A DNA stretch of 64,000 bases from Gemmatimonadota bacterium. Its GTDB lineage: Bacteria; JBHIER01; G020348925. The translations under genes and the position numbers were made by a program. The notes beneath the pieces were generated by a model that was not told the DNA's origin, searched no databases, and saw nothing but the letters and a program-made list of their open reading frames with translations. Location: positions 1,382,469-1,446,468 of the forward strand of contig CP070758.1 of assembly GCA_020348925.1 (NCBI GenBank), given 5' to 3'. Below are positions 1-64,000 of this stretch, one piece after another; the stretch's first letter is position 1; each line of letters starts with the position of its first letter.

Positions 1-1852
1 CGCTCCGGGTGCAGTCGGTGTTGATTGGTTCGGGCTCGGTCTCATCGTAAGGATCTATGACAATCCCGCCCTCATCTTACCCCTGGCCAGCTTCGAAGCG
101 AAGAGCGATGGAAGTTTTGGCTTTACTTTACCCTTTTCCCCAAGTGCCGGGAGTCTCCTCTTCCTTACGGCCAGTGATAGGGCGGGTCACGAAAGCGAGG
201 CAACACCGGTTGTTGTTCATTATGGCGTTGCCGCCCTGGAAGCTCAAAAAACTGTGACAGTCGTCGGGGATTTTGAGGCCAATCCTGGGGATACGCTGCT
301 GTACGAGGTGACCCTCTTCAACTGCGATGATATCATGCTGACAGGTGTGACGTTCACCGATGTGCCTGATGTTTACACGTCCTTAGAAGTTGGCAGCGTT
401 ACCACTACCAAGGGGACCATAACCTCAGGCAACACAATAGGTGATACATTTGTCGGGGTGACCATTGGCACGTTAACAAGCGGAGAGACTGTTCATATTT
501 CCTTTCCGGTGCGCATCGATCCCGCTTTGCCTGAGGAGGTTCAGCACGTTTCAAATCAGGGTATTGTGCTGTGCGCCGAACTGCCTCTGACGCCAACGGA
601 TGATCCGACGACTCCAAATCCTGCCGATGCAACGGTTGTCGAAGTGGTTCCCACAGTCGTGACAGTGACGTATCACCTCTATCCGGGATGGAATACCCTT
701 TCCGTTCCCGTCATCCCCCTCAATCCCAACATATGGGATCTCTTCCCCGACGCTGAGGACATCTGGGGCTACAACGGCGGGTATATCCCTGTGGGCGCGG
801 TAACACCTGGGCAGGGTTATTTCATACTCTACAACAGTGAAACCTTTATCAATATAACTGGAAGTGCTGTAGATAATTACGAAAAAAACCTCCAGTACGG
901 CTGGAACTTCCTTGGCTCTATCATCGAAGAAGTCCCGGTATCCACTATCCTCAACACCGATACTGGTCAACCGGCCACGGAATCGTGTCTGGATCCCACG
1001 GCCGTCTATGAGTACACGAACGAACGGTACTTCTTCTCCACGCGGATAAAACCCACAAAGGCATACTGGGTCTTTGGTTTCGCTGACTGTCCCATCTTGG
1101 TCCGTTCCCAATTCGCAAAACTGACGCATCTTGCTCTGAAATTCGGGAGGGAAACGCTCTGGACGGCCAAGCTCTTTTTGGAGAATGAACATGGGACCCG
1201 AGTGCTGGAGTTTGGTGTGGCGGAGGGTGCAGGGCCTGGGTACGATCCTGGGCTCGATCTTCCAAGGCCACCCGCAATCCCGGGCAAAGATCTTTTAAGC
1301 GCTTCTTTCATAAACCCTTACCGCATAGATCTACAAAAAGATATCAGAAACACATCCAATCTCAAATGGATACTTGATGTTATCTCAGAAAAACAATTGA
1401 CTCTCGAATGGGACATGTCGCAGCTTCCTCCGGATCTGACTGTCGTTCTGTTGAAAGAACATGAAGAATCCATAGATATGAGAACTTCGACACATCTCAC
1501 TATAGGGGAAGGACACCATCAACTCCGCATACAGGTCCATTCTCTCCCTGAAACCTTTCAGCTGCTTCAAAACTGTCCCAATCCGTTCAATCCCACGACC
1601 ACTATCTCCTACACCGTTCCAACCGGATCGGCCCCGAACACGGACCGTTCTCCATTCATCAGTCTTAGAATATACAACCTTCTGGGCCAGGAAGTACGGA
1701 CATTGGTGGACGGCGAAATGAAACCGGGGCGTTACACCGTGACGTGGGACGGGCGGGATGATTTCGGCCGCGAAGTTTCGGGCGGGGTCTATTTTTACCG
1801 CCTCCATACGAGTCGTTTCAGCCAGACAAGACGGATGGTGTTACTTAAATAG
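1..1852 (+). CDS. Secreted modular protein, 5'-partial: DUF11-like Ig domain, two 'L-x-x-GWN' repeats, FlgD-Ig/T9SS-A-like C-terminal domain
   Basis: The frame of ORF 254..1852 is open back to base 2, so the gene starts before the window. It has the DUF11-like 'PGDTLLYEVTLFN...TFTD' and the C-terminus 'LLQNCPNPFNPTTTISY...IYNLLGQEVRTLV...WDGRD...GVYFYRL...TRRMVLLK'. Confidence 0.8.
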   Translation, partial: APGAVGVDWFGLGLIVRIYDNPALILPLASFEAKSDGSFGFTLPFSPSAGSLLFLTASDRAGHESEATPVVVHYGVAALEAQKTVTVVGDFEANPGDTLLYEVTLFNCDDIMLTGVTFTDVPDVYTSLEVGSVTTTKGTITSGNTIGDTFVGVTIGTLTSGETVHISFPVRIDPALPEEVQHVSNQGIVLCAELPLTPTDDPTTPNPADATVVEVVPTVVTVTYHLYPGWNTLSVPVIPLNPNIWDLFPDAEDIWGYNGGYIPVGAVTPGQGYFILYNSETFINITGSAVDNYEKNLQYGWNFLGSIIEEVPVSTILNTDTGQPATESCLDPTAVYEYTNERYFFSTRIKPTKAYWVFGFADCPILVRSQFAKLTHLALKFGRETLWTAKLFLENEHGTRVLEFGVAEGAGPGYDPGLDLPRPPAIPGKDLLSASFINPYRIDLQKDIRNTSNLKWILDVISEKQLTLEWDMSQLPPDLTVVLLKEHEESIDMRTSTHLTIGEGHHQLRIQVHSLPETFQLLQNCPNPFNPTTTISYTVPTGSAPNTDRSPFISLRIYNLLGQEVRTLVDGEMKPGRYTVTWDGRDDFGREVSGGVYFYRLHTSRFSQTRRMVLLK

Positions 1853-2130
1853 GATGAGAACTACTGATATGTAAAGGGAGGAATTGTGTGAGTATCAATT
1901 ACTCTGATTTTCTATAAGGCACTCGATATTTCTGGAGAAATACTTTATCCGTAAGTCATCCCAAAAATACTTGTCAGCTGCTGTATATATTCCGAATAAT
2001 TAAATAATTTGAAATCCCCCAATGTTGCACTCTAGAAGGCGAAACATATATTCAATTCTTGTTTTATATCTCCTTGGTAAACAATACTATTTTTGAGATA
2101 TATATTTATTATGCATGATAGGATTACAAT

Positions 2131-4338
2131 ATGAAATCTGAAGAACGAAACTGGGGACAGGTGCAACTAATTTTTTCTCTTGTCGCTGGCATCACCATAA
2201 TAGCTCACTTCATTGCCTCATTTTTCCCATCTGGACGAACATGGGGATTCCATCATCTTCTATTTTTTCCGCTCTGGGTGCGAGTTTTACTAACCCTAAT
2301 TGGTCTTTCAATATGTGTTTCTGGTGTTAACAAGCACCTATCGGTTTTTCTACAAGTTATGGCAAACTTTCTCTTCAGGAAGAAACGACTTGAGAGGTAT
2401 ATCATTTTAGTGTCTCTAAGTTTCTTTTCCTTTGTCGTTTTCTGGCTTCTCAGAACCAAGACACATTTCTTAGGGGATGGCTATTTGCGGATAAGAAGCC
2501 TGGAAGCAGGTAATATATTCTCAACGGTTGAGCCTTTGGATACATATCTCCATTTTATGGCCCATAAGTTCTTCAGTATTTTAGGAACTGTTGATCCAAC
2601 AACGACGTATGCAATTCTCAGTTGCTTATCAGGGGCTTTGTTTGTCTTCATTATTCTTATTCTTTCTGGTTCTTGGACAAATAATCCGTTGCATGCTACT
2701 TTTATCTCCCTTTCCGTTGTTACTATGGGTTTGATGCAACTCTTTTTTGGGTACGTTGAAAACTATACCCTAATGACAACAGGAATGTTGTTATACATAA
2801 TGACTTCTTTGCTTTATCTTCATGAGAAATGCGATATAGTCTTACCTTCATTCTTGCTGGGCCTCACTATCTGTTTCCACACAGTCGCATTTCCCTTAGT
2901 TGGTTCACTTACCTATTTAATCTTTGCTAAGACAAAAGCACGTCAGAAAAGTCCTCTCTATAAAAATCTTGTAAAATGCATTGTAGCTTTCTCCCTTCCA
3001 TTAATTGGGCTCGGCATTATGGCCATTCATCTCGAGTATGGTCCGAAAGTCATTCTCAGAGAAACCGGTCAAGAGATCTTTCTTCCAATCTTTCCCCAAA
3101 ATGCTAATTCCGCATATTCCATACTCTCTGTTGCTCATCTCTTTGATTTTATAAATGAACAAATTCTTATTTCTCCGGTTGGAATAATACTAATTATATT
3201 GATACTTAAATTTTGGAAGAAAATCAATTTTCATGATAATACATCACGGTTTCTTTTTATTTCCAGTTCCTGTCTGCTCTTGTTTACTTTCGCTCTAAAT
3301 CCTAAATTAGGATTAAGTCGTGACTGGGACCTTTTCTCTCTTCCTGGATTGTCTTACACTCTTCTTGCTCTGTACCTTGCCATTTCATACATCAAGGATA
3401 ACCAAGTTTTGAAATCAATTGGGATAGTTTGTATCGTTGTTAATCTGCTTCACACTGTTCCCTGGATTCTGGTCAATGCTCATGAGAACAAATCTATCGA
3501 GAGATTTGAGCTTTTGGTCCAAACCAAAAAAATCCGCACTTCATATTATGCCTATGAAGAGCTCGGCACTTATTTTCGGAATACAGATAAACCCGAGAAT
3601 GCCATTGATTACTACAAGAAGGCCATAGAAGTGAATCCAAGTAATTGGCGGTTGCACAATCTTCTGGGAAGTACTTTTTCTTCCCTACAAAAGTATGATG
3701 AAGCTATCCTTGAATTCGAAGTGGCAAAAAAATTGGCTCCAAAGCAGGCCTCAATACCTCACAATTTGGGTCTAACATACATGCATAAAGGAACATATGA
3801 TATGGCAATAAATGAATTGATAAAGGCAATAATGTTAGACCCTAAAGATCCTGACAAATTTCAAAACTTGGGTGAAGTTTTTCTTGAGAAAAAAATGTAT
3901 AGTGAGGCACTTGATCAATTTAAAAAGGCCTCTGACCTTGATCCTGATAATTCTGAAAGGACGAAAAGGCTCAATCTGTTAAGATCCATTGCTCATTATA
4001 ATTTAGGGTCAATCTTCGGGAAGCAAGGCATTTATGATCAAGCTATAGTAGAGTTAAGGAAAGCCATCCAACTAAATCCGTTTGATGCAGATGCCTATGT
4101 GAATCTTGGGATTGTTTTAATGAAAAGCCATTTATACGGTGAGGCAGAGGTTCAATTTAAGAAAGCCACTGAGCTTCAGCCACAGCGAGCCAGCTATCAT
4201 TTTAATCTGGGAAATATTTATTGGATTCAAAACAATCAGAAGGAAGCTATAAGCGAATGGCGCAGAACACTAAACATTGATCCAAATCATATTGAGGCCA
4301 AGAGGCTATTAAGGGAAGCGACTGGAGTGCAATATTAA
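2131..4338 (+). CDS. Polytopic membrane protein (possibly GT-C-like) with C-terminal TPR repeats
   Basis: About 450 aa of hydrophobic helices followed by multiple TPR motifs (e.g. 'AHYNLGSIFGKQGIYDQAIVELRKAIQLNP'). Markedly AT-rich relative to its flanks. Confidence 0.8.
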   Translation: MKSEERNWGQVQLIFSLVAGITIIAHFIASFFPSGRTWGFHHLLFFPLWVRVLLTLIGLSICVSGVNKHLSVFLQVMANFLFRKKRLERYIILVSLSFFSFVVFWLLRTKTHFLGDGYLRIRSLEAGNIFSTVEPLDTYLHFMAHKFFSILGTVDPTTTYAILSCLSGALFVFIILILSGSWTNNPLHATFISLSVVTMGLMQLFFGYVENYTLMTTGMLLYIMTSLLYLHEKCDIVLPSFLLGLTICFHTVAFPLVGSLTYLIFAKTKARQKSPLYKNLVKCIVAFSLPLIGLGIMAIHLEYGPKVILRETGQEIFLPIFPQNANSAYSILSVAHLFDFINEQILISPVGIILIILILKFWKKINFHDNTSRFLFISSSCLLLFTFALNPKLGLSRDWDLFSLPGLSYTLLALYLAISYIKDNQVLKSIGIVCIVVNLLHTVPWILVNAHENKSIERFELLVQTKKIRTSYYAYEELGTYFRNTDKPENAIDYYKKAIEVNPSNWRLHNLLGSTFSSLQKYDEAILEFEVAKKLAPKQASIPHNLGLTYMHKGTYDMAINELIKAIMLDPKDPDKFQNLGEVFLEKKMYSEALDQFKKASDLDPDNSERTKRLNLLRSIAHYNLGSIFGKQGIYDQAIVELRKAIQLNPFDADAYVNLGIVLMKSHLYGEAEVQFKKATELQPQRASYHFNLGNIYWIQNNQKEAISEWRRTLNIDPNHIEAKRLLREATGVQY

Positions 4339-4466
4339 AGAGATAGACTCAAAAGAAAAAACAGATTCGCTTTATTTAAAAAGGCTATTCATGGTAAAAA
4401 GACGAGCATGATTTTTATCAATTTTGGTTGAAATAGTGAGTTTTTAAGAAAAATCCAAAGTGATGA

Positions 4467-4544
4467 TTATCTTTGCCTGGCATGAACATCCAGACCAAGA
4501 AAAAAATCTTGACCTGAAAAATCTATACCTTTACTTGTACACAT
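4467..4544 (-). pseudogene. IS110-family transposase N-terminal remnant (25 codons)
   Basis: AGGAGG RBS, then MCTSKGIDFSGQDFFLGLDVHARQR*, which matches the IS110 RuvC-like start motif (x-G-L/I-D-V-H). It stops immediately afterwards. Confidence 0.6.
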
Positions 4545-4588
4545 GGGAGTCCTCCTTTCTTTGTGAGTGTTTTGAATCCAATAAATAT

Positions 4589-4688
4589 NNNNNNNNNNNN
4601 NNNNNNNNNNNNNNNNNNNNNNNNNNNNNNNNNNNNNNNNNNNNNNNNNNNNNNNNNNNNNNNNNNNNNNNNNNNNNNNNNNNNNNNN
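4589..4688. other. Assembly gap (100 N)
   Basis: Run of N. Confidence 1.
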
Positions 4689-4774
4689 CCCGGTTCGATC
4701 CGGGGCGGCCTTCCGGCCTGGTTGTGTGAGAGGTATAAGAGCTTGGAGCGAACCTGAGGGTTCGTTCCAGAGAG

Positions 4775-4815
4775 AAGAGGCCCCTGGGACCTGGAGGTTC
4801 GAGGGGTCTTTTTTT
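4775..4815 (+). terminator. Probable intrinsic terminator
   Basis: AAGAGGCCCCT...AGGGGTCTTTTTTT: GC-rich stem followed by a T-tract. Confidence 0.5.
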
Positions 4816-5072
4816 GTGCTCGCAATGACAGGCATAACGGCGTCCGGGTTCGCAGTGACAGGCATGGAGAAGAGAACGGAACGGTTGCATTTCACAAAAA
4901 GCTGAAGAGAACAGTTTTTCCTTGACAGTGCACCTTTTTTGCTTATTTTTGCATAGTTCGTGATGTGTGAAGCTTCGCAGACACATCCTGGAATTGAATG
5001 GGAAATACAATGACTCGGTACGAGGTCGATGAATTGATAGGTATGCGGACCTGATTGGCGGGGAGGGACGTG

Positions 5073-8000
5073 GTGAAATTTGTAAAACATATTTTTTTCC
5101 TTTCAGTGCTCTCTTCTTTTTCCCTGTATTGCAGCGGAGCGCTTTGTGACCAACTCCCGACGCCTGGACAATACGGGGGCACAACATCGCAGGGCCACCC
5201 TGTTTCCTTCAGCGTGACACACAGTGGATTCGTGGAAAACTTCTGTATCATCCTGGACTACAGCTGCGATGATTGCTCGGGGAACAAAGAGATGTGTTTT
5301 GTGACCGAACAGTTCCAGATAACACAGAACCGTTTCCAGTACGATGCTCAGACACCGAACAGATTTGAACTGGGTGGACGTTTTTTCACGGAGTCGAATG
5401 CCTCCGGATTTCTGTATTACGTGACCGATCAGATATGCGGGTCCTGCGACAATTACGTCACCTGGAACACAACCTGTCTTGAATGCACACCATCGATCAC
5501 GATCACATCACCCAACGGTGGTGAACGATGGATCGCCGGTGCGATTCATCCCATTGCATGGATATACACCGGTCAGTTGCCGTTTTTAGAAATTTCTTAT
5601 AGTGTCCAGAGCGGGCAGTCGTGGATCACCATCGTTGATACCACGGCGAATATGGGTTCTTACCTGTGGACCGTTCCGGGCACACCTTCCGATTCCTGTC
5701 TCGTTCGGATCCGGAGTGTGGGTGACACGACGGTGACCGATGAGAGCGATGAGCCCTTCTCAATATGCATGCAACCGTTCATTACCGTCCTTTCTCCCAA
5801 CGGAGGTGAGAGATGGTTCCAGGGCGATGAGAACACGGTGCAGTGGACGTGGGAGGGGTGCCTCGATTCCGTGGCTCTCGACTATACCGTTGACGGCGGT
5901 CAGATATGGATGCGTCTTGCGGAGAGCGTGCCAAACACCGGAACCTTTGCCTGGAGTATTCCCCAGACCCCTTCCTCCGACTGCTTTGTCCGTGTTTCGG
6001 ACGTGACCGATGATGCTGTTTTCGACTCCAGCGACGCTCCGTTTCGAATCTGCGCTGACCTCTCACTGACGGTTCTGTCACCGAACGGAGGCGAGGAATG
6101 GATCGTTGGGAGTTCCCAACCGATCATGTGGGCCTCGTCCGAATGTGTCGATGAGGTGACTCTTGCGTATTCGATCGACAGTGGGGGTGATTGGATCCCC
6201 ATCGCTTCAGAGGTGCCTGACACCGGTTCCTATGTGTGGCTCGTTCCTGATACTCCGTCCGCCGCGTGTCTGGTCAAGGTGTGGGACGCAGGCGATGCAG
6301 CCGTCGTCGATTCGAGCGACGATGTTTTTTCCGTGTGTCAGGAGCCGTCCGTCCAGGTTCTGTGGCCGAACGGAGGGGAGAGGGTCATTGTCGATAGCGA
6401 TCATGATATCCAATGGCTTTCGACGGGATGCATCCATGATGTGACGGTTCTGTATAGCGTCGACGCCGGTCAGAACTGGATTTCCGTATCAGGCGGGACG
6501 CCTGATGACGGGACCTTTGAATGGACCATTCCGAACACTCCCTCAGCCGCGTGTCTTGTGAAAATCCATGTCTTCGGCGATACGACCCACTTTGATGTGA
6601 GTGACAGCCTGTTCGCAATCGAATTGACGCCTGCGTTGACGCTTCTTGCACCGAATGGAGGGGAGGAGTGGTGGGTCGGGAATACCTACGACGTTCTCTG
6701 GCAGAGCTGGGGGCCTGTGGGGGATGTGACGCTCGAGTATTCGACCGATAGCGGAGCAGGCTGGCAAGCTATTGCCGAGACGACCCAGAACACAGGTGTG
6801 TTCGAATGGAGCGTACCCTCCACACCGTCCAGCCTGTGCCTGGTCCGCATTAGTGACCTGCTGACAGGTACGGTTGCCGACACGAGTGACAGCCTGTTCT
6901 CGATCGCGCCGGCACCGGAGCTTTCGCTCATTGCACCAAGCGGAGGTGAGCGGTGGTATATCGGAGGCCAGTACGATATTCAATGGTCCTTTTCAGGCTC
7001 GATTGACCTTATTGGGATTGAATACTCTCTCACAGGTGGTGCTGCTTGGATTGCGGTTGCGGAAAGCACCTCAAATGATGGTCTGTACCGGTGGGAGATT
7101 CCCGAGACACCGTCGGAGCAGTGCCTCGTCCGCATCTATGACGTGGCCCATCCCGGAGTGGGTGACACGAGCGGGACCTTCATTATGACTGTTCTCTCCG
7201 ACATCACGCTGCACACTCCGAACGGGGGGGAGATCTGGCTTGTGGGGAGCACGTACGATATTGTCTGGTCGTCCGAAGGGTTGATCGATCAAGTTTCCAT
7301 CGCTTACTCTCACACCGGTGGCCTCTCCTGGATAACGATCAGAGACACGACGCTCAACGACGGTCTCCACGAATGGACCGTTCCAGCGCCTCCCTCTCTT
7401 TTGTGTCTCGTGCGCGTTTTCGACGTGACCGATCACAGTGTGGCCGACACGAGTGACAGTATTTTTACCGTTCGGGAGGCGCCGACCCTGTCCCTCGTAT
7501 CGCCCAATGGCGGCGAAGAGTGGCGGGTGGCAGATGTGCGGCAGATCCTATGGTCATCCACCGGCCTCGTGCCGACCGTGACCATTGAATATCGTGTAAC
7601 GGATGACTCCGAGTGGATACCGGTTGTTGGCAATACTCCCAATGATGGGAATTACGCCTGGACGATCCCGAACAACCCGTCGACAGAATGCTGGGTCCGA
7701 ATGTATGATTCGACCGATTCCGACGTAGCCGATACCAGCGATAGCTCCTTCACGATACTCCCCTTTGAGATGATCCTCAAAGTCTCCGACGGGAGCGGGA
7801 ATTCGGGCAGCTCGGATAACAGGGTCCATATTCAGGGGGACACGCGGGTGAGTTTAAGCTCTCTTTCCTTCTCCTTAGCATACGATCCGAGTGTTCTGAC
7901 GGCGACGAGTATCGTTGGGACCGAGCGCGTGGCCGACATGTCCCGTTTTTGGTGGGATCATACGGCACCGGGAAGTTTGGGTGTGATCCTTGAAGATGGG

Positions 8001-10637
8001 ATTCTTCCCGCAGGTGAGGGTGTGCTCGTGTCGGTGCTCTTCGATGTTTCAGGGACCGCCCTTCCCGGTGAATATGGGCTGGCCCTGTCCGCCTGTGCTC
8101 TCCGGGATACATTGGGGCGCGAATCTCTTCTGTGTGCCACTGAGGATGGGATCTTTACAGTCTATCCCAGGGAAACTTTTTCGATTGCAGGTGCTATCCG
8201 CGACAACAGCGGTCAGGGTGTGGAAGGTGTTACGGTCACCTTAATGGGCGACAGCTCAGAGGTCTTCACGACGTCGGCGAGCGGTTTGTACCAGTTTCAC
8301 CAACTAGCGACCGGGGAGTACAGCGTGCTGCCTAGAAAAGGGTGCTGGACCTTTCAGCCACCCTGGCGTCACTACACCTCCCTCGATACGAATTATGATC
8401 ATGAAGATTTCAAGGGATTCACTCTGGGGCGCTCTTTCCTCGGTTGGACTGAGGGTGTGGGAGAGACAGAACTGAGGGACGGAGCGTTGGAGGATACATT
8501 TGCCGTCTGGTTTGATCCCGGTCTGCCCTGCTCGCTCTATGCTGTCGAAGCGGCCTTCAACACGCCGGGGACAATCATGATTTTTGTGTGGGATGCAGGA
8601 CCCAATGCACCTCACCATGGCGTGGCTCCGGAGAGGGGTACGTTTCCCGGGTCACCTCTCGGTGATCCGATCGTTGGTCCTTTTCCCTTCACGGTTCAAG
8701 GCAGCGGTGACTGGGAGCGTCTCAACCTTGTTCAGACCGGTTCCGTTCCGGTGTTCGGAGGTCCGGATGAACCCGGGCGTTCCTTCTTCGTGGGATGGGT
8801 CAAGGTCGTTCCTGGTCCGTATCCTGACAACGTGCCCCATGTCTTGGGACAACAGGTCTTGTCAGATGCGACGCATTCCTGGTTCGGCGGACCGTGGATC
8901 GGACCCGGGGGACCGGATGAGAGAGAGCACCCTTGGGGGGGGTACGGAGGCAGTCTCAACGGATCCCCGCCTGTGGAGTATGCTGTCAGACTGGATGTCT
9001 CGTTTCCCTGGTGTCCCCTCGTTGTCTCCGCGGGTCTGCCAGATGTGGCCGGCGATGAGGGAGATACACTCTCTGTCCCGCTCTATGTCTATTCAAATGT
9101 TACGGGTTTGGACGTTCGCTCGTACGCCTGTGAAATCGGCTATGATGAAACCCTTTTGGAGGTACATGGGTGTGTCAGCCTGCCAGGTGATATGACGCGG
9201 GATTGGGGGGCGCCGACGTGCCAGGCGGATGTCCCTGGCAGACTGATGCTCAGCCAGGCAGGATCGTCGGCCCTGGTGGGAACGGGGATGCTCATCCATC
9301 TGCAATTTCGGCTCTTGAGCGGTTGGAGAGAATGCAGCGATCTCACCTTTGTCGAATTTGTGTTCAATGATGGTACACCTCAGGTGAGCGCTGGGAACGG
9401 CCGCATCTGCGTGGAGGCGGGGAGTCAGCGGTGTCACATCTCCGGCCGCGTTCTCCATTATGCCACTCGCAATCCTGTTGCTGAAACCGACCTTGTGTTT
9501 TCCGCCGGCGATTCGGACACGATCCAGACGGACGGTGACGGGTTCTATATCTTCGAGCGGCGGTTGTGCTCCCTCGATGATACACTGTGTGCTTCCATGC
9601 GAGATTATCCGTCTCATGGTGTGACGGCCTATGATGCGGCCCTGGTCGCTCAGACGGCAGCCGGGATGATAACCCTCTCCCCGCTGCAGCACATTGCCGG
9701 TGATGTGAGTGCCAATTGTGCTGTCTCCACCTACGATGCTGCTCTCATTGCCCGGTATGCCGCCGAGCTCATCTCGTCCTTTCCCACAGGACCGTGGATG
9801 ATGGTGCCTGAGAAGGAGACCGTCACCGAAGAAAACTGGTGTTCCGTGCCCTCCTGTTTGATGCATACGCCGCTGGCAATGAACAGAGACGGACAGGACT
9901 TTCTGGCGGTTCCGGTGGGGGATGTGAGCGGCAACTGGAGCTCCGCCCGGCGCATGTTTCCGAAGTCCCCGCCGATACCGCTGTGGCAGGACATGATCCT
10001 CACCAGGGGGCAAGTCTGTACCCTTCCTCTCCTGCTGGCCCAGGAAGAGGAGATCGTGGCTCTTGATCTCGGATTGACGTACGATCCTTCCGTGCTCACT
10101 CTGGAGGCGGCTTCCCGGACGGCAGCCACAGAGGATTTCATGTTGGTTGTGAACCATCGAGCCGGAGGCGCTGCCCTTTCCCTGTACGGCCGTTCTCCTG
10201 TCAGAGGATCGGAGGCTGTGCTCGAACTCCGGTTTCTCGTCATCGGTGAAGAAGGTGCAAGAAGCCTGCTCAAGGTGAACAAGCTGCTCGTCAATGAAAG
10301 GTCCGTTGCCGTTGCCGAGACACGGCTGTCTGTGAGAGGGAACCTTCCCCACGAATATGGTCTGGAACAGAATGTGCCCAACCCCTTCAATCCTGTAACG
10401 ACCATTCGATATCATATACCACGGACCGATGGACCGGTTCGCGCCACGCTCACCCTGTATAATGTCCTGGGACAGGAGATAAAGAGATTGGTTGAGGACG
10501 ATCACGCAGCGGGTACGTACGACGTCGTATGGGACGGAACGGACGACAAAGGATGTAAGGTCTCCAGCGGTATCTATTTCTACCGACTGGGAACGGACAC
10601 GTTTGTGCAGACTCGAAAAATGGTCTACTTACGGTAA
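5073..10637 (+). CDS. Large secreted modular protein: 8 'PNGGE-W' Ig-like repeats, 3 cohesin-like domains, 2 CarboxypepD_reg-like domains, a dockerin-like segment and an FlgD-Ig/T9SS-like C-terminal domain
   Basis: Signal peptide; GTG start after GGAGGG. Eight ~93-aa repeats begin 'SPNGGExW'. Cohesin-like segments include 'LSFSLAYDPSVL', 'SYACEIGYDETLL' and 'LDLGLTYDPSVL'. Dockerin-like 'VTAYDAALVAQ...GDVSANCAVSTYDAALIARY'. C-terminal 'QNVPNPFNP...TRKMVYLR'. Confidence 0.85.
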   Translation: MKFVKHIFFLSVLSSFSLYCSGALCDQLPTPGQYGGTTSQGHPVSFSVTHSGFVENFCIILDYSCDDCSGNKEMCFVTEQFQITQNRFQYDAQTPNRFELGGRFFTESNASGFLYYVTDQICGSCDNYVTWNTTCLECTPSITITSPNGGERWIAGAIHPIAWIYTGQLPFLEISYSVQSGQSWITIVDTTANMGSYLWTVPGTPSDSCLVRIRSVGDTTVTDESDEPFSICMQPFITVLSPNGGERWFQGDENTVQWTWEGCLDSVALDYTVDGGQIWMRLAESVPNTGTFAWSIPQTPSSDCFVRVSDVTDDAVFDSSDAPFRICADLSLTVLSPNGGEEWIVGSSQPIMWASSECVDEVTLAYSIDSGGDWIPIASEVPDTGSYVWLVPDTPSAACLVKVWDAGDAAVVDSSDDVFSVCQEPSVQVLWPNGGERVIVDSDHDIQWLSTGCIHDVTVLYSVDAGQNWISVSGGTPDDGTFEWTIPNTPSAACLVKIHVFGDTTHFDVSDSLFAIELTPALTLLAPNGGEEWWVGNTYDVLWQSWGPVGDVTLEYSTDSGAGWQAIAETTQNTGVFEWSVPSTPSSLCLVRISDLLTGTVADTSDSLFSIAPAPELSLIAPSGGERWYIGGQYDIQWSFSGSIDLIGIEYSLTGGAAWIAVAESTSNDGLYRWEIPETPSEQCLVRIYDVAHPGVGDTSGTFIMTVLSDITLHTPNGGEIWLVGSTYDIVWSSEGLIDQVSIAYSHTGGLSWITIRDTTLNDGLHEWTVPAPPSLLCLVRVFDVTDHSVADTSDSIFTVREAPTLSLVSPNGGEEWRVADVRQILWSSTGLVPTVTIEYRVTDDSEWIPVVGNTPNDGNYAWTIPNNPSTECWVRMYDSTDSDVADTSDSSFTILPFEMILKVSDGSGNSGSSDNRVHIQGDTRVSLSSLSFSLAYDPSVLTATSIVGTERVADMSRFWWDHTAPGSLGVILEDGILPAGEGVLVSVLFDVSGTALPGEYGLALSACALRDTLGRESLLCATEDGIFTVYPRETFSIAGAIRDNSGQGVEGVTVTLMGDSSEVFTTSASGLYQFHQLATGEYSVLPRKGCWTFQPPWRHYTSLDTNYDHEDFKGFTLGRSFLGWTEGVGETELRDGALEDTFAVWFDPGLPCSLYAVEAAFNTPGTIMIFVWDAGPNAPHHGVAPERGTFPGSPLGDPIVGPFPFTVQGSGDWERLNLVQTGSVPVFGGPDEPGRSFFVGWVKVVPGPYPDNVPHVLGQQVLSDATHSWFGGPWIGPGGPDEREHPWGGYGGSLNGSPPVEYAVRLDVSFPWCPLVVSAGLPDVAGDEGDTLSVPLYVYSNVTGLDVRSYACEIGYDETLLEVHGCVSLPGDMTRDWGAPTCQADVPGRLMLSQAGSSALVGTGMLIHLQFRLLSGWRECSDLTFVEFVFNDGTPQVSAGNGRICVEAGSQRCHISGRVLHYATRNPVAETDLVFSAGDSDTIQTDGDGFYIFERRLCSLDDTLCASMRDYPSHGVTAYDAALVAQTAAGMITLSPLQHIAGDVSANCAVSTYDAALIARYAAELISSFPTGPWMMVPEKETVTEENWCSVPSCLMHTPLAMNRDGQDFLAVPVGDVSGNWSSARRMFPKSPPIPLWQDMILTRGQVCTLPLLLAQEEEIVALDLGLTYDPSVLTLEAASRTAATEDFMLVVNHRAGGAALSLYGRSPVRGSEAVLELRFLVIGEEGARSLLKVNKLLVNERSVAVAETRLSVRGNLPHEYGLEQNVPNPFNPVTTIRYHIPRTDGPVRATLTLYNVLGQEIKRLVEDDHAAGTYDVVWDGTDDKGCKVSSGIYFYRLGTDTFVQTRKMVYLR

Positions 10638-10677
10638 TGGATATGATGAGTGCGGTTGGTCTCTTGCGGGAATCAGA

Positions 10678-13600
10678 ATGAAGAAGAATCGTCGCACAGT
10701 TCTCTTTGTTGCACTGACGTCCCTCGTTCTCCTTGCCGGATTGGATGCGACAGCCGTTGTTGTCACCGTTCCGGATACGACCCTGCGGACAGGCACATCA
10801 TTTTTGCTCCCCATTCGAGTGGATCAACTCTCGGACAGAGGTATCATCGCCTATCAGTTTCGGCTGGAGTTTGACGCCGACGTGCTCAGGATGGTGGGGG
10901 TGGAGAGGGAGGGGTGCTTGGGGAATCAGTGGGGTGAACCGACTGCGAATATGAGCATACCAGGGACCATTATCGTGGTTCAATACGGTATTGCTCCCCT
11001 TTCAGGAAGCGGCGATCTCATCAAACTGGAGTGTGACGTCATCGGGAATCCCCGCGATACGACGCAGCTGTCCTTCGATTCGTTCGTCTTCAATGACGGC
11101 GAGCCTCAGGCCGAGATGACAGATCCCGTGGCCATCTTCACCGTGACCTCCACGGGGGTACCCATTCTGGCTGTCTCTCCGGATACCATTGACTTCGGCG
11201 CATTGGATACCTTGAGATCCTTCTCCGTTGCGAACGAAGGCGTCGGAGACTTGAACTGGAATGTTCTTGAGGATCCTGATATACCCTGGATTGTGACCGT
11301 TGACCCCTTGTCCGGAGCTTCTGACGATACGGTGACGGTGACTGTCTCCCGCGAGGGCATGAGTTTCGGATTTTATTCAGGGCTTCTGACGGTTCAATCC
11401 GATGGTGGGCGAAGGGGGGTTGTTGTGAAAATGACCGTTCCTCAAGAATTTTTCATAGTGTCCGTCACCGTTCCCGATACGTCCCAGTACACGAGCCGGT
11501 GGGTGGAGCTTCCTATCATGCTTGATGATGTCACGGACATGGAAATTATTGCCTATCAATTTGCCCTCCGCTATGATGCGGATGTGGTGAATATTGTCGG
11601 GGCCACGACGCACAATTCTTTAAGCGCAGGCTGGGGGGATGCGGAGGTGAATACCGATACCACCGGTCAAATCGGCGTGGCGCATTATGGGGCGACACCT
11701 CTCTCCGGCGAAGGGACCCTCATCTCCCTTATCTGCTATGCCGTGGGCAATCCTGGTGATGCCACGGCTCTCAGTTTCGATCGATTTCTGTTCAACGACG
11801 GATACCCCCACGCGGAATGGACGACACCTGCGGCCACCTTTTCGGTCGACACGGCGGATGTGCCCCTCATTTTTCTATCGCCCTCAGTCCTCGACTTCGG
11901 GACGACGCAGACCGTGAACGCGTTCAACATCCGCAATGTCGGTACCGACACCCTGAAGTGGGCTGTTTCCGAGGATCCTGAGGTGGAGTGGATCACTTCC
12001 GTTTCGCCACGCTCCGGTGTGGGGGAAGGGACTGTTACTGTCGCGGTCAGCCGTATCGGCCTGGCGCCGGGTCTGTACTCGGGGAAGGTCTCGGTCACAT
12101 CGAACGGCGGCGACGGAAGCATCACCGTGGCCCTGTCAGCGCCTGATGGGGGTCGACGCGTCCGTCTGTCGTTGCCGGACACCAGCGGAGCGGTCGCCAG
12201 TGAGCTCATAATTCCTGTCAGGGTCAATGATGTGTCCACTTTCGGCATTGTCGAATTTGAGTTAACACTCCTCTATGATGACGGCGTCTTGGAGGTTCTC
12301 GAGGCCCTCTCGGGGATGACGCTGAGTGCTGTCTGGGGACCACCCACATGGGACAGTCCCGCACCCGGTCACGTTCGCGTTGTCCATCAAGGACAACCGC
12401 CCTTGACCGGGAGCGGAACAATCGTTGGTTTCAGAATACGGGCCATTGGAGATCCTGAGAATACCAGTGAGTTGCGTTTTTCGAACGTGCTCATGAACGG
12501 GGACGCCGGTGTTTCCCAGTACAATACGCCGGCCGGCCTGTTCACGGTAGAACGTCCCGATTACCCTGTCCTTTCCGCAACACCGCTTTCCCTCGATTTT
12601 GGATCCGAGGCCACGACGAGGAATTTTTCCATTCGGAATGTCGGATCAGGCACACTTCGCTGGTCCATCTTCGAAAGCCCGGAAAAGAATTGGATCGTTT
12701 CAATATTTCCCACGGACGGCCAGAATCAAAGAACTGTGACGGTCATTATCGATCGAGCATATCTCTACCCTGACGTCTATACCGGGACATTGCACATCGC
12801 ATCGAACGGGGGGAATCAGAACATCAGCGTGCGGATGGAGGTTGTGGCGAGCGATACACTTCCACCCTATTTGGCCTTCAGCAGTCCGCAACATCATGCC
12901 GTCGGTATGGCCCGAAACATGCCCGTCTTCGTCATCATTGACGATGAGGACTCCAGCGTGCTTCCGAGCAGTGTGGGCGTTACGGTGGATTCGGATACCA
13001 TTGTGTCAGAGGGTGAGGATCGTACGGCCGGGGCTGTTCGATTCGTACCAAGGAACCGGGGAATAAGTCTTGTGTATACTCCCCTGACGCTGTTTGACGA
13101 GAACTCTGAGGTGGTGATCTCTCTGACTGCCGAGGACACAGCGCTTCCTTCTCGTGTGTATGAGGGATCCTTTTCCTTTACAACCGGCTCCGCGACGGTG
13201 GAAGTTATTGCGGAGGCACTGTTGGCGTCCGAGGGTGGGACCGTGGATGATCCGGACGGTGTGTTCGTCACTTTACCCCCGGGTGTTCTCGCGGATAGTC
13301 TGACGGTTCTCGTAGGCACGGTGACGGCCCCACCGCAGCTCCCGGACTCACTGCTCTCCGTCGGCAGGACCTCTTTCTTCGGACCCGAGGGTCTGACCTT
13401 TTGCCCCTTACCCGGAGTAGGGCGGCTTGTTTACACTGACGAGGATCTCGCAGAAGCCGGAATTGTTGATGCCTTGGGCCTGATGGTTTTTTCTTTCAAC
13501 TCTGAAAGCGGAGGGTGGGAAGAACGGCAGATTTTAAGCAATGATACCAACAGCGGGACCATCCTCTTTCAGATCTGTCGACTCGGGTATGTCACCCTGG

Positions 13601-13959
13601 CCATCGCCCAGACGACCTCGGTTCAGGACGAGCGGAGGGATGAACGGATTCCCCTCACGTACCGTTTCATGTCCTGCCAACCCAACCCTTTCAACCCAAC
13701 AACGTCCCTTCCTTTCCATATTCCTGACGTCCGTTTCCCTGTGGAGGTCACCCTTCGCATCTACAATGTACTCGGTGAGGAGATCCGTACTCTTATTCGG
13801 CAGCGACTTCCCGGAGGCCGGTACACAGCGATCTGGGATGGATGCGACGGGAAGGGTAGGGATGTGCCCAGCGGAGTCTATTTTTGCAGGATGTCGGTGC
13901 AAGATGAACAGGGTTTCGAGGTCTTCGTCCAGACACAGAAAATGCTCTTCTTGAAATAA
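10678..13959 (+). CDS. Secreted scaffoldin-like protein: 3x (cohesin-like + BACON-like), Ig-like and ZU5-like domains, FlgD-Ig/T9SS-like C-terminal domain
   Basis: Signal peptide MKKNRRTVLFVAL... Three modules 'PDT...(L/I)P(I/V)...I(IA/VE)(YQF/FEL)...(F/Y)D.xV...PL(S/T)G.G' alternate with 'SP..LDFG...F.(I/V).N.G...L.W...W' BACON-like modules. C-terminal PNPFNP...KMLFLK. Confidence 0.85.
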   Translation: MKKNRRTVLFVALTSLVLLAGLDATAVVVTVPDTTLRTGTSFLLPIRVDQLSDRGIIAYQFRLEFDADVLRMVGVEREGCLGNQWGEPTANMSIPGTIIVVQYGIAPLSGSGDLIKLECDVIGNPRDTTQLSFDSFVFNDGEPQAEMTDPVAIFTVTSTGVPILAVSPDTIDFGALDTLRSFSVANEGVGDLNWNVLEDPDIPWIVTVDPLSGASDDTVTVTVSREGMSFGFYSGLLTVQSDGGRRGVVVKMTVPQEFFIVSVTVPDTSQYTSRWVELPIMLDDVTDMEIIAYQFALRYDADVVNIVGATTHNSLSAGWGDAEVNTDTTGQIGVAHYGATPLSGEGTLISLICYAVGNPGDATALSFDRFLFNDGYPHAEWTTPAATFSVDTADVPLIFLSPSVLDFGTTQTVNAFNIRNVGTDTLKWAVSEDPEVEWITSVSPRSGVGEGTVTVAVSRIGLAPGLYSGKVSVTSNGGDGSITVALSAPDGGRRVRLSLPDTSGAVASELIIPVRVNDVSTFGIVEFELTLLYDDGVLEVLEALSGMTLSAVWGPPTWDSPAPGHVRVVHQGQPPLTGSGTIVGFRIRAIGDPENTSELRFSNVLMNGDAGVSQYNTPAGLFTVERPDYPVLSATPLSLDFGSEATTRNFSIRNVGSGTLRWSIFESPEKNWIVSIFPTDGQNQRTVTVIIDRAYLYPDVYTGTLHIASNGGNQNISVRMEVVASDTLPPYLAFSSPQHHAVGMARNMPVFVIIDDEDSSVLPSSVGVTVDSDTIVSEGEDRTAGAVRFVPRNRGISLVYTPLTLFDENSEVVISLTAEDTALPSRVYEGSFSFTTGSATVEVIAEALLASEGGTVDDPDGVFVTLPPGVLADSLTVLVGTVTAPPQLPDSLLSVGRTSFFGPEGLTFCPLPGVGRLVYTDEDLAEAGIVDALGLMVFSFNSESGGWEERQILSNDTNSGTILFQICRLGYVTLAIAQTTSVQDERRDERIPLTYRFMSCQPNPFNPTTSLPFHIPDVRFPVEVTLRIYNVLGEEIRTLIRQRLPGGRYTAIWDGCDGKGRDVPSGVYFCRMSVQDEQGFEVFVQTQKMLFLK

Positions 13960-14116
13960 ATCCAAGATTGACACATGCGGTTCGACCTCTCGTGAATGCG
14001 GAGACAGACACTCCTGTTTCGAAAGACGTGCGGTCCACGGTCAGCCGAAACCTCTCGTGCCAGAAAGAGAGTTTGGCTCCTGAGAGCCGCGTGCCATAAG
14101 AGGTCGCGATGGTGGC

Positions 14117-14215
14117 GTGAGATGGCTTCGCCCTCCGCTTCGTTTCGATCTCGCAATGACAGGTTCAGGGCGCGAGAGTGCTTCACCCGGACCGAGCTCG
14201 GTCTCGCAGTGGTAG
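14117..14215 (+). repeat. Degenerate REP-like palindromic elements (GAGATxGCTTC...CTCGCAATGAC family); related half-sites at about 4819-4863
   Basis: GAGATGGCTTCG...CTCGCAATGACAGG followed by a second degenerate copy ending CTCGCAGTGG. CTCGCAATGACAGG and TTCGCAGTGACAGG also occur near 4819-4863. Confidence 0.5.
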
Positions 14216-14289
14216 GCAGGGGCGTGGGATTGCCCGGCCCGGGTCACGTCCGGAGGTTCAATGACAGACAGAGAAAGGAGGTGTATGCG

Positions 14290-14604
14290 ATGGAGAGAAC
14301 AACGATTTGCAAGGGGTTCGCCACTCTCATGGTCTTCGCCGTAGGGTTGACCGCTCTTGTTCTCCTCTCGGTGGGAAATCGTACCGCAGCTCAGCCGGGA
14401 CAACCGGATTTCGATGAAGAATTTATGAGGATGATGCACCCCGTGGAGTTGGCCCGTCAATTCGTCACGGATGACAAACTGCCTCAGCAGATCGCCGAGT
14501 TTAAGTGGAAGTTATATCGAGAGTATCAGGCCAAAGGTTTTACGGAGGAGCAAGCATTTCAATTGGTTCTGAGCGGCGGGATACCGTTTTCGGCTTCACA
14601 GTAA
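14290..14604 (+). CDS. Small secreted hypothetical protein
   Basis: AAAGGAGG RBS, ATG at 14290, N-terminal signal-like hydrophobic stretch, C-terminal 'GFTEEQAFQL'. Confidence 0.7.
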   Translation: MERTTICKGFATLMVFAVGLTALVLLSVGNRTAAQPGQPDFDEEFMRMMHPVELARQFVTDDKLPQQIAEFKWKLYREYQAKGFTEEQAFQLVLSGGIPFSASQ

Positions 14605-14786
14605 GACCGGCCGCACGGGATACGTGGCGTGAGGCTCGACGGCTGTGTTGAGAACAGCGGGAGCCGAGTATCTTGAGAGAGAGGGGGGCTCCAGCGAATA
14701 TGGCCGGTGAGGGTTGTGTTGTCGGGGGGTGCGGGGATCCCATCAATTTAGGAGGCCGAGGACAGATTGTGCTCGGCCTGAGATTT

Positions 14787-15881
14787 TTATACTCGGCCCG
14801 GTCTTTGATACTGCTGCAGTCTCTTTTCCACTGTCTTGTCGCAGACGTACGATCGTGCACTATCGTAATCTATTTTTCCTTCCTGGCATAACTTCAGAAG
14901 GGACTGGTCCATCGTCTGCATGCCTTCGGATGTCGACGTCTCAATTATGTGGTGCAGAGATTCCATCGTTCCAGAGCGGATGTTGTTTCTGATGGCCGCG
15001 TTGGTCTTCATCACTTCACAGGCAACACACCGCCCACGTCCGTTAATCCGCGGAAGAAGAATTTGTGAGATGACACCGACCAGATTCGAGGCGAACTGGG
15101 CACGAACCTGATTGTGCTGTTCCGCAGGAAAAATATCGATAACCCGGTTGACAGTCTCTACCACGCCGGAGGTGTGTAACGGTCCAAACACGAGATGCCC
15201 TCTCTCCGCTGAAGTGAGAGCAATCCCGATCGTCTCATAATCTCTCATTTCGCCGATAAGGATGACATCCGGGTCCTGACGCAGTGCAAATTTTAAGGCG
15301 TTCTTGAAGGAGAGCGTGTCACCGGAGAATCCCACTTCCCGTTGTGAGATATACGATTTCTTCGAGTTGTGAAGGTATTCGATGGGATCCTCGACAGTAA
15401 TGATGTGATCACATCGGGTACTGTTTATTGTATCGATTAAGGCCGCCAGCGTGGTCGATTTGCCGCTGCCGGTGGGACCGGCGACAAGGACCAAGCCTTT
15501 TCTGGCCGTGGCGAAGTCCTGAACCGAATGCGGCAGGCCCAATTCCTTCAGTTTCGGGATGTGGGTGGCCAGTGCGCGCACAGACGCGGCAACAGTTCCC
15601 CTTTGCTTGTGGATGTTGCATCGGAATCTGCCCAAACCCGAAACGCTGTACGCGAAGTCCAATTCATACCGGTCCTCTTTATCGCTTTCAAAAGTCTCTT
15701 TTTGCTCTTCAGTGAGAATACTGTAAACCAATTCTTGGGTATCAGAAGGTGTCAGTTCTTCATAGCCTGTCAGTGGTATCAGCTGGCCATCAACTCTGAC
15801 GGCAGGATGGAGCCCCGCAATGATGTGTAGGTCCGATCCGTCCATGGCGACCAATTTTTCGAGCAATTCAATAATCGTCAT
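14787..15881 (-). CDS. pilT: Type IV pilus retraction ATPase, PilT family
   Basis: GSDLHI N-terminus, Walker A GPTGSGKST, Asp box EDPIE, Walker B ILIGEMRD, AIRNNIR motif. Confidence 0.92.
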   Translation of the reverse strand: MTIIELLEKLVAMDGSDLHIIAGLHPAVRVDGQLIPLTGYEELTPSDTQELVYSILTEEQKETFESDKEDRYELDFAYSVSGLGRFRCNIHKQRGTVAASVRALATHIPKLKELGLPHSVQDFATARKGLVLVAGPTGSGKSTTLAALIDTINSTRCDHIITVEDPIEYLHNSKKSYISQREVGFSGDTLSFKNALKFALRQDPDVILIGEMRDYETIGIALTSAERGHLVFGPLHTSGVVETVNRVIDIFPAEQHNQVRAQFASNLVGVISQILLPRINGRGRCVACEVMKTNAAIRNNIRSGTMESLHHIIETSTSEGMQTMDQSLLKLCQEGKIDYDSARSYVCDKTVEKRLQQYQRPGRV

Positions 15882-16069
15882 TGTTTCTCCCCCTGATCAA
15901 GAATCCTTGTGTGTCCTTAACGTTTCATTTCTTTTTCAAAGGAAGCCGTAAACTAATAGTGAGATAACCGGGAAACAACTTCTTTTTCCGACAGCTATTC
16001 GACCGTTACTTTTTAAAGTCGGCGATTTCGCGGCACCGCGCTTTGTCTCCAAGTTGTTCCGTTCAGTTT

Positions 16070-16700
16070 TCACTCCGTCTGAAAGAGTCGGTTGACAGAG
16101 GCTGTCAGTTCTCTCGGATCGAGAGGTTTCGACAGATGCGGGACATTGTATATCTCCGTGAATTGAAGGAAATCGGAAGCGATGATGTCTCCGGCCACAA
16201 AGAGAAACTTTTGTGTTAAATCCGGTTTTTCCCCTTGGAGTGCAATAAGACGTGCGTCCCGCCTCTGCCTGGCATCTTCACGTCGGAAATCACAGCGTCG
16301 TAGGATACCTCATCGATTTTCAGGATGGTGGGGTCTCCAGGTAATGCTGTTTCAACAGAGTATCCCTCGCGCCATCGGGCGGCCACCTTCAATCCCCCTT
16401 TTCCGTGAGCTTCAAGCATGACCTGTTCGACATTTCCAAGAATATTCATGAAGACCTGCTGCAGCTGATGTTCGTCGACACAGGGATGGGGGAGGTTTTG
16501 GCTGAACTTTCGAGCCACACCGATATTGCTTACCCGCATTTCATAAGTTCTGAGGTCCAGGAGCCGACTGAGGATATCGTTGATGTGGACCCGCCTCTTC
16601 CACCGTGGTGTGTTGGCGAGCGAAGGCGAGGAAGTTCTGGACAATTTCTCGAGCGCGCTCGGCCTCGCGGTTTATGGTTTGGAGGGGTGACGTTATTTTT
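16070..16700 (-). pseudogene. Frameshifted and deleted hybrid sensor histidine kinase (HisKA tail, HATPase fragment, receiver fragment)
   Basis: Fragments lie in different frames: 'AERAREIVQNFLAFARQH' (HisKA end), 'DEHQLQQVFMNILGN' (N-box), and 'YDAVISDVKMPG' plus 'KFLFVAGD...LSKPLDPREL' (receiver). Confidence 0.75.
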
Positions 16701-16786
16701 TTGAAGATCCGAGGACATGAGTAAAAGTCGCGTATGCCCCCATAATTCGATAATCAGAAAAATCGCTTTTCATTTGTCCTCCGACG

Positions 16787-17167
16787 TTATTCTGGTGTCA
16801 CTGCGGCCATCATCAGAAGCTTGGCATACACACTTTTTTCCAGATCATCGAGATCAATAGGTTTTGTGAGGCAATCGTTCGCCCCGAGTTTGAGAGCATA
16901 CTCACCGACTTTTTCATCCTTGACCCCTGTAACCATGATGACGCCCACCTCTTTGTCGAGAGCTCGAATACGGCGCAGGACTTCAACTCCGTCGAGGCCG
17001 GGCATTTTGGTATCCAGAAGAACAATATGGGGGCGTTCGCTTTTGAAAGTGGTTAAGGCCTCGAAGCCATCGGATGCAGTCAAGACCTCATAGCCTCGCA
17101 GGTTCAGAAATTCGCTCAGCAATTCGCGCGTTTCCTGTTCATCGTCAACAACCAGAATTCTTGCCAT
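16787..17167 (-). CDS. Single-domain response regulator (CheY-like)
   Basis: RILVVDDE...LLDTKMPGLDG...MVTG...LTKP. Confidence 0.92.
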   Translation of the reverse strand: MARILVVDDEQETRELLSEFLNLRGYEVLTASDGFEALTTFKSERPHIVLLDTKMPGLDGVEVLRRIRALDKEVGVIMVTGVKDEKVGEYALKLGANDCLTKPIDLDDLEKSVYAKLLMMAAVTPE

Positions 17168-17249
17168 AGACGTCTCCTCTCCTCACACTTCCGATACATT
17201 ATGATTGATACTGTTTGAACATTTCAGAGCTTGTACTCTTCTTGTACCA

Positions 17250-17450
17250 TAAAATGGATGGACACTTAGCAGCTTTGCGGAGGTACCCCTGTGCCAATTC
17301 TGGGACATCCATATCCAGTATATCTTTGCCTTTTCCACCGTTGCCATCCGGACCGTAAACCCCTCCCGCTCCAAGAGGATCCTTACAAAAATCACACATG
17401 CTCTCATCATCAGCGTGACAGGCACCGATTTGGACGCCATATCGCAAGCT
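17250..17450 (-). pseudogene. Degenerate receiver-domain fragment
   Basis: 'ADDESMCDFCK' in one frame continues as 'ILLEREGFTVRMA' in another, i.e. the N-terminal half of a receiver domain with frameshifts. Confidence 0.5.
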
Positions 17451-17493
17451 CACGCACACCATTTCAAGAATACGTCGAATCCTGATGCGAATA

Positions 17494-18591
17494 TTAGAGG
17501 CAGAGCGATTGCTGTGAAAACGGAATTGATTCGAACACCTCCTTCACGCCCGGTCCGTTTTTTGCGCCAGGAGATCCATCGTACAGCTCAATAAAGACTT
17601 TAATCAATTGAGGATCGAATTGTTTTCCAGCGTTCACCTCCAGTTCGTCTAATGCTTTGTCCGCAGTGAGTGCGGGTCGATAGGGCCGATCCGATGTCAT
17701 CGCATCATAACTGTCAGCAACGGCCAGGATTCGAGCCCCGAGGGGTATGTCCACTCCCCTCAAACCGTGAGGATACCCGTTTCCATCATACCGTTCATGG
17801 TGATGTCGAATGTCTGCAAGAATCTCCTGCAATTCTTCGATAGGTGTCAGAATACGTTCGGATATCAGGGGGTGCTGCTTGATCTCCTCGGATTCCGCCT
17901 CCGTCAATGTCCCTGGTTTGTTGAGACAGGCTTCACGGACCCCTATCTTTCCGATGTCGTGAAGGATCCCGGCGAGTCTCAGTTTCTCCACGTCCTCATC
18001 GGAGAAACGAAGACGTTTGGCCATGAGTGAGCTCATCTCAGCCACCCGCCGGGAGTGACCCTCTGTATATTTATCCTTCGCTTCCAGGGTTTGCACCAAG
18101 GACTGTATCGTATTGAGAAAGAGAAGGCGCAGCTGCGTATTTTTCTCAACAAGTTCTGATGTTTTTTCTTGAACCTTCTCCTCGAGACGGTCATGATATT
18201 CTTTGTTTTCTATGAGCAGCTGTCTTCTCTCGAAAGCTCGCCGCACGCTTGTTTCTACGGTTTTCAAATCAAAGGGTTTCACAACGTAGTCGTAAGCACC
18301 TTGGCGCATTGCCTCAACGGCCGTTGATGTCTCAGTCAGAGCGGTAGCCATGATGACCTCAGTAAAAGGTTCCTTCTGTTTCACTTCTTGGAGAAAGCCA
18401 ATCCCGTCGAGTCCCGGCATTCGAATATCGGAAATGATGATTGGGATGTTCTTCTGATGCAGAATATTCAGAGCGCACTGAGCATTTTCCGCCTGAATAC
18501 AATCATATCCCTTGTTGTTAAGAAAATGAACCAGAAGCTCTCTGACACAGGATTCATCATCGACGATGAGGATTCTTTTCTTTTCATTCAC
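17494..18591 (-). CDS. Response regulator with HD-GYP phosphodiesterase domain (RpfG family)
   Basis: Receiver N-terminus (ILIVDDE, ISDIRMPG, KP), then GHSRRV, LHDIGK, HHERYDGNGYP and VADSYDAMTSDRPYR. GTG start after AAGGAG. Confidence 0.92.
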   Translation of the reverse strand: MNEKKRILIVDDESCVRELLVHFLNNKGYDCIQAENAQCALNILHQKNIPIIISDIRMPGLDGIGFLQEVKQKEPFTEVIMATALTETSTAVEAMRQGAYDYVVKPFDLKTVETSVRRAFERRQLLIENKEYHDRLEEKVQEKTSELVEKNTQLRLLFLNTIQSLVQTLEAKDKYTEGHSRRVAEMSSLMAKRLRFSDEDVEKLRLAGILHDIGKIGVREACLNKPGTLTEAESEEIKQHPLISERILTPIEELQEILADIRHHHERYDGNGYPHGLRGVDIPLGARILAVADSYDAMTSDRPYRPALTADKALDELEVNAGKQFDPQLIKVFIELYDGSPGAKNGPGVKEVFESIPFSQQSLCL

Positions 18592-18681
18592 CTGGAATCT
18601 CCTTTGGTCGCTTCTCTGAATAATCACAGGACTGCAGGATGATCTGAGCAATTCTCAATCGAGCAGAGAGGTTCTTTAAAT

Positions 18682-18699
18682 TTGCAACATTCGTGCCAA
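18682..18699 (-). promoter_or_regulatory. sigma54 (-24/-12) promoter upstream of the HD-GYP gene
   Basis: The minus strand reads TTGGCACGAATGTTGCAA, matching the TGGCACG-N4-TTGC consensus. The adjacent gene is a sigma54 activator. Confidence 0.8.
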
Positions 18700-18704
18700 C
18701 AACA

Positions 18705-18737
18705 AAAAAGCCACTCAGATATTCCCTAAGTGGCTTT
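18705..18737 (-). terminator. Intrinsic terminator after the sigma54-activator gene
   Basis: Minus strand AAAGCCACT-loop-AGTGGCTTTTTT. Confidence 0.55.
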
Positions 18738-18908
18738 GGAGTAAGTTCTTTGGAGCTTACTCTCGAAGCATCGATGCCTCTCTCTCGATGCGTCGTTGTT
18801 CATTATACGTCAGAAGTTCGAAAAAAATTAAATTTTTAACTTCTAACATTTTTATGTTCAATAGGTTAAGTTTATGTTCATTTTAAGACAGGGGTCTTGC
18901 ATTATACG

Positions 18909-20261
<1,353 letters not shown>

Positions 20262-20682
20262 GTGTTGACTCCATATCGTTGTCTGCTTTGGAGTAATATG
20301 AAAATCATTATAGTATCTGAGCACCTGATCCATGAAGGATCCGTGCTCGGTCTCTTCGAAAGAACTATATAAAAAAAGAGAGGAAAAGTCAATGGAAATG
20401 TGCGCATTGTGCTCGGGCGATGGGGGGATGTTTGGAATGAACCTGCATTCTGAATATAAAAATGTGAGCAAGCGTTCGCCAAAGAGGAAAAGTAGGTAGG
20501 TATGAAATGTGGGGATAAAAAGCAGGTTTGCTTATCGTTTCGTCAATTAACCCGGCTACTAGCCTGCTCACATATTCGACTATCACATTTTCAATTTTTT
20601 CCCTTTTCGAGTCATAATATAAGGTCGTTTTCTGGGAAATGCAAGATATTTTTACAATTTTTGTCGTGATATTAAAAAAAAG

Positions 20683-21249
20683 TCATTCTGCGTCAGTTTT
20701 TCGATACTGCCTGACTCCTTCTTCGTAAAGGTTCCCGCCGTATGTATCCTGGACAACAATGGCTGGAAAGTTTTTTACCTCCAGTTTTCGAATTGCCTCG
20801 GCACCTAAATCTTCGTATGCAACGATTTCGACACTGACAACTGATTTTGCGATGAGGGCAGCCGCACCCCCCGTTGCAGCAAAATAGACCGCCTTCCATT
20901 TCTTCATCGCTTCTACGACGTTGCTCCCTCGAATTCCCTTTCCGATCATCCCCTTGAGCCCTTGTTCGAGGAGTTTGGGAGCATAGGGGTCCATCCGGCC
21001 GCTTGTGGTTGGGCCGACGGATCCGATAACTTTCCCCGGCTTGGCCGGTGTCGGACCGGCGTAGTATATAATTTGACCTTCAAAATCCAGAGGGAGCTTT
21101 TCTCCCGCATCTATGAGTTCGACCAAACGTTTGTGGGCGGCATCCCGAGCCGTGTATATGACTCCGGTTATATGAACAGCATCTCCAACTTTCAGATCGG
21201 CGACGTCTTCATGACGTAACGGGGGTGTGATTGTTTTCATTTCAGCCAT
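20683..21249 (-). CDS. Fe-S hydro-lyase beta subunit (class I fumarate hydratase / tartrate dehydratase)
   Basis: TARDAAHKRL, GPTTSGRMD, GMIGKG, EDLGAEAI. Confidence 0.92.
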   Translation of the reverse strand: MAEMKTITPPLRHEDVADLKVGDAVHITGVIYTARDAAHKRLVELIDAGEKLPLDFEGQIIYYAGPTPAKPGKVIGSVGPTTSGRMDPYAPKLLEQGLKGMIGKGIRGSNVVEAMKKWKAVYFAATGGAAALIAKSVVSVEIVAYEDLGAEAIRKLEVKNFPAIVVQDTYGGNLYEEGVRQYRKTDAE

Positions 21250-21264
21250 TCTCACCTCTTCCTT

Positions 21265-22107
21265 TTAAATCACTACGCTTTTGTGTCGAGCCACATGGCA
21301 TTGAATGTTTACTGCGGCGGGTAAACTTGCGATGTGGCATGGATACGTCTCAATTAGGACGCCCAAAGCAGTCGTTCGACCTCCCAATCCTTGGGGTCCA
21401 ATCCCCAAGGCATTTACTTTTTCCAAAAGTTCTTTTTCCATATCGGCGTAAAATGGATCGGGATGCGACGTTCCCAGTTCCCTCAACAGGGCTTTTTTGG
21501 CCAATTGAGCGCATTTGTCGAACGTGCCACCAATCCCCACACCGAGAATAATAGGAGGGCAGGGATTCGAACCAGCCAATTGAACCGTTTCAATGACGAA
21601 ATCCTTCACCCCCTCGGCGCCATCGGCTGGCTTCAGCATCTTGATTCGACTCATGTTTTCGCTGCCGCCACCCTTAGGCGCTATCGTAATTTTTATCCGA
21701 TCACCAGGAACAATATTCGTGTACAGAATGGCTGGTGTATTATCTCCAGTATTGACCCTGTTCAATGGATCCCTGACGATAGATTTTCGCAGATAGCCTT
21801 CGGTATATCCCCGTCGTACGCCCTCGTTCACCGCCGCCTCCAAACCCTCTCCGATCAACCGAACCTCTTGGCCGAGCTCTATGAAGATGACTGCAAACCC
21901 CGTGTCCTGACAGATGGGGACTTCTTCATCCGCAGCTATGCGGGCGTTCTCGATGAGTTGATCGAGAATTTCTTGGCCTAAAGGTGATTCCTCTTTATCC
22001 CGAAACGTATGAAAGGCCTGCAGGACATCCTGCCCCAACAGGGTGTTCGCCTCAATGCAGAGCCGCATAACCTCGTCTGTTATTTTTTCAGTAGGGATTT
22101 CTCTCAT
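21265..22107 (-). CDS. Fe-S hydro-lyase alpha subunit (class I fumarate hydratase / tartrate dehydratase)
   Basis: PICQDTG, KGGGSEN, NPCPP, GIGPQGLGG, CHIASLP, QCH. Confidence 0.92.
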   Translation of the reverse strand: MREIPTEKITDEVMRLCIEANTLLGQDVLQAFHTFRDKEESPLGQEILDQLIENARIAADEEVPICQDTGFAVIFIELGQEVRLIGEGLEAAVNEGVRRGYTEGYLRKSIVRDPLNRVNTGDNTPAILYTNIVPGDRIKITIAPKGGGSENMSRIKMLKPADGAEGVKDFVIETVQLAGSNPCPPIILGVGIGGTFDKCAQLAKKALLRELGTSHPDPFYADMEKELLEKVNALGIGPQGLGGRTTALGVLIETYPCHIASLPAAVNIQCHVARHKSVVI

Positions 22108-22760
22108 AATTTATGCTCCAGAACCTTAATATGTGTCTCTCTTGGGAGGTCGGCCTTCGTCAGGGAGATCTCAGAACCGGTGATCCTTTCCACGTTCTCT
22201 TTCCCTCTGAGGAAATCGTCAACCCCTGCGATGTCAAAGCCACATTTGGATGTTTTGTAATGCATCGGAATCACGATTTTCGGAGCCATCGTGTTGATAA
22301 TTTCAGTCGCTTCATTTGAATCGATGGTGTACAGACCGCCAACTGGTACAAGAACAACGTCAACATCTCCGATTTCAGCCGTCTGGTCCTCGCTCAGGGC
22401 GTGGCCTAAATCTCCAAGATGGCACAGCGTGATGTCATCGACAGTGAAAACGAAGACGGTGTTGTCTCCCCGTTGTGTGCCTTCAGACGGATCGTGAAAG
22501 GTTGAAATACCCTTGAAAGAGAAACCTCCGACTGTTCGAACTCCAGAGCCAGTGATAATCTCTGGCTGCCCCTTCAATCCTTTTGGATGATAATGGTCGG
22601 CGTGCTGATGGCTGACTGTGACAATATCGGCCTCTTCATTAATAGGTTGATATGCCAGGGCGCCGCCGTACGATCCGGCTTCGTAAGGATCGGTCAAAAT
22701 CTTTTGACCATTCTCCGAAAGAATAAGGAAGGCAGCATGTCCCAACCAGGTTATTTTCAT
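22104..22760 (-). CDS. MBL-fold metallo-hydrolase
   Basis: ITWLGHAAF, SHQHADH, HLGDLGH, PMHY. Confidence 0.9.
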   Translation of the reverse strand: MKITWLGHAAFLILSENGQKILTDPYEAGSYGGALAYQPINEEADIVTVSHQHADHYHPKGLKGQPEIITGSGVRTVGGFSFKGISTFHDPSEGTQRGDNTVFVFTVDDITLCHLGDLGHALSEDQTAEIGDVDVVLVPVGGLYTIDSNEATEIINTMAPKIVIPMHYKTSKCGFDIAGVDDFLRGKENVERITGSEISLTKADLPRETHIKVLEHKL

Positions 22761-22805
22761 GGGATTCTCCTTCGTGAACGTGCAGTAAGAATTGCCTTTT
22801 TGCGA

Positions 22806-23078
22806 TTACGCCGAGAGGGAGCTCGCTCCGGCATAAACGCTCACCTGTTTTTTCTTTTTGCCTTTTCTCTCGAAGCAGACCGTGCCATCGATAAGGGCAA
22901 ACAGGGTATCATCCCTACCGATTCCTACGTTGTTGCCGGGATGGATGACGGTGCCTCTTTGCCGAATGATGATTCCGCCTGCGTTCACTTTTTGTCCCGA
23001 AAAGAGTTTCACTCCAAGATGTTGTGCATTTGAATCCCTTCCGTTTCTTGAACTTCCAACACCTTTTTTATGCGCCAT
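22806..23078 (-). CDS. rpmA: 50S ribosomal protein L27
   Basis: [16 protein letters not shown]...RQRGT...GRDDTLFAL. Confidence 0.98.
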
Positions 23079-23146
23079 AGTACTCTCTCCTCCTCACTCT
23101 TGTGTGTTTTTATCGAAGCCGTCACTTCAGATTTTTGCTGTGAATG

Positions 23147-23464
23147 TTATTTCCTTGTGACGATGTCTTGAATCAATAATTCAGTATACTCTTGTCGATG
23201 TCCCTTTGTTCTTCTATATCCTTTTCTCCGTTTCATTTTAAAAACAAGAACCTTCGCCGCTTTCCCGTGTCCAAGGACCGAAGTGACTACCTTTGTCTTG
23301 GACACATGAGGAGTACCCACGGTAACTGCTTCTTCATCAGAGGAAAGAAGCATGGGGAAGAATTCAATGTTGGCACCAACCTCGACATTGATCTTGGGAA
23401 CACGGACAACATCATCTTTTGTCACTTTAAATTGTTTGCCTCCTGTTTCTATCACTGCATACAT
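23147..23464 (-). CDS. rplU: 50S ribosomal protein L21
   Basis: MYAVIETGGKQFKV...KRRKGYRRTKGHRQ. Confidence 0.98.
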   Translation of the reverse strand: MYAVIETGGKQFKVTKDDVVRVPKINVEVGANIEFFPMLLSSDEEAVTVGTPHVSKTKVVTSVLGHGKAAKVLVFKMKRRKGYRRTKGHRQEYTELLIQDIVTRK

Positions 23465-23542
23465 GGAACTCGTTCTCCCTTCTTATTGTAATAACGTAGT
23501 TTTAACATAAAACATAAATTTAATTCATAGACCGTCCTTTTG

Positions 23543-25084
23543 TCAAGTTTTAAATTGTTCAGTAATTTCCGACTTCCCATCCTGCAGGTATATTTTGAAC
23601 TCATGAAGCGGAAGCAGAGGATCGTTCGCAATTTCAATTATCATTTTGTACTTTTTTGTTAGATTTCTTCTTCTCAATTCATCATCCTGGGTTAAAAACG
23701 CTCCGATGCGGGGGTGGACGACAAGGCGAACCTGTTTCTCTTTTGTGTAGATGCTTGCCCGCTCAAACCAACGCTCAATTTTGGCCATGACGGTTTCTTT
23801 GGATAATACTCTTCCAAAGCCTCCGCAGACCGGACAAGGTTCGCTAAAGGTATACAACAAGCTCGGCCGAACTCTCTGTCGCGTCATCTCCACAAGTCCG
23901 AATTCGCTTATTGGTGAAATGCTGCTTTTAGCCCGGTCTTTTTTGAGGGCTGCTCTCAGTTCTCCGACGATCATGTCCCGGTAACTTTGATCCTCCATGT
24001 CGATAAAATCGATGACAATGAGCCCGCCGATGTCTCTGAGGCGTAACTGTCTGGCTATCTCTTTGACTGCCCGAAGATTCGTTTTGAGCAGTGTTTCTTG
24101 CTGATCGCTCTTGCCCACATATTTTCCGGTGTTCACGTCGATTGCTACCAGTGCTTCAGTGTGATCGATGACGATGTATCCTCCTTTTTTGAGCCATATT
24201 TTTCGGTGTAACGTCTTCTCGATCTCATGCTCAAGGTCAAAATGATCAAAGATGGGGGTGCTCTCTCTGTACAGGGTCACCCGAGAACGCAAGGAGGGTG
24301 AAACCGATTTTAAATAGGATTGGATCTCTTTAAATTCTTTCTTTGAATCAATCATGAGCATGCTGATGTCATCGGTGAAAAGATCCCGCACAAAACTACC
24401 GGTGAGACTCATATCTTTATGAATGAGTGCGGGGGCACCCGTTTTCATGGCTCTTTTTTCGATCTTCTTCCATAATTTCATGAGTTGTCTCAGATCTGAT
24501 TTCAGGTCTCTGACGTTTTTTCCTTCCGCTTCCGTGCGGACAATGAGACCCATGCCCTTCGGTTGTATCTCCTTGGCAATTTGCCGGAGTCGTCTTTTTT
24601 CAACCCAGTCGGTGATTTTAAGGGATACTCCAACGTGTAATTCATTGGGTATGAGGACAAGGAATCGACCGGGCAGGGAGGTTTGAGAGGTTACCCGTGG
24701 ACCCTTCGTGCCCATAGGCTCTTTCGTAATCTGGACTAAGATTTCCTGTCTCTTTTGAAGCATATCCTCGATGGGAATTGTCTCATTTTCCCTGAATGAA
24801 GCGAGAAACTTTTCACGATCTTCAGAACCCTCGATCAAGTCGACATACTCATGTGCGGAATCTGCCACATCAGAAACATGGAGAAAGGCACTCCGCTCCA
24901 ATCCAATATCGAGGAACGCTGCCTGCATACCTGGCAGCACTGTTTTCACAATTCCTTTGTAAATATCACCCACCATACGCTCATGTTCGGGACGCTCAAT
25001 GAAAAGTTCGACCAGTTTCCCATCCTCCAACACAGCAATTCTGTTTTCATGTGTCCCAACGTTTATGATGATCTCTTTTCGCAC
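23543..25084 (-). CDS. rng: Ribonuclease E/G family (RNase G-like)
   Basis: LPGMQAAFLDIG, DVNTG, RQLRLRDIGGLIVIDFIDM, EMTRQR, CPVCGG. GTG start after AAGGAG. Confidence 0.93.
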   Translation of the reverse strand: MRKEIIINVGTHENRIAVLEDGKLVELFIERPEHERMVGDIYKGIVKTVLPGMQAAFLDIGLERSAFLHVSDVADSAHEYVDLIEGSEDREKFLASFRENETIPIEDMLQKRQEILVQITKEPMGTKGPRVTSQTSLPGRFLVLIPNELHVGVSLKITDWVEKRRLRQIAKEIQPKGMGLIVRTEAEGKNVRDLKSDLRQLMKLWKKIEKRAMKTGAPALIHKDMSLTGSFVRDLFTDDISMLMIDSKKEFKEIQSYLKSVSPSLRSRVTLYRESTPIFDHFDLEHEIEKTLHRKIWLKKGGYIVIDHTEALVAIDVNTGKYVGKSDQQETLLKTNLRAVKEIARQLRLRDIGGLIVIDFIDMEDQSYRDMIVGELRAALKKDRAKSSISPISEFGLVEMTRQRVRPSLLYTFSEPCPVCGGFGRVLSKETVMAKIERWFERASIYTKEKQVRLVVHPRIGAFLTQDDELRRRNLTKKYKMIIEIANDPLLPLHEFKIYLQDGKSEITEQFKT

Positions 25085-25098
25085 GAAGTAGTTCTCCT

Positions 25099-27693
25099 TC
25101 AAACACAATCCATAGGAGTCATGAGGCGTCCCTCTCTCTCCACGAGTTGTTCGGTTCGCTCTATGAGAAAAGTCGACACCTGTTGTTGTGGCAAGGACAG
25201 CGTTTCGCTGACAACCTCGATTGGTTTGGCGTGGCCGGATTCGGATGTCCGCAACCTGAGAAGGACGGAAACATCGGTTGCATCAGACTCCACCTTTGCT
25301 TCAAGAATGTTGGGTCGAATATCTATGTTCTTTATCGTTTTATCCCCTTGACGGCGAACCCAGACGGTTGTGCGCTCGAAGAGTCTTGAAAAAGCCTCTT
25401 CAATCTGTTCCGCCGGAAATGTTCCGTCGAAGTGAATCCGAAACTCCGATTGTGAGATACTTGATGAGAGTGATGGGATTTTGCCAAAAATGGGCTTTGC
25501 CTTCAAAATACGAAATCCATCAGGGAACGCTCTGTCGAACACTTGAATACTCTCAGGATTGTAAGGTTGCTCGAATTGCATATCAACGTATTCGGCCTTG
25601 CTTATCATCCCCAACGTTAAAGGCGGTCCAAATGCTATTTTGGGATGAGGATGAAAACCCTGGGAGTATGCGATAGGCATTTCGGCGCGACGCAACGTGC
25701 GCTCGAAGACGCGGACAACATCGAGATGGGAAAGATAACGGACGTCCAGACCTTTCGCATATTTTATTCGAATTCGAGCCTTCGCAATCTGAATGGGAGA
25801 TTGCGTCCGTCTCTTTCTCGACCTGCCGAACGTTCGTGGGCTCTGCTGTATGAGCATGTCGGTCTCGTCGGCGGCCTGGACTTTTTCTTTTTCGAGTCGA
25901 ACAAGATATTTTGTCTTAGGTGGAACCGTATTCATTGTCCCTTCGGTATGCTCTTGAGACCGCTGCCATTCCTTGGCCAGAGTGTTCTTCGACACACCGA
26001 TAGATATATGTTCCCAGGGCAAGGGATCGGTAATGTCTCTTCGCCCAGTGTAACGATGAGGGTCGATTTCGGAGAGTTCAAACGCTTTTTGCCACAGAGG
26101 AAAAGAAAAGAAATCTGACCAACCGTCAAATCTGGCTCCCAACGTCTTCATTTCTTTCAACGCCTTTGATAATCGTCGATCCCCTCGCGCGATAACACTC
26201 TCAATAAAGGATACTTCCGGAGCTCGCCACTTTACTTTAATTCTTCCATGATGAAGGCGTTCCCGTAAAAAAGCGGTTTTTTCACGGAGGGATTCAATAT
26301 CGTTCTGAGCCGCCCATTGGAATGGTGTGTGGGCTTTCGGCGAGAAGGGTGAGATGGCGACATTGATGTACTTATCATTCTGGAACTTTTTTCCCACATG
26401 AGCAACTTCCTGGACAAGGCGAGCGATGGCTTCAATATCCTGCTGCTCTTCAGTGGGGAGTCCTATCATAAAATAGAGTTTTATCACATTCCACCCGTTC
26501 TCGTATGCTATCTCCACGGCTCTGAACAGATCCTCGTCGCTGATGTTCTTTCGAATAACGTGACGAAGCCTCTCGGTCCCCGCTTCAGGTGCAAAGGTTA
26601 AGCCACTTCTGCGGACAGTTTGGACCGCTCTGGCCAATGTGTCTGAAAACGTGTCGGGCCGTAAGGACGGCAGCGCTGTCGCCACTCTTTTTCCAGCGAA
26701 CTTTCTATTCAATTTCGCTATCAGTTCATCCAAGGCTGAATAGTCCGTGGACGAGAGAGAGAGCAGAGAAATTTCGTCGTATCCGGTTGCCCGGATCCCC
26801 GTTTCTGCCTGGCGAACGATGTCATCAACCGGCCGTTCCCGCACGGGGCGGTAGAGCAAGCGCGCGTTGCAGAACCGACACGCTCTGGGGCATCCTCTCA
26901 TAATCTCTATTGTCAAGCGATCATGCTCGATCTCGGTGAAGGACATGAGTGGTGCATCAGGATAGTATTCCTTTCTCAAGAACTCCACTGTTCGGGCTTC
27001 GATCTTTCTGGGAATAGATGGATCGACAGGCAGAACACTCGCTGAGCCACCGGTGCTCTCGTGCGCTTCATAGAACGAAGGAACATAGATACCCTTCAGT
27101 TCGGACAAGGAGCGTAATTTCTCATGCCTGGAGGAACCTTTCAGGGCTTTGACGATATCTATAATCTCAAGAACCGCCTCCTCACCATCGCCGATGACAA
27201 AGGCATCAATAAACCCAGCCAGAGGTTCGGGATTAAAAGCACCCAAACCGCCCCCGAGGATCAACGGATCGTGTTCACCTCTTCCTGTGCCTTCGAGAGG
27301 TATGGACGCCAGATCGAGCATATTGAGGATATTTGTGTAGCACAGTTCGTAGGGCAGAGTGAACGCTACAATGTCAAAGTCGCTCAAGGGTTTTTTTGAT
27401 TCAAGCGTAAACAGAGGAATTGTTTCCTCCCGCATTCGTTTTTCCAAATCCACCCAGGGAGCATACACGCGCTCGGCACATACATCATCTCGTCGATTCA
27501 GAAGGTGGTACAGAATAGCAAATCCGAGGTACGACATTCCCAGCTCATAGGTATCAGGAAAGGCCAAGGCGACCTTGACATCAACAGAGGTGTGGTCCTT
27601 GCGGATGACGTTGAGTTCGTTGCCCGTGTACCTGCTGGGTTTTGCAACAGTCGGTAAAATTTCGCGAAACATTCTTCTTTCAATTGAATTCAT
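25099..27693 (-). CDS. TIGR03960-type B12-binding radical SAM protein fused to a TIGR03936/DUF2344-like domain
   Basis: KPSRYTGNE, FPDTYELGMS, CxxxCxxC (CPRACRFC), TFAPEAG, and C-terminal 'YLSHLDV...YSQGFHPHP'. Typical position upstream of rng. Confidence 0.9.
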   Translation of the reverse strand: MNSIERRMFREILPTVAKPSRYTGNELNVIRKDHTSVDVKVALAFPDTYELGMSYLGFAILYHLLNRRDDVCAERVYAPWVDLEKRMREETIPLFTLESKKPLSDFDIVAFTLPYELCYTNILNMLDLASIPLEGTGRGEHDPLILGGGLGAFNPEPLAGFIDAFVIGDGEEAVLEIIDIVKALKGSSRHEKLRSLSELKGIYVPSFYEAHESTGGSASVLPVDPSIPRKIEARTVEFLRKEYYPDAPLMSFTEIEHDRLTIEIMRGCPRACRFCNARLLYRPVRERPVDDIVRQAETGIRATGYDEISLLSLSSTDYSALDELIAKLNRKFAGKRVATALPSLRPDTFSDTLARAVQTVRRSGLTFAPEAGTERLRHVIRKNISDEDLFRAVEIAYENGWNVIKLYFMIGLPTEEQQDIEAIARLVQEVAHVGKKFQNDKYINVAISPFSPKAHTPFQWAAQNDIESLREKTAFLRERLHHGRIKVKWRAPEVSFIESVIARGDRRLSKALKEMKTLGARFDGWSDFFSFPLWQKAFELSEIDPHRYTGRRDITDPLPWEHISIGVSKNTLAKEWQRSQEHTEGTMNTVPPKTKYLVRLEKEKVQAADETDMLIQQSPRTFGRSRKRRTQSPIQIAKARIRIKYAKGLDVRYLSHLDVVRVFERTLRRAEMPIAYSQGFHPHPKIAFGPPLTLGMISKAEYVDMQFEQPYNPESIQVFDRAFPDGFRILKAKPIFGKIPSLSSSISQSEFRIHFDGTFPAEQIEEAFSRLFERTTVWVRRQGDKTIKNIDIRPNILEAKVESDATDVSVLLRLRTSESGHAKPIEVVSETLSLPQQQVSTFLIERTEQLVEREGRLMTPMDCV

Positions 27694-27806
27694 AGAGTGG
27701 CTTATTTTCTTTTGTAAGTTCCGTCGGAGTGAATTTGGCCCAGAGAGTTATGAAAAATGTTGAGGAAAGACGGAGATCTTCGGTTGAAGTGGTTGACAGA
27801 ACATGT

Positions 27807-28688
27807 TCAATGACTTCTTTCCGTTTTGCTGAGCAGATTTTCCCATTCTTTCTCCACCATATCTTGGATATCATCCATTTGGCTCTTCGTAAGATGTTTG
27901 AATCGACCCTGAAATTTGAGATACTCGATGACTGGAACGCCATCCGGCTGCCGCGTTATCGTGTATTTCTCACCGTTTTCTATCTCGTACAGCGGGAAGA
28001 TCTTTGTCTCGATGGCCAGTCGTGCCAATCGTATCGCAATTTCAGAGGGAATTTTCCATCCGGGTGGACACGGTGAGAGGATGTGTAAGAATCGGGTTCC
28101 GTGGATGGTCTTCGCTTTTTGCACCTTGGCGACGAGATCATCGGGGAAAGCGACTGTGGCTGTAGCGGCATAGGGGATCTTGTGAGCCGCCATAACCATC
28201 ATAATGTCCTTCTTGGGACGGTTTTTAAAGTGGCGCACAGGAGTTGTTGTTGTCCAGGCACCCCAGGGTGTCGCCGAGCTCCGCTGAATTCCCGTGTTCA
28301 TATAGGCTTCGTTGTCGTAACACACATAGAGAATATCGTCATTTCGTTCGGCAGCTCCGGACAGAGCCTGGATGCCGATATCGAAGGTTCCGCCATCGCC
28401 GGCCCAGGCCAGTACTGTTGTGTCCGTATCACCCTGGATTTCCAAGCCGGCTTTTATGCCTGAGGCGGCAGCTCCCGCTGTCTCGAAGGCCGTGTGGTAC
28501 AACGGGACTTGCAATGATGAATAGGGGAATGGTCCAGCGATTATTGACCAGCAGCAGGCAGGCAGAACGACGATCGTTTTTTCACCCAATGCTTTCAATA
28601 CATATCTCATGGCCTGGGCCGCGCCACATCCCGGACATGCCACGTGGCCTGGCCCCATGAGTTCGTGCTCTGGAATTTGAAATCTCAT
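27807..28688 (-). CDS. porB: 2-oxoacid:acceptor oxidoreductase beta (TPP-binding) subunit
   Basis: GHVACPGCG, GDGGTFDIG, YDNEAYMNTGIQRS, SPCPPGW. Substrate is not determinable from the sequence. Confidence 0.9.
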   Translation of the reverse strand: MRFQIPEHELMGPGHVACPGCGAAQAMRYVLKALGEKTIVVLPACCWSIIAGPFPYSSLQVPLYHTAFETAGAAASGIKAGLEIQGDTDTTVLAWAGDGGTFDIGIQALSGAAERNDDILYVCYDNEAYMNTGIQRSSATPWGAWTTTTPVRHFKNRPKKDIMMVMAAHKIPYAATATVAFPDDLVAKVQKAKTIHGTRFLHILSPCPPGWKIPSEIAIRLARLAIETKIFPLYEIENGEKYTITRQPDGVPVIEYLKFQGRFKHLTKSQMDDIQDMVEKEWENLLSKTERSH

Positions 28689-29839
28689 CGTTTCACTCCG
28701 ATCCAAATGATCTCCGTATCAGGTGTATCGTGAGTCTCAGCATGCGTGACAATTTCATGGATGACGTTCGGTGTGACATCCCGACCGCCGAGTCCGGCAA
28801 TAAATCCAAAGATTGGTAAATCATCTCGGTGGCCATACATGGTTGACGTAATCTCCTGATAAAAGATGCCGCCGAATCCAACGCAAATATTTCGGTCGAT
28901 GACGGCCACTTTTTTGGCCCTCCGAACGGCATTCCGAAATTCCTGCCTGGGAAAGGGGCGAAACATTCTCACCTTCAACATGCCCACATTTCTTCCTTCT
29001 GATCGGAGTTGATCAACAACATCACGTGTTGTGCTGGCTATACTGCCTGAGACGACCAAGATAAGTTCGGCATCATCGCTGTAATATCGTTCTATTAAAC
29101 CGTGGCTCCGGCCGAAAATACGTTCAAATTCCTCGTCGGCCTGTCGTGCTATTTCTATGGCCTGATCCATGGTTTCCTGCATTTTGTACCTGATTTCAAA
29201 ATAGTGGTCCGGTCCTGTCAAACCACCGAAGGCGTATGGATTTTCAGTACTCAGTCTATAGGTGGCGTTGTACTTCGGCAGATATGTGTCGACCACCTCG
29301 ATGTCAGGGATATCCACAGGTTCTGACGTGTGGGAGAGGAAAAAAGCATCTAAGACGAGCATTGTGGGTAAGAGTATCTGCTCGGAAATCTTGAAACCCT
29401 GAATGATTGTATCGAGGATCTCCTGATTGCTCTCACAATAGAATTGCAACCATCCAGTATCTCTCTGAGATAAACTGTCGTTTTGATCCGTCCAGATTGA
29501 CCATCCCGGCCCCATCGCCCGGTTGACATTCGCCAGGACAATGGGCAACCTCCCTAAGGCGGCCCAGTGGAGGAGTTCGTGCATGAGAGCCAGCCCGTGC
29601 GCTGAGGTGGCCGTGAAGGCGCGTGCTCCCGTAGCCGAGGCCCCGATACAGCTGGCCATGGCCGAATGTTCGGATTCAACTTTGATGAATTTGGCGTCGA
29701 GAAGACCGTCAGCGCAAAATTCAGAGAGCAATTCAACAATCTGCGTCTGAGGAGTAATCGGGTAAGCGGCAATAACTTGGGATCGAGAGACCATCGCCCC
29801 ATAGGAGACCGCGTAGTTGCCAGTGATCACTTTTTTCAT
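28685..29839 (-). CDS. porA: 2-oxoacid:acceptor oxidoreductase alpha subunit
   Basis: AAYPITPQT, VESEHSAM, TATSAHGL, RMFRPFP, GLGGRD. Confidence 0.9.
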   Translation of the reverse strand: MKKVITGNYAVSYGAMVSRSQVIAAYPITPQTQIVELLSEFCADGLLDAKFIKVESEHSAMASCIGASATGARAFTATSAHGLALMHELLHWAALGRLPIVLANVNRAMGPGWSIWTDQNDSLSQRDTGWLQFYCESNQEILDTIIQGFKISEQILLPTMLVLDAFFLSHTSEPVDIPDIEVVDTYLPKYNATYRLSTENPYAFGGLTGPDHYFEIRYKMQETMDQAIEIARQADEEFERIFGRSHGLIERYYSDDAELILVVSGSIASTTRDVVDQLRSEGRNVGMLKVRMFRPFPRQEFRNAVRRAKKVAVIDRNICVGFGGIFYQEITSTMYGHRDDLPIFGFIAGLGGRDVTPNVIHEIVTHAETHDTPDTEIIWIGVKR

Positions 29840-31617
29840 TTCTGTTCCTCCTCCAGGGACATCGCTTCCCGGGGGCACTCTTCGACACAGATTCCGCACC
29901 CTTTGCAATGGTCGTAGTCGATGTCGTAGCCGAAGGCATCCGTCTTTCGACTGATGCTGATATCAGGACAGAAGACCCAGCAATTTTCGCACATATTGCA
30001 GACACCGCAGTTGAAGCACCGTCCGGATTCCGTTGTGACGGCACTCTCAGGCAAGCCTGAGTTGACTTCGACGAATGATTGCTTCGCTTTTTCGATGTCC
30101 GCTCTCGGCAGGTCCACCCGGTCTTTGTGTTCGAAATAAGCCAGATTGATGTCTTCGAACCTGACGACTTTCGAAGCGTTATACCGTATCTCGCCGCGCA
30201 GATATCGTTCCATGGAGACGGACCCTTTTTGTCCTATTTGGACCGATGCTGCGATTTTTGCTGTGTCTTTCCCCCGAAGGAAGGTATCGATGGCGATGGC
30301 GGCCACTTTCCCCGAGCCGATGGCATGGGCTACGGTCCGGGGCTGATCGACGGCATCACCTCCTGCAAAAATTCCCTTTTTACTTGTTTCACCGTGATCG
30401 CTTACGACGATCGAGCCCCACTCTGTTTGAATATCCTCGGTCAAAAAGGAGAGTTGTGGTGATTCACCGATGGCCGTGAAGACGGTCTCAACATCCATAA
30501 TGAAGTTTGATCCTTCGACAGGCACCGGACGTCGTCTGCCGCTCTCATCCGGTTCTCCCAGCTCCATTTTGACGCACTCCATCTGAACGACTCGTTCCTG
30601 GTCGGTTATGACGCGTATGGGAGTGGCCAAGAAATGGATGGGAATTCCCTCGTGCTCGGCTTCCTCCACTTCGGCCGGAATGGCTGGCATCTCAGCCCGG
30701 GAACGCCGGTAGACGACAACAACTTCGGATCCCAACCGAAGCACAGATCGAGCGGTATCCATGGCTGTGTTGCCACCCCCTATGACGGCCACTTTTTTAC
30801 CGATCGCAATCTTTTTCCCAAGATTGAGATCAATTAGGAATTGCAGTCCGGACATCACGCCGGACGCGTCTTCCCCAGGGACATTCAAATTTCTGCTTTC
30901 GTGGGCACCGGTCGCGACATATATGGCGTTGAAGTCTTTGAGATCCTTCAACAAGAGGTCGCGATCGACACGACTGTCAGTTTGAATATCGACGCCCATT
31001 TTGATGATGTGTTCGATCTCAGCCTCCAGGATGTCTTTGGGAAGACGATAGGAGGGGATGCCGACCCGGAGAATACCACCGGGAACAGGATGCGCCTCCA
31101 AAACGAGGGGTGTGTATCCCATTCGTGCCAGATGATAGGCGCACACGAGACCCGCAGGTCCTGCACCGATGATGGCTATTTTTTCTGACTTCTTGTGTCC
31201 CCTCTCTTGCGAGAGCCTTGGTGGGATGAGCCCATGATTGAGCCCGTAGTCGCCCACGAACCGTTCGACGGCGTGAATGGAAATGGCTTCATCGTAATGT
31301 CCGCGGTTACAGGCCTCCTCACAGGGATGATAGCACACCCGTCCCTGGACACCGGGAAAGGGATGCTCCTCCAGGATGAGTTTCCAGGCGTCTTCAAATT
31401 TTCCTTGCTCGCACAGATATTGAACCCCTTCGACATCTTCTCCGGCCGGACACGCTTCATCACACGGTGGGGTTTTGTTTTCGTATATTGGTCGAATATA
31501 GCGCCACGACCCTGTTTTGTTCCACCTCATGCTCCCGAGGGATACAGCCAGTGGGGGCATCTCGTTCGCAGATTTGAAGGTGATGATTTCATCCTTTGGA
31601 TACTTTCGTTTTTTCAT
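29836..31617 (-). CDS. GltD-like FAD/NAD(P) oxidoreductase fused within a PorD-like (delta) 2x[4Fe-4S] subunit
   Basis: N-terminal 'KTGSWRYIRP' (PorD-like), PPCDEACP...GRVCYHPCEEAC, GAGPAG, GGGNTAMD, YRR, AGGD, and C-terminal CENCWVFCPD...DYDHCKGCGICVEECP. Confidence 0.88.
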   Translation of the reverse strand: MKKRKYPKDEIITFKSANEMPPLAVSLGSMRWNKTGSWRYIRPIYENKTPPCDEACPAGEDVEGVQYLCEQGKFEDAWKLILEEHPFPGVQGRVCYHPCEEACNRGHYDEAISIHAVERFVGDYGLNHGLIPPRLSQERGHKKSEKIAIIGAGPAGLVCAYHLARMGYTPLVLEAHPVPGGILRVGIPSYRLPKDILEAEIEHIIKMGVDIQTDSRVDRDLLLKDLKDFNAIYVATGAHESRNLNVPGEDASGVMSGLQFLIDLNLGKKIAIGKKVAVIGGGNTAMDTARSVLRLGSEVVVVYRRSRAEMPAIPAEVEEAEHEGIPIHFLATPIRVITDQERVVQMECVKMELGEPDESGRRRPVPVEGSNFIMDVETVFTAIGESPQLSFLTEDIQTEWGSIVVSDHGETSKKGIFAGGDAVDQPRTVAHAIGSGKVAAIAIDTFLRGKDTAKIAASVQIGQKGSVSMERYLRGEIRYNASKVVRFEDINLAYFEHKDRVDLPRADIEKAKQSFVEVNSGLPESAVTTESGRCFNCGVCNMCENCWVFCPDISISRKTDAFGYDIDYDHCKGCGICVEECPREAMSLEEEQK

Positions 31618-31631
31618 CTCTCCTCACTTAT

Positions 31632-32195
31632 TCAAGGCGTGATATTTTGCCCTCTCACCTTTTCGTACGCCTCGCGGCAGGCGGCCGCATTTTCTTCCGG
31701 ATTGAGCGGCACCTCTTCTTTGACGGCGGCAACAATAGCCTCGATGCTCACCAGTTCCGTTATTCTTGAAAAGGCACCTAAAATGGCTGTATTGACTATA
31801 GGGGCGGTTCGTGTTCCGAGGTTGTGTTTGACGGCGATTGCGTTGGCATCGACGGTGGCGATCCGGAACTTTGACGGCAGGTGAAATTCTCCAAAATGCT
31901 TATCGCTGTTGATAACGATCCAGCCGTTTTCCTTCAAGCCGGTTGTGACATCGATGGCCTCGATTAAGGTGGGATCGAGGACCATGAGATGGTCAGGCTC
32001 ATAAATTTCACACCGTAATCGGATCTCCCTATCGTCCATCCGTGTAAAGGCGGCGACTGGGGCACCGCGCCGTTCCACACCGAAAGTCGGGAAAGACTGC
32101 ACACATTTTCCCTCTTGAAACAGAGCAGCGGCCAGAACCTGAGAAGCGACGACGGCACCTTGTCCACCGCGACCGTGAATTCGAATCTCGATCAT
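31632..32195 (-). CDS. porC: 2-oxoacid:acceptor oxidoreductase gamma subunit
   Basis: EIRIHGRGGQG, FGVERRGAPV, NTAILGA. Confidence 0.9.
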   Translation of the reverse strand: MIEIRIHGRGGQGAVVASQVLAAALFQEGKCVQSFPTFGVERRGAPVAAFTRMDDREIRLRCEIYEPDHLMVLDPTLIEAIDVTTGLKENGWIVINSDKHFGEFHLPSKFRIATVDANAIAVKHNLGTRTAPIVNTAILGAFSRITELVSIEAIVAAVKEEVPLNPEENAAACREAYEKVRGQNITP

Positions 32196-32475
32196 AGACA
32201 ACTCCACTCTTCATTTAGAGTTCATAGATGTAACGAATTATGGTATTGTACGAAAATTACGAAAATATAGGAGAGAGGTACTGGACACACTTTTAGGATT
32301 CTGAAAGGAAAAGAAGTCACAGGGATCAATAGCTTTGTGAAGAGCCCGCGTCACAGGAAAAGAGATACGTCCCAGAGATGCATGCAGCAAATGAAAAAAG
32401 AGGAAAGTGATCGTTCCATCTTTCCTCTCCATTCATGGTCTCATTCAGTACACTTTTCTATTGATGATGGCTCGA

Positions 32476-32673
32476 TTATCCATAAACCTCTTGTTGGTTA
32501 CATTTACATACTCTGAGATATCTCTCATTAAATTTCCAAGAACGAGTTTGATCAGAGTACACCGATTTCACGAAAAGGACGTGATTCGTGGTACTATTGC
32601 ACACGGAACACTGATCACTTTTTTTCCCTGAGGCTTTGGCCACTTTCGCAGCAAAGCTTCTGTCCTTTGCCAT
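32476..32673 (-). CDS. Small basic zinc-ribbon protein; possible DUF4295/bL38-like ribosomal protein
   Basis: 65 aa, Lys-rich, CxxC...CxC, with AAGGAG RBS and a strong promoter. The resemblance to DUF4295 is by eye only. Confidence 0.7.
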   Translation of the reverse strand: MAKDRSFAAKVAKASGKKSDQCSVCNSTTNHVLFVKSVYSDQTRSWKFNERYLRVCKCNQQEVYG

Positions 32674-32725
32674 TTCATGCTCTCCTTATATTTTCAATGT
32701 TTTCTATGCCTTTCTGGCGTTTTCA

Positions 32726-32754
32726 AATATAAAAAAAAGAGCGTTGCATGTCAA
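32726..32754 (-). promoter_or_regulatory. sigma70-type promoter
   Basis: TTGACA-N17-TATATT on the minus strand, upstream of the 65-aa gene. Confidence 0.7.
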
Positions 32755-32809
32755 GGTTAAAAGGGCCTTCGGAAGGTTGCCCGGGGAAATGGCGGCGGGG
32801 TCAGCGTTC

Positions 32810-34111
32810 CTATCGTTTTAAGAATGTCCTGGCCCAGGTGAGCGCTGCGGATACGGTCATCGTTTCTCCTTGAATATCCGGGTGGCTCACCTTCCATTGG
32901 TGGAGGTTTTGCTCGGAGCGGAAGAAGTGGATGTTGCCGTGCTGACCCTCGCTGAAAACTATGAGTCCCTGGGGTTGAGAGGAGATGAGCTGTCCGTTTT
33001 TGACCAGAATGCGAACCTCAGAACCGGTGTCTGTTGTCGCGGTCAAAATTTCGACGTCGTTCTGTCCATAGAGATACGGCCACCCCCAGAAATCCGGGGC
33101 ACAGGGGAGCAACGATTTTCCCCTCTGCTCCATAATTTTCCGGGAAAAGCCGGAATATTCCGGTTCCTCCTGTTCGGTTTTTATGAGAGAGAAGGGGGGG
33201 CCTAAGGGTTCGTTCGACATGACAGCGGCCACAGGCTCTGGGACATGAAAGGGGTCTCTTTTCGGTACGAACATATTTTCCGACGTGTCGGACGCGGTTC
33301 TCTCAGACCGCATCTTCTCCTGTGCTTCAGGCGGGGCCTCTTCGGGTACTGGGAAGGTCTCAACCGTATTGACGGTGACGGATTCCGCAGCGGGAGTCGG
33401 CAAAACTCTTGAAGGTTCGTGAAGATCGAAGCCTTCATCGGGTGTGGGCTTTTCGTCTTCGGGAGCAGGGGAGATGGGTCTCTCTGCCTGATCAACTGGA
33501 ATCGGTTCTTCTTGAAAATAGGAGTACGAGACATCACTTCTTTTCTGTCCCAGAATTTCATGCGTTGTGCTGCGGTCTTTCAGAGATGAGGCCATATACA
33601 GAGTATCCAATCCCTGGGGCAAGATGAAATAGACGCGCTCACCGTCGTTTCGAACATCGATAAATCCAGCCGCGTACAGGAACTCAAGGCCGCGAACGAT
33701 GCGGGCTTTTGGGATGGGCGCCAGTGCATATTCCTGTATGTGGCGAATGAGATCTCTGATGCTTCCCAAATTGCCTCTGTGTTGTAACAGGTAGGCCATG
33801 ATGTGAGATTCATCATCTGAGAAGAAAACTCCTATGACGCCGTTCTCGTAATACATTTTTGCTGAGAGTTTGGCCCGCCTCTCATTCGTGATCGTTGAGG
33901 CGAGGGCCTGCTCGATGGTCTCCAGTGTCGGGATATCTCCTTCCTGGTCGATGTGTTCTAAAACAGACGCATATATTACTTTTTCGTCGAGTGTGAGTCG
34001 GACCCGTTCCATGGACGTTTGAAGACGGTTCTCTTCTGCATAGACACAGGGGGACACGGAAGATACGATGACGACCACAGCCAGAGAGAGCATTGGGGTT
34101 TTCAAATTCAT
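32810..34111 (-). CDS. Secreted protein with a Pro/Glu-rich linker and C-terminal MerB (organomercurial lyase)-like domain
   Basis: Signal peptide from ATG 34111. The C-terminal 'PCAPD...TGSEVRILV...P.G...NIHFFRS...W...HP...TV..A' mirrors MerB 'WCALD...TG.PV...HVHFFAS...W...H'. Confidence 0.7.
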   Translation of the reverse strand: MNLKTPMLSLAVVVIVSSVSPCVYAEENRLQTSMERVRLTLDEKVIYASVLEHIDQEGDIPTLETIEQALASTITNERRAKLSAKMYYENGVIGVFFSDDESHIMAYLLQHRGNLGSIRDLIRHIQEYALAPIPKARIVRGLEFLYAAGFIDVRNDGERVYFILPQGLDTLYMASSLKDRSTTHEILGQKRSDVSYSYFQEEPIPVDQAERPISPAPEDEKPTPDEGFDLHEPSRVLPTPAAESVTVNTVETFPVPEEAPPEAQEKMRSERTASDTSENMFVPKRDPFHVPEPVAAVMSNEPLGPPFSLIKTEQEEPEYSGFSRKIMEQRGKSLLPCAPDFWGWPYLYGQNDVEILTATTDTGSEVRILVKNGQLISSQPQGLIVFSEGQHGNIHFFRSEQNLHQWKVSHPDIQGETMTVSAALTWARTFLKR

Positions 34112-34186
34112 GCATTCCTTTCTTTCGGGTTCTGGAATGTCGATTGTGTGTTGTAAAAATAGTATGTGTGGCTGAAAGAGGCAACA

Positions 34187-34222
34187 GAAAAAACCCCTTT
34201 CCAAGACGGTTTTGAAAAGGGG
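34187..34222 (-). terminator. Intrinsic terminator after the HtrA-like gene
   Basis: Minus strand CCCCTTTTCAA-loop-TTGGAAAGGGG followed by TTTTTT. Confidence 0.6.
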
Positions 34223-34259
34223 CAACATCTATATTGGGCACATCAAGAACGTCGGACCT

Positions 34260-35546
34260 CTATTCTTCTTTGTTGAAAAGTTTCTCCAATCTCCGAATTT
34301 CTTCCTCCAGTTGTTCGATCCGTTTTTCCAGGGTTTCACGAGAGGTGACCGGCTGAACCATTGCTGCTGTTTCAGGGGTCACATTATATTCCTGAAAATT
34401 CATGTTCTGTCCGTCGGTTTGTTCTGCCACCTGACTTGGCCTGTCACCGATTTTCGTGACCAGGGTATGTTGATGACCGTTGCGCGAGATGGTGATGGGG
34501 ATCGCTTCTCCAATGTGTGTCGATGTCACCCATTCGACGAGTTTCTTCCCATCAATCACTTTCTTCCCGTTATATTCAACGATGACATCGCCTTGTTGGA
34601 TACCCGCTTCCGAAGCGGGACTTGGTTCCGAAACAAATGTCACAAACACACCAGAGGCAACATTGAGTTTCATGGCTTGTTCGTTCGTCATATTCTGAAT
34701 GGTGACCCCAAGCCAGCTGCGTTCGTATTTTCCATGCTCAATCAGTTCCCTGGCAATGGCCGTGGCCCTATGGGCAGGAATGGCTAAGCTTGCGCCGTGA
34801 GAGCGAAAATCGAACCGTTGTTGAGGCTGTCGCTGATCGCCCGGCGCACCGATCGTAACGGTTACGGGTTCGGTCACTGCGGCTGTGACAAGTCCTATCA
34901 CTTCGCCTTTGGTATTGAGGGCTGCGGCCCCGCTGTTGCCGGGATTCACATAGGCGCTCATCTGAATGAGATCGTCTTCCTGTCTGATTCCGTTTACCAA
35001 GCCGAAGGATACGGCGGACGAGAGTCCGAACGAGTTGCCCAGAATCGTAATCCACGAACCAACCTTTAACCGATTGGGATCACCGACCTTCGCAGGAGTA
35101 AAATGATCACCTTCGATTTTCAATACGGCGATATTGCTTTCGGAATCAGTGCCAATAAGTTGGGCGATATATTGTTCCCCATTCGAGAGGGTGACCTCAA
35201 ATTTTTCGGCACTCCGAATCACGTTTTCCGTGGTCAAAATGTGACCCCTGGAGTCCAGGATGAAGCCTGAACCCACGTTTGTCTGCCATGAAAATTCCTC
35301 TTCTTGTGGTGCCTTCGGCGTATGCACAGTGCTCGATGAGAGCATTTGACCACAGTGACGCGTCTTGCACTTGGCTGAGACGCTCACCACCGAAGGTTGT
35401 ACTCTTTCCACCAGTTTTGTCATTTCTTTTTCAAGAGTATCCAGCAGTTGATTTTCCGCTCGTATTGCATCACATGGAGATAAAAGAAGTGTAAAAGATA
35501 CGGAGAGAATCAGATGTATCACTGTCCCGCTTTTTCTCATTGTCAT
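34260..35546 (-). CDS. HtrA/DegP-like trypsin-fold + PDZ protein; catalytic His and Asp apparently replaced
   Basis: GSGFIL, 'ILTTENVI', 'DSESNIAVLK', NPGNSG, PDZ 'WLGVTIQ...SPASEAGIQQGDVI', and a C-terminal coiled coil. Confidence 0.85.
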   Translation of the reverse strand: MTMRKSGTVIHLILSVSFTLLLSPCDAIRAENQLLDTLEKEMTKLVERVQPSVVSVSAKCKTRHCGQMLSSSTVHTPKAPQEEEFSWQTNVGSGFILDSRGHILTTENVIRSAEKFEVTLSNGEQYIAQLIGTDSESNIAVLKIEGDHFTPAKVGDPNRLKVGSWITILGNSFGLSSAVSFGLVNGIRQEDDLIQMSAYVNPGNSGAAALNTKGEVIGLVTAAVTEPVTVTIGAPGDQRQPQQRFDFRSHGASLAIPAHRATAIARELIEHGKYERSWLGVTIQNMTNEQAMKLNVASGVFVTFVSEPSPASEAGIQQGDVIVEYNGKKVIDGKKLVEWVTSTHIGEAIPITISRNGHQHTLVTKIGDRPSQVAEQTDGQNMNFQEYNVTPETAAMVQPVTSRETLEKRIEQLEEEIRRLEKLFNKEE

Positions 35547-35603
35547 ATTCTCCTGAGCTACACGTATGCTTTTGAAACCCAATACTCGGACGTCGTCCCT
35601 GAA

Positions 35604-36311
35604 TTATGGGCTGAATGTAACCGTTTGAAGTCTCCGGGGCGGAGTGGCAGAGGGCAGGACGTACTTAACGGCTTGCAACCCTTCGGATGTCCACTGGAGC
35701 CGGGTCTGGCCCAGGATATACTCTCGATTGAATTGGGATTGCCATGTCGATGAAAGATAGCCTCTCTGTAACTCAAGGTGTTGCGGCGAGATTTTTCTGA
35801 GCACATAATTGGGAGCTTCGTTCCGGTCACTCACGAGACGAGCCGGAGATCCGAGAGACACGGTGTCTTCTGAGGGACTGATCCGCTCCACTTTCGTTGA
35901 GTGTTCGCTTTCGGCAATAAAAAGGGGCTGTCTCTTTTGCAGGAGCGTGCTCTTAACAAGGAACAGTCCGATAACGACGGCGAGACAGGCCATAGAGAAG
36001 GCGAACGCTGGCCTGGGACGGATGGGCAGGTATGAAGGGAGACGACGCCACAATGTCCCTTCGGACCGCTCTCTCTCCAGGCGCAATTTGTCCTTTAAAA
36101 TATGCTCAAAAGTGGGTGAGGATGCTACTTGAGGTAAACCGTTTAGGAGATCCCTCACGCGGCGCATTCTCTCGCAAACGGAGGCGCAGAGTGAACACCC
36201 GTCGACGTGCGTCTGAACGATATTGTGTTTTTCTGTTTCAAGCAACCCTTCGATAAAATCGGACATGGAGTCCTGAGCCCGTTTGCAATCGATCATAGGC
36301 AACTCCTTCAT
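35604..36311 (-). CDS. Anti-sigma factor (zf-HC2) with a single transmembrane helix
   Basis: C...HVDGCSLC (HxxxCxxC) and a TM segment 'AFAFSMACLAVVIGLFL'. Directly downstream of the ECF sigma. Confidence 0.85.
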   Translation of the reverse strand: MKELPMIDCKRAQDSMSDFIEGLLETEKHNIVQTHVDGCSLCASVCERMRRVRDLLNGLPQVASSPTFEHILKDKLRLERERSEGTLWRRLPSYLPIRPRPAFAFSMACLAVVIGLFLVKSTLLQKRQPLFIAESEHSTKVERISPSEDTVSLGSPARLVSDRNEAPNYVLRKISPQHLELQRGYLSSTWQSQFNREYILGQTRLQWTSEGLQAVKYVLPSATPPRRLQTVTFSP

Positions 36312-36325
36312 TTTTAACTAAAACG

Positions 36326-36988
36326 TCATTGAATCCCTTCCATCCATTCTTTCAGCTCTTCTTGCAGTCGTAACCGAGCTCTGTTTACCCTCGATTTCAC
36401 TGTGCCGACCGGGCAGCCAATAATTTCTGCGATTTCTTCGTATGCAAACCCTTGAATATCTCTGAGGATAACGGCCTCCCGATATTTTGGAGATAGGGTC
36501 TCCATGGCTTCTTCGACGGCCCTTTCAATCATACGATCATGGGTTAAATCATCCGGTCGTTGGCTTTCATCGGGGATTTCAAACTCTGTTCCCTCCTCAG
36601 ATTCTGGTTGATCCAAGGAAAAGAAGCGCCATCGTTTTCTTCTTCGGAGTTCACTCTTGGCCAGATTTCCGGCTATTGTGAAGATCCATGTTGAAAAATT
36701 TGAGATTCGTTCGTGATTCTTGCGCTCCCTAAAAACCCTCAGAAATGTTTCCTGAACGAGTTCTTCGGCCTGATCTCGATCACCCACGAACCTGAAGACA
36801 AAATTGAGAAGCCGCATCTTATACCTCTTGACGATCATGTCAAAAGCCCCGGGGTCACCTTCGTGAACCTTCTTGAGGAGTTCCTCGTCTGCAGGGGTGC
36901 GCTGTTTCCGTTGGACCCTGACACCTGCGGCGCTTTCTCTCATTCGTCGCTCATTTTCGCTACTGGTCTTTAAACTTCGGTTCGTCAA
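36326..36988 (-). CDS. ECF sigma-70 factor (RpoE/SigW-like)
   Basis: AEELVQETFLR, FSTWIFTIAGN, YEEIAEIIGCPVGTVKSRVNRAR. The start may be 36943. Confidence 0.93.
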   Translation of the reverse strand: MTNRSLKTSSENERRMRESAAGVRVQRKQRTPADEELLKKVHEGDPGAFDMIVKRYKMRLLNFVFRFVGDRDQAEELVQETFLRVFRERKNHERISNFSTWIFTIAGNLAKSELRRRKRWRFFSLDQPESEEGTEFEIPDESQRPDDLTHDRMIERAVEEAMETLSPKYREAVILRDIQGFAYEEIAEIIGCPVGTVKSRVNRARLRLQEELKEWMEGIQ

Positions 36989-37102
36989 AAAAGTTCCTCC
37001 GTCTTTCGCAGAAGAGTGAAGCCTTTTGCGGTAGTCAATCAGGCTTTGTGAGACGCTTGAAATTCCAATTGCCGAGGGAAGATCGAAGGATCTTACAGTT
37101 CA

Positions 37103-37131
37103 ATTTTAACGTTTTCCTATCGAGAAGTCAA
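37103..37131 (-). promoter_or_regulatory. sigma70-type promoter for the ECF operon
   Basis: TTGACT-N17-TAAAAT on the minus strand. Confidence 0.65.
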
Positions 37132-37279
37132 TAGTTTTTTTTACGATGCGTAACGGGAGTATCTCCCAGCCCGTCTTACAGCGGTCAGTTGATTCATTCT
37201 ATGCTTGTGCGGCAAGTGACACTGGGAGCCCCTCATCCGAATGGGGGAGGGGCGATTGGATCTTGACGGAAAGCGACTC

Positions 37280-37380
37280 AAAAAAAACCGACCATCGTCT
37301 CGAGTAACGCCATCCGCTCGTCTCTGTTTTTTCGAAACGTCGAGGTACCCGTTGCGATAGTCGGGAATGCGCTTCGCTCG
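37280..37380 (-). ncRNA. Candidate small structured RNA (long hairpin ending in U8)
   Basis: Promoter TTGACA-N18-TATCTT (37414-37385). CCGACUAUCG pairs with CGAUGGUCGG, which is immediately followed by U8, and there are nested inner stems. Confidence 0.4.
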
Positions 37381-37547
37381 TTCCAAGATAGGGGCGTCGT
37401 GCCCATAATGTCAAGAAAAAGAGTACAACATGTCGGGCTCGAAGTGTAAGGAACCCCGAAATGTCGTATAAAACCCAATGTGTTGTGTGTATCGATTGAA
37501 AAGTGAGGTGTTCCTGAGACTTTGAGAAAGGTCGATAGTGAAAATGG

Positions 37548-37576
37548 TTGACATGATGTTTTTTCTGTTGTATACT
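37548..37576 (+). promoter_or_regulatory. sigma70-type promoter upstream of the pilin gene
   Basis: TTGACA-N17-TATACT. Confidence 0.75.
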
Positions 37577-37716
37577 TAAGTATGCCCGTCACTTTTGGAA
37601 GAGTGAAACACTTTGAAGGGGGCGAACGGAAAGGAACGATGCCATAGTCCGGATGGAACAGTGAATGATCGAATCCGAAAAACCGTGCTCTTCATCTTTT
37701 TCGGGAGGTAGAATGT

Positions 37717-38100
37717 ATGTTCTTTTTTCTTCGAAGTCGTGAGGGATTTGTCTGGTACGAGCTTCTTCTCGTCATTGTGCTGATCAGTATTTTTGCCACG
37801 CTTATTGTTCCGAGATTTTTGGAGGTGAAAGAGAAAGAGAACGTCATCAAAGTCCGGCAAGCATTGGAAATCATGCATCGCAGGCAGAAGAGTTATCTCG
37901 AAGAAAGCGGTCGGTATGGTCTTTATGATGATCTGAGGATCGGGGATCTGGGATTTGTGACACGCTCTTTCGAATTTTCTGTGGAGCATGTTACCGACAG
38001 TACATACACCGCTATTGGGAAAGAGAAGAAAGAGCCCTATCGGTTCATGAGTATTGACCAGGACAGCAACTGGGCCGGTGATTTGATCGAGGAGGAGTGA
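37717..38100 (+). CDS. Type IV pilin/pseudopilin-like protein
   Basis: Class III signal 'REG|FVWYELLLVIVLISIFATLIVPRF' (Gly-1, Phe+1, Glu+5). GGAGG RBS. Confidence 0.8.
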   Translation: MFFFLRSREGFVWYELLLVIVLISIFATLIVPRFLEVKEKENVIKVRQALEIMHRRQKSYLEESGRYGLYDDLRIGDLGFVTRSFEFSVEHVTDSTYTAIGKEKKEPYRFMSIDQDSNWAGDLIEEE

Positions 38101-38678
38101 GGTATAGGGGAAAGCAGATTTCTCCGTGCGCACGTGCGCTCTTTACTGCGAAACAGAGCACCGTCATGGAAAACAATTACAGCAACAGTCACTATTTGAA
38201 GAAGATCTTCAACGAGACCGAGGTTCTGAAGAAGCCAATTCATCGCGTCATCAGCGGGTATCACCATCTTCCCTACATATTGATCGGCACATCTTTCGAT
38301 AATCTCAGTAGGACCACGGAAATCAGAGGGATCATCCACGTTTCGCCGCGAATGATCATCCGGCCCGGAGAGGGGGGGCAAACCTACGGGGAGATTTTTG
38401 GGGAGGAGAATATCGAACCGGCCATTGTAGCCCGTATCTTTGGATTTTTGTACCTGAGAGAACGGACCACGAAGTTCGCGTGCGATGATCTGTCGATACA
38501 GGAATTGCATATTCCGCTGCCTGAGGTCGCCGACCGTGTTATGGATGAATTGGCCAGGCGGGAATGTATTGATACGGGTGTGATTCGGTCGCCTGATATC
38601 GGTGTCTATCCTGTTTCCATAGACCGATATATCAAAGAGATGCTTGACAAGGAACTGTCCACAGGAACCATCATGTAG
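38097..38678 (+). CDS. Hypothetical protein (start possibly 38166)
   Basis: Long ORF adjacent to the pilin gene with globular composition. No family recognised. Confidence 0.65.
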   Translation: MRYRGKQISPCARALFTAKQSTVMENNYSNSHYLKKIFNETEVLKKPIHRVISGYHHLPYILIGTSFDNLSRTTEIRGIIHVSPRMIIRPGEGGQTYGEIFGEENIEPAIVARIFGFLYLRERTTKFACDDLSIQELHIPLPEVADRVMDELARRECIDTGVIRSPDIGVYPVSIDRYIKEMLDKELSTGTIM

Positions 38679-38784
38679 TGTTCTCATTCCCCTCTACCCA
38701 CACATCATTCGCTCTCTTTCCTTTACCAATTCCAACGATGCTGTTGAGATCCCTGCGGGGATCGTCTCGATCCGGGAGGTGAGG

Positions 38785-41175
38785 GTGTTCTTCGTCTATG
38801 CGGGACTCTTTTTCATTTCAGCAGCAACCCTCATATTTGAGATTACGCTTACCCGAGTCCTGGCGATAGCGCAATGGCATCATCTCGCCTTCATGGTCAT
38901 CAGTATAGCCATGCTGGGTTTTGGAGCGAGCGGGACGGTTCTGTCCCTTTTCCCGTCGCTGCTCAAGCGGGATTCCGGGACGTTCCTCTCGGTGACTGGA
39001 ATCATTTTTAGCCTGTCCAGCGTTGGGAGTTTTGCCCTGGTCAATGCCATCTCCTTTGACCAATTTCTGATTCTTTGGGAACCTCGACAATCCCTCTGTC
39101 TGGCCATGTACTATCTCTGTCTGACGATCCCCTTTACTGCCAGCGGTCTTGCCGTGGGTTTCTTGCTGGCGAAGAAAGCCAAAGATGTCAGCAGAATCTA
39201 TTTCTTCACTATGGTCGGCTCCGGGGCGGGGTGCATTCTGGCGGTTTGTTTCGCTCCTCTGGGAGCCCCACTTGTGATTGTCTGTGCGTCGCTCATCGGA
39301 ACCGTGGCCGCCGTCCTGTTCAGTCTTCGATCTTGTAAGATGCTATCGGTGGCAACTCCAATTCTGTTGCTTCTATCCGTTCTTGTTTTCATTCGTCTCC
39401 CCCTTACGATCACTATGACTCCTTACAAAGACTTGCAGGTCCAGCTTCGATTTCCTCAAACGAACGTTGTGGCCACCTTGTGGAATGCGTTTTCAAGAAT
39501 TGACGTCATCGAAGGACCTGCGGTTCGGTATGCACCGGGGCTGAGTTATCGATTTCAGGATACGCTGCCGCGACAATTGGGGATCACGTGGGACGGGGAT
39601 GGATTGACTCCTCTCACGGAATATGAAGGTGACCCGGATCGTCTGAAGTTTACAGATTTTCTGACGTCGAGTCTTGCCTACCATCTTCAGGACAGACCAA
39701 AGGTGTTGGTCTTGGGTGTCGGTGGAGGCTTGGATGTTTTATCGGCCGTGTATCATCGAGCCGAATCGGTCACCGGCGTCGAGATCAATCCGCTCTTGAT
39801 TGAGATACTTACCGAAAAATATCGACATCGAACAGGGGACATTTTTCAGACGTCGAATGTAGAGCTGATCGTCGATGAGGGCAGAACGTTCCTCCGGCGC
39901 AGTCCCGAACACTATGACGTCATCCAGATCTCTCTCCTCGATTCGCAGACATCCGCAGCGGTTGGGGCGTATGGTCTTTCTGAGAATTATCTCTACACGG
40001 TGGAAGCGTTCAGAGAGTATTTGAAACGTCTCACTCGTGACGGCATCCTCAGTATCACCCGATGGTTACTGCTGCCTCCCCGGGATTGTCTTCGCCTGTG
40101 CACCATTGGTTTGACTGCTCTTGAGGAGACTGGCGTTCAAAGACCGGAACAGCATATCGCCCTAATCCGCTCTTGGGGTACGAGCACTTTTCTGTTGAAG
40201 CGGAGCCCCCTTTCATCCGATGAGATTGTCTGCCTAAAGCAGTTTTGCCGCGAGAGAGGGTTTGATCTCATCGCCTATCCCGGAATTGGGGAGGAAGAAG
40301 TCAACCTGTACAATCAGCTCCCCGAACCGTATTACTACCAATATGTCAGCAACCTGGTGAATCCCTCAAAAAGGTCCTCGTTCCTCTCAGATTATCTCTT
40401 GGATATTCGGCCGACGAGGGACGACAGACCCTTTTTCCATCATTTCCTGAAGTGGCGAAATCTGAAAAAGCTGTATCACACGGTGGGGGAGAGGATGGAA
40501 TCCTTCATCCTGTGGGGAGATGTAACTTTAATGGCTGTTCTGGGACAAGCCATTTTTTTTAGCCTCGTGTTCATTGTTCTCCCCTTATGGATTGTGAGGA
40601 CAAGAGGGCGGTTCGGCCTTCAGAAGCGGATACCTGCAGCCATGCTCGTCTATTTTCTGTGCTTAGGGTTCGGTTTTATGTTTGTTGTAATAGTTCTCAT
40701 TCAGAAGTTCATTCTCTTTCTCGGCAGGCCGGTATACGCCCTGTCGGTCATCCTCTTCTCGGTGCTCGTTTTTTCGGGATGCGGAAGCCTGGCCTCGAGC
40801 AAACTTGGTTTCAGGGCGAAGATATTTGTACCATTTCTGAGTATTGTCATCATCGCCTATCTCATCGTTCTGTCTCCTCTTTTTCATGTCTGTCTCGGCC
40901 AGTCTCTGACCTTGCGAATTGTGATTTCGGTCATCCTGCTCGCACCCTTATGCTTCATCATGGGATTTCCTTTTCCGCTCGGCATCCGGACTCTGAACAG
41001 TATATGCCCGGCTTCAATCCCCTGGGCCTGGGGTATGAACAGCTGCTCGTCCGTCGTCGGATCGATTGTCGCCGGTGCCGTTGCTCTCTATTTTGGATTT
41101 TCCGTGGTTTTTATTTTGGCCGGTATGATATATTTCATTGGAGGTGGCATACTTCTGAGGACAAAAGTGCCATGA
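38785..41175 (+). CDS. Membrane protein with a central spermidine synthase-like SAM-binding domain
   Basis: N- and C-terminal TM bundles (LIFEITLTR, WAWGMNS), with VLVLGVGGGLDV, VEINP, DEGRTFL and ENYLYTVEAF. GTG start after GGAGGT. Confidence 0.85.
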   Translation: MFFVYAGLFFISAATLIFEITLTRVLAIAQWHHLAFMVISIAMLGFGASGTVLSLFPSLLKRDSGTFLSVTGIIFSLSSVGSFALVNAISFDQFLILWEPRQSLCLAMYYLCLTIPFTASGLAVGFLLAKKAKDVSRIYFFTMVGSGAGCILAVCFAPLGAPLVIVCASLIGTVAAVLFSLRSCKMLSVATPILLLLSVLVFIRLPLTITMTPYKDLQVQLRFPQTNVVATLWNAFSRIDVIEGPAVRYAPGLSYRFQDTLPRQLGITWDGDGLTPLTEYEGDPDRLKFTDFLTSSLAYHLQDRPKVLVLGVGGGLDVLSAVYHRAESVTGVEINPLLIEILTEKYRHRTGDIFQTSNVELIVDEGRTFLRRSPEHYDVIQISLLDSQTSAAVGAYGLSENYLYTVEAFREYLKRLTRDGILSITRWLLLPPRDCLRLCTIGLTALEETGVQRPEQHIALIRSWGTSTFLLKRSPLSSDEIVCLKQFCRERGFDLIAYPGIGEEEVNLYNQLPEPYYYQYVSNLVNPSKRSSFLSDYLLDIRPTRDDRPFFHHFLKWRNLKKLYHTVGERMESFILWGDVTLMAVLGQAIFFSLVFIVLPLWIVRTRGRFGLQKRIPAAMLVYFLCLGFGFMFVVIVLIQKFILFLGRPVYALSVILFSVLVFSGCGSLASSKLGFRAKIFVPFLSIVIIAYLIVLSPLFHVCLGQSLTLRIVISVILLAPLCFIMGFPFPLGIRTLNSICPASIPWAWGMNSCSSVVGSIVAGAVALYFGFSVVFILAGMIYFIGGGILLRTKVP

Positions 41176-41350
41176 CGAACTCCTTAACGCTACAGATCTT
41201 TCATGGATGGGAAGGTTGAGCCGGATCGGCTGTGAATCAAGATCTGACGTTTGCTGTTCTCTGGGATGGTTATCATCCGTACGAGTGTCCCTGGGAATCG
41301 TTCGGAAAAGAAATCTGAAGAAACTGTGAACCGTTTCAAACGAGGTGAAG

Positions 41351-42454
41351 ATGAACTGTTTTAACTTTCATATGCCGACGCGTGTTTTCTTTGGCAAGGA
41401 TCGTATCTCTGAACTGGGTCGGTGTATCGACCCGGCGTTCAAACGAATACTCATTGTCACAGAGCCAAACGTCGCTCACAGGAGCGGAGCCCTTGACAAG
41501 ACGCTGGAACAGCTCAGCGGGAGGGATGTCACCCTTTTCACGAATGTTGAGGAGAATCCCTCGTTCCAGGTCATAGAGAAGGGCCGGCAGATGGCCAGGG
41601 GGAGTGAGGCGCAGCTGGTCATCGGCATTGGCGGGGGATCGCCCATGGACGCTGCCAAGGGGATTGCGGTTCTGTCGACGAACGATGGGGACATGCGTGA
41701 TTTCATCTCTGGCGAGCCGCTGCGGGAGGGTCCTCTTCCAATTATGTGCATCCCCACGACTTCGGGAACGGGCAGCGAGGTGACACCCTATGCCGTTTTC
41801 ACGGATAGGGATGCCGGGACAAAGGGCGGCTACGCGCATCCGAAACTGTTCCCCACGCTTTCCATTGTCGATCCAGTTCTGACTTACTCCATGCCTGAAT
41901 CGGTCGTCGTCAACACGGGTCTGGATGTGCTCACGCACAGCATTGAGGCGTACCTCTCGACGATATCCTCTCCCATGAACGATGTGATTGCCCTCGAGTC
42001 CATAAACATTGTTCTGGACCATCTCAAGGAGGCGACCAAGAAGAACACCGCGGCCATGGATGAGATGGCCTACGCTTCCATGTTGGGGGGGCTTGCGATT
42101 GCGCACGGAGGGACAATTCTGCTTCACGTCATGGGTTATCCTCTGACGATCTTCCACGGCGTCCCGCACGGCCGGGCCAACGCGGCCCTGCTGCCGGAGT
42201 TCGTGCGGTTCATGGGGGAGCGTTCGACAGTCAGACCGAAGGTCCACTTTTTGGAGCGCCTCTTCGATGCGCACGGGGGCTTGGAAGTCTTTGTCAATGA
42301 CCTGGGTGTGTCGACGCGGCTGTCATCGTACGGTGTTCGGGACGAAGAGATAGCGGTCTTTGTCAAGAAGGTGATTGTGAAGGATGATGTCAGGATCACG
42401 CCTGCGGCTGTGACTGAAGAAATCATCGCGGAACTCTATCGCGCTGTTATGTAG
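41351..42454 (+). CDS. Iron-containing alcohol dehydrogenase
   Basis: MPTRVFFG, GIGGGSPMDAAK, PTTSGTGSEVT, DVLTHSIE, PHGRANA. Confidence 0.92.
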   Translation: MNCFNFHMPTRVFFGKDRISELGRCIDPAFKRILIVTEPNVAHRSGALDKTLEQLSGRDVTLFTNVEENPSFQVIEKGRQMARGSEAQLVIGIGGGSPMDAAKGIAVLSTNDGDMRDFISGEPLREGPLPIMCIPTTSGTGSEVTPYAVFTDRDAGTKGGYAHPKLFPTLSIVDPVLTYSMPESVVVNTGLDVLTHSIEAYLSTISSPMNDVIALESINIVLDHLKEATKKNTAAMDEMAYASMLGGLAIAHGGTILLHVMGYPLTIFHGVPHGRANAALLPEFVRFMGERSTVRPKVHFLERLFDAHGGLEVFVNDLGVSTRLSSYGVRDEEIAVFVKKVIVKDDVRITPAAVTEEIIAELYRAVM

Positions 42455-42588
42455 ATCCTGTTTTCCGTGTGAATTGAGGAGATACTGCGTCTGCATGAGA
42501 TACATGTTTTCATCTAAATTAAAGGGCGGCTGGAATGTGATGTTCGGGGTATACTGCAGGAGATAATGCATTGTGAGAGGAGTGACGC

Positions 42589-43701
42589 ATGTACCGGATC
42601 ACTGTCAACGTGTTTTTCATCATATGTTCTCTCTTTCTGATTCAGCCGACTGGGGAGGGCTGCTCAATTTTTACGCTCTCACACGGATCCGAGACCGTGT
42701 ACGGTCAGAATCTCGATTGGCATAGGCCGCTGCCCGGTCTCGTTGTGGTGAACAGGCGCGGCGTTGAAAAAACGGTTCTCCATTGGAAGGGGCATTGGCC
42801 GGCGGCAGGGGAGAGGGAGTGCGTGTCCTGGATTTCGCGCTACGGCTCGGTGACCTTTACGTGTTACGGCCGTGACTTTATTGAAGGCGGGATGAACGAG
42901 GTCGGTCTCATGGTGGATGAAGCCAGCCTTTTTGGAGTCTACCCGCAGGACGATGGCAGACCGGGTGTATCCTGTGCGCAGTGGATGCAGTACCAGCTGG
43001 ACAATTTTGCCGGTGTGGGTGAAGTGCTCGAGCATTTGAATGATCTCCGGCCCGACGGTGAGGGGTGGCATTACTTGATCGCCGACAGCAGTGGAGCCTG
43101 TGCCGTCATCGAGTACCTGAGCGGTGAGGCTCTCTTTTACACCGGCGATTCCGTGGACGTGTGCGCACTGACGAACACGACCTACGCGCAGGCTCTCAGC
43201 CATGTACCGATGGATAGGGCTTTCGGAGGGGAGCTCGACATCGCCTCCGGCAGCGATTCATACGGACGTTTCGTTCGTTTGGCGGCGTTGCTCAGGAATT
43301 ATGATCCGGCCCACGATGGCAGCGCTGCCGACTACGCGTTCCACATGCTGAAGGAAGTCAGTGTCGAGGACACCCGTCGCTCGGTGGTCTACGATGCCGG
43401 GAAAAAGAGGGTCCTGTGGAAAACGGAAAAGAATCCGCAGGTGCGATGGCTCGATCTCGGTGAGCTTGATTTCTCACAGGATTCATCAACGAAAATTGTC
43501 GATGTCGACGCTGACGGTGTCGGGAATGTGAAAACCCAACTTCAGGATTATACGCTCGAGGCAAACCGGGCTGTTGTTAAGGCAATTCTTGGCTCCGGGA
43601 GTCTCAGTACGGCAACCGGTCAGGAATTGAAGTCACGTGGATTCACCCTGGAAGAGGTCGTCGAACTCATCACCCGCCATCCCACCAAAGACATTCGTTA
43701 G
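42589..43701 (+). CDS. Secreted linear amide C-N hydrolase (choloylglycine hydrolase / penicillin V acylase family)
   Basis: Signal peptide, then the N-terminal nucleophile 'CSIF', GQNLDW, GMNEVGL, WMQYQLDN, HYLIAD and RFVR. Confidence 0.85.
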   Translation: MYRITVNVFFIICSLFLIQPTGEGCSIFTLSHGSETVYGQNLDWHRPLPGLVVVNRRGVEKTVLHWKGHWPAAGERECVSWISRYGSVTFTCYGRDFIEGGMNEVGLMVDEASLFGVYPQDDGRPGVSCAQWMQYQLDNFAGVGEVLEHLNDLRPDGEGWHYLIADSSGACAVIEYLSGEALFYTGDSVDVCALTNTTYAQALSHVPMDRAFGGELDIASGSDSYGRFVRLAALLRNYDPAHDGSAADYAFHMLKEVSVEDTRRSVVYDAGKKRVLWKTEKNPQVRWLDLGELDFSQDSSTKIVDVDADGVGNVKTQLQDYTLEANRAVVKAILGSGSLSTATGQELKSRGFTLEEVVELITRHPTKDIR

Positions 43702-43806
43702 AATATGATTCATATGTTCGAGATGATAAGAAAAATCAACCCTTCTCTCATTCCCAAACTCTGTTTCCTCCTATTGTGTGTATCGCTTTTGCCCATTCAC
43801 GTTTCT

Positions 43807-43838
43807 ACGCATCGACGCATTTACGCATACACGCATTT
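43807..43838 (+). repeat. 8-bp tandem repeat (ACGCATnn x4)
   Basis: ACGCATCG ACGCATTT ACGCATAC ACGCATTT, immediately upstream of the intI promoter. Confidence 0.7.
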
Positions 43839-43843
43839 ATTTC

Positions 43844-43872
43844 TTGACTTTTACCCCAGAATAGTATATGCT
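43844..43872 (+). promoter_or_regulatory. sigma70-type promoter of intI
   Basis: TTGACT-N17-TATGCT. Confidence 0.55.
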
Positions 43873-43902
43873 TACCACGCTTAGATAACCGAAAAACTCA
43901 TT

Positions 43903-44254
43903 ATGACATCTCATTTGTTAATGACGGAATTTCCCTTGGAAAGAATCCCGAATATTGAACGAGCTGGCATACTCGTTCGAAAAGCGAAACTATTGGATCA
44001 GATGAGGCAAGCTCTGCGATCCCGCCATTACGGCCGCCGGACCGAGCAGACGTATTGCCAGTGGGTGAAGCGGTTTGGGAGTTTGGAGTCAGAGTCCAAA
44101 TTTTCTCATGGTTGAAACAATAAGGCTGCAGATAATTAGAGTCAAGCGGAGACTTGACCCCTTTGAAGACCCCTTTGAACATACTCATGTTCTCAATCGA
44201 GGTGGAAAGGGAGTAAAAAGCCCAATGGATGGTTTGAAGAGTGAACAAAAATAG
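43903..44254 (+). pseudogene. intI: Integron integrase with internal deletion
   Basis: 43903-44076 encodes the IntI N-terminus 'KLLDQMRQALRSRHYGRRTEQTYCQWVKRF'. 44183-44254 encodes the IntI C-terminus 'THVLNRGGKGVKSPMD'. The catalytic core is replaced by about 104 bp of unrelated sequence. Confidence 0.9.
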
Positions 44255-44257
44255 CCA

Positions 44258-44413
44258 TGTCTTATACAGACCGTATAAGACACAATGGAGTCTGAACATT
44301 AAAACGGAACACATTATGGTTCCAATGACTTAGGACACAAATAACCGAATAGTCTTATATAGCTGAAGCTCATGCGGAGCTTTCTTATACAGACTGTATA
44401 TTCATTGTTGGGC
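44258..44413 (+). promoter_or_regulatory. Putative attI region
   Basis: Ends in the G|TTGGGC core site (44407-44413). An 18-bp direct repeat TCTTATACAGACYGTATA lies at 44260 and 44383, with a partial copy at 44352. Confidence 0.65.
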
Positions 44414-44522
44414 AACTTAGCGAGGTGCACCCATTGAACAGCCACAGTCCGATTCATCCCAGAGATGTGCCGACTCCGTTCTTTGTGCTATTGGAGACGA
44501 TCTGAAGCATTTCTTCATTCCG

Positions 44523-45275
44523 ATGGTCGGTCTCCAAGTAACAGTATCTCCACCCACGGCGAACGTGCTCGGATCGGGCACGCTGGTCAAGGTTGCGCGC
44601 GAGTCCTTCATTCTGACCGCAGCCCACGTTTGGGAGTTTGCTCAGGCATACCCGTCCATTGGACTGGTCCGGGTTGGCTCACCCTCCATCGTTACCGTGA
44701 GACGCGATTTCATTGTCCCGCAAACCCTGGGCCGGGCGCCATTCGGCGAATGGGGGCCCGACTTGGCACTCCTCAAGATTCCTTATCCCGACTCCGGCAC
44801 TTTGCTAGCGAGACAGTCCGCTCTAGATCTCGTCGCGGAACGTGGAAGTACACCAGCTCATCCACCCAGCAGCGATGCAGGCTTCTGGGTCACGCTCGGT
44901 GTGGTCGCTGAGCGCAGTGACATCGCGTTTGACCTTACTGAGCGTGAGATGTCCATAACAATTGACGGTCCACCGAGTTTCTCTCCTCGGGCGGTGCTAC
45001 GGCAGAACGGTGCATTTGACTATCGTGACGTATCATTCGATCCAGGGATCTCATTCAACCCACAAAGTCATGGGGGAACAAGCGGTGCAGGCCTCTGGTT
45101 GGTCCCTTTGTCCCGCGACGCGAATGGCACCGTGGTCTGGCGAGGTGCGAGGATCTTCCAGGGAGTAGCATTCTGGGAGCAACGAGAGTCCCCTGAAGAT
45201 GGGTTCATTCGATGCCATGGAGCGGACAGCCTCTTCAAGGTCGCGTGGGAAACATGGGGGTTGCCCAACAAGTAA
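44523..45275 (+). CDS. Cassette 1: trypsin-like serine protease
   Basis: GSGTLV, ILTAAHV (His), DLALLK (Asp), GGTSGAG (Ser). The stop lies within attC1. The frame is open from about 44421. Confidence 0.75.
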   Translation: MVGLQVTVSPPTANVLGSGTLVKVARESFILTAAHVWEFAQAYPSIGLVRVGSPSIVTVRRDFIVPQTLGRAPFGEWGPDLALLKIPYPDSGTLLARQSALDLVAERGSTPAHPPSSDAGFWVTLGVVAERSDIAFDLTEREMSITIDGPPSFSPRAVLRQNGAFDYRDVSFDPGISFNPQSHGGTSGAGLWLVPLSRDANGTVVWRGARIFQGVAFWEQRESPEDGFIRCHGADSLFKVAWETWGLPNK

Positions 45276-45361
45276 ATGCACCCGACAGCCGCTGCCTCGC
45301 CAGAAGATCAAGACGTTTGATTGCTAGGTGGTTGCTGCTGCGGGTGATTTGCAGGTTAGCT
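45263..45361 (+). mobile_element. attC site 1
   Basis: R'' GCCCAAC ... R' GTTAGCT. L'' AAATGCACCCG vs L' CGGGTGATTT leaves an extra G. GTTGCCCAAC is the reverse complement of the cassette start GTTGGGCAAC. Confidence 0.92.
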
Positions 45362-45382
45362 ACACGGCAATAGGATAAAGAG

Positions 45383-46372
45383 ATGAAATTCACCGAAATT
45401 CAAGATGCACTTAGAGACATTGGATGGCGTGAGTTTGAGAGTTTCGTAGTTGATGCTCTTTGTGCAATGGATCGATTTTCGGATATTCGGCATAACAGCG
45501 TCATGGGGGGGCATCAGATCGATGTAGTCGCAGAGGAAAAGGACCCTCTGTCGAGCACACCAGTTCGGTGGTTATTCGAGATTAAGGCGTGGAAGAGGAG
45601 AATAGGACGAGAGGTAATAGAACGTCTACACTTCTTGAGTCAGTCACTTGGTGGATCACCACACGGACAACGCGTCGTACTGGTATGCAACATCCCGCCG
45701 ACTAAAAGCGCAGCAATGATGGCACGACAGTTCGGGATTGAAATCTGGGACCCTCTGAAATTAATTGAGCTAGTCCCCTCACAAGTGTTACAGAAGTACT
45801 TTGGAAGTGACGCCTCCAGTGCCTTGCCGGATAGAGAGAGTGAGACTAAGACGCGAGCGTTTCATGAGTCTCTTAGTAAGCTGCGTCCAGGCCGGAATGA
45901 TTGGTTTTCTTACCAACGACTCGTTTCCGAGATGTTCGAATATCTGTTTTGCCCACCACTTGAGTCTCCACGTGACGAAGTACCAGATGCTGATGCTCGA
46001 AATAGACGAGATATTATTCTTGAAAACGGGGCACCAGATGGATTCTGGAGTCGCTTGAGAACCACTTACGCTGCTGATTTCGTTGTTGTATATGCGAAGA
46101 ACTACGTTGCACCGCTCAAAAAAACGCCAATACTTGACGTTGCGCATTACCTTAAGCCGCACGGTTGCGGGATGTTCGCGATAATTGCTTCTCGTTCTGG
46201 CGCTGGTCCCTCTGCGATCCATGCTGTAAGAGAACAGTGGATAGCATCACGTAAAATGATACTTGTACTTGATGATCAAAATCTGAAGGACATGATTGAT
46301 CTGAAGCAAGAAGCTGGTGATCCGGAAGATTTACTTAGACGTCATATAGCTGAATTTCGTATGTCGTTGTGA
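45383..46372 (+). CDS. Cassette 2: restriction endonuclease (Mrr-like domain plus a second PD-(D/E)xK-like domain)
   Basis: 'WREFESFV...IDVVAE...FEIK' and 'RRDIILEN...VVYAKNY'. Confidence 0.8.
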   Translation: MKFTEIQDALRDIGWREFESFVVDALCAMDRFSDIRHNSVMGGHQIDVVAEEKDPLSSTPVRWLFEIKAWKRRIGREVIERLHFLSQSLGGSPHGQRVVLVCNIPPTKSAAMMARQFGIEIWDPLKLIELVPSQVLQKYFGSDASSALPDRESETKTRAFHESLSKLRPGRNDWFSYQRLVSEMFEYLFCPPLESPRDEVPDADARNRRDIILENGAPDGFWSRLRTTYAADFVVVYAKNYVAPLKKTPILDVAHYLKPHGCGMFAIIASRSGAGPSAIHAVREQWIASRKMILVLDDQNLKDMIDLKQEAGDPEDLLRRHIAEFRMSL

Positions 46373-46378
46373 CTCGGT

Positions 46379-46438
46379 AGCTAACAAGGCAAATTCAGCC
46401 GACGCAAAAAGCCGCGCGGCTGATTAGCACCGTTAGGC
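46379..46438 (+). mobile_element. attC site 2
   Basis: R'' AGCTAAC ... R' GTTAGGC. AATTCAGCCG vs CGGCTGATT leaves one extra base. GTAGCTAAC complements the cassette start GTTAGCTAC. Confidence 0.92.
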
Positions 46439-46483
46439 CGATTTTATAGATTTATATCCTGATATAAGCAGGAGGAGATAACA

Positions 46484-47296
46484 ATGGAAGTTAAACAGGT
46501 AAAACTCATCTATTTTTCACCTACTGGAACCACTCAAAAAGTACTGGAAAGTATCGCTGAAGGTATCGCTGTTGAAGATGTCGAGCATATTAATTTCACA
46601 CTTCCGGAGGGAGCTCAGCAAATCATTCCACCATTCTCAGATGAACTCGTCATTATAGGTGCGCCTGTTTACGGTGGCCGTCTTCCAGTTGATGTAATCA
46701 AACGATTCAAACAGTTGAAAGCAAGCAACACCTTGGCGATTATCATCGTTGTATATGGGAACCGGGAGTTTGAAGATGCGTTGTTAGAATTAAAAAATCT
46801 TGCACTTGAGTTGGGCTTTAGTCCGGTTGCCGGTGGTGCATTCATTGGGGAGCACTCTTTTGCAACAGAGGAGGTCTCCATCGCAAATGGACGTCCGGAT
46901 AGCCTGGATGTACAAAAGGCAATAGATTTTGGAGTAAAAGTTAAAGATAGAATCACAGCGTTACAATCACCTGATGCCCAAATTGATTTGGATATTCCCG
47001 GCAGATTTCCATATGAAGCAGACGGAGCGCGAGCTATGGCTGTTTCACCAGTGACCAAAGAAGACACATGCACAGTTTGTGATACGTGTGCCAGTGTATG
47101 TCCAACTGCAGCCATTTCAATTAATGAGAGCGTGGCAACAAAAATCGAGCTATGCATCCGCTGTTGCGCTTGCATTAAATACTGTCCCGAAAAGGCAAGG
47201 GTCATGGAAGACGAGATGTGGAAAAATATTGCCAACTGGTTAAATGAAAATTGCAATGCTCGGAAGGAACCTCGAATTTTTGGGGTGGATCTGTAG
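46484..47296 (+). CDS. Cassette 3: flavodoxin-fold + 2x[4Fe-4S] ferredoxin protein (EFR1-like)
   Basis: YFSPTGTT, PVYGGR, YGNREFEDAL, CTVCDTCASVCP, CIRCCACIKYCP. Confidence 0.88.
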   Translation: MEVKQVKLIYFSPTGTTQKVLESIAEGIAVEDVEHINFTLPEGAQQIIPPFSDELVIIGAPVYGGRLPVDVIKRFKQLKASNTLAIIIVVYGNREFEDALLELKNLALELGFSPVAGGAFIGEHSFATEEVSIANGRPDSLDVQKAIDFGVKVKDRITALQSPDAQIDLDIPGRFPYEADGARAMAVSPVTKEDTCTVCDTCASVCPTAAISINESVATKIELCIRCCACIKYCPEKARVMEDEMWKNIANWLNENCNARKEPRIFGVDL

Positions 47297-47334
47297 GATC
47301 CAATTTTGTAAAGTTCTTGTTCGTCTAGCATATG

Positions 47335-47393
47335 GCCTAACAATGCCTTCGAGGCGACGTCCTAAAGGCCGCGCCTCAAGGCAGGCGTTCGGT
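47335..47393 (+). mobile_element. attC site 3
   Basis: R'' GCCTAAC ... R' GTTCGGT. GCCTTCGAGGCG vs CGCCTCAAGGC leaves an extra C. GGCCTAAC complements GTTAGGCC. Confidence 0.9.
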
Positions 47394-47418
47394 GCAGAGG
47401 AAATCTGCGAAACTTGAC

Positions 47419-47447
47419 TTGACAATAGCTTGGAATGTAATTACATT
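47419..47447 (+). promoter_or_regulatory. Cassette-internal promoter with palindromic operator
   Basis: TTGACA-N17-TACATT. A perfect 14-bp palindrome AATGTAATTACATT (47434-47447) overlaps the -10. Confidence 0.75.
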
Positions 47448-47453
47448 GTATCT

Positions 47454-47486
47454 ATGAAAACAACGATCGTCAGAATTGGCAATTCG
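47454..47486 (+). CDS. Cassette 4: AbrB/MazE-family antitoxin, N-terminus only (truncated by gap)
   Basis: MKTTIVRIGNS, leaderless after an autoregulated-type promoter. Confidence 0.7.
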
Positions 47487-47586
47487 NNNNNNNNNNNNNN
47501 NNNNNNNNNNNNNNNNNNNNNNNNNNNNNNNNNNNNNNNNNNNNNNNNNNNNNNNNNNNNNNNNNNNNNNNNNNNNNNNNNNNNNN
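47487..47586. other. Assembly gap inside the cassette array
   Basis: Run of N. Confidence 1.
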
Positions 47587-47880
47587 GAAGATTGTCAAGT
47601 TTGTTTTTGAACAAAAGCATATTTGGAATTTTTCAAGAATCGACCGTTTCGTAATGAAGCTGTAAGCCTTGCTCGTGTGGTATATAAGTCAAAACATTTG
47701 GTTCGGTTCTTTTCAAAGAGTCCGCCAAACAACATCTATTACTTTCGCTTTTGTATTTTTAAAGGAAACGTAAAAAATGTTGTTTGGCTTTGTGTGGAGC
47801 ATCACCATCTGGTTGCTTCAGCACGTAATTTTCGTAACGTGCATCACTCAGCATTTAGTTGCATTGGCTTACGTCCGTTG

Positions 47881-48014
47881 CCCTAACTTTTGTTGCACCG
47901 GAATGTAGGACAGCTTTTGAAATCCAGAAAAATTTGTGCAATAATTAAAATTCTATACTTTCCGGAACGAACGGTGCGTTGATCGCCCTATATCCGGTGA
48001 ACATCACGTTATGT
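47881..48014 (+). mobile_element. attC site 4
   Basis: R'' CCCTAAC ... R' GTTATGT. TGTTGCACCGGA vs TCCGGTGAACA leaves an extra G. Confidence 0.85.
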
Positions 48015-48057
48015 CATAAAAACAATATACTTATGGAAATATAAGGAGATATATAAG

Positions 48058-48663
48058 ATGAGAAAATGTTTGGCATTTTTAATAATTCTATTACCACTAT
48101 TGATACATTTATCAATCGATAATGCTTTTTGTCAAACTGAACGAGAGCAGTGGCAGCCCCCAGAACAAATTATGGATTCAATTGGCGTAAAACCCGGAAT
48201 GATAATAGGTGAACCTGGAGCAGGACGTGGGTATTTTACCTTTCATCTTTCAAAGAGAGTTGGCGAAAAGGGTAAAGTCTATGCAAATGACATATCTCGT
48301 AGTAGTTTAAATGAAATCGATATGCGTGCAAAAAGAGAAGGGATAAATAATATTGAAATCGTATTAGGAGAAATTGAAGACCCTTTGTTCCCAGTAAAAG
48401 ATCTTGATATGATAATAATGGTATATGTATTACACATGCTTGATAAACCATTATCTTTTATGGAAAATATTAAAAAATATATGAAAGATGATACACCTTT
48501 GGTTATCATCGAGAGAGATACTCATAGGGAACGTGCACATCCCCCTTCTTTTATGACGAAAAAACAGATATTAGAAAGTCTTCAAAAGACAGAATATGAA
48601 TTAGAAAGGGTAGAAACATTCTTGCCAAGAGATACTATTTATATTTTTAAATTAAAGAAATGA
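48058..48663 (+). CDS. Cassette: class I SAM-dependent methyltransferase with signal peptide
   Basis: N-terminal hydrophobic signal, WQPPEQIMD, GEPGAGRGYFT, VYANDI. Confidence 0.85.
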   Translation: MRKCLAFLIILLPLLIHLSIDNAFCQTEREQWQPPEQIMDSIGVKPGMIIGEPGAGRGYFTFHLSKRVGEKGKVYANDISRSSLNEIDMRAKREGINNIEIVLGEIEDPLFPVKDLDMIIMVYVLHMLDKPLSFMENIKKYMKDDTPLVIIERDTHRERAHPPSFMTKKQILESLQKTEYELERVETFLPRDTIYIFKLKK

Positions 48664-48689
48664 TCCTATCAATAAATATAATTTTGAAG

Positions 48690-48815
48690 CCATAACAACT
48701 GGCTGTAGTGGATTTAAAAAATCTTAGTTGTTTTGAGAACGTCAGCTTTACTGGAATTACATTTTCAATTATGATTGACGTGCAGTTTTTAAACCACTGA
48801 GCCATTACGTTATAA
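48690..48815 (+). mobile_element. attC site 5
   Basis: R'' CCATAAC ... R' GTTATAA. TGGCTGTAGTGGATTTAAAAA vs TTTTTAAACCACTGAGCCA pair with extrahelical bases. Confidence 0.85.
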
Positions 48816-48848
48816 CTTTTATAGTATCAATATTAATGGAGTATAGTA

Positions 48849-51845
48849 ATGATTCCTAAATTAAGAATCTTATTCATATGCTGGTTATTTATTTCTATTA
48901 TGATCCAATTACTCCTCGCACAGATCTCACCTTTATCGGAAAACATTTTTCCTGTGAAACAAAAAATCACATCTACTGAATACAAAATACATAAACCAAA
49001 ACATTTAGAAAAAATTCCTCCGGCACTTTATACAAAAACAGACTGGAAAGAGATCATTGACTCGACATGGGGCGCAGGATTATCGACTACCGAGAATTTG
49101 ACTATTTTTGATAAAGCCTGGAACGACATTGATCAAAGATATGGGGCATTCATGAATATATCTATTAACATAGATTCACTAAGAGATTTATATCGACCGG
49201 AGATAGAAGCAGGTGTTAGCAGGGGAAGATTTGCGGCAATATTAAATCACCTGGCGTTTGCTCTCAAGGATGCGCACACACTTATTGAATATATGCCGGT
49301 AAACGTATTTACAGATATTCAACCAGGGATACCTCTTTTTGTAACTGGTGCTTGCGTAGATATAAGCCGCTTTGGTGCAGGTTTAACACCGTTGCCGGAT
49401 AGCACTCTATTAGTTTACAAAGCACTTCCAAACCATACATTGGGGCTGCAACCCGGTGATATTGTTTTAGGTTATGATGGTGTACCCTGGAAACGACTGT
49501 ACAAACAATTGTTAGATGCGCAATTACCATTAAGGAATACACAAATGGGAAGCAATGATGAATCTGCAATACATATATTATTGCAAAGCGCCGGGTTAAA
49601 CTGGCACCTGTTTGATACAATTGACATTTTAAAGTATGATTCAGGAGATACAATCCATTTGCAAACCGCCTTATTACTAAATCAAAGTGGCAACATTTGG
49701 GGAAATGAACAACTGCCCATACCTGGGGTTGCTTTTCCCGACGTATATAATAATGATTTTGTAAGCTGGGGGATTGTTGAAGGTACGACAATCGGTTATA
49801 TTTATGTATGGAGTTGGTTCCTGGATTCTGATGTAAGCGCACAATTTTATGATGCTGTTTATAATATTATGTTTAATTATGAAACCACTGGTTTAATTGT
49901 TGATTTTAGAGTGAATTATGGTGGGGACATGCGAGTGGCGGATGCAGGCTATTCGCTTTTATTCAATGAAACACTCCAAAAAATTGCGTTCGATAACCGA
50001 GGTGATCCCGGTAATCATCTCGATATGGTACCTTCCACAACCCACCCTACGTATCTTTGGACAATAAGAGGCGATCCCGAAACGTTTTATGATAAACCGA
50101 TAGCTGTTTTAACAGGTCCGAATGCGTTTAGTAATGGTGACTGGGAATCAGTAAGAATGCAATTTCATCCCATGGTTCGTACATTTGGTAAATCGACAAA
50201 CGGTGCATTCACTATTAATGAAAGACGAGATCTGGGGAATTCTGATTTTATGTTTTGGCTGTCTACAGGCAGTGGCTACCTCATTGAAGGACATGAATAT
50301 ATGGCTCATCGGAGCGCGAATATTGACGAAAGGATTTGGCTGATGCAGGAAGATGTGGCCAGGGGCAGGGACACGGTGGTCGAAGCGGCCATCGCCTGGA
50401 TCGGCAATCCCTATTACCTTCGCGCGGATTTCGTCGCCGATCAGATCACCGGTCACGCGCCCCTGACGGTGAATTTCACCGACCAATCCTATGCCGTCCC
50501 CACCACCACGGCCTGGTCCTGGGATTTCGATGGTGACGGCGCCATGGATTCGTATGAACACAATCCCACATGGACCTATCTGGAGCCGGGAACCTACACC
50601 GTTTTCCTGGAGACATCAAACAATTCCACCTCCGATACCTTCACCCGGGAACAGTACATCAGCGTTTTTGACGGCGAGAGCGCCCTCCGGTTCGATAATG
50701 AGAACAGCTACGTGCTCTGCCCCGCTGACACCGGACTGAATCTCACCGATACCTTTACGCTTGAAGCCTGGATCCGTCCCGAAGGATGGGGTGAATTTCC
50801 CACCCTGGGATACGGACGGATACTGGACAAGACATATCTGGCCCTCTATCTCATCGGCTCAAATCCCGCTGTCAACAATCACAGCCTGGCGATACAGTTC
50901 ATGCATGCCGACAATTCCACCAGTTTCATGACCTCTCCCGAGGGCTCCATTGAACTCGATACCTGGCAGCATATCGCCGTGACTTACGACGGCGCCGCCG
51001 GCATGGTTCATTGCTATAAAGACGGCATTGAGCAGGAGATCTCATTTACCGGTATGCCCTCCGGTGCCATCCGGGACAACGGCGCAAGCGACCTGTATAT
51101 CGGTAGCAATCCGACCGGAAGTTACACTTTCGACGGCGTCATGGATGAGATCCGGATCTGGAATGTGGTTCGCACGGCGGCGGACATTTCGGACCACATG
51201 GATTCGTATCTGCTGGGAGATGAAGCCGGGCTCCTGGCTTACTGGAACATGAATGAAGGAAGCGGGGATATCCTGACAGATGAAACCCTGGGTGAGCATG
51301 ACGGCATGGTGATAGATGCCGACTGGATCCAGGGGCTGCATCTGGATCCGCCCTCCCTGGACGACGATGGAGACGGGATCCTTGACGTCGAAGATAACTG
51401 CCCGATCGTCTACAATCCCGGGCAGGAGGATACCGACGGCGACGGACCGGGTGATGCCTGCGATAATTGCCCTCATGTGTACAATCCGGAGCAGGAGGAC
51501 GCCGACCATGATACAACGGGCGATCCCTGCGATGACTGTACCGATACCGATGGCGACGGCTTCGGCGATCCCGGCTACACCGCCAACATCTGCGAGGAAG
51601 ATAACTGTCCCCAGGTATTCAATCCCGACCAGGAGGAAATCGCCCGGGGAGACATCGACTGCGACGGCGGCGTCAATGTTCTGGATGTGCTGGGAACCAT
51701 CAACCACATCTTAGGCACAACACCCCTCATCGGTGCCCCCCTTGACAGAGGCGACTGCAACGGTGACGGAGGCATTGACATCCTGGATGTCATCGGCATA
51801 GTAAACATCATTCTGGGTATCTCCCTCGAATGTTCAGGGGGATAG
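48849..51845 (+). CDS. Secreted S41-family peptidase + PKD + LamG + TSP3 repeats + dockerin
   Basis: LKDAHT, PDZ-like '[13 protein letters not shown]', [39 protein letters not shown] '[13 protein letters not shown]...WSWDFDGDG'. LamG 'WQHIAVTYD...DEIRIWN'. TSP3 'DNCP...NP.Q.D'. Dockerin '[14 protein letters not shown]...[14 protein letters not shown]'. Confidence 0.88.
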
Positions 51846-52072
51846 GGACCATGAGACTAGGGGTCACCTATGAAAAAGTTGCAACTGTGGTTGATGAGTA
51901 ATCTTAAATTATCATAATAAATCCTGTTGTCAAGTCATTCTTCTTCATTCTTTGACAGAGATCTGGTCCAATACAGTCTCATAGGACTATTCGTCAGTCA
52001 CCTATTCGTGCTCGAAGCACAGTATGTTGTTGGACACCGGCTGCGCAATCAGACATAGAGAACCTCTTCGGG

Positions 52073-52447
52073 TTATGACCCTATGGCGCTAACCGGTGTG
52101 TTCTTCAGGATGGGATATTCTTGAAAAGACTGATTTCTCTTTAGTATATAATAGATGGTTTCAAGCATCGTTCTATCCACAGTGATTCTGGTCGCATTCT
52201 TGCCATGCTTGTAGCAGACCCGATTGTATAATTGTTCATAACGAAGAGAGCCTTTCACGGCATGATGAGAGTATTCGATCAGGATCCATCTGAGCCATTT
52301 TGAGCCTTGTTTCGTAATGTATCCCCGACGGACTTTCCCTCCGAAGGCATGAAGAGATGGTACCACTCCTCCGAAGGAGCACAGTTGGCCGTGAGAGGGA
52401 AAGCGGTGAACGGTTCCGATCTCCGAGACGATGAGCAGCTCTGAATA
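52073..52447 (-). pseudogene. IS110-family transposase C-terminal fragment
   Basis: 'LIVSEIGTVHRFPSHGQLCSFGGVVP...GGKVRRGYITKQGSKWLRWILIE' (Transposase_20-like). No N-terminal DEDD domain. Confidence 0.85.
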
Positions 52448-52525
52448 CTCTTTTTCGTGAAACAAACAGGTTCTGTCGCCTGTCCAATTGGCACTGTGAT
52501 CCGAACAACCCACAAAGGAGATACC

Positions 52526-53950
52526 ATGAAAACGAAATCTCTGCTATTTCCGGTTCTGGCTGCTTTGATTTGCTCTGGATTCTTTTCAATCGCAAGGGGA
52601 AGAATCGATGAATCAGCAGGCACATATTTCGGTCAAACGCCACCGGGAATGACGCCGGTGGTCTTCGCCCCCGGCATTGTTTCAACTGCCGGTGAGCATG
52701 AAGCATATATGGTCGTCTGTCCTGGAGAGAACACGGTATACTACTGTGTGTTAACCCCAAGCGGCAATCAACTGACCAGTACGATTGTTTTCAGAAACTT
52801 CGTCGATGGCTCCTGGACGGATATGGAAGTTGCTCCCTTTTCAGGCACCTATTGCGATGGATATATCGCCCTTCATCCCGATGGTTCCCGGTTGTATTTT
52901 CAGTCTGATCGACCTATCGATCCGTCTGAATCGCACTACACCTATAACATCTGGTTCGTGGAACGGGAAGGAGATTCATGGGGAGAGCCCCAATCGATGG
53001 GAAGCCCGATTAATGGTCGCGGTGATGTCTCGGGACCGTCCGTCACAATGGACGGAACGATGTATTTTACGCTCATGACGAATGGGTTTCGGATCCAGAC
53101 ACTGTATCGGTCAGAGTATATCAATGGAGTGTATCAGGAGCCTGAAAGGCTACCGGATATTGTCAACAGCGCCAACCAACAGTTCGATTCTTATATATCA
53201 CCTGATGAGAGTTTCCTGATCTTCGGCAGCTACCTGCGGCCAGACACTTACGGCGGTACGGATCTGTATGTCGCATTTCGAGATGAAAATGGCAACTGGA
53301 GCAATTCCATAAATTTTGGCCCGCCTATCAGTACGACTATGGATGAAGGGACGGCAACGATCACAACGGACGGAAAATACATATTTCCCAATGCTATGAA
53401 TCCCGACAACGGAAAACTTGATGTCTACTGGGTTGATGCTTCCGTTGTCAATGGATTCCTGCAGGTCGAGATGGTGGAAAAGGAATTGAGTCAGGGGACC
53501 CGGGGCTGCCCGTACACCGACACCCTTAAGACGGTGCCCGGCACCGGGGCCAGTCCCTTCTCATGGAGTGTGACCAGCGGTTCCCTGCCCGGAGGCCTGA
53601 CGCTTGGCGAAACATCAGGAATCATCTCCGGGGAGCCTTCCGAGACCGGCACCTTTGATTTCACTGCCGGGGTCACTGATGCGCGACAGACTTCAGACGC
53701 ATGTCTCTTCACGTTGACTGTCGATCCCTATGCAGAGTACAAGGGCGATGTGAATGCCGACTGTACCATCGATGTGCTGGATGTACTGGCCGTCGTCAAC
53801 ATCATCCTTGATCTGCGAACTCCCGATGGGGACGAGATGTGGAGGGCGGACTGTAACGGCACCGGCACATGTGACGGGGACGGGACGATCAATATCCTTG
53901 ACGGACTGAAGATCATCAATGTCGTTCTGGGAACGGCTGACTGCTTCTGA
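52526..53950 (+). CDS. Secreted PD40 (TolB-like) beta-propeller + He_PIG-type Ig + dockerin
   Basis: AAAGGAG RBS and signal peptide. 'YFGQTPPG..P.VFAPGIVS', PD40 motifs 'PDGSRLYFQSDR' and 'ISPDESFLIF', Ig 'GSLPGGLTL...ISGEP', dockerin 'GDVNADCTIDVLDV...ADCNG...GDGTINILD'. Confidence 0.85.
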   Translation: MKTKSLLFPVLAALICSGFFSIARGRIDESAGTYFGQTPPGMTPVVFAPGIVSTAGEHEAYMVVCPGENTVYYCVLTPSGNQLTSTIVFRNFVDGSWTDMEVAPFSGTYCDGYIALHPDGSRLYFQSDRPIDPSESHYTYNIWFVEREGDSWGEPQSMGSPINGRGDVSGPSVTMDGTMYFTLMTNGFRIQTLYRSEYINGVYQEPERLPDIVNSANQQFDSYISPDESFLIFGSYLRPDTYGGTDLYVAFRDENGNWSNSINFGPPISTTMDEGTATITTDGKYIFPNAMNPDNGKLDVYWVDASVVNGFLQVEMVEKELSQGTRGCPYTDTLKTVPGTGASPFSWSVTSGSLPGGLTLGETSGIISGEPSETGTFDFTAGVTDARQTSDACLFTLTVDPYAEYKGDVNADCTIDVLDVLAVVNIILDLRTPDGDEMWRADCNGTGTCDGDGTINILDGLKIINVVLGTADCF

Positions 53951-54419
53951 GTGAACGTTGAGAACGAGTCGTCCGTGTGCGCCATCACGTCTCGCTGGGG
54001 TCACCCCTTCAATTTTAAATATTTGGTATCACTGGGAACCAGGTCTCAGAGTTAAGGGACACTCTTTTTAAGAAATTGGAAGACAAAGGTGTCAGGGACC
54101 TTTTTTACATAAATAAAGGAGCGGATTCTTCGTGGCATGGAGGATATGCCATACGTTTATGAATAGTCAATGTTGCTTCTGTTCTGCAAAAACAATGAGA
54201 AAGGGACAGGATTCAAAGAGGTCGGTTTAAAAGTTAAAGGCATTCGAAAGCATACCCCCGAGGCTCTCAAATAGGCTGCAAAATTATTCCCCCTAAAAGT
54301 GCAACTTTGTGCGCTTTTTCTGAACATCAGGCAGACCACATCCCCCTATCCCCCCGAACAAATCTCACAATTTCATCATGTAAGATTCAGTCTTCTCCTT
54401 TCAAAAATGGTGAGTGTTT

Positions 54420-54435
54420 CGGCACGTGTTTTGCG
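54420..54435 (+). promoter_or_regulatory. Putative sigma54 promoter
   Basis: CGGCACG-TGTT-TTGC (GG-N10-GC), upstream of the gene at 54660. Confidence 0.5.
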
Positions 54436-54659
54436 AATTTTAAACACGCAAGCTCGTGAAGTTCTATAGTTATGATCTTGAAAAATCAAGAAGTTGACCC
54501 CCTCGGATTCGAAACAAACGCAACCGGAGTCGTGTCATAAATTCAAGAGGTTGAAAAGGCCGGCAAAGTTGGCACTGGACAGTATCTATGACCGTGCTCT
54601 TCAAATATTTTAGACATCTCGGACGCCAAAATGTCTCAGAAAAAGAAAGGAGGAAAGAA

Positions 54660-56128
54660 ATGTTAAGAAAGACTCTACTTTTCCTTTGTTGTCTACCATT
54701 GCTCTTACCGGTTTATGTAGGGGGCCAGGGTACAATCGATTTTCCGGAAAGCGCCACCTTCGATCCGTCGGGCAACCGATACTTTGTATCAAACCAGGGT
54801 AACGGTAACATTGTTCAAATCGACAGCGCTGGAAATTATTCGGACTTCATTACAGAGCTTGCTACTTCCAAAGGCTTGAAACTCCTCGGCGATACACTTT
54901 TTGTCGGAGCCAGCACCGCCGCCTTGGTCGCCTTCGACATAAACACCGGTGCTCGCCTTCTCACAGTTCGATTCACCGGTCAGGTGGATCTCAACGACGT
55001 CGAGGCGGACAACTCAGGAAACATATATGTCTCAGATCCCCAGGGCAACCAGGTACACAAACTCCAATTGAGTGACCTTTCGACAGAAACCATCGTCACC
55101 GGGATTACGATGGCCAACGGTCTGTTGTTTGATGAGGAAAACAATCGACTCCTGGTCTGTCAGTGGATAGAGGACTCACCCATCAGTGCCATTGATCTCG
55201 ACGACTATTCGCTCACACCCATAGTCAATGACGGATTAGATTTTCTGGACGGTCTGACGGAGGATAACGATGGCAACATTTACGTATCCTCCTTCGGCAG
55301 CGATAGAGTTTACAGATACGATCCGAATCTCAGCAGCCCGCCGGAGGTCGCTTCAGCCAATCACCTCGATCCCGGTGATATATACTACAACAAGAGAGAT
55401 GACATACTTGCCGTGCCGAATGTAAACGGCAGCAGAGTAGATTTCGTGACCCTTTATGAAATGCTGCACGATCCGGACAGAGACTCGATCTTAAGCGAAA
55501 ATGACAACTGTCCGTTTAACTTCAACCCGAACCAGGCCGACACGGACGGGGACGGTGAGGGTGACGCCTGTGACACCTGCACCGATCCCGATTCCGACGG
55601 GTACGGAAATATCGGCTTTCCAGCGAGCACGTGCCCTCTTGACAATTGCCCCGATGCATACAACCCTCAGCAGGAGGATACGGATTCCGATTTTTTGGGC
55701 GACGCCTGCGACAACTGCCCGAATGACTTTAATATCAACCAAACCGATAGTGATGGCGACGGCGTCGGTGATGTCTGCGACCTCTGCCCCGGCTCAGACG
55801 ACAATGCGGACCTCGACGAGGACGGTGCCGCGGACTGCAATGAGGACAATTGTCCCAACGATCATAATCCCGACCAAATTGACACCGATGCTGACGGCTG
55901 GGGAGATGTCTGCGATAACTGTCCGGAGGACCCCAATCCGGAGCAAAGAGATGTTGATATCGACGACACTGGAGACGTGTGCGACTCGTGCACGGATACA
56001 GACGATGACGGTTACGGAAATCCGGGCTACACTGCGAACACCTGCGATGAGGACAACTGTCCCGGAGTTTATAATCCGGATCAGCTCCCCTTTGATCAGG
56101 GTGATCTGGACTGCAACAGCGGGATCGA
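54660..56128 (+). CDS. Secreted SMP-30/gluconolactonase-like propeller + TSP3 repeats + start of dockerin (3' end lost in gap)
   Basis: AGGAGG RBS and signal peptide. FPESA, LNDV, ANGL and LDGL propeller motifs, many 'DNCP...N..Q.D.D.DG.GD.CD' repeats, and 'GDLDCNSGI' at the gap edge. Confidence 0.82.
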
Positions 56129-56228
56129 NNNNNNNNNNNNNNNNNNNNNNNNNNNNNNNNNNNNNNNNNNNNNNNNNNNNNNNNNNNNNNNNNNNNNNNN
56201 NNNNNNNNNNNNNNNNNNNNNNNNNNNN
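56129..56228. other. Assembly gap
   Basis: Run of N; it joins genes on opposite strands. Confidence 1.
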
Positions 56229-56428
56229 CCGACAATCACATCATCGTACCCATCATTGTTCACATCACCAGCTCCGGAAACAGACCCGCCAAAATAACTT
56301 TTTCCGGTCGCATTTGATTCGGTGAAGGTTTGAAGCAGGATGACACTGGCCGTCGCCCCTGGCACACTGAGACACCATGTCAATAACACGGCGACCACAA
56401 ACAGAACAGCAGGTCTCACATTCCCCAT
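56229..56428 (-). CDS. FG-GAP repeat protein, N-terminus only (paralog of 58598..59956)
   Basis: AGGAGG RBS, signal peptide, 'LLQTFTESN.TG..FG.SVSGAGDVNNDGYDDVIV'. Confidence 0.8.
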
Positions 56429-56447
56429 TGTGATCCTCCTTTATAAT

Positions 56448-56499
56448 ATGATGTCTGTATGGGGGCTAAATAGATGATGTCTGTATGGGGGCTAAATAG
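56448..56499. repeat. Exact 26-bp tandem duplication
   Basis: ATGATGTCTGTATGGGGGCTAAATAG x2, in the 5' leader of the gene starting at 56428. Confidence 0.95.
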
Positions 56500-56774
56500 A
56501 ACATCTGCAGGTTTATTGTCTCGATTCTTTCGAGATTACAAAATCGAGCTATGAGAAACCGACTTAAAGTTATTCTATCTTTGGGTTATTGTCAAGCATA
56601 TTTTAAAGTATCAACATTACGTAGACGAGAGTCTGGATCTTGGGTTGGATGTATATCATGCCAAAAAGTAAAATAGGACGCTCCCCTTTCCTTTACGCTA
56701 TAAACTGAGGAGAATCAGGAGTGACCTGTCTTTTCGATGTCTTGAAACAAAACAATAAACGCTACCTGCGAAAA

Positions 56775-57651
56775 CTACAGTCTCGACTCACTGATCTTCC
56801 GATGGAGTATGACCTCAATATAGCGTTCCCACCCCTCACTCCGCTCGGCATCTTCATGCCCAGGAACCCTTTCCTGTGATTCAGACTCATTCCTCTCATT
56901 CTCTCCTCGACCGAATACCCCACTCAAGCACTGGACCGACTCCCTGGGCAATCAACACTCTGCTCTGCATGATGAGTGCGTCCGGCACAATCAAGTCCGT
57001 TCCCCCAAAGGGGACCGTCTTGTCTGCGGAGAGAGACATATCACAGAGCAGCGCGAACACAGCGATGGAATCGAGTCGTACTGAACCTTTCTGCTCCACT
57101 ACCAGACGAATCCGCGTTTTCTGCTCCTGCCGAAAGGAATCACCGGTGGCATCCCAGACCTTCGGAATCTGCTCATGCACAAAGGTCGTATTCAGACTGC
57201 TCACATTCTTCGGGATCAAAACCAGGGGCGGCTCATAAACCGTCAATCGATCTGTCGAGTCCCGGGTCTCATATCCTACAAGCATGATCCCTTCCTTCCC
57301 GAAACGATAAAACTCCCTTTTCACAGTTCCGCTATCGTGAAGGACCTCCTGATCCACCCGGCCACGCTGTTCTTGATATGGGTGGACTGTGAAAGGACCG
57401 TGCTTCGTCACCGTTATCTTCGGACTTACGGTATCCGGCGGCTGAGGAAGGATCCAACACCCCCCTTGTGTCTGAAGAACAGAGGTGCTGTCTGCAACCG
57501 GAACCTCCCAGGAAATGTTTTGAAACGTCGTTCCACTCTCCGGCCAGAAAATTGGAGGGTTGCTCTGATTGCAGGTGGTGACTATGAAGAGCAAGACAGC
57601 AATTCGATGGAGAATCTTTCTGGGCAATGTTGATTTTATCCGATCAGTCAA
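56775..57651 (-). pseudogene. Putative lipoprotein (paralog of 60441..61310) with a frameshift near the C-terminus
   Basis: High identity to the paralog. It stops at 56896 (GIRSRRE*), but a shifted frame continues 'HEDAERSEGWERYIEVILHRK', matching the paralog's 'EDADRFQEREYYIEVALHR'. This could be a sequencing error. Confidence 0.65.
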
Positions 57652-58279
57652 TTTCCTGACTCCTGTTTGTTTGAGGATGCTTACTGCACTTACTCTGCAA
57701 ATCATGTAGATATGATAGTCTTCAAATATGAATACCAAATGTGAAATTGTCAACCCAGAAACCCAAAAGATGCATCGGCCACAAAGGCTCACTCCGTAGG
57801 ATTGACATTTCATCAGACGGGACGAGGAGTACACAGTTTTCTAAGACAAAATTATAAATCCGTAATTATGCACCTCCAGTACCAAATTAGGGGAGAAACG
57901 GAATTTCCCAGAACAGTTTATTCGCAAACAGACTTAGGGAATGAGGAATACCCCAAACTATAGTTCGGGTGTCCCGCACGACTGTTATAATGTTATAATA
58001 GGAGTGTAAGAAGAATGCTTTTGCCAAAGGAGGATCGCTTCGGATTCAATACCTTGGCAGCCTTAATCTCATTCATTAGTCACAGGCAACAGTGATTTCT
58101 GTCATTTTTGGGCAGTAACATGATTATTTGGAGGAATTTGAAAGTAAAAATTATCTTTGATATTCTTGACTTTTCAAAATTTATCCGATCCGTCCCTCCT
58201 AAAAATGCAGGTTATTAAAGATAACCAACACTGCCGGATTTTGAACAATGCTGTTAGGTTTCCCCAAAAATTACAGAAA

Positions 58280-58547
58280 TCACGGTTTGCGTTCTATGAT
58301 ACCAAGGATGACGTTGAAAATACCCAAGGCATCAAGGATGTTCAGGCCACATCACCGTTACAATAGGTTGCCCAGAATTCATCCCCCACTGCTTTCGATG
58401 ACGTTTGGATTACTCTCATTCAGCGGTGAAATCATCTTGTCGATAAATCCCGGACGAACACCGTACAGGCCAGCCAGGACGACCGTGGTTACCAACAATA
58501 GCGATACAGCTGTACAATTCAATAGAAGCTGTGGAAAAGCACAACAT
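58280..58547 (-). pseudogene. Relic of a secreted dockerin-tailed gene (signal peptide remnant + dockerin end)
   Basis: AAGGAGG-ATG, a frameshifted hydrophobic 'LLLNCTAVSLLLVTTVVLAG', then 'CNGD/GLNILDALGIFNVILGI', matching the dockerin ends at 51.8 and 53.9 kb. Confidence 0.6.
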
Positions 58548-58597
58548 TTTTGGGCCTCCTTTCATTACATCACGATTGGATCTCGTGCGAACTCACC

Positions 58598-59956
58598 TCA
58601 GTTATAGACCCAAATGCGGACTCGGGCCCTCACGGCATTGACGTCATCATCCCATCTGTAGACCCTTATAGACTGATTCGTTAGCCTATTCCAAGCAGCG
58701 CCAGAGATGGTGTTATCGAAATTTCTCATGCCGCCTATGCCACTAATGTGGTATCCACTTGAATAAGGCCCTGTGTCTGTATCGAAGAAACAAACATCAA
58801 CCACATAATTATCAATACTTCCGCCTATATTATGAGTGAATGTAACTGATTCTCCCCTGGGAATATGCACCCAACCGCTATCATAGGCCGGGCGTGGAAA
58901 AGGCGCGCCATCACTTCCTGAACTTGATGTGATATTGCCCCGGTACGCCCCTGTAACATGCAGATCACCACGAACGTCCAGCTTTGCAGCCGGACCCGTC
59001 GTCCCGATACCGACGTCGCCTGCATCTGTTATCAACATCCTTGGCGTCCACNNNNNNNNNNNNNNNNNNNNNNNNNNNNNNNNNNNNNNNNNNNNNNNNN
59101 NNNNNNNNNNNNNNNNNNNNNNNNNNNNNNNNNNNNNNNNNNNNNNNNNNNAGGTGACATCGGCCGTATTGTCCATGCTCGCCGCACCAAGATAGACGTA
59201 GGTACGGCCGGTAGCAGAGTTGTGGCCTCCTGCCCCGACAATCACGTCATCGTACCCATCATTGTTCACATCACCTGCCCCGGAAACAGAAATGCCAAAG
59301 TGATTCACTGTCCCTTCGCCATCCAAGGTGACATCGGCCGTATTGTCCATGCTCGCCGCACCAAGATAGACGTAGGCACGGCCGGTAGTGGAGTTGTAGC
59401 CAAAAGCCCCGACAATCACGTCATCGTACCCATCATTGTTCACATCTCCGGCCCCGGAAACAGAAAAGCCAAAATAATTATCTGTCCCTTCGCCAGTACA
59501 GGTGACATCGGCAATATTGTCCATGCTTGCCGCACCAAAATAGACGTATGCACGGCCGGTCCAGGAGTTGTAGCGATCAGCCCCGACAATCACGTCATCG
59601 TACCCATCATTGTTCACATCTCCGGCCCCGGAAACAGAAAAGCCAAAACTATTACCTGTCCCTTCTCCATCCAAGGTGACATCGGCAATATTATCCATGG
59701 TCGCCGCACCAAAATAGACGTAGGCTCGGCCGGTACCACCGTTGTAGCCTGGAGATCCCACGATCACATCGTCGTAACTGTCACCGTTGACATCACTTGC
59801 CCCGGAAACAGAATAACCAAAGTTAGTCATACCGGTCACATTTGATTCGGTGAAGGTTTGAAGCAGGGTGACACCGGCCCTCGTTCCGGTCACACCCAGA
59901 CACACCAGAAGACACACTGTTGCCGCAATCACGACAGCCGTTCTCATGTTATCCAT
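58598..59956 (-). CDS. Secreted FG-GAP repeat protein with a 'GDVGIGT' fibre-like segment and C-terminal beta domain (interrupted by gap 59052-59151)
   Basis: Signal peptide and at least four near-identical 56-aa (168-bp) FG-GAP repeats. After the gap: 'AGDVGIGTTGPAAKLDVRG...RPAYDSGW'. Joining the two halves across the gap is assumed. Confidence 0.75.
   Translation of the reverse strand: MDNMRTAVVIAATVCLLVCLGVTGTRAGVTLLQTFTESNVTGMTNFGYSVSGASDVNGDSYDDVIVGSPGYNGGTGRAYVYFGAATMDNIADVTLDGEGTGNSFGFSVSGAGDVNNDGYDDVIVGADRYNSWTGRAYVYFGAASMDNIADVTCTGEGTDNYFGFSVSGAGDVNNDGYDDVIVGAFGYNSTTGRAYVYLGAASMDNTADVTLDGEGTVNHFGISVSGAGDVNNDGYDDVIVGAGGHNSATGRTYVYLGAASMDNTADVTXXXXXXXXXXXXXXXXXXXXXXXXXXXXXXXXXXWTPRMLITDAGDVGIGTTGPAAKLDVRGDLHVTGAYRGNITSSSGSDGAPFPRPAYDSGWVHIPRGESVTFTHNIGGSIDNYVVDVCFFDTDTGPYSSGYHISGIGGMRNFDNTISGAAWNRLTNQSIRVYRWDDDVNAVRARVRIWVYN
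59052..59151. other. Assembly gap within the FG-GAP repeats
   Basis: Run of N. Confidence 1.
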
Positions 59957-60440
59957 ACTCTCCTCCTGTGTGGTTGAAAGGTTCTATGGGGTGAATGGAT
60001 TTCCGCAATTTATACCTCTGAATATTGGGATTTAGATTGAACAGACATATGGTGTTGTAATATCTAATGCTTTTTTCTGAATGTCAAGCATTTTTTTACA
60101 AATTTTTTCATTTCTTGCAAATCTTCGATTTTACGAATACAATAGCCGAGTTGCAGGTTGCATATCATTGGAGGTACCGCTTTCGTGGTTTACTACCGCG
60201 AATGAGCTTAAAGAAATCTGTGGACGGGTAACTCCGAAACGCAGACGGGGATTCCCTGCCGCAAAAAATCAAAGAGCCCTCTGGATTGCATTTGTTCGTA
60301 GTGAAAAGTGAGATTTTGCTCGATTGAAAGTCGCACTCCCACCTGCTTTGGCGGTCAGAATATTATCTGAATATTATGGGAGTAAAAGTACAACTGTTTT
60401 CCCACGAAAGAAGCAAGCCCATTTCTGATAACTATGGCTT

Positions 60441-61310
60441 TCACTCAACTATTGCTCGATGAAGAGCGACCTCGATATAATATTCCCGCTCCTGAAACCG
60501 ATCGGCGTCCTCACGCTGTGAAATGTCCTCTGGTAATGAGGATTCCCTATTTTCTTCCTCTTTCTCCCTCGATCTGATGCCCCATTCCAGAACCGGACCG
60601 ATTCCCTCCGCAATCAACACCTTGCTCTCCATAACGAACGCCTCCGGCACGATCAAATCCGTCCCCCCAAAGGGGACCGTCTTGTCCGCCGACAAGGACA
60701 TTTTGCACAGCAGGGCCGGCACGGAGACAGAATCCAACAGGACAGTGCCCTTTTTGCCCGGCGTCAGACGGATCCGCATCTTCTGCTCCCGGCGAAAGGA
60801 ATCAGCATCAGCAGCCCAGATCTTCGGAATCTGTTCACTCACAAGAGGTGCATCCAGATTGTCCATATTTCTCGGGAACAACATCATTGGCGGTTCGTAG
60901 ACCGTTAGCTGATTCGTAGGGTCACGAGCCTCATACCCCAGTACCATGATTCCTTCTTTCCCGAAACGATAGTACTCCTTTATAACAACCCCGCTCTCGT
61001 GTACGACCTCCTGATCCACGCGGCCGAGCAGCTCCCCGTATGGATGGACCGTGGGCTCACGATGCCTTGTCACCGTTATGCGTGGCTCCGCGGAATCCGG
61101 GGGCTGTGGGAGTATCCAATGTCCCGCCTGAGTCCGAAGGACAGAGGCGCTGTCCGCTACCGGAATCTCCCAGGTAATATTTCGAATGGACGTTCCGCTC
61201 TCCGGCCAGAAAAGTGGAGGGTTGATCTGTTGACAGGCTCCGACCATCAAAATTGAGATGATCCAGAGATACGTCCAATACGGTAGTAATTTCGTCCGAT
61301 CCATCATCAT
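60441..61310 (-). CDS. Putative lipoprotein of unknown function
   Basis: AAGGAG RBS, ATG at 61310, lipobox-like 'ILMVGAC'. Paralog at 56775-57651. Confidence 0.75.
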   Translation of the reverse strand: MMMDRTKLLPYWTYLWIISILMVGACQQINPPLFWPESGTSIRNITWEIPVADSASVLRTQAGHWILPQPPDSAEPRITVTRHREPTVHPYGELLGRVDQEVVHESGVVIKEYYRFGKEGIMVLGYEARDPTNQLTVYEPPMMLFPRNMDNLDAPLVSEQIPKIWAADADSFRREQKMRIRLTPGKKGTVLLDSVSVPALLCKMSLSADKTVPFGGTDLIVPEAFVMESKVLIAEGIGPVLEWGIRSREKEEENRESSLPEDISQREDADRFQEREYYIEVALHRAIVE

Positions 61311-61674
61311 CTCTACTCCTTCTTTCAGGTTGATTCGAACGATATCGAACAGAAGACCTCTAAATATGAACACAAAACATGAGTCTGTCAACAAGTAAAC
61401 TACTACCGATATGGATGTCCTCACCAGCACCTCAACTGTAGGCTTTATTCTTACCAGCTCCTGCCGAATACTCAATCTGAACTTTTTGCAGCATCAGATC
61501 CGTCTCGCTGTGGAACCACCCTCTCATACGATAGACCTGATCGACAAGACAGAACGCTTTATCATTGACACTATCCGCCACAACCGCAAGCTCCATAACG
61601 TGAGCGGTGCCGCTTGAGCGGTGTATCGATTTATCGATTGCCGAAGAATCCCTTGAAACTGTTCAACAAAGAAA

Positions 61675-61702
61675 GGCCACTCTGAATAGAATCAGAGTGG
61701 CC
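61675..61702 (-). terminator. Intrinsic terminator
   Basis: GGCCACTCTGA-loop-TCAGAGTGGCC followed by TTTCTTT on the minus strand. Confidence 0.7.
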
Positions 61703-61730
61703 GGGGTTATCTCTCTGCTGCAGATTACGT

Positions 61731-64000
61731 TTACTTTCTCAAGACCATACGCTTGGTATCTGTAAATCCGTCGGCGACCATGCGATAAAAGTACACCCCA
61801 CTGGATACTTGACTTCCATTCCAGCGAACCACATGGCGACCAGGGGACAGCTCGGCATCCACAAGAATCTCCACCACCTGTCCCAACACATTGTAAACCG
61901 TCACTGTTACCCTCGCGTTCTCAGGGAGATCGAAAGCGATCTCCGTCTCAGGATTGAAGGGATTGGGGTAGTTTTGAGACAGGGAAAAGATCCCTGGAAC
62001 GGATACCGACGACTTCGGAGACATACCTGCTTCAATCTGCGAGATAACATTGGTCCCAAAGTCAATGAGCATGGCGGCATCTTCCTCTGATATCTTCTTC
62101 CCGCTCTGAGCCTCGACGTAATTGATGAACGCCTCCAGTTGATTGACAGCCGATCCCTCATTGCCACTTTCCAAAGATGCTACCGCATTGTCCACTTTGG
62201 ATATCAAGGCGCTTTCGGTGCCCTGGGGTAACGCCAATTCTTCGATCACGGTTGGCATATCTTCCACACTGTCGATACACCCGTCACCGTTGGCATCTTG
62301 AGCGGTTGCATCCTCAAACGGACAGGCATCCTCACTATCGACAATCCCATCGTTATCATCATCCGGATCGCACGCATCACCGAGCCCGTCCTCGTCATAG
62401 TCAGCCTGATCGGGATTGAAAGTGATCGGGCAATTGTCCTCCATATCCTCAATCCCGTCGTTATCATCGTCCGGATCGCACGCATCGCCCAACCCGTCCT
62501 CATCATAGTCAGTCTGATCGGGATTGAAAGTGATCGGGCAATTGTCCACGTCATCCAATATGCCGTCCCCATCGTTATCGGTCACAACAGGAATCCCGAA
62601 GATGACGTATGTCTCACCGGCATCGTACCCCCCAGACTGATCTGCTCGATAGGCACCGATGATGAGGTCGTCATATCCATCTCCATTAAGATCTCCACAG
62701 GCCAGAGAACGTTCATAGCCCAAGAAGTCACCTCCGTCGTCGCCCAGAATACGGATGTCCTCTTCTCCTGAGGATAAATCAATCGTCGTCGGCAGGGCGG
62801 CAGAACCGTACACGACACACGTCTCACCTGCTTGGATCCCGCTGGAAGGGCTCGCCCCCGGTACTCCGATGACGATATCTTTATACCCGTCATGATTCAA
62901 ATCCCCACTCGCCTCCACGGAAAATCCCGCCCAATCCTCGGCATCATCGCCCAGGATACGAACATCTTCCTCGTTAAGTGCGAAATCGATTGTGGCCGGT
63001 AAGCTCTGAGAACCGTAGATCAGGTAGGCCTCACCGACACGATTGCGCTCGGGTTGATCGGCTGACCAAGCGCCAATAAGGATGTCATCGTAACCATCAC
63101 CGGTGATATCTCCACTCGAGACGAAACAGCCACAAAGATCTCCCATATCATCACCCAAGATGCGTACGTCCTCATCACCAGCATCCAAATCAAAGACTTC
63201 AGGAAGAAGTTGAGAACCATAGATCACATAAACCTCACCAGCGTTTATGATCCCGTTTGGATCTGCCCAATTGGCGGCGAGAACAAGATCGGAGTAACCA
63301 TCTCCATTGACGTCCCCGCTCGCAAGGAATCCACCCAATTGATCTCCGAAGTCATCACCCAGAACACGGACATCTTCTTCACCGTTGGCCAAGTCAATGG
63401 TTGCAGGCAAAGTGTCACCACCGTAAATCACATATGTTTCTCCCCCATCTGTGCGCCCGTCGGGATCAGCGTAGAGAGCACCAATAATGAGATCCTCGTA
63501 TCCGTCACCGTTTACATCCCCGGTGGTCTGAAAGGAGCCCATATAGTCATTCATGTCATCACCGAGTATGCGGATATTTTCCTCGCCATTGGCCAGATCA
63601 ATAGTATCAGGGAGGCTGTCGGAACCGTAAACAACATATGTTTCACCTGTATTCCCCACGCTGGGCCCGTCCCCTCCAATAGCTCCGATGACAATATCGT
63701 CATATCCATCACCATTCACGTCTCCGCTTGCCACTGTTCTGCCTGACCAGTCATTGGCGTCATCACCCAAAATTCGCACATCTTCCTCACCGTTGGCCAA
63801 ATCAATGGTTCCAGTCCCAGTAGCGGAACCGTAAATTACATACGTTTCACCGGCATCAGTCCGTCCCGCGGGATCTGCCGAATAGGCTCCGATGATGAGA
63901 TCATCGTACCCGTCCCCATTGACGTCACCACTCGCCACGGAGCCCGAGTAATCTCTGCCATCGTCACCCAGAATGCGCATGTTCTCCTGGTCAAGGTTGA
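61731..64000 (-). CDS. FG-GAP (integrin-alpha-like) propeller + TSP3 repeats + helical (FIMAH-like) domain + FlgD-Ig/T9SS-like C-terminal domain; probably 5'-partial
   Basis: Seven ~67-aa repeats 'ASGDVNGDGYDDLIIGA...GETYVIYG', duplicated TSP3 units, 'AVNQLEAFINYVEAQSGKKIS', and 'LSQNYPNPFNP...TKRMVLRK'. The frame is open to the window end. Confidence 0.85.
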   Translation of the reverse strand, partial: NLDQENMRILGDDGRDYSGSVASGDVNGDGYDDLIIGAYSADPAGRTDAGETYVIYGSATGTGTIDLANGEEDVRILGDDANDWSGRTVASGDVNGDGYDDIVIGAIGGDGPSVGNTGETYVVYGSDSLPDTIDLANGEENIRILGDDMNDYMGSFQTTGDVNGDGYEDLIIGALYADPDGRTDGGETYVIYGGDTLPATIDLANGEEDVRVLGDDFGDQLGGFLASGDVNGDGYSDLVLAANWADPNGIINAGEVYVIYGSQLLPEVFDLDAGDEDVRILGDDMGDLCGCFVSSGDITGDGYDDILIGAWSADQPERNRVGEAYLIYGSQSLPATIDFALNEEDVRILGDDAEDWAGFSVEASGDLNHDGYKDIVIGVPGASPSSGIQAGETCVVYGSAALPTTIDLSSGEEDIRILGDDGGDFLGYERSLACGDLNGDGYDDLIIGAYRADQSGGYDAGETYVIFGIPVVTDNDGDGILDDVDNCPITFNPDQTDYDEDGLGDACDPDDDNDGIEDMEDNCPITFNPDQADYDEDGLGDACDPDDDNDGIVDSEDACPFEDATAQDANGDGCIDSVEDMPTVIEELALPQGTESALISKVDNAVASLESGNEGSAVNQLEAFINYVEAQSGKKISEEDAAMLIDFGTNVISQIEAGMSPKSSVSVPGIFSLSQNYPNPFNPETEIAFDLPENARVTVTVYNVLGQVVEILVDAELSPGRHVVRWNGSQVSSGVYFYRMVADGFTDTKRMVLRK

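Follow-up and report, generated by a model that had tools for sequence, protein, structure and literature searches.

In the fused cassettes of mobile resistance integrons, loss of an attC site joins two coding regions, which are then not separately excisable. Mosaic penicillin-binding protein genes carry blocks in which a diverged homologue has taken the place of resident sequence, so that identity and composition break sharply. Integrons are familiar as reservoirs of mobile genes. To our knowledge, the passage from a cassette gene to a permanent host protein is poorly documented outside resistance integrons, and integrons have been little studied in uncultured T9SS-bearing lineages like the one considered here, which have few sequenced relatives. 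In a survey of attC arrays without a working integrase (CALIN), 15 of 279 had an intI pseudogene close by and 38% an adjacent IS (Cury et al. 2016, PMC4889954). In the proposed SALIN route, a cassette is inserted at a secondary site and its attC is then deleted by replication slippage (Loot et al., 10.1101/2022.09.11.507474).

The window analysed here, a stretch of 64,000 nt from a Gemmatimonadota genome, contains a cassette array whose last member runs into a chromosomal gene (Table 1). We consider the resulting hybrid gene, with a probability of about 0.8, to be a natural two-step mosaic, formed by cassette insertion and a subsequent homology-guided crossover with a resident paralogue. Whereas fused resistance cassettes join unrelated neighbours, here a cassette gene is joined to its own chromosomal homologue at a homologous codon. 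In mosaic penicillin-binding protein genes both ends are homologous crossovers after transformation, whereas the left end here is a site-specific attC junction. Like a CALIN, the locus combines an attC array without a working integrase, an adjacent intI remnant and an IS at its edge; unlike a CALIN, its last cassette lacks an attC and reads in frame into a chromosomal gene, an array end that the survey does not appear to describe. As in the outline of SALIN domestication, attC loss would fix the cassette gene in the chromosome, but here the attC would have been lost together with the 3' end of the gene, when a crossover guided by homology joined the gene to a resident paralogue. Among the papers listed in literature searches, no title or abstract opening describes an in-frame cassette-chromosome hybrid gene.

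Table 1. Positions of the features discussed, numbered from the first letter of the window.
Feature	Position	Strand	Basis or content
intI remnant, internally deleted, in cassette orientation	43903..44251	+	NCBIfam/Pfam matches
Candidate attI	44260..44413	+	two copies of TCTTATACAGAC(C/T)GTATA, then G|TTGGGC at 44407|44408
Six cassettes ahead of the S41 cassette	44408..48809	+	ORFs by Pfam, attC by sequence
Cassette ORF, weak Trypsin_2	44523-45275	+	Pfam
Cassette ORF, Mrr_cat	45383-46372	+	Pfam
Cassette ORF, flavodoxin/4Fe-4S	46484-47296	+	Pfam
Cassette ORF, SAM methyltransferase	48058-48663	+	Pfam
Two further cassettes	within 44408..48809		one short with a run of N, one ORF-less
attC sites	45263-45361, 46379-46438, 47335-47393, 47724-47788, 47881-48014, 48690-48815		read by eye
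Truncated S41 cassette	48810..50336	+	39-nt leader, signal peptide, S41 residues 1 to ~495; GC3 0.32
Hybrid gene, 998 aa	48849..51845	+	signal peptide, Tricorn_C1, S41, PKD, LamG, TSP3 repeats, dockerin
Crossover interval	50328..50344	+	codons for RIWLMQ; in frame, homologous positions
Resident-type 3' half	50345..51845	+	last S41 helix, PKD, LamG, TSP3, dockerin; GC3 0.68
IS110-family 3' fragment	51902..52513	-	transposase C-terminus and non-coding end facing the hybrid stop codon

The array comprises six to seven cassettes with a decayed intI and is not a complete integron. The locus is flanked by a choloylglycine-hydrolase-like gene (42589-43701) on the left and a PD40/dockerin gene (~52.5-53.9 kb) on the right. 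The ORF at 43903-44115 (70 aa) is best matched by NF011946 (E 3.2e-6) and TIGR02249 (E 2.2e-5), the NCBIfam integrase matches spanning at most model positions 1-44 (1-32 for TIGR02249), and Pfam Phage_int_SAM_4 was also found in it. The segment 44174-44251 reads FEHTHVLNRGGKGVKSPMDGL, which by eye resembles the IntI C-terminal box, without an HMM match. The genome yielded no intact IntI: its best TIGR02249 match reaches 91 bits against a cut-off of 265 and skips positions 185-241. The GTTGGGC that closes the candidate attI is the exact complement (7/7) of the R'' of the first attC (GCCCAAC, 45263-45269), and the stretch may have served as the attI of the array.

Furthermore, in four of the six cassettes the sequence that follows G|TT agrees with the R'' of the same cassette's attC at 6-7 of 7 positions, and the attC bottom strands fold into an R-box stem, a spacer and a bulged L-box stem (z -0.83 to -5.57). 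In a heuristic attC scan that recovers 5 of 7 known attC sites, single matches occurred at chance level (163 vs 197 in a reversed-sequence null; about one per 31 kb) and only clusters are informative. The array is the sole cluster of at least three attC-like matches in the genome, and no such cluster occurs in the null. With five attC by heuristic and six by eye in 45263-48815, it ranks as a CALIN-type array. An Rfam scan of 43000-54000 (E <= 1) returned no match.

The S41 gene follows attC5 (R'' 48690-48696; R' GTTATAA, 48809-48815), with the crossover G|TTATAA at 48809|48810. The original prediction had the gene beginning 40 bp past this crossover, like a cassette, and the measured distance from G|TT to the ATG at 48849 is 39 nt. 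We take 48849 as the start codon because the alignments of two related peptidases, P0005 and P0006, with the hybrid protein begin at its residue 1 (query cover 100%). This corrects the public gene call (P0125, 728 aa), which starts at hybrid residue 271 and leaves out the first 270 codons. A promoter/terminator scan of 48600-52100 gave 12 promoter-like sites against 7.3 +/- 2.9 expected, none of them usable.

A second copy of the S41 cassette, 94% identical to the head (the cassette-type 5' part) of the window's gene, is found at genome positions 4898548-4897338, behind an unrelated attC (R'' GCCAAAC). The homology between the two copies begins at the attC crossover (48808), and the attC sequences upstream differ. 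Because the two copies begin at one and the same base but follow different attC sites, the 5' 1.48 kb of the hybrid gene is, as judged from the two loci, a genuine integron cassette. The second copy enters a run of N after codon 389, and its attC flank is a loose end in the contigs of two samples (X1 and X2). A gmk-like fragment beside it was considered as a local duplication and ruled out, being 39% identical to the host gmk. In the window, the S41 cassette is truncated rather than complete, because its own 3' attC is absent, with no foldable attC past the stop codon, and the cassette-type sequence ends within the ORF, at about 50336.

The composition of the gene changes sharply along its length. 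The first ~1.5 kb had been described as AT-rich, and 200-nt windows have a GC content of 0.28-0.445 over 48800-50299, 0.50 over 50200-50399 and 0.54-0.615 up to 51799. GC3 along the ORF breaks from 0.316 to 0.685 at codon 487 (nt 50310), where a maximum-likelihood fit places the change point; the likelihood stays near its peak over 50295-50340. The log-likelihood rises by 69.4, whereas 500 permutations gave at most 8.8, so that the break is far beyond chance. Among 1751 stop-to-stop frames of the genome, each of at least 350 codons (median GC3 0.577), values of 0.316 or less occur in 0.4% and values of 0.685 or more in 5.6%, so that the head lies in the lowest 0.4% of the genome's long frames and the tail (the 3' half) inside the host range. 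The prediction that the switch falls at about 50330-50360, within the last S41 motif, was accurate: the change point and the crossover interval lie close by, and the crossover maps within the conserved motif WL.QEDV.

Searched separately, the two halves find different relatives. The nearest relatives of the head are S41 peptidases of ~606-624 aa that end in Por_Secre_tail (P0005-P0010; the CTD type), two of which are named 'S41 family peptidase [Bacteroidota bacterium]'. Residues 26-493 of the hybrid are 73-87% identical to four CTD-type proteins, a likeness that includes the signal peptide, and 53-64% identical to three proteins of the resident type described below. The CTD-type proteins differ from the hybrid in their shorter length and in their T9SS sorting domain (Por_Secre_tail), which a Pfam scan of the 998 aa did not find in the hybrid protein; no CTD remnant was found in the 4 kb downstream of the gene. 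Genome contigs yielded only a 43% identical relative of the head and metagenome contigs a single locus, L018. This closest CTD-type relative with DNA is an ordinary chromosomal gene without attC on either side.

The 3' half finds resident paralogues. It is 63-67% identical at the amino acid level to P0004, from the same genome, and to P0126 and P0127, from metagenomes, which share the S41-PKD-LamG-TSP3-dockerin type of P0004. P0004 is collinear with the hybrid at 62% identity, has a uniform GC3 of 0.5-0.84 and, as the donor-type proteins do, carries Por_Secre_tail (Pfam).

In a three-way DNA alignment, the window tracks the CTD-type L018 to ~50327; from ~50345 onward it tracks the resident paralogue L002. 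Compared with either parent type, it has no indel there. Between aa 441-493 and aa 504-527, identity to the resident type rises from 53-55% to 88-92%, and that to the CTD type drops from 79-87% to 38-46%. In a phylogenetic tree, the N part of the hybrid nests in the CTD-type clade (SH-aLRT 98), with the resident type as a separate clade (100). An AU test, for which the group was named after the tree had been inspected, rejects uniting the hybrid N part with the resident type (delta lnL 181, p 4e-99). Among the best 120 proteins (548-1747 aa), a CTD-type head and the tail are combined only in the window's own product. On these comparisons the two halves evidently have no common origin, the head deriving, as identity and composition indicate, from a distant AT-rich lineage and being joined in frame to a host-type back half.

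The original prediction spoke of a cassette-borne peptidase that recombined with a resident tail-bearing gene and thereby acquired its tail. Junction and ancestry bear out the recombination, but not the novelty of the graft, as P0004 has the same architecture. Full-length homologues of uniform composition, which were expected to speak against the idea, do exist in the form of P0004. They do not refute a chimera, because the head is 53-64% identical to the three resident-type proteins, which among themselves are 90-91% identical in the N part. The event amounts to the replacement of a catalytic head and creates no new architecture, because the partner was already the same enzyme with the same tail.

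In favour of a chimeric assembly, the genome, apparently built from sediment metagenome data, contains a 94% identical repeat of the head. The junction sequence, however, is unique in the genome and is crossed by contigs of an independent assembler in two samples: Logan contig X1 record 7 (1971 nt, 49920-51890, 5 differences) and X2 record 12 (1239 nt, 49596-50834), where X1 may be the genome's own source sample and X2 comes from the same study. The X2 contig may merge both copies left of 50006, because it has second-copy letters there at 37 of 38 listed variant places. Samples X3 and X5 have near-identical pieces on both sides of the junction, and only X5 record 29 (49995-50359) crosses it, by 15-31 nt; neither was counted as bridging. 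X3 record 20 begins exactly at 50327, a possible sign of a branch between recombined and unrecombined sequence at the junction. A native gene whose composition varies along its length through selection is in turn at odds with a shift located at third codon positions, with the paralogue P0004, which shows no such shift, and with the discordant phylogeny of the halves. We regard misassembly and a native gene, taken together, as extremely improbable.

For the two-step mosaic, we propose the following course. As the sequence shows, an integron integrase placed an AT-rich S41 cassette at the methyltransferase cassette's attC. The peptidase that it carried belongs to a type in which a T9SS sorting domain usually forms the C-terminal end, and its closest named relatives come from Bacteroidota. 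Codon ~495 of the cassette gene was then joined to the matching codon of a GC-rich resident paralogue, at a junction that the sequence shows but by a mechanism that we infer, in the most conserved S41 stretch, WL.QEDVxxGxDTVVE. One 10-residue stretch of the S41 domain is kept in both parent types. The most likely form of this second step would be a deletion between directly oriented homologues on the same chromosome, removing the 3' end of the cassette with its sorting domain and attC, the intervening DNA and the head of the resident gene. The frame is intact, with signal peptide and catalytic domain supplied by the cassette and the tail by the host. Classical RecA-dependent recombination is doubtful because the DNA identity of the parent types is low around the crossover.

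The resident partner is deduced from its family, because no tail in the genome comes closer to that of the hybrid than 65% identity. The same tail occurs at no fewer than 24 further genome loci, at 49-59% identity (39 of 363 candidates scored). Neither an unrecombined allele nor a reciprocal product was found in the genome, whose CTDs are at most 52% identical to the CTD of P0005/P0006. A fourth S41 gene, L003 (S41-Ig-dockerin, 52% identical), was considered as the reciprocal product and rejected. In 20 other genomes, one of them from the same family, matches were found in six and comprised tail modules only, and this S41 subfamily was found in none.

These tails bear on another possible origin of the break, in which the 3' end of a complete cassette gene was overwritten by the tail of a paralogue or relative through non-reciprocal conversion, without a neighbouring deletion. 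At least 26 full tails in the genome could serve as dispersed repeats, and such an exchange agrees with the lack of a reciprocal product in the genome. With no genome tail above 65% identity, however, no donor is present, and conversion would also call for homology 3' of the exchange, where a cassette ending in a T9SS domain and an attC would offer none. We therefore consider conversion very unlikely.

Downstream of the gene, the original prediction saw no closing attC, and neither the heuristic scan nor folding found one. The sole weak match, at 51879-51932, was rejected: it folds at -3.8 kcal/mol, 21 of 200 shuffles fold as well, and the stretch 51846-51960 has a folding z of +0.45/+0.61. 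The IS110-family fragment, recognised by Pfam Transposase_20 (E 4e-13, 52073-52513), begins at most 57 nt past the stop codon. The genome contains one other copy, L009, to which the segment 51902-52447 is 80% identical; L009 encodes a complete transposase of 345 aa (NF033542, 199 bits; cut-off 140), and a run of N covers its end. No attC halves are recognisable beside the fragment.

The position of the fragment may leave room for a destroyed attC. Insertion sequences of the IS1111-attC group, described in the literature, take attC sites as their target. The whole hybrid, tail included, might accordingly have been one large cassette made elsewhere, with its closing attC later destroyed by insertion and decay of the IS110-family element; the non-coding end of the fragment, which points toward the gene, and the weak match at 51879-51932 would fit this course. 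That match, however, does not fold as an attC, is partly IS sequence shared with L009, and belongs to a class of single matches no rarer in the null, as given above. L009 itself lies between two ordinary ORFs, with none of the seven mapped attC there. Moreover, the tail is host-like in GC3 and has a paralogue in the same genome among its closest relatives, and a gene that arrived whole would remain a mosaic of two lineages anyway. We consider an origin as one large cassette very unlikely. Under the two-step mosaic, as under the original prediction, the gene is fixed in the chromosome: the 3' end of the cassette and its attC are gone and the genome has no intact IntI. Because an attC is lacking and intI is decayed, the hybrid gene is no longer excisable.

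The sequence resolves both ends of the event to the base, an attC junction on the left and an in-frame paralogue crossover on the right. The locus shows that a cassette can equip an existing host scaffold with a foreign catalytic domain while no new architecture arises. It illustrates one way in which a cassette array ends and one way in which a mobile gene becomes fixed, as read from the sequence of a single case. That the cassette pool acts as a recurrent supply of catalytic heads for the PKD-LamG-TSP3-dockerin family, swapped within conserved motifs, is a speculative extension that we hold to be rather unlikely.

The hybrid product is predicted to be an exported serine peptidase. More specifically, it contains Tricorn_C1 (aa 81-134), Peptidase_S41 (315-481; PF03572, 42.9 bits against a cut-off of 24) and PKD (535-606), followed by Laminin_G_3 (617-781), TSP_3 (838-859) and Dockerin_1 (934-982; 28.8 bits against a cut-off of 22.9). 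The nearest solved chains are 4l8k, a putative peptidase, and 4y68, a putative nisin-resistance protein. The genome has 81 cohesin profile matches, 73 of them above cut-off, and at least 148 dockerin matches, and the dockerin of the hybrid may have a partner among the organism's numerous cohesin proteins. The tagging for the dockerin system and the route to surface enzymes that the original prediction proposed would have this repertoire to draw on, but the hybrid has no T9SS sorting domain and is a single case. The protein resembles cohesin-dockerin (cellulosome-like) enzymes in its C-terminal Dockerin_1 and its cohesin- and dockerin-rich genome, but its cargo is a peptidase rather than a glycoside hydrolase and its tail adds PKD, LamG and TSP3.

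As a separate observation at the second and only other copy of the cassette, a tail-bearing gene that lacks its own 5' end, P0003, lies directly downstream on the same strand. This arrangement is a possible second trace of head swapping.

Base composition switches sharply within the hybrid gene, at the transition from its AT-rich head to its PKD-LamG-TSP3-dockerin tail. In 200-nt windows, GC lies at 0.28-0.445 in the front part up to 50299 and at 0.54-0.615 from 50300 to 51799, in agreement with the coordinates and percentages of the original prediction. The GC content of third codon positions (GC3) is 0.316 in the front half versus 0.685 in the back half, and its maximum-likelihood change point along the ORF falls at codon 487 (nt 50310, with the likelihood near its peak over 50295-50340), with a log-likelihood gain of 69.4 versus at most 8.8 in 500 permutations. 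The genome is a single contig of 5,038,017 bases with a GC content of 49.7%. Of the 1751 frames that span 350 codons or more (median GC3 0.577), 0.4% have a GC3 at or below that of the front half and 5.6% at or above that of the back half. The public gene call for this ORF (P0125, 728 aa) begins at residue 271 and leaves out the signal peptide and the Tricorn_C1 region (window 48849-49658); homologues align from residue 1. A second AT-rich island (GC 0.37), located at window 2001-5000 between sequence of 0.48-0.57 GC, holds a 735-aa ORF (2131-4338).

Features of the hybrid gene, the integron platform and the neighboring mobile elements
Feature	Position	Strand or location	Evidence or size
intI remnant	ORF 43903-44115	+	best NCBIfam matches are integron-integrase models NF011946 (E 3.2e-6) and TIGR02249 (E 2.2e-5)
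Candidate attI	crossover G|TTGGGC at 44407|44408	+	two direct repeats
Hybrid gene	48849..51845	+	ORF of 998 residues
Tricorn_C1	residues 81-134	front half of hybrid	Pfam
Peptidase_S41	residues 315-481	front half of hybrid	Pfam
PKD	residues 535-606	back half of hybrid	Pfam
Laminin_G_3	residues 617-781	back half of hybrid	Pfam
TSP_3 repeats	between Laminin_G_3 and Dockerin_1	back half of hybrid	Pfam
Dockerin_1	residues 934-982	back half of hybrid	Pfam
IS110-family element, 3' part	51902-52513	opposite strand to hybrid (-)	Transposase_20, E 4e-13
DDE_Tnp_1_4 transposase fragment	within L001 9878-14300	near copy 2
DUF4372 + DDE_Tnp_1 transposase	within L001 9878-14300	near copy 2	389 aa
Large serine recombinase	within L001 9878-14300	near copy 2	506 aa

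Judged by sequence comparison, the two halves of the hybrid gene differ in ancestry, and when searched separately they find different relatives, as had been expected. The best relatives of the front half are proteins of ~606-624 aa with an S41 peptidase and a T9SS C-terminal sorting domain (CTD-type), two of which bear the name 'S41 family peptidase [Bacteroidota bacterium]'. Against longer proteins, its first 23 matches are again of the S41 and T9SS type, and tail-bearing proteins rank 24th-26th, at 59-63% identity. The back half instead finds proteins that combine an S41 peptidase with the same tail (resident type), namely P0126 (1125 aa, 67%), P0127 (999 aa, 66%) and P0004 from the same genome (1133 aa, 65%). 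P0004 aligns collinearly to the product of the hybrid gene across 970 residues at 62% identity and has a uniform GC3 (0.5-0.84). Among the best 120 matches, no protein besides the window's own joins a CTD-type head to the tail.

More specifically, residues 26-493 of the hybrid are 73-87% identical to four CTD-type proteins versus 53-64% to the three resident-type proteins, and residues 494-503 are ambiguous against both. Residues 504-527, still inside the region conserved across S41 homologues, show 38-46% and 88-92%, respectively, and residues 528-998 have no counterpart in the tailless CTD-type and 63-66% identity to the resident type. Among themselves, the resident-type proteins are 90-91% identical in the head and just 65-74% in the tail, so that a gene with such a tail would be expected to carry a head ~90% identical to that of P0004; the actual identity of the window head to the resident-type heads is 57-64%. 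In a maximum-likelihood tree of the head (39 rows), the window head groups with copy 2, a second copy of the cassette (SH-aLRT 99), within the CTD-type clade (98), and the resident-type heads make up a clade of their own (100). Uniting the window head with the resident type is rejected by the AU test (delta lnL 181, p 4e-99); the tested group was named once the tree had been seen, although it corresponds to the hypothesis being tested.

The front half of the hybrid is a real integron cassette, and the decisive point is copy 2 (genome 4898548-4897338, 94% identical to window 48808-50016). The similarity starts in both copies at the R' crossover base (CG|TTATAAC), and the attC sequences upstream of them are unrelated. 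That one unit follows two distinct attC sites is the hallmark of insertion by an integrase, which upholds the claim that the peptidase gene starts as a cassette. The flank of copy 2 also turns up in contigs of the sequencing runs X1 and X2, as a loose end. The two copies differ at 67 of 1167 positions (dN/dS 0.28; window 48849-50015 versus L001 8339-9506), with a strong bias in direction: at 53 of the 67, the window copy has AT where copy 2 has GC. Polarised with L018, a CTD-type metagenome locus, the derived changes number 41 in copy 2 and 14 in the window copy, a count biased by the AT-rich outgroup; copy 2 may have drifted toward host composition. The arrival of the head looks recent, since its GC3 (0.32) is still near that of the donor type (0.27).

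The copy 2 locus (L001 5584-9610) corresponds to genome 4894583-4898609 on the minus strand. Copy 2 stops at a run of N after codon 389 and is followed by a GC-rich fragment of a guanylate-kinase gene (positions 64-128 of the 182 in the Pfam model, only 39% identical to the host gmk), which shares an open frame with a MAM-PKD-LamG-TSP3-dockerin gene without a signal peptide. Immediately downstream of each cassette copy, and on its strand, is thus a tail-bearing gene; this may be chance or the trace of another fusion that failed. The surroundings of copy 2 are crowded with mobile-element genes (see table).

A typical integron platform, with all parts on the + strand, lies upstream of the hybrid gene. 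The intI remnant covers just the first ~44 positions of its two best models, and window 44174-44251 resembles the IntI C-terminal box by eye, without a confirming HMM match. An intact integrase was not found, the best TIGR02249 match in the whole genome reaching 91 bits versus a cut-off of 265. The remnant (43903-44251) points in the same direction as the cassettes, which is the less common 'inverted' integron layout. All six cassettes end in a hairpin (folding z-scores -0.83 to -5.57) whose inner stem is bulged and which carries the R'' (...AAC) and R' (GTT...) boxes. The first bases of IntI-made cassettes are expected to complement their own R'' box, and the bases just after G|TT do so at 6-7 of 7 positions in four of the six. 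A heuristic attC scan, which finds 5 of 7 known sites, returned 163 single matches in the genome versus 197 in the reversed sequence, so that single matches carry no meaning; clusters of at least three occurred once in the genome, as the window array, and 0 times in the reversed-sequence null. Two small cassettes are located at window 47388-48008. One holds a short ORF starting MKTTIVRIGNS, broken by a run of N, which has no Pfam match and resembles an AbrB/MazE-type antitoxin by eye; the other, a 226-nt unit that follows an attC of perfect palindromy (47724-47788, R boxes 7/7), has no convincing ORF. CALIN arrays with intI pseudogenes and adjoining IS elements are described in passages of PMC4889954, and the window array likewise has an intI remnant and an IS110-family fragment.

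A three-way DNA alignment shows the window tracking L018 to ~50327 and the resident paralogue from ~50345, with 48 of the 53 positions right after the switch identical to the paralogue (manual count from the alignment). The crossover interval (50328-50344, codons for RIWLMQ) is in frame and gap-free versus either family, and conservation of the EDVxxGxDTVVExA motif after the junction extends as far as 4l8k, the nearest solved structure. Because the junction sits at exactly homologous codons, the alignment points to homology-guided recombination, which would have used a short identity stretch since the two gene types have diverged at the DNA level.

Misassembly, the alternative raised for this junction, was examined on contigs from a different assembler. 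The junction is no assembler artefact: it is crossed by X1 record 7 (1971 nt, 49920-51890, 5 differences) and X2 record 12 (1239 nt, 49596-50834, 36 differences). X1 is possibly the source sample and X2 is from the same study, and these contigs are not independent evidence from another population. Left of 50006, the X2 differences are copy 2 letters in 37 of 38 listed variant places; either the hybrid of the X2 population has an allele that resembles copy 2, or both copies are merged there in the X2 contig. In both cases, the sequence from 50017 through the junction occurs only once in the genome. Runs X3 and X5, from two other studies, contain near-identical pieces on both sides of the junction, of which only X5 record 29 (49995-50359) reaches, barely, over it. 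X3 record 20, a 163-nt contig with 0 differences to the window, starts exactly at 50327, the edge of the crossover interval, which may be chance or may mark where an unrecombined allele branches off in the X3 sample.

L018, the closest CTD-type gene with available DNA sequence (79% identical, GC3 0.27, 619 codons), is an ordinary chromosomal gene between other genes, with a T9SS sorting domain at its end and no attC on either side. Both parent types carry a T9SS signal, and the sorting domain is absent from the hybrid by Pfam. The hybrid tail does not look truncated, since its C-terminus resembles the ends of other dockerin-terminal proteins in the genome. No sorting-domain remnant was found within 4 kb downstream, and the genome's sorting domains reach at most 52% identity to the ones in the CTD-type proteins P0005 or P0006, and thus there is no reciprocal product.

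The hybrid stop is separated from the 3' part of an IS110-family element by 56 nt at most. Window 51902-52447 is 80% identical to L009, the only other copy (full 345-aa transposase), the end of which is hidden by a run of N. The transposase gene of the element is followed by a long non-coding stretch of 170 nt or more (L009 1473-2680; window 51902-52513), an arrangement that would fit the IS1111 subgroup, whose members include some that target attC sites. The predicted lack of a closing attC was borne out, as the lone heuristic match past the stop (51879-51932) was rejected because its fold is not that of an attC.

The history that we propose would begin with the site-specific insertion of a complete S41 cassette behind the methyltransferase cassette, a documented step. 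A crossover with a directly oriented resident S41-tail gene downstream would then have deleted all between. With its attC lost and intI decayed, the gene is now fixed. The original prediction was right that a cassette peptidase recombined with a resident gene; the event was not a new graft, as P0004 already joins S41 to the tail, and the hybrid is a head replacement inside an existing gene family. Attachment-site loss is proposed as a route of cassette domestication in a passage of 10.1101/2022.09.11.507474. No description of an in-frame cassette-chromosome hybrid was found in the literature searched by title and abstract start; the gene represents one well-resolved case, in a new setting, of an already known type of process.

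The same tail occurs at at least 24 further loci of the genome at 49-59% identity (39 of 363 candidates scored). Furthermore, the genome has 81 cohesin matches, of which 73 exceed the cut-off, and no fewer than 148 dockerin matches, with 150 out of 527 candidates scored; by these domain counts a docking system plausibly exists in the organism. A 1155-aa ORF at window 10492-13959 contains three cohesin-domain matches (genome 1393227-1394990), so that cohesin and dockerin proteins are encoded less than 40 kb apart.
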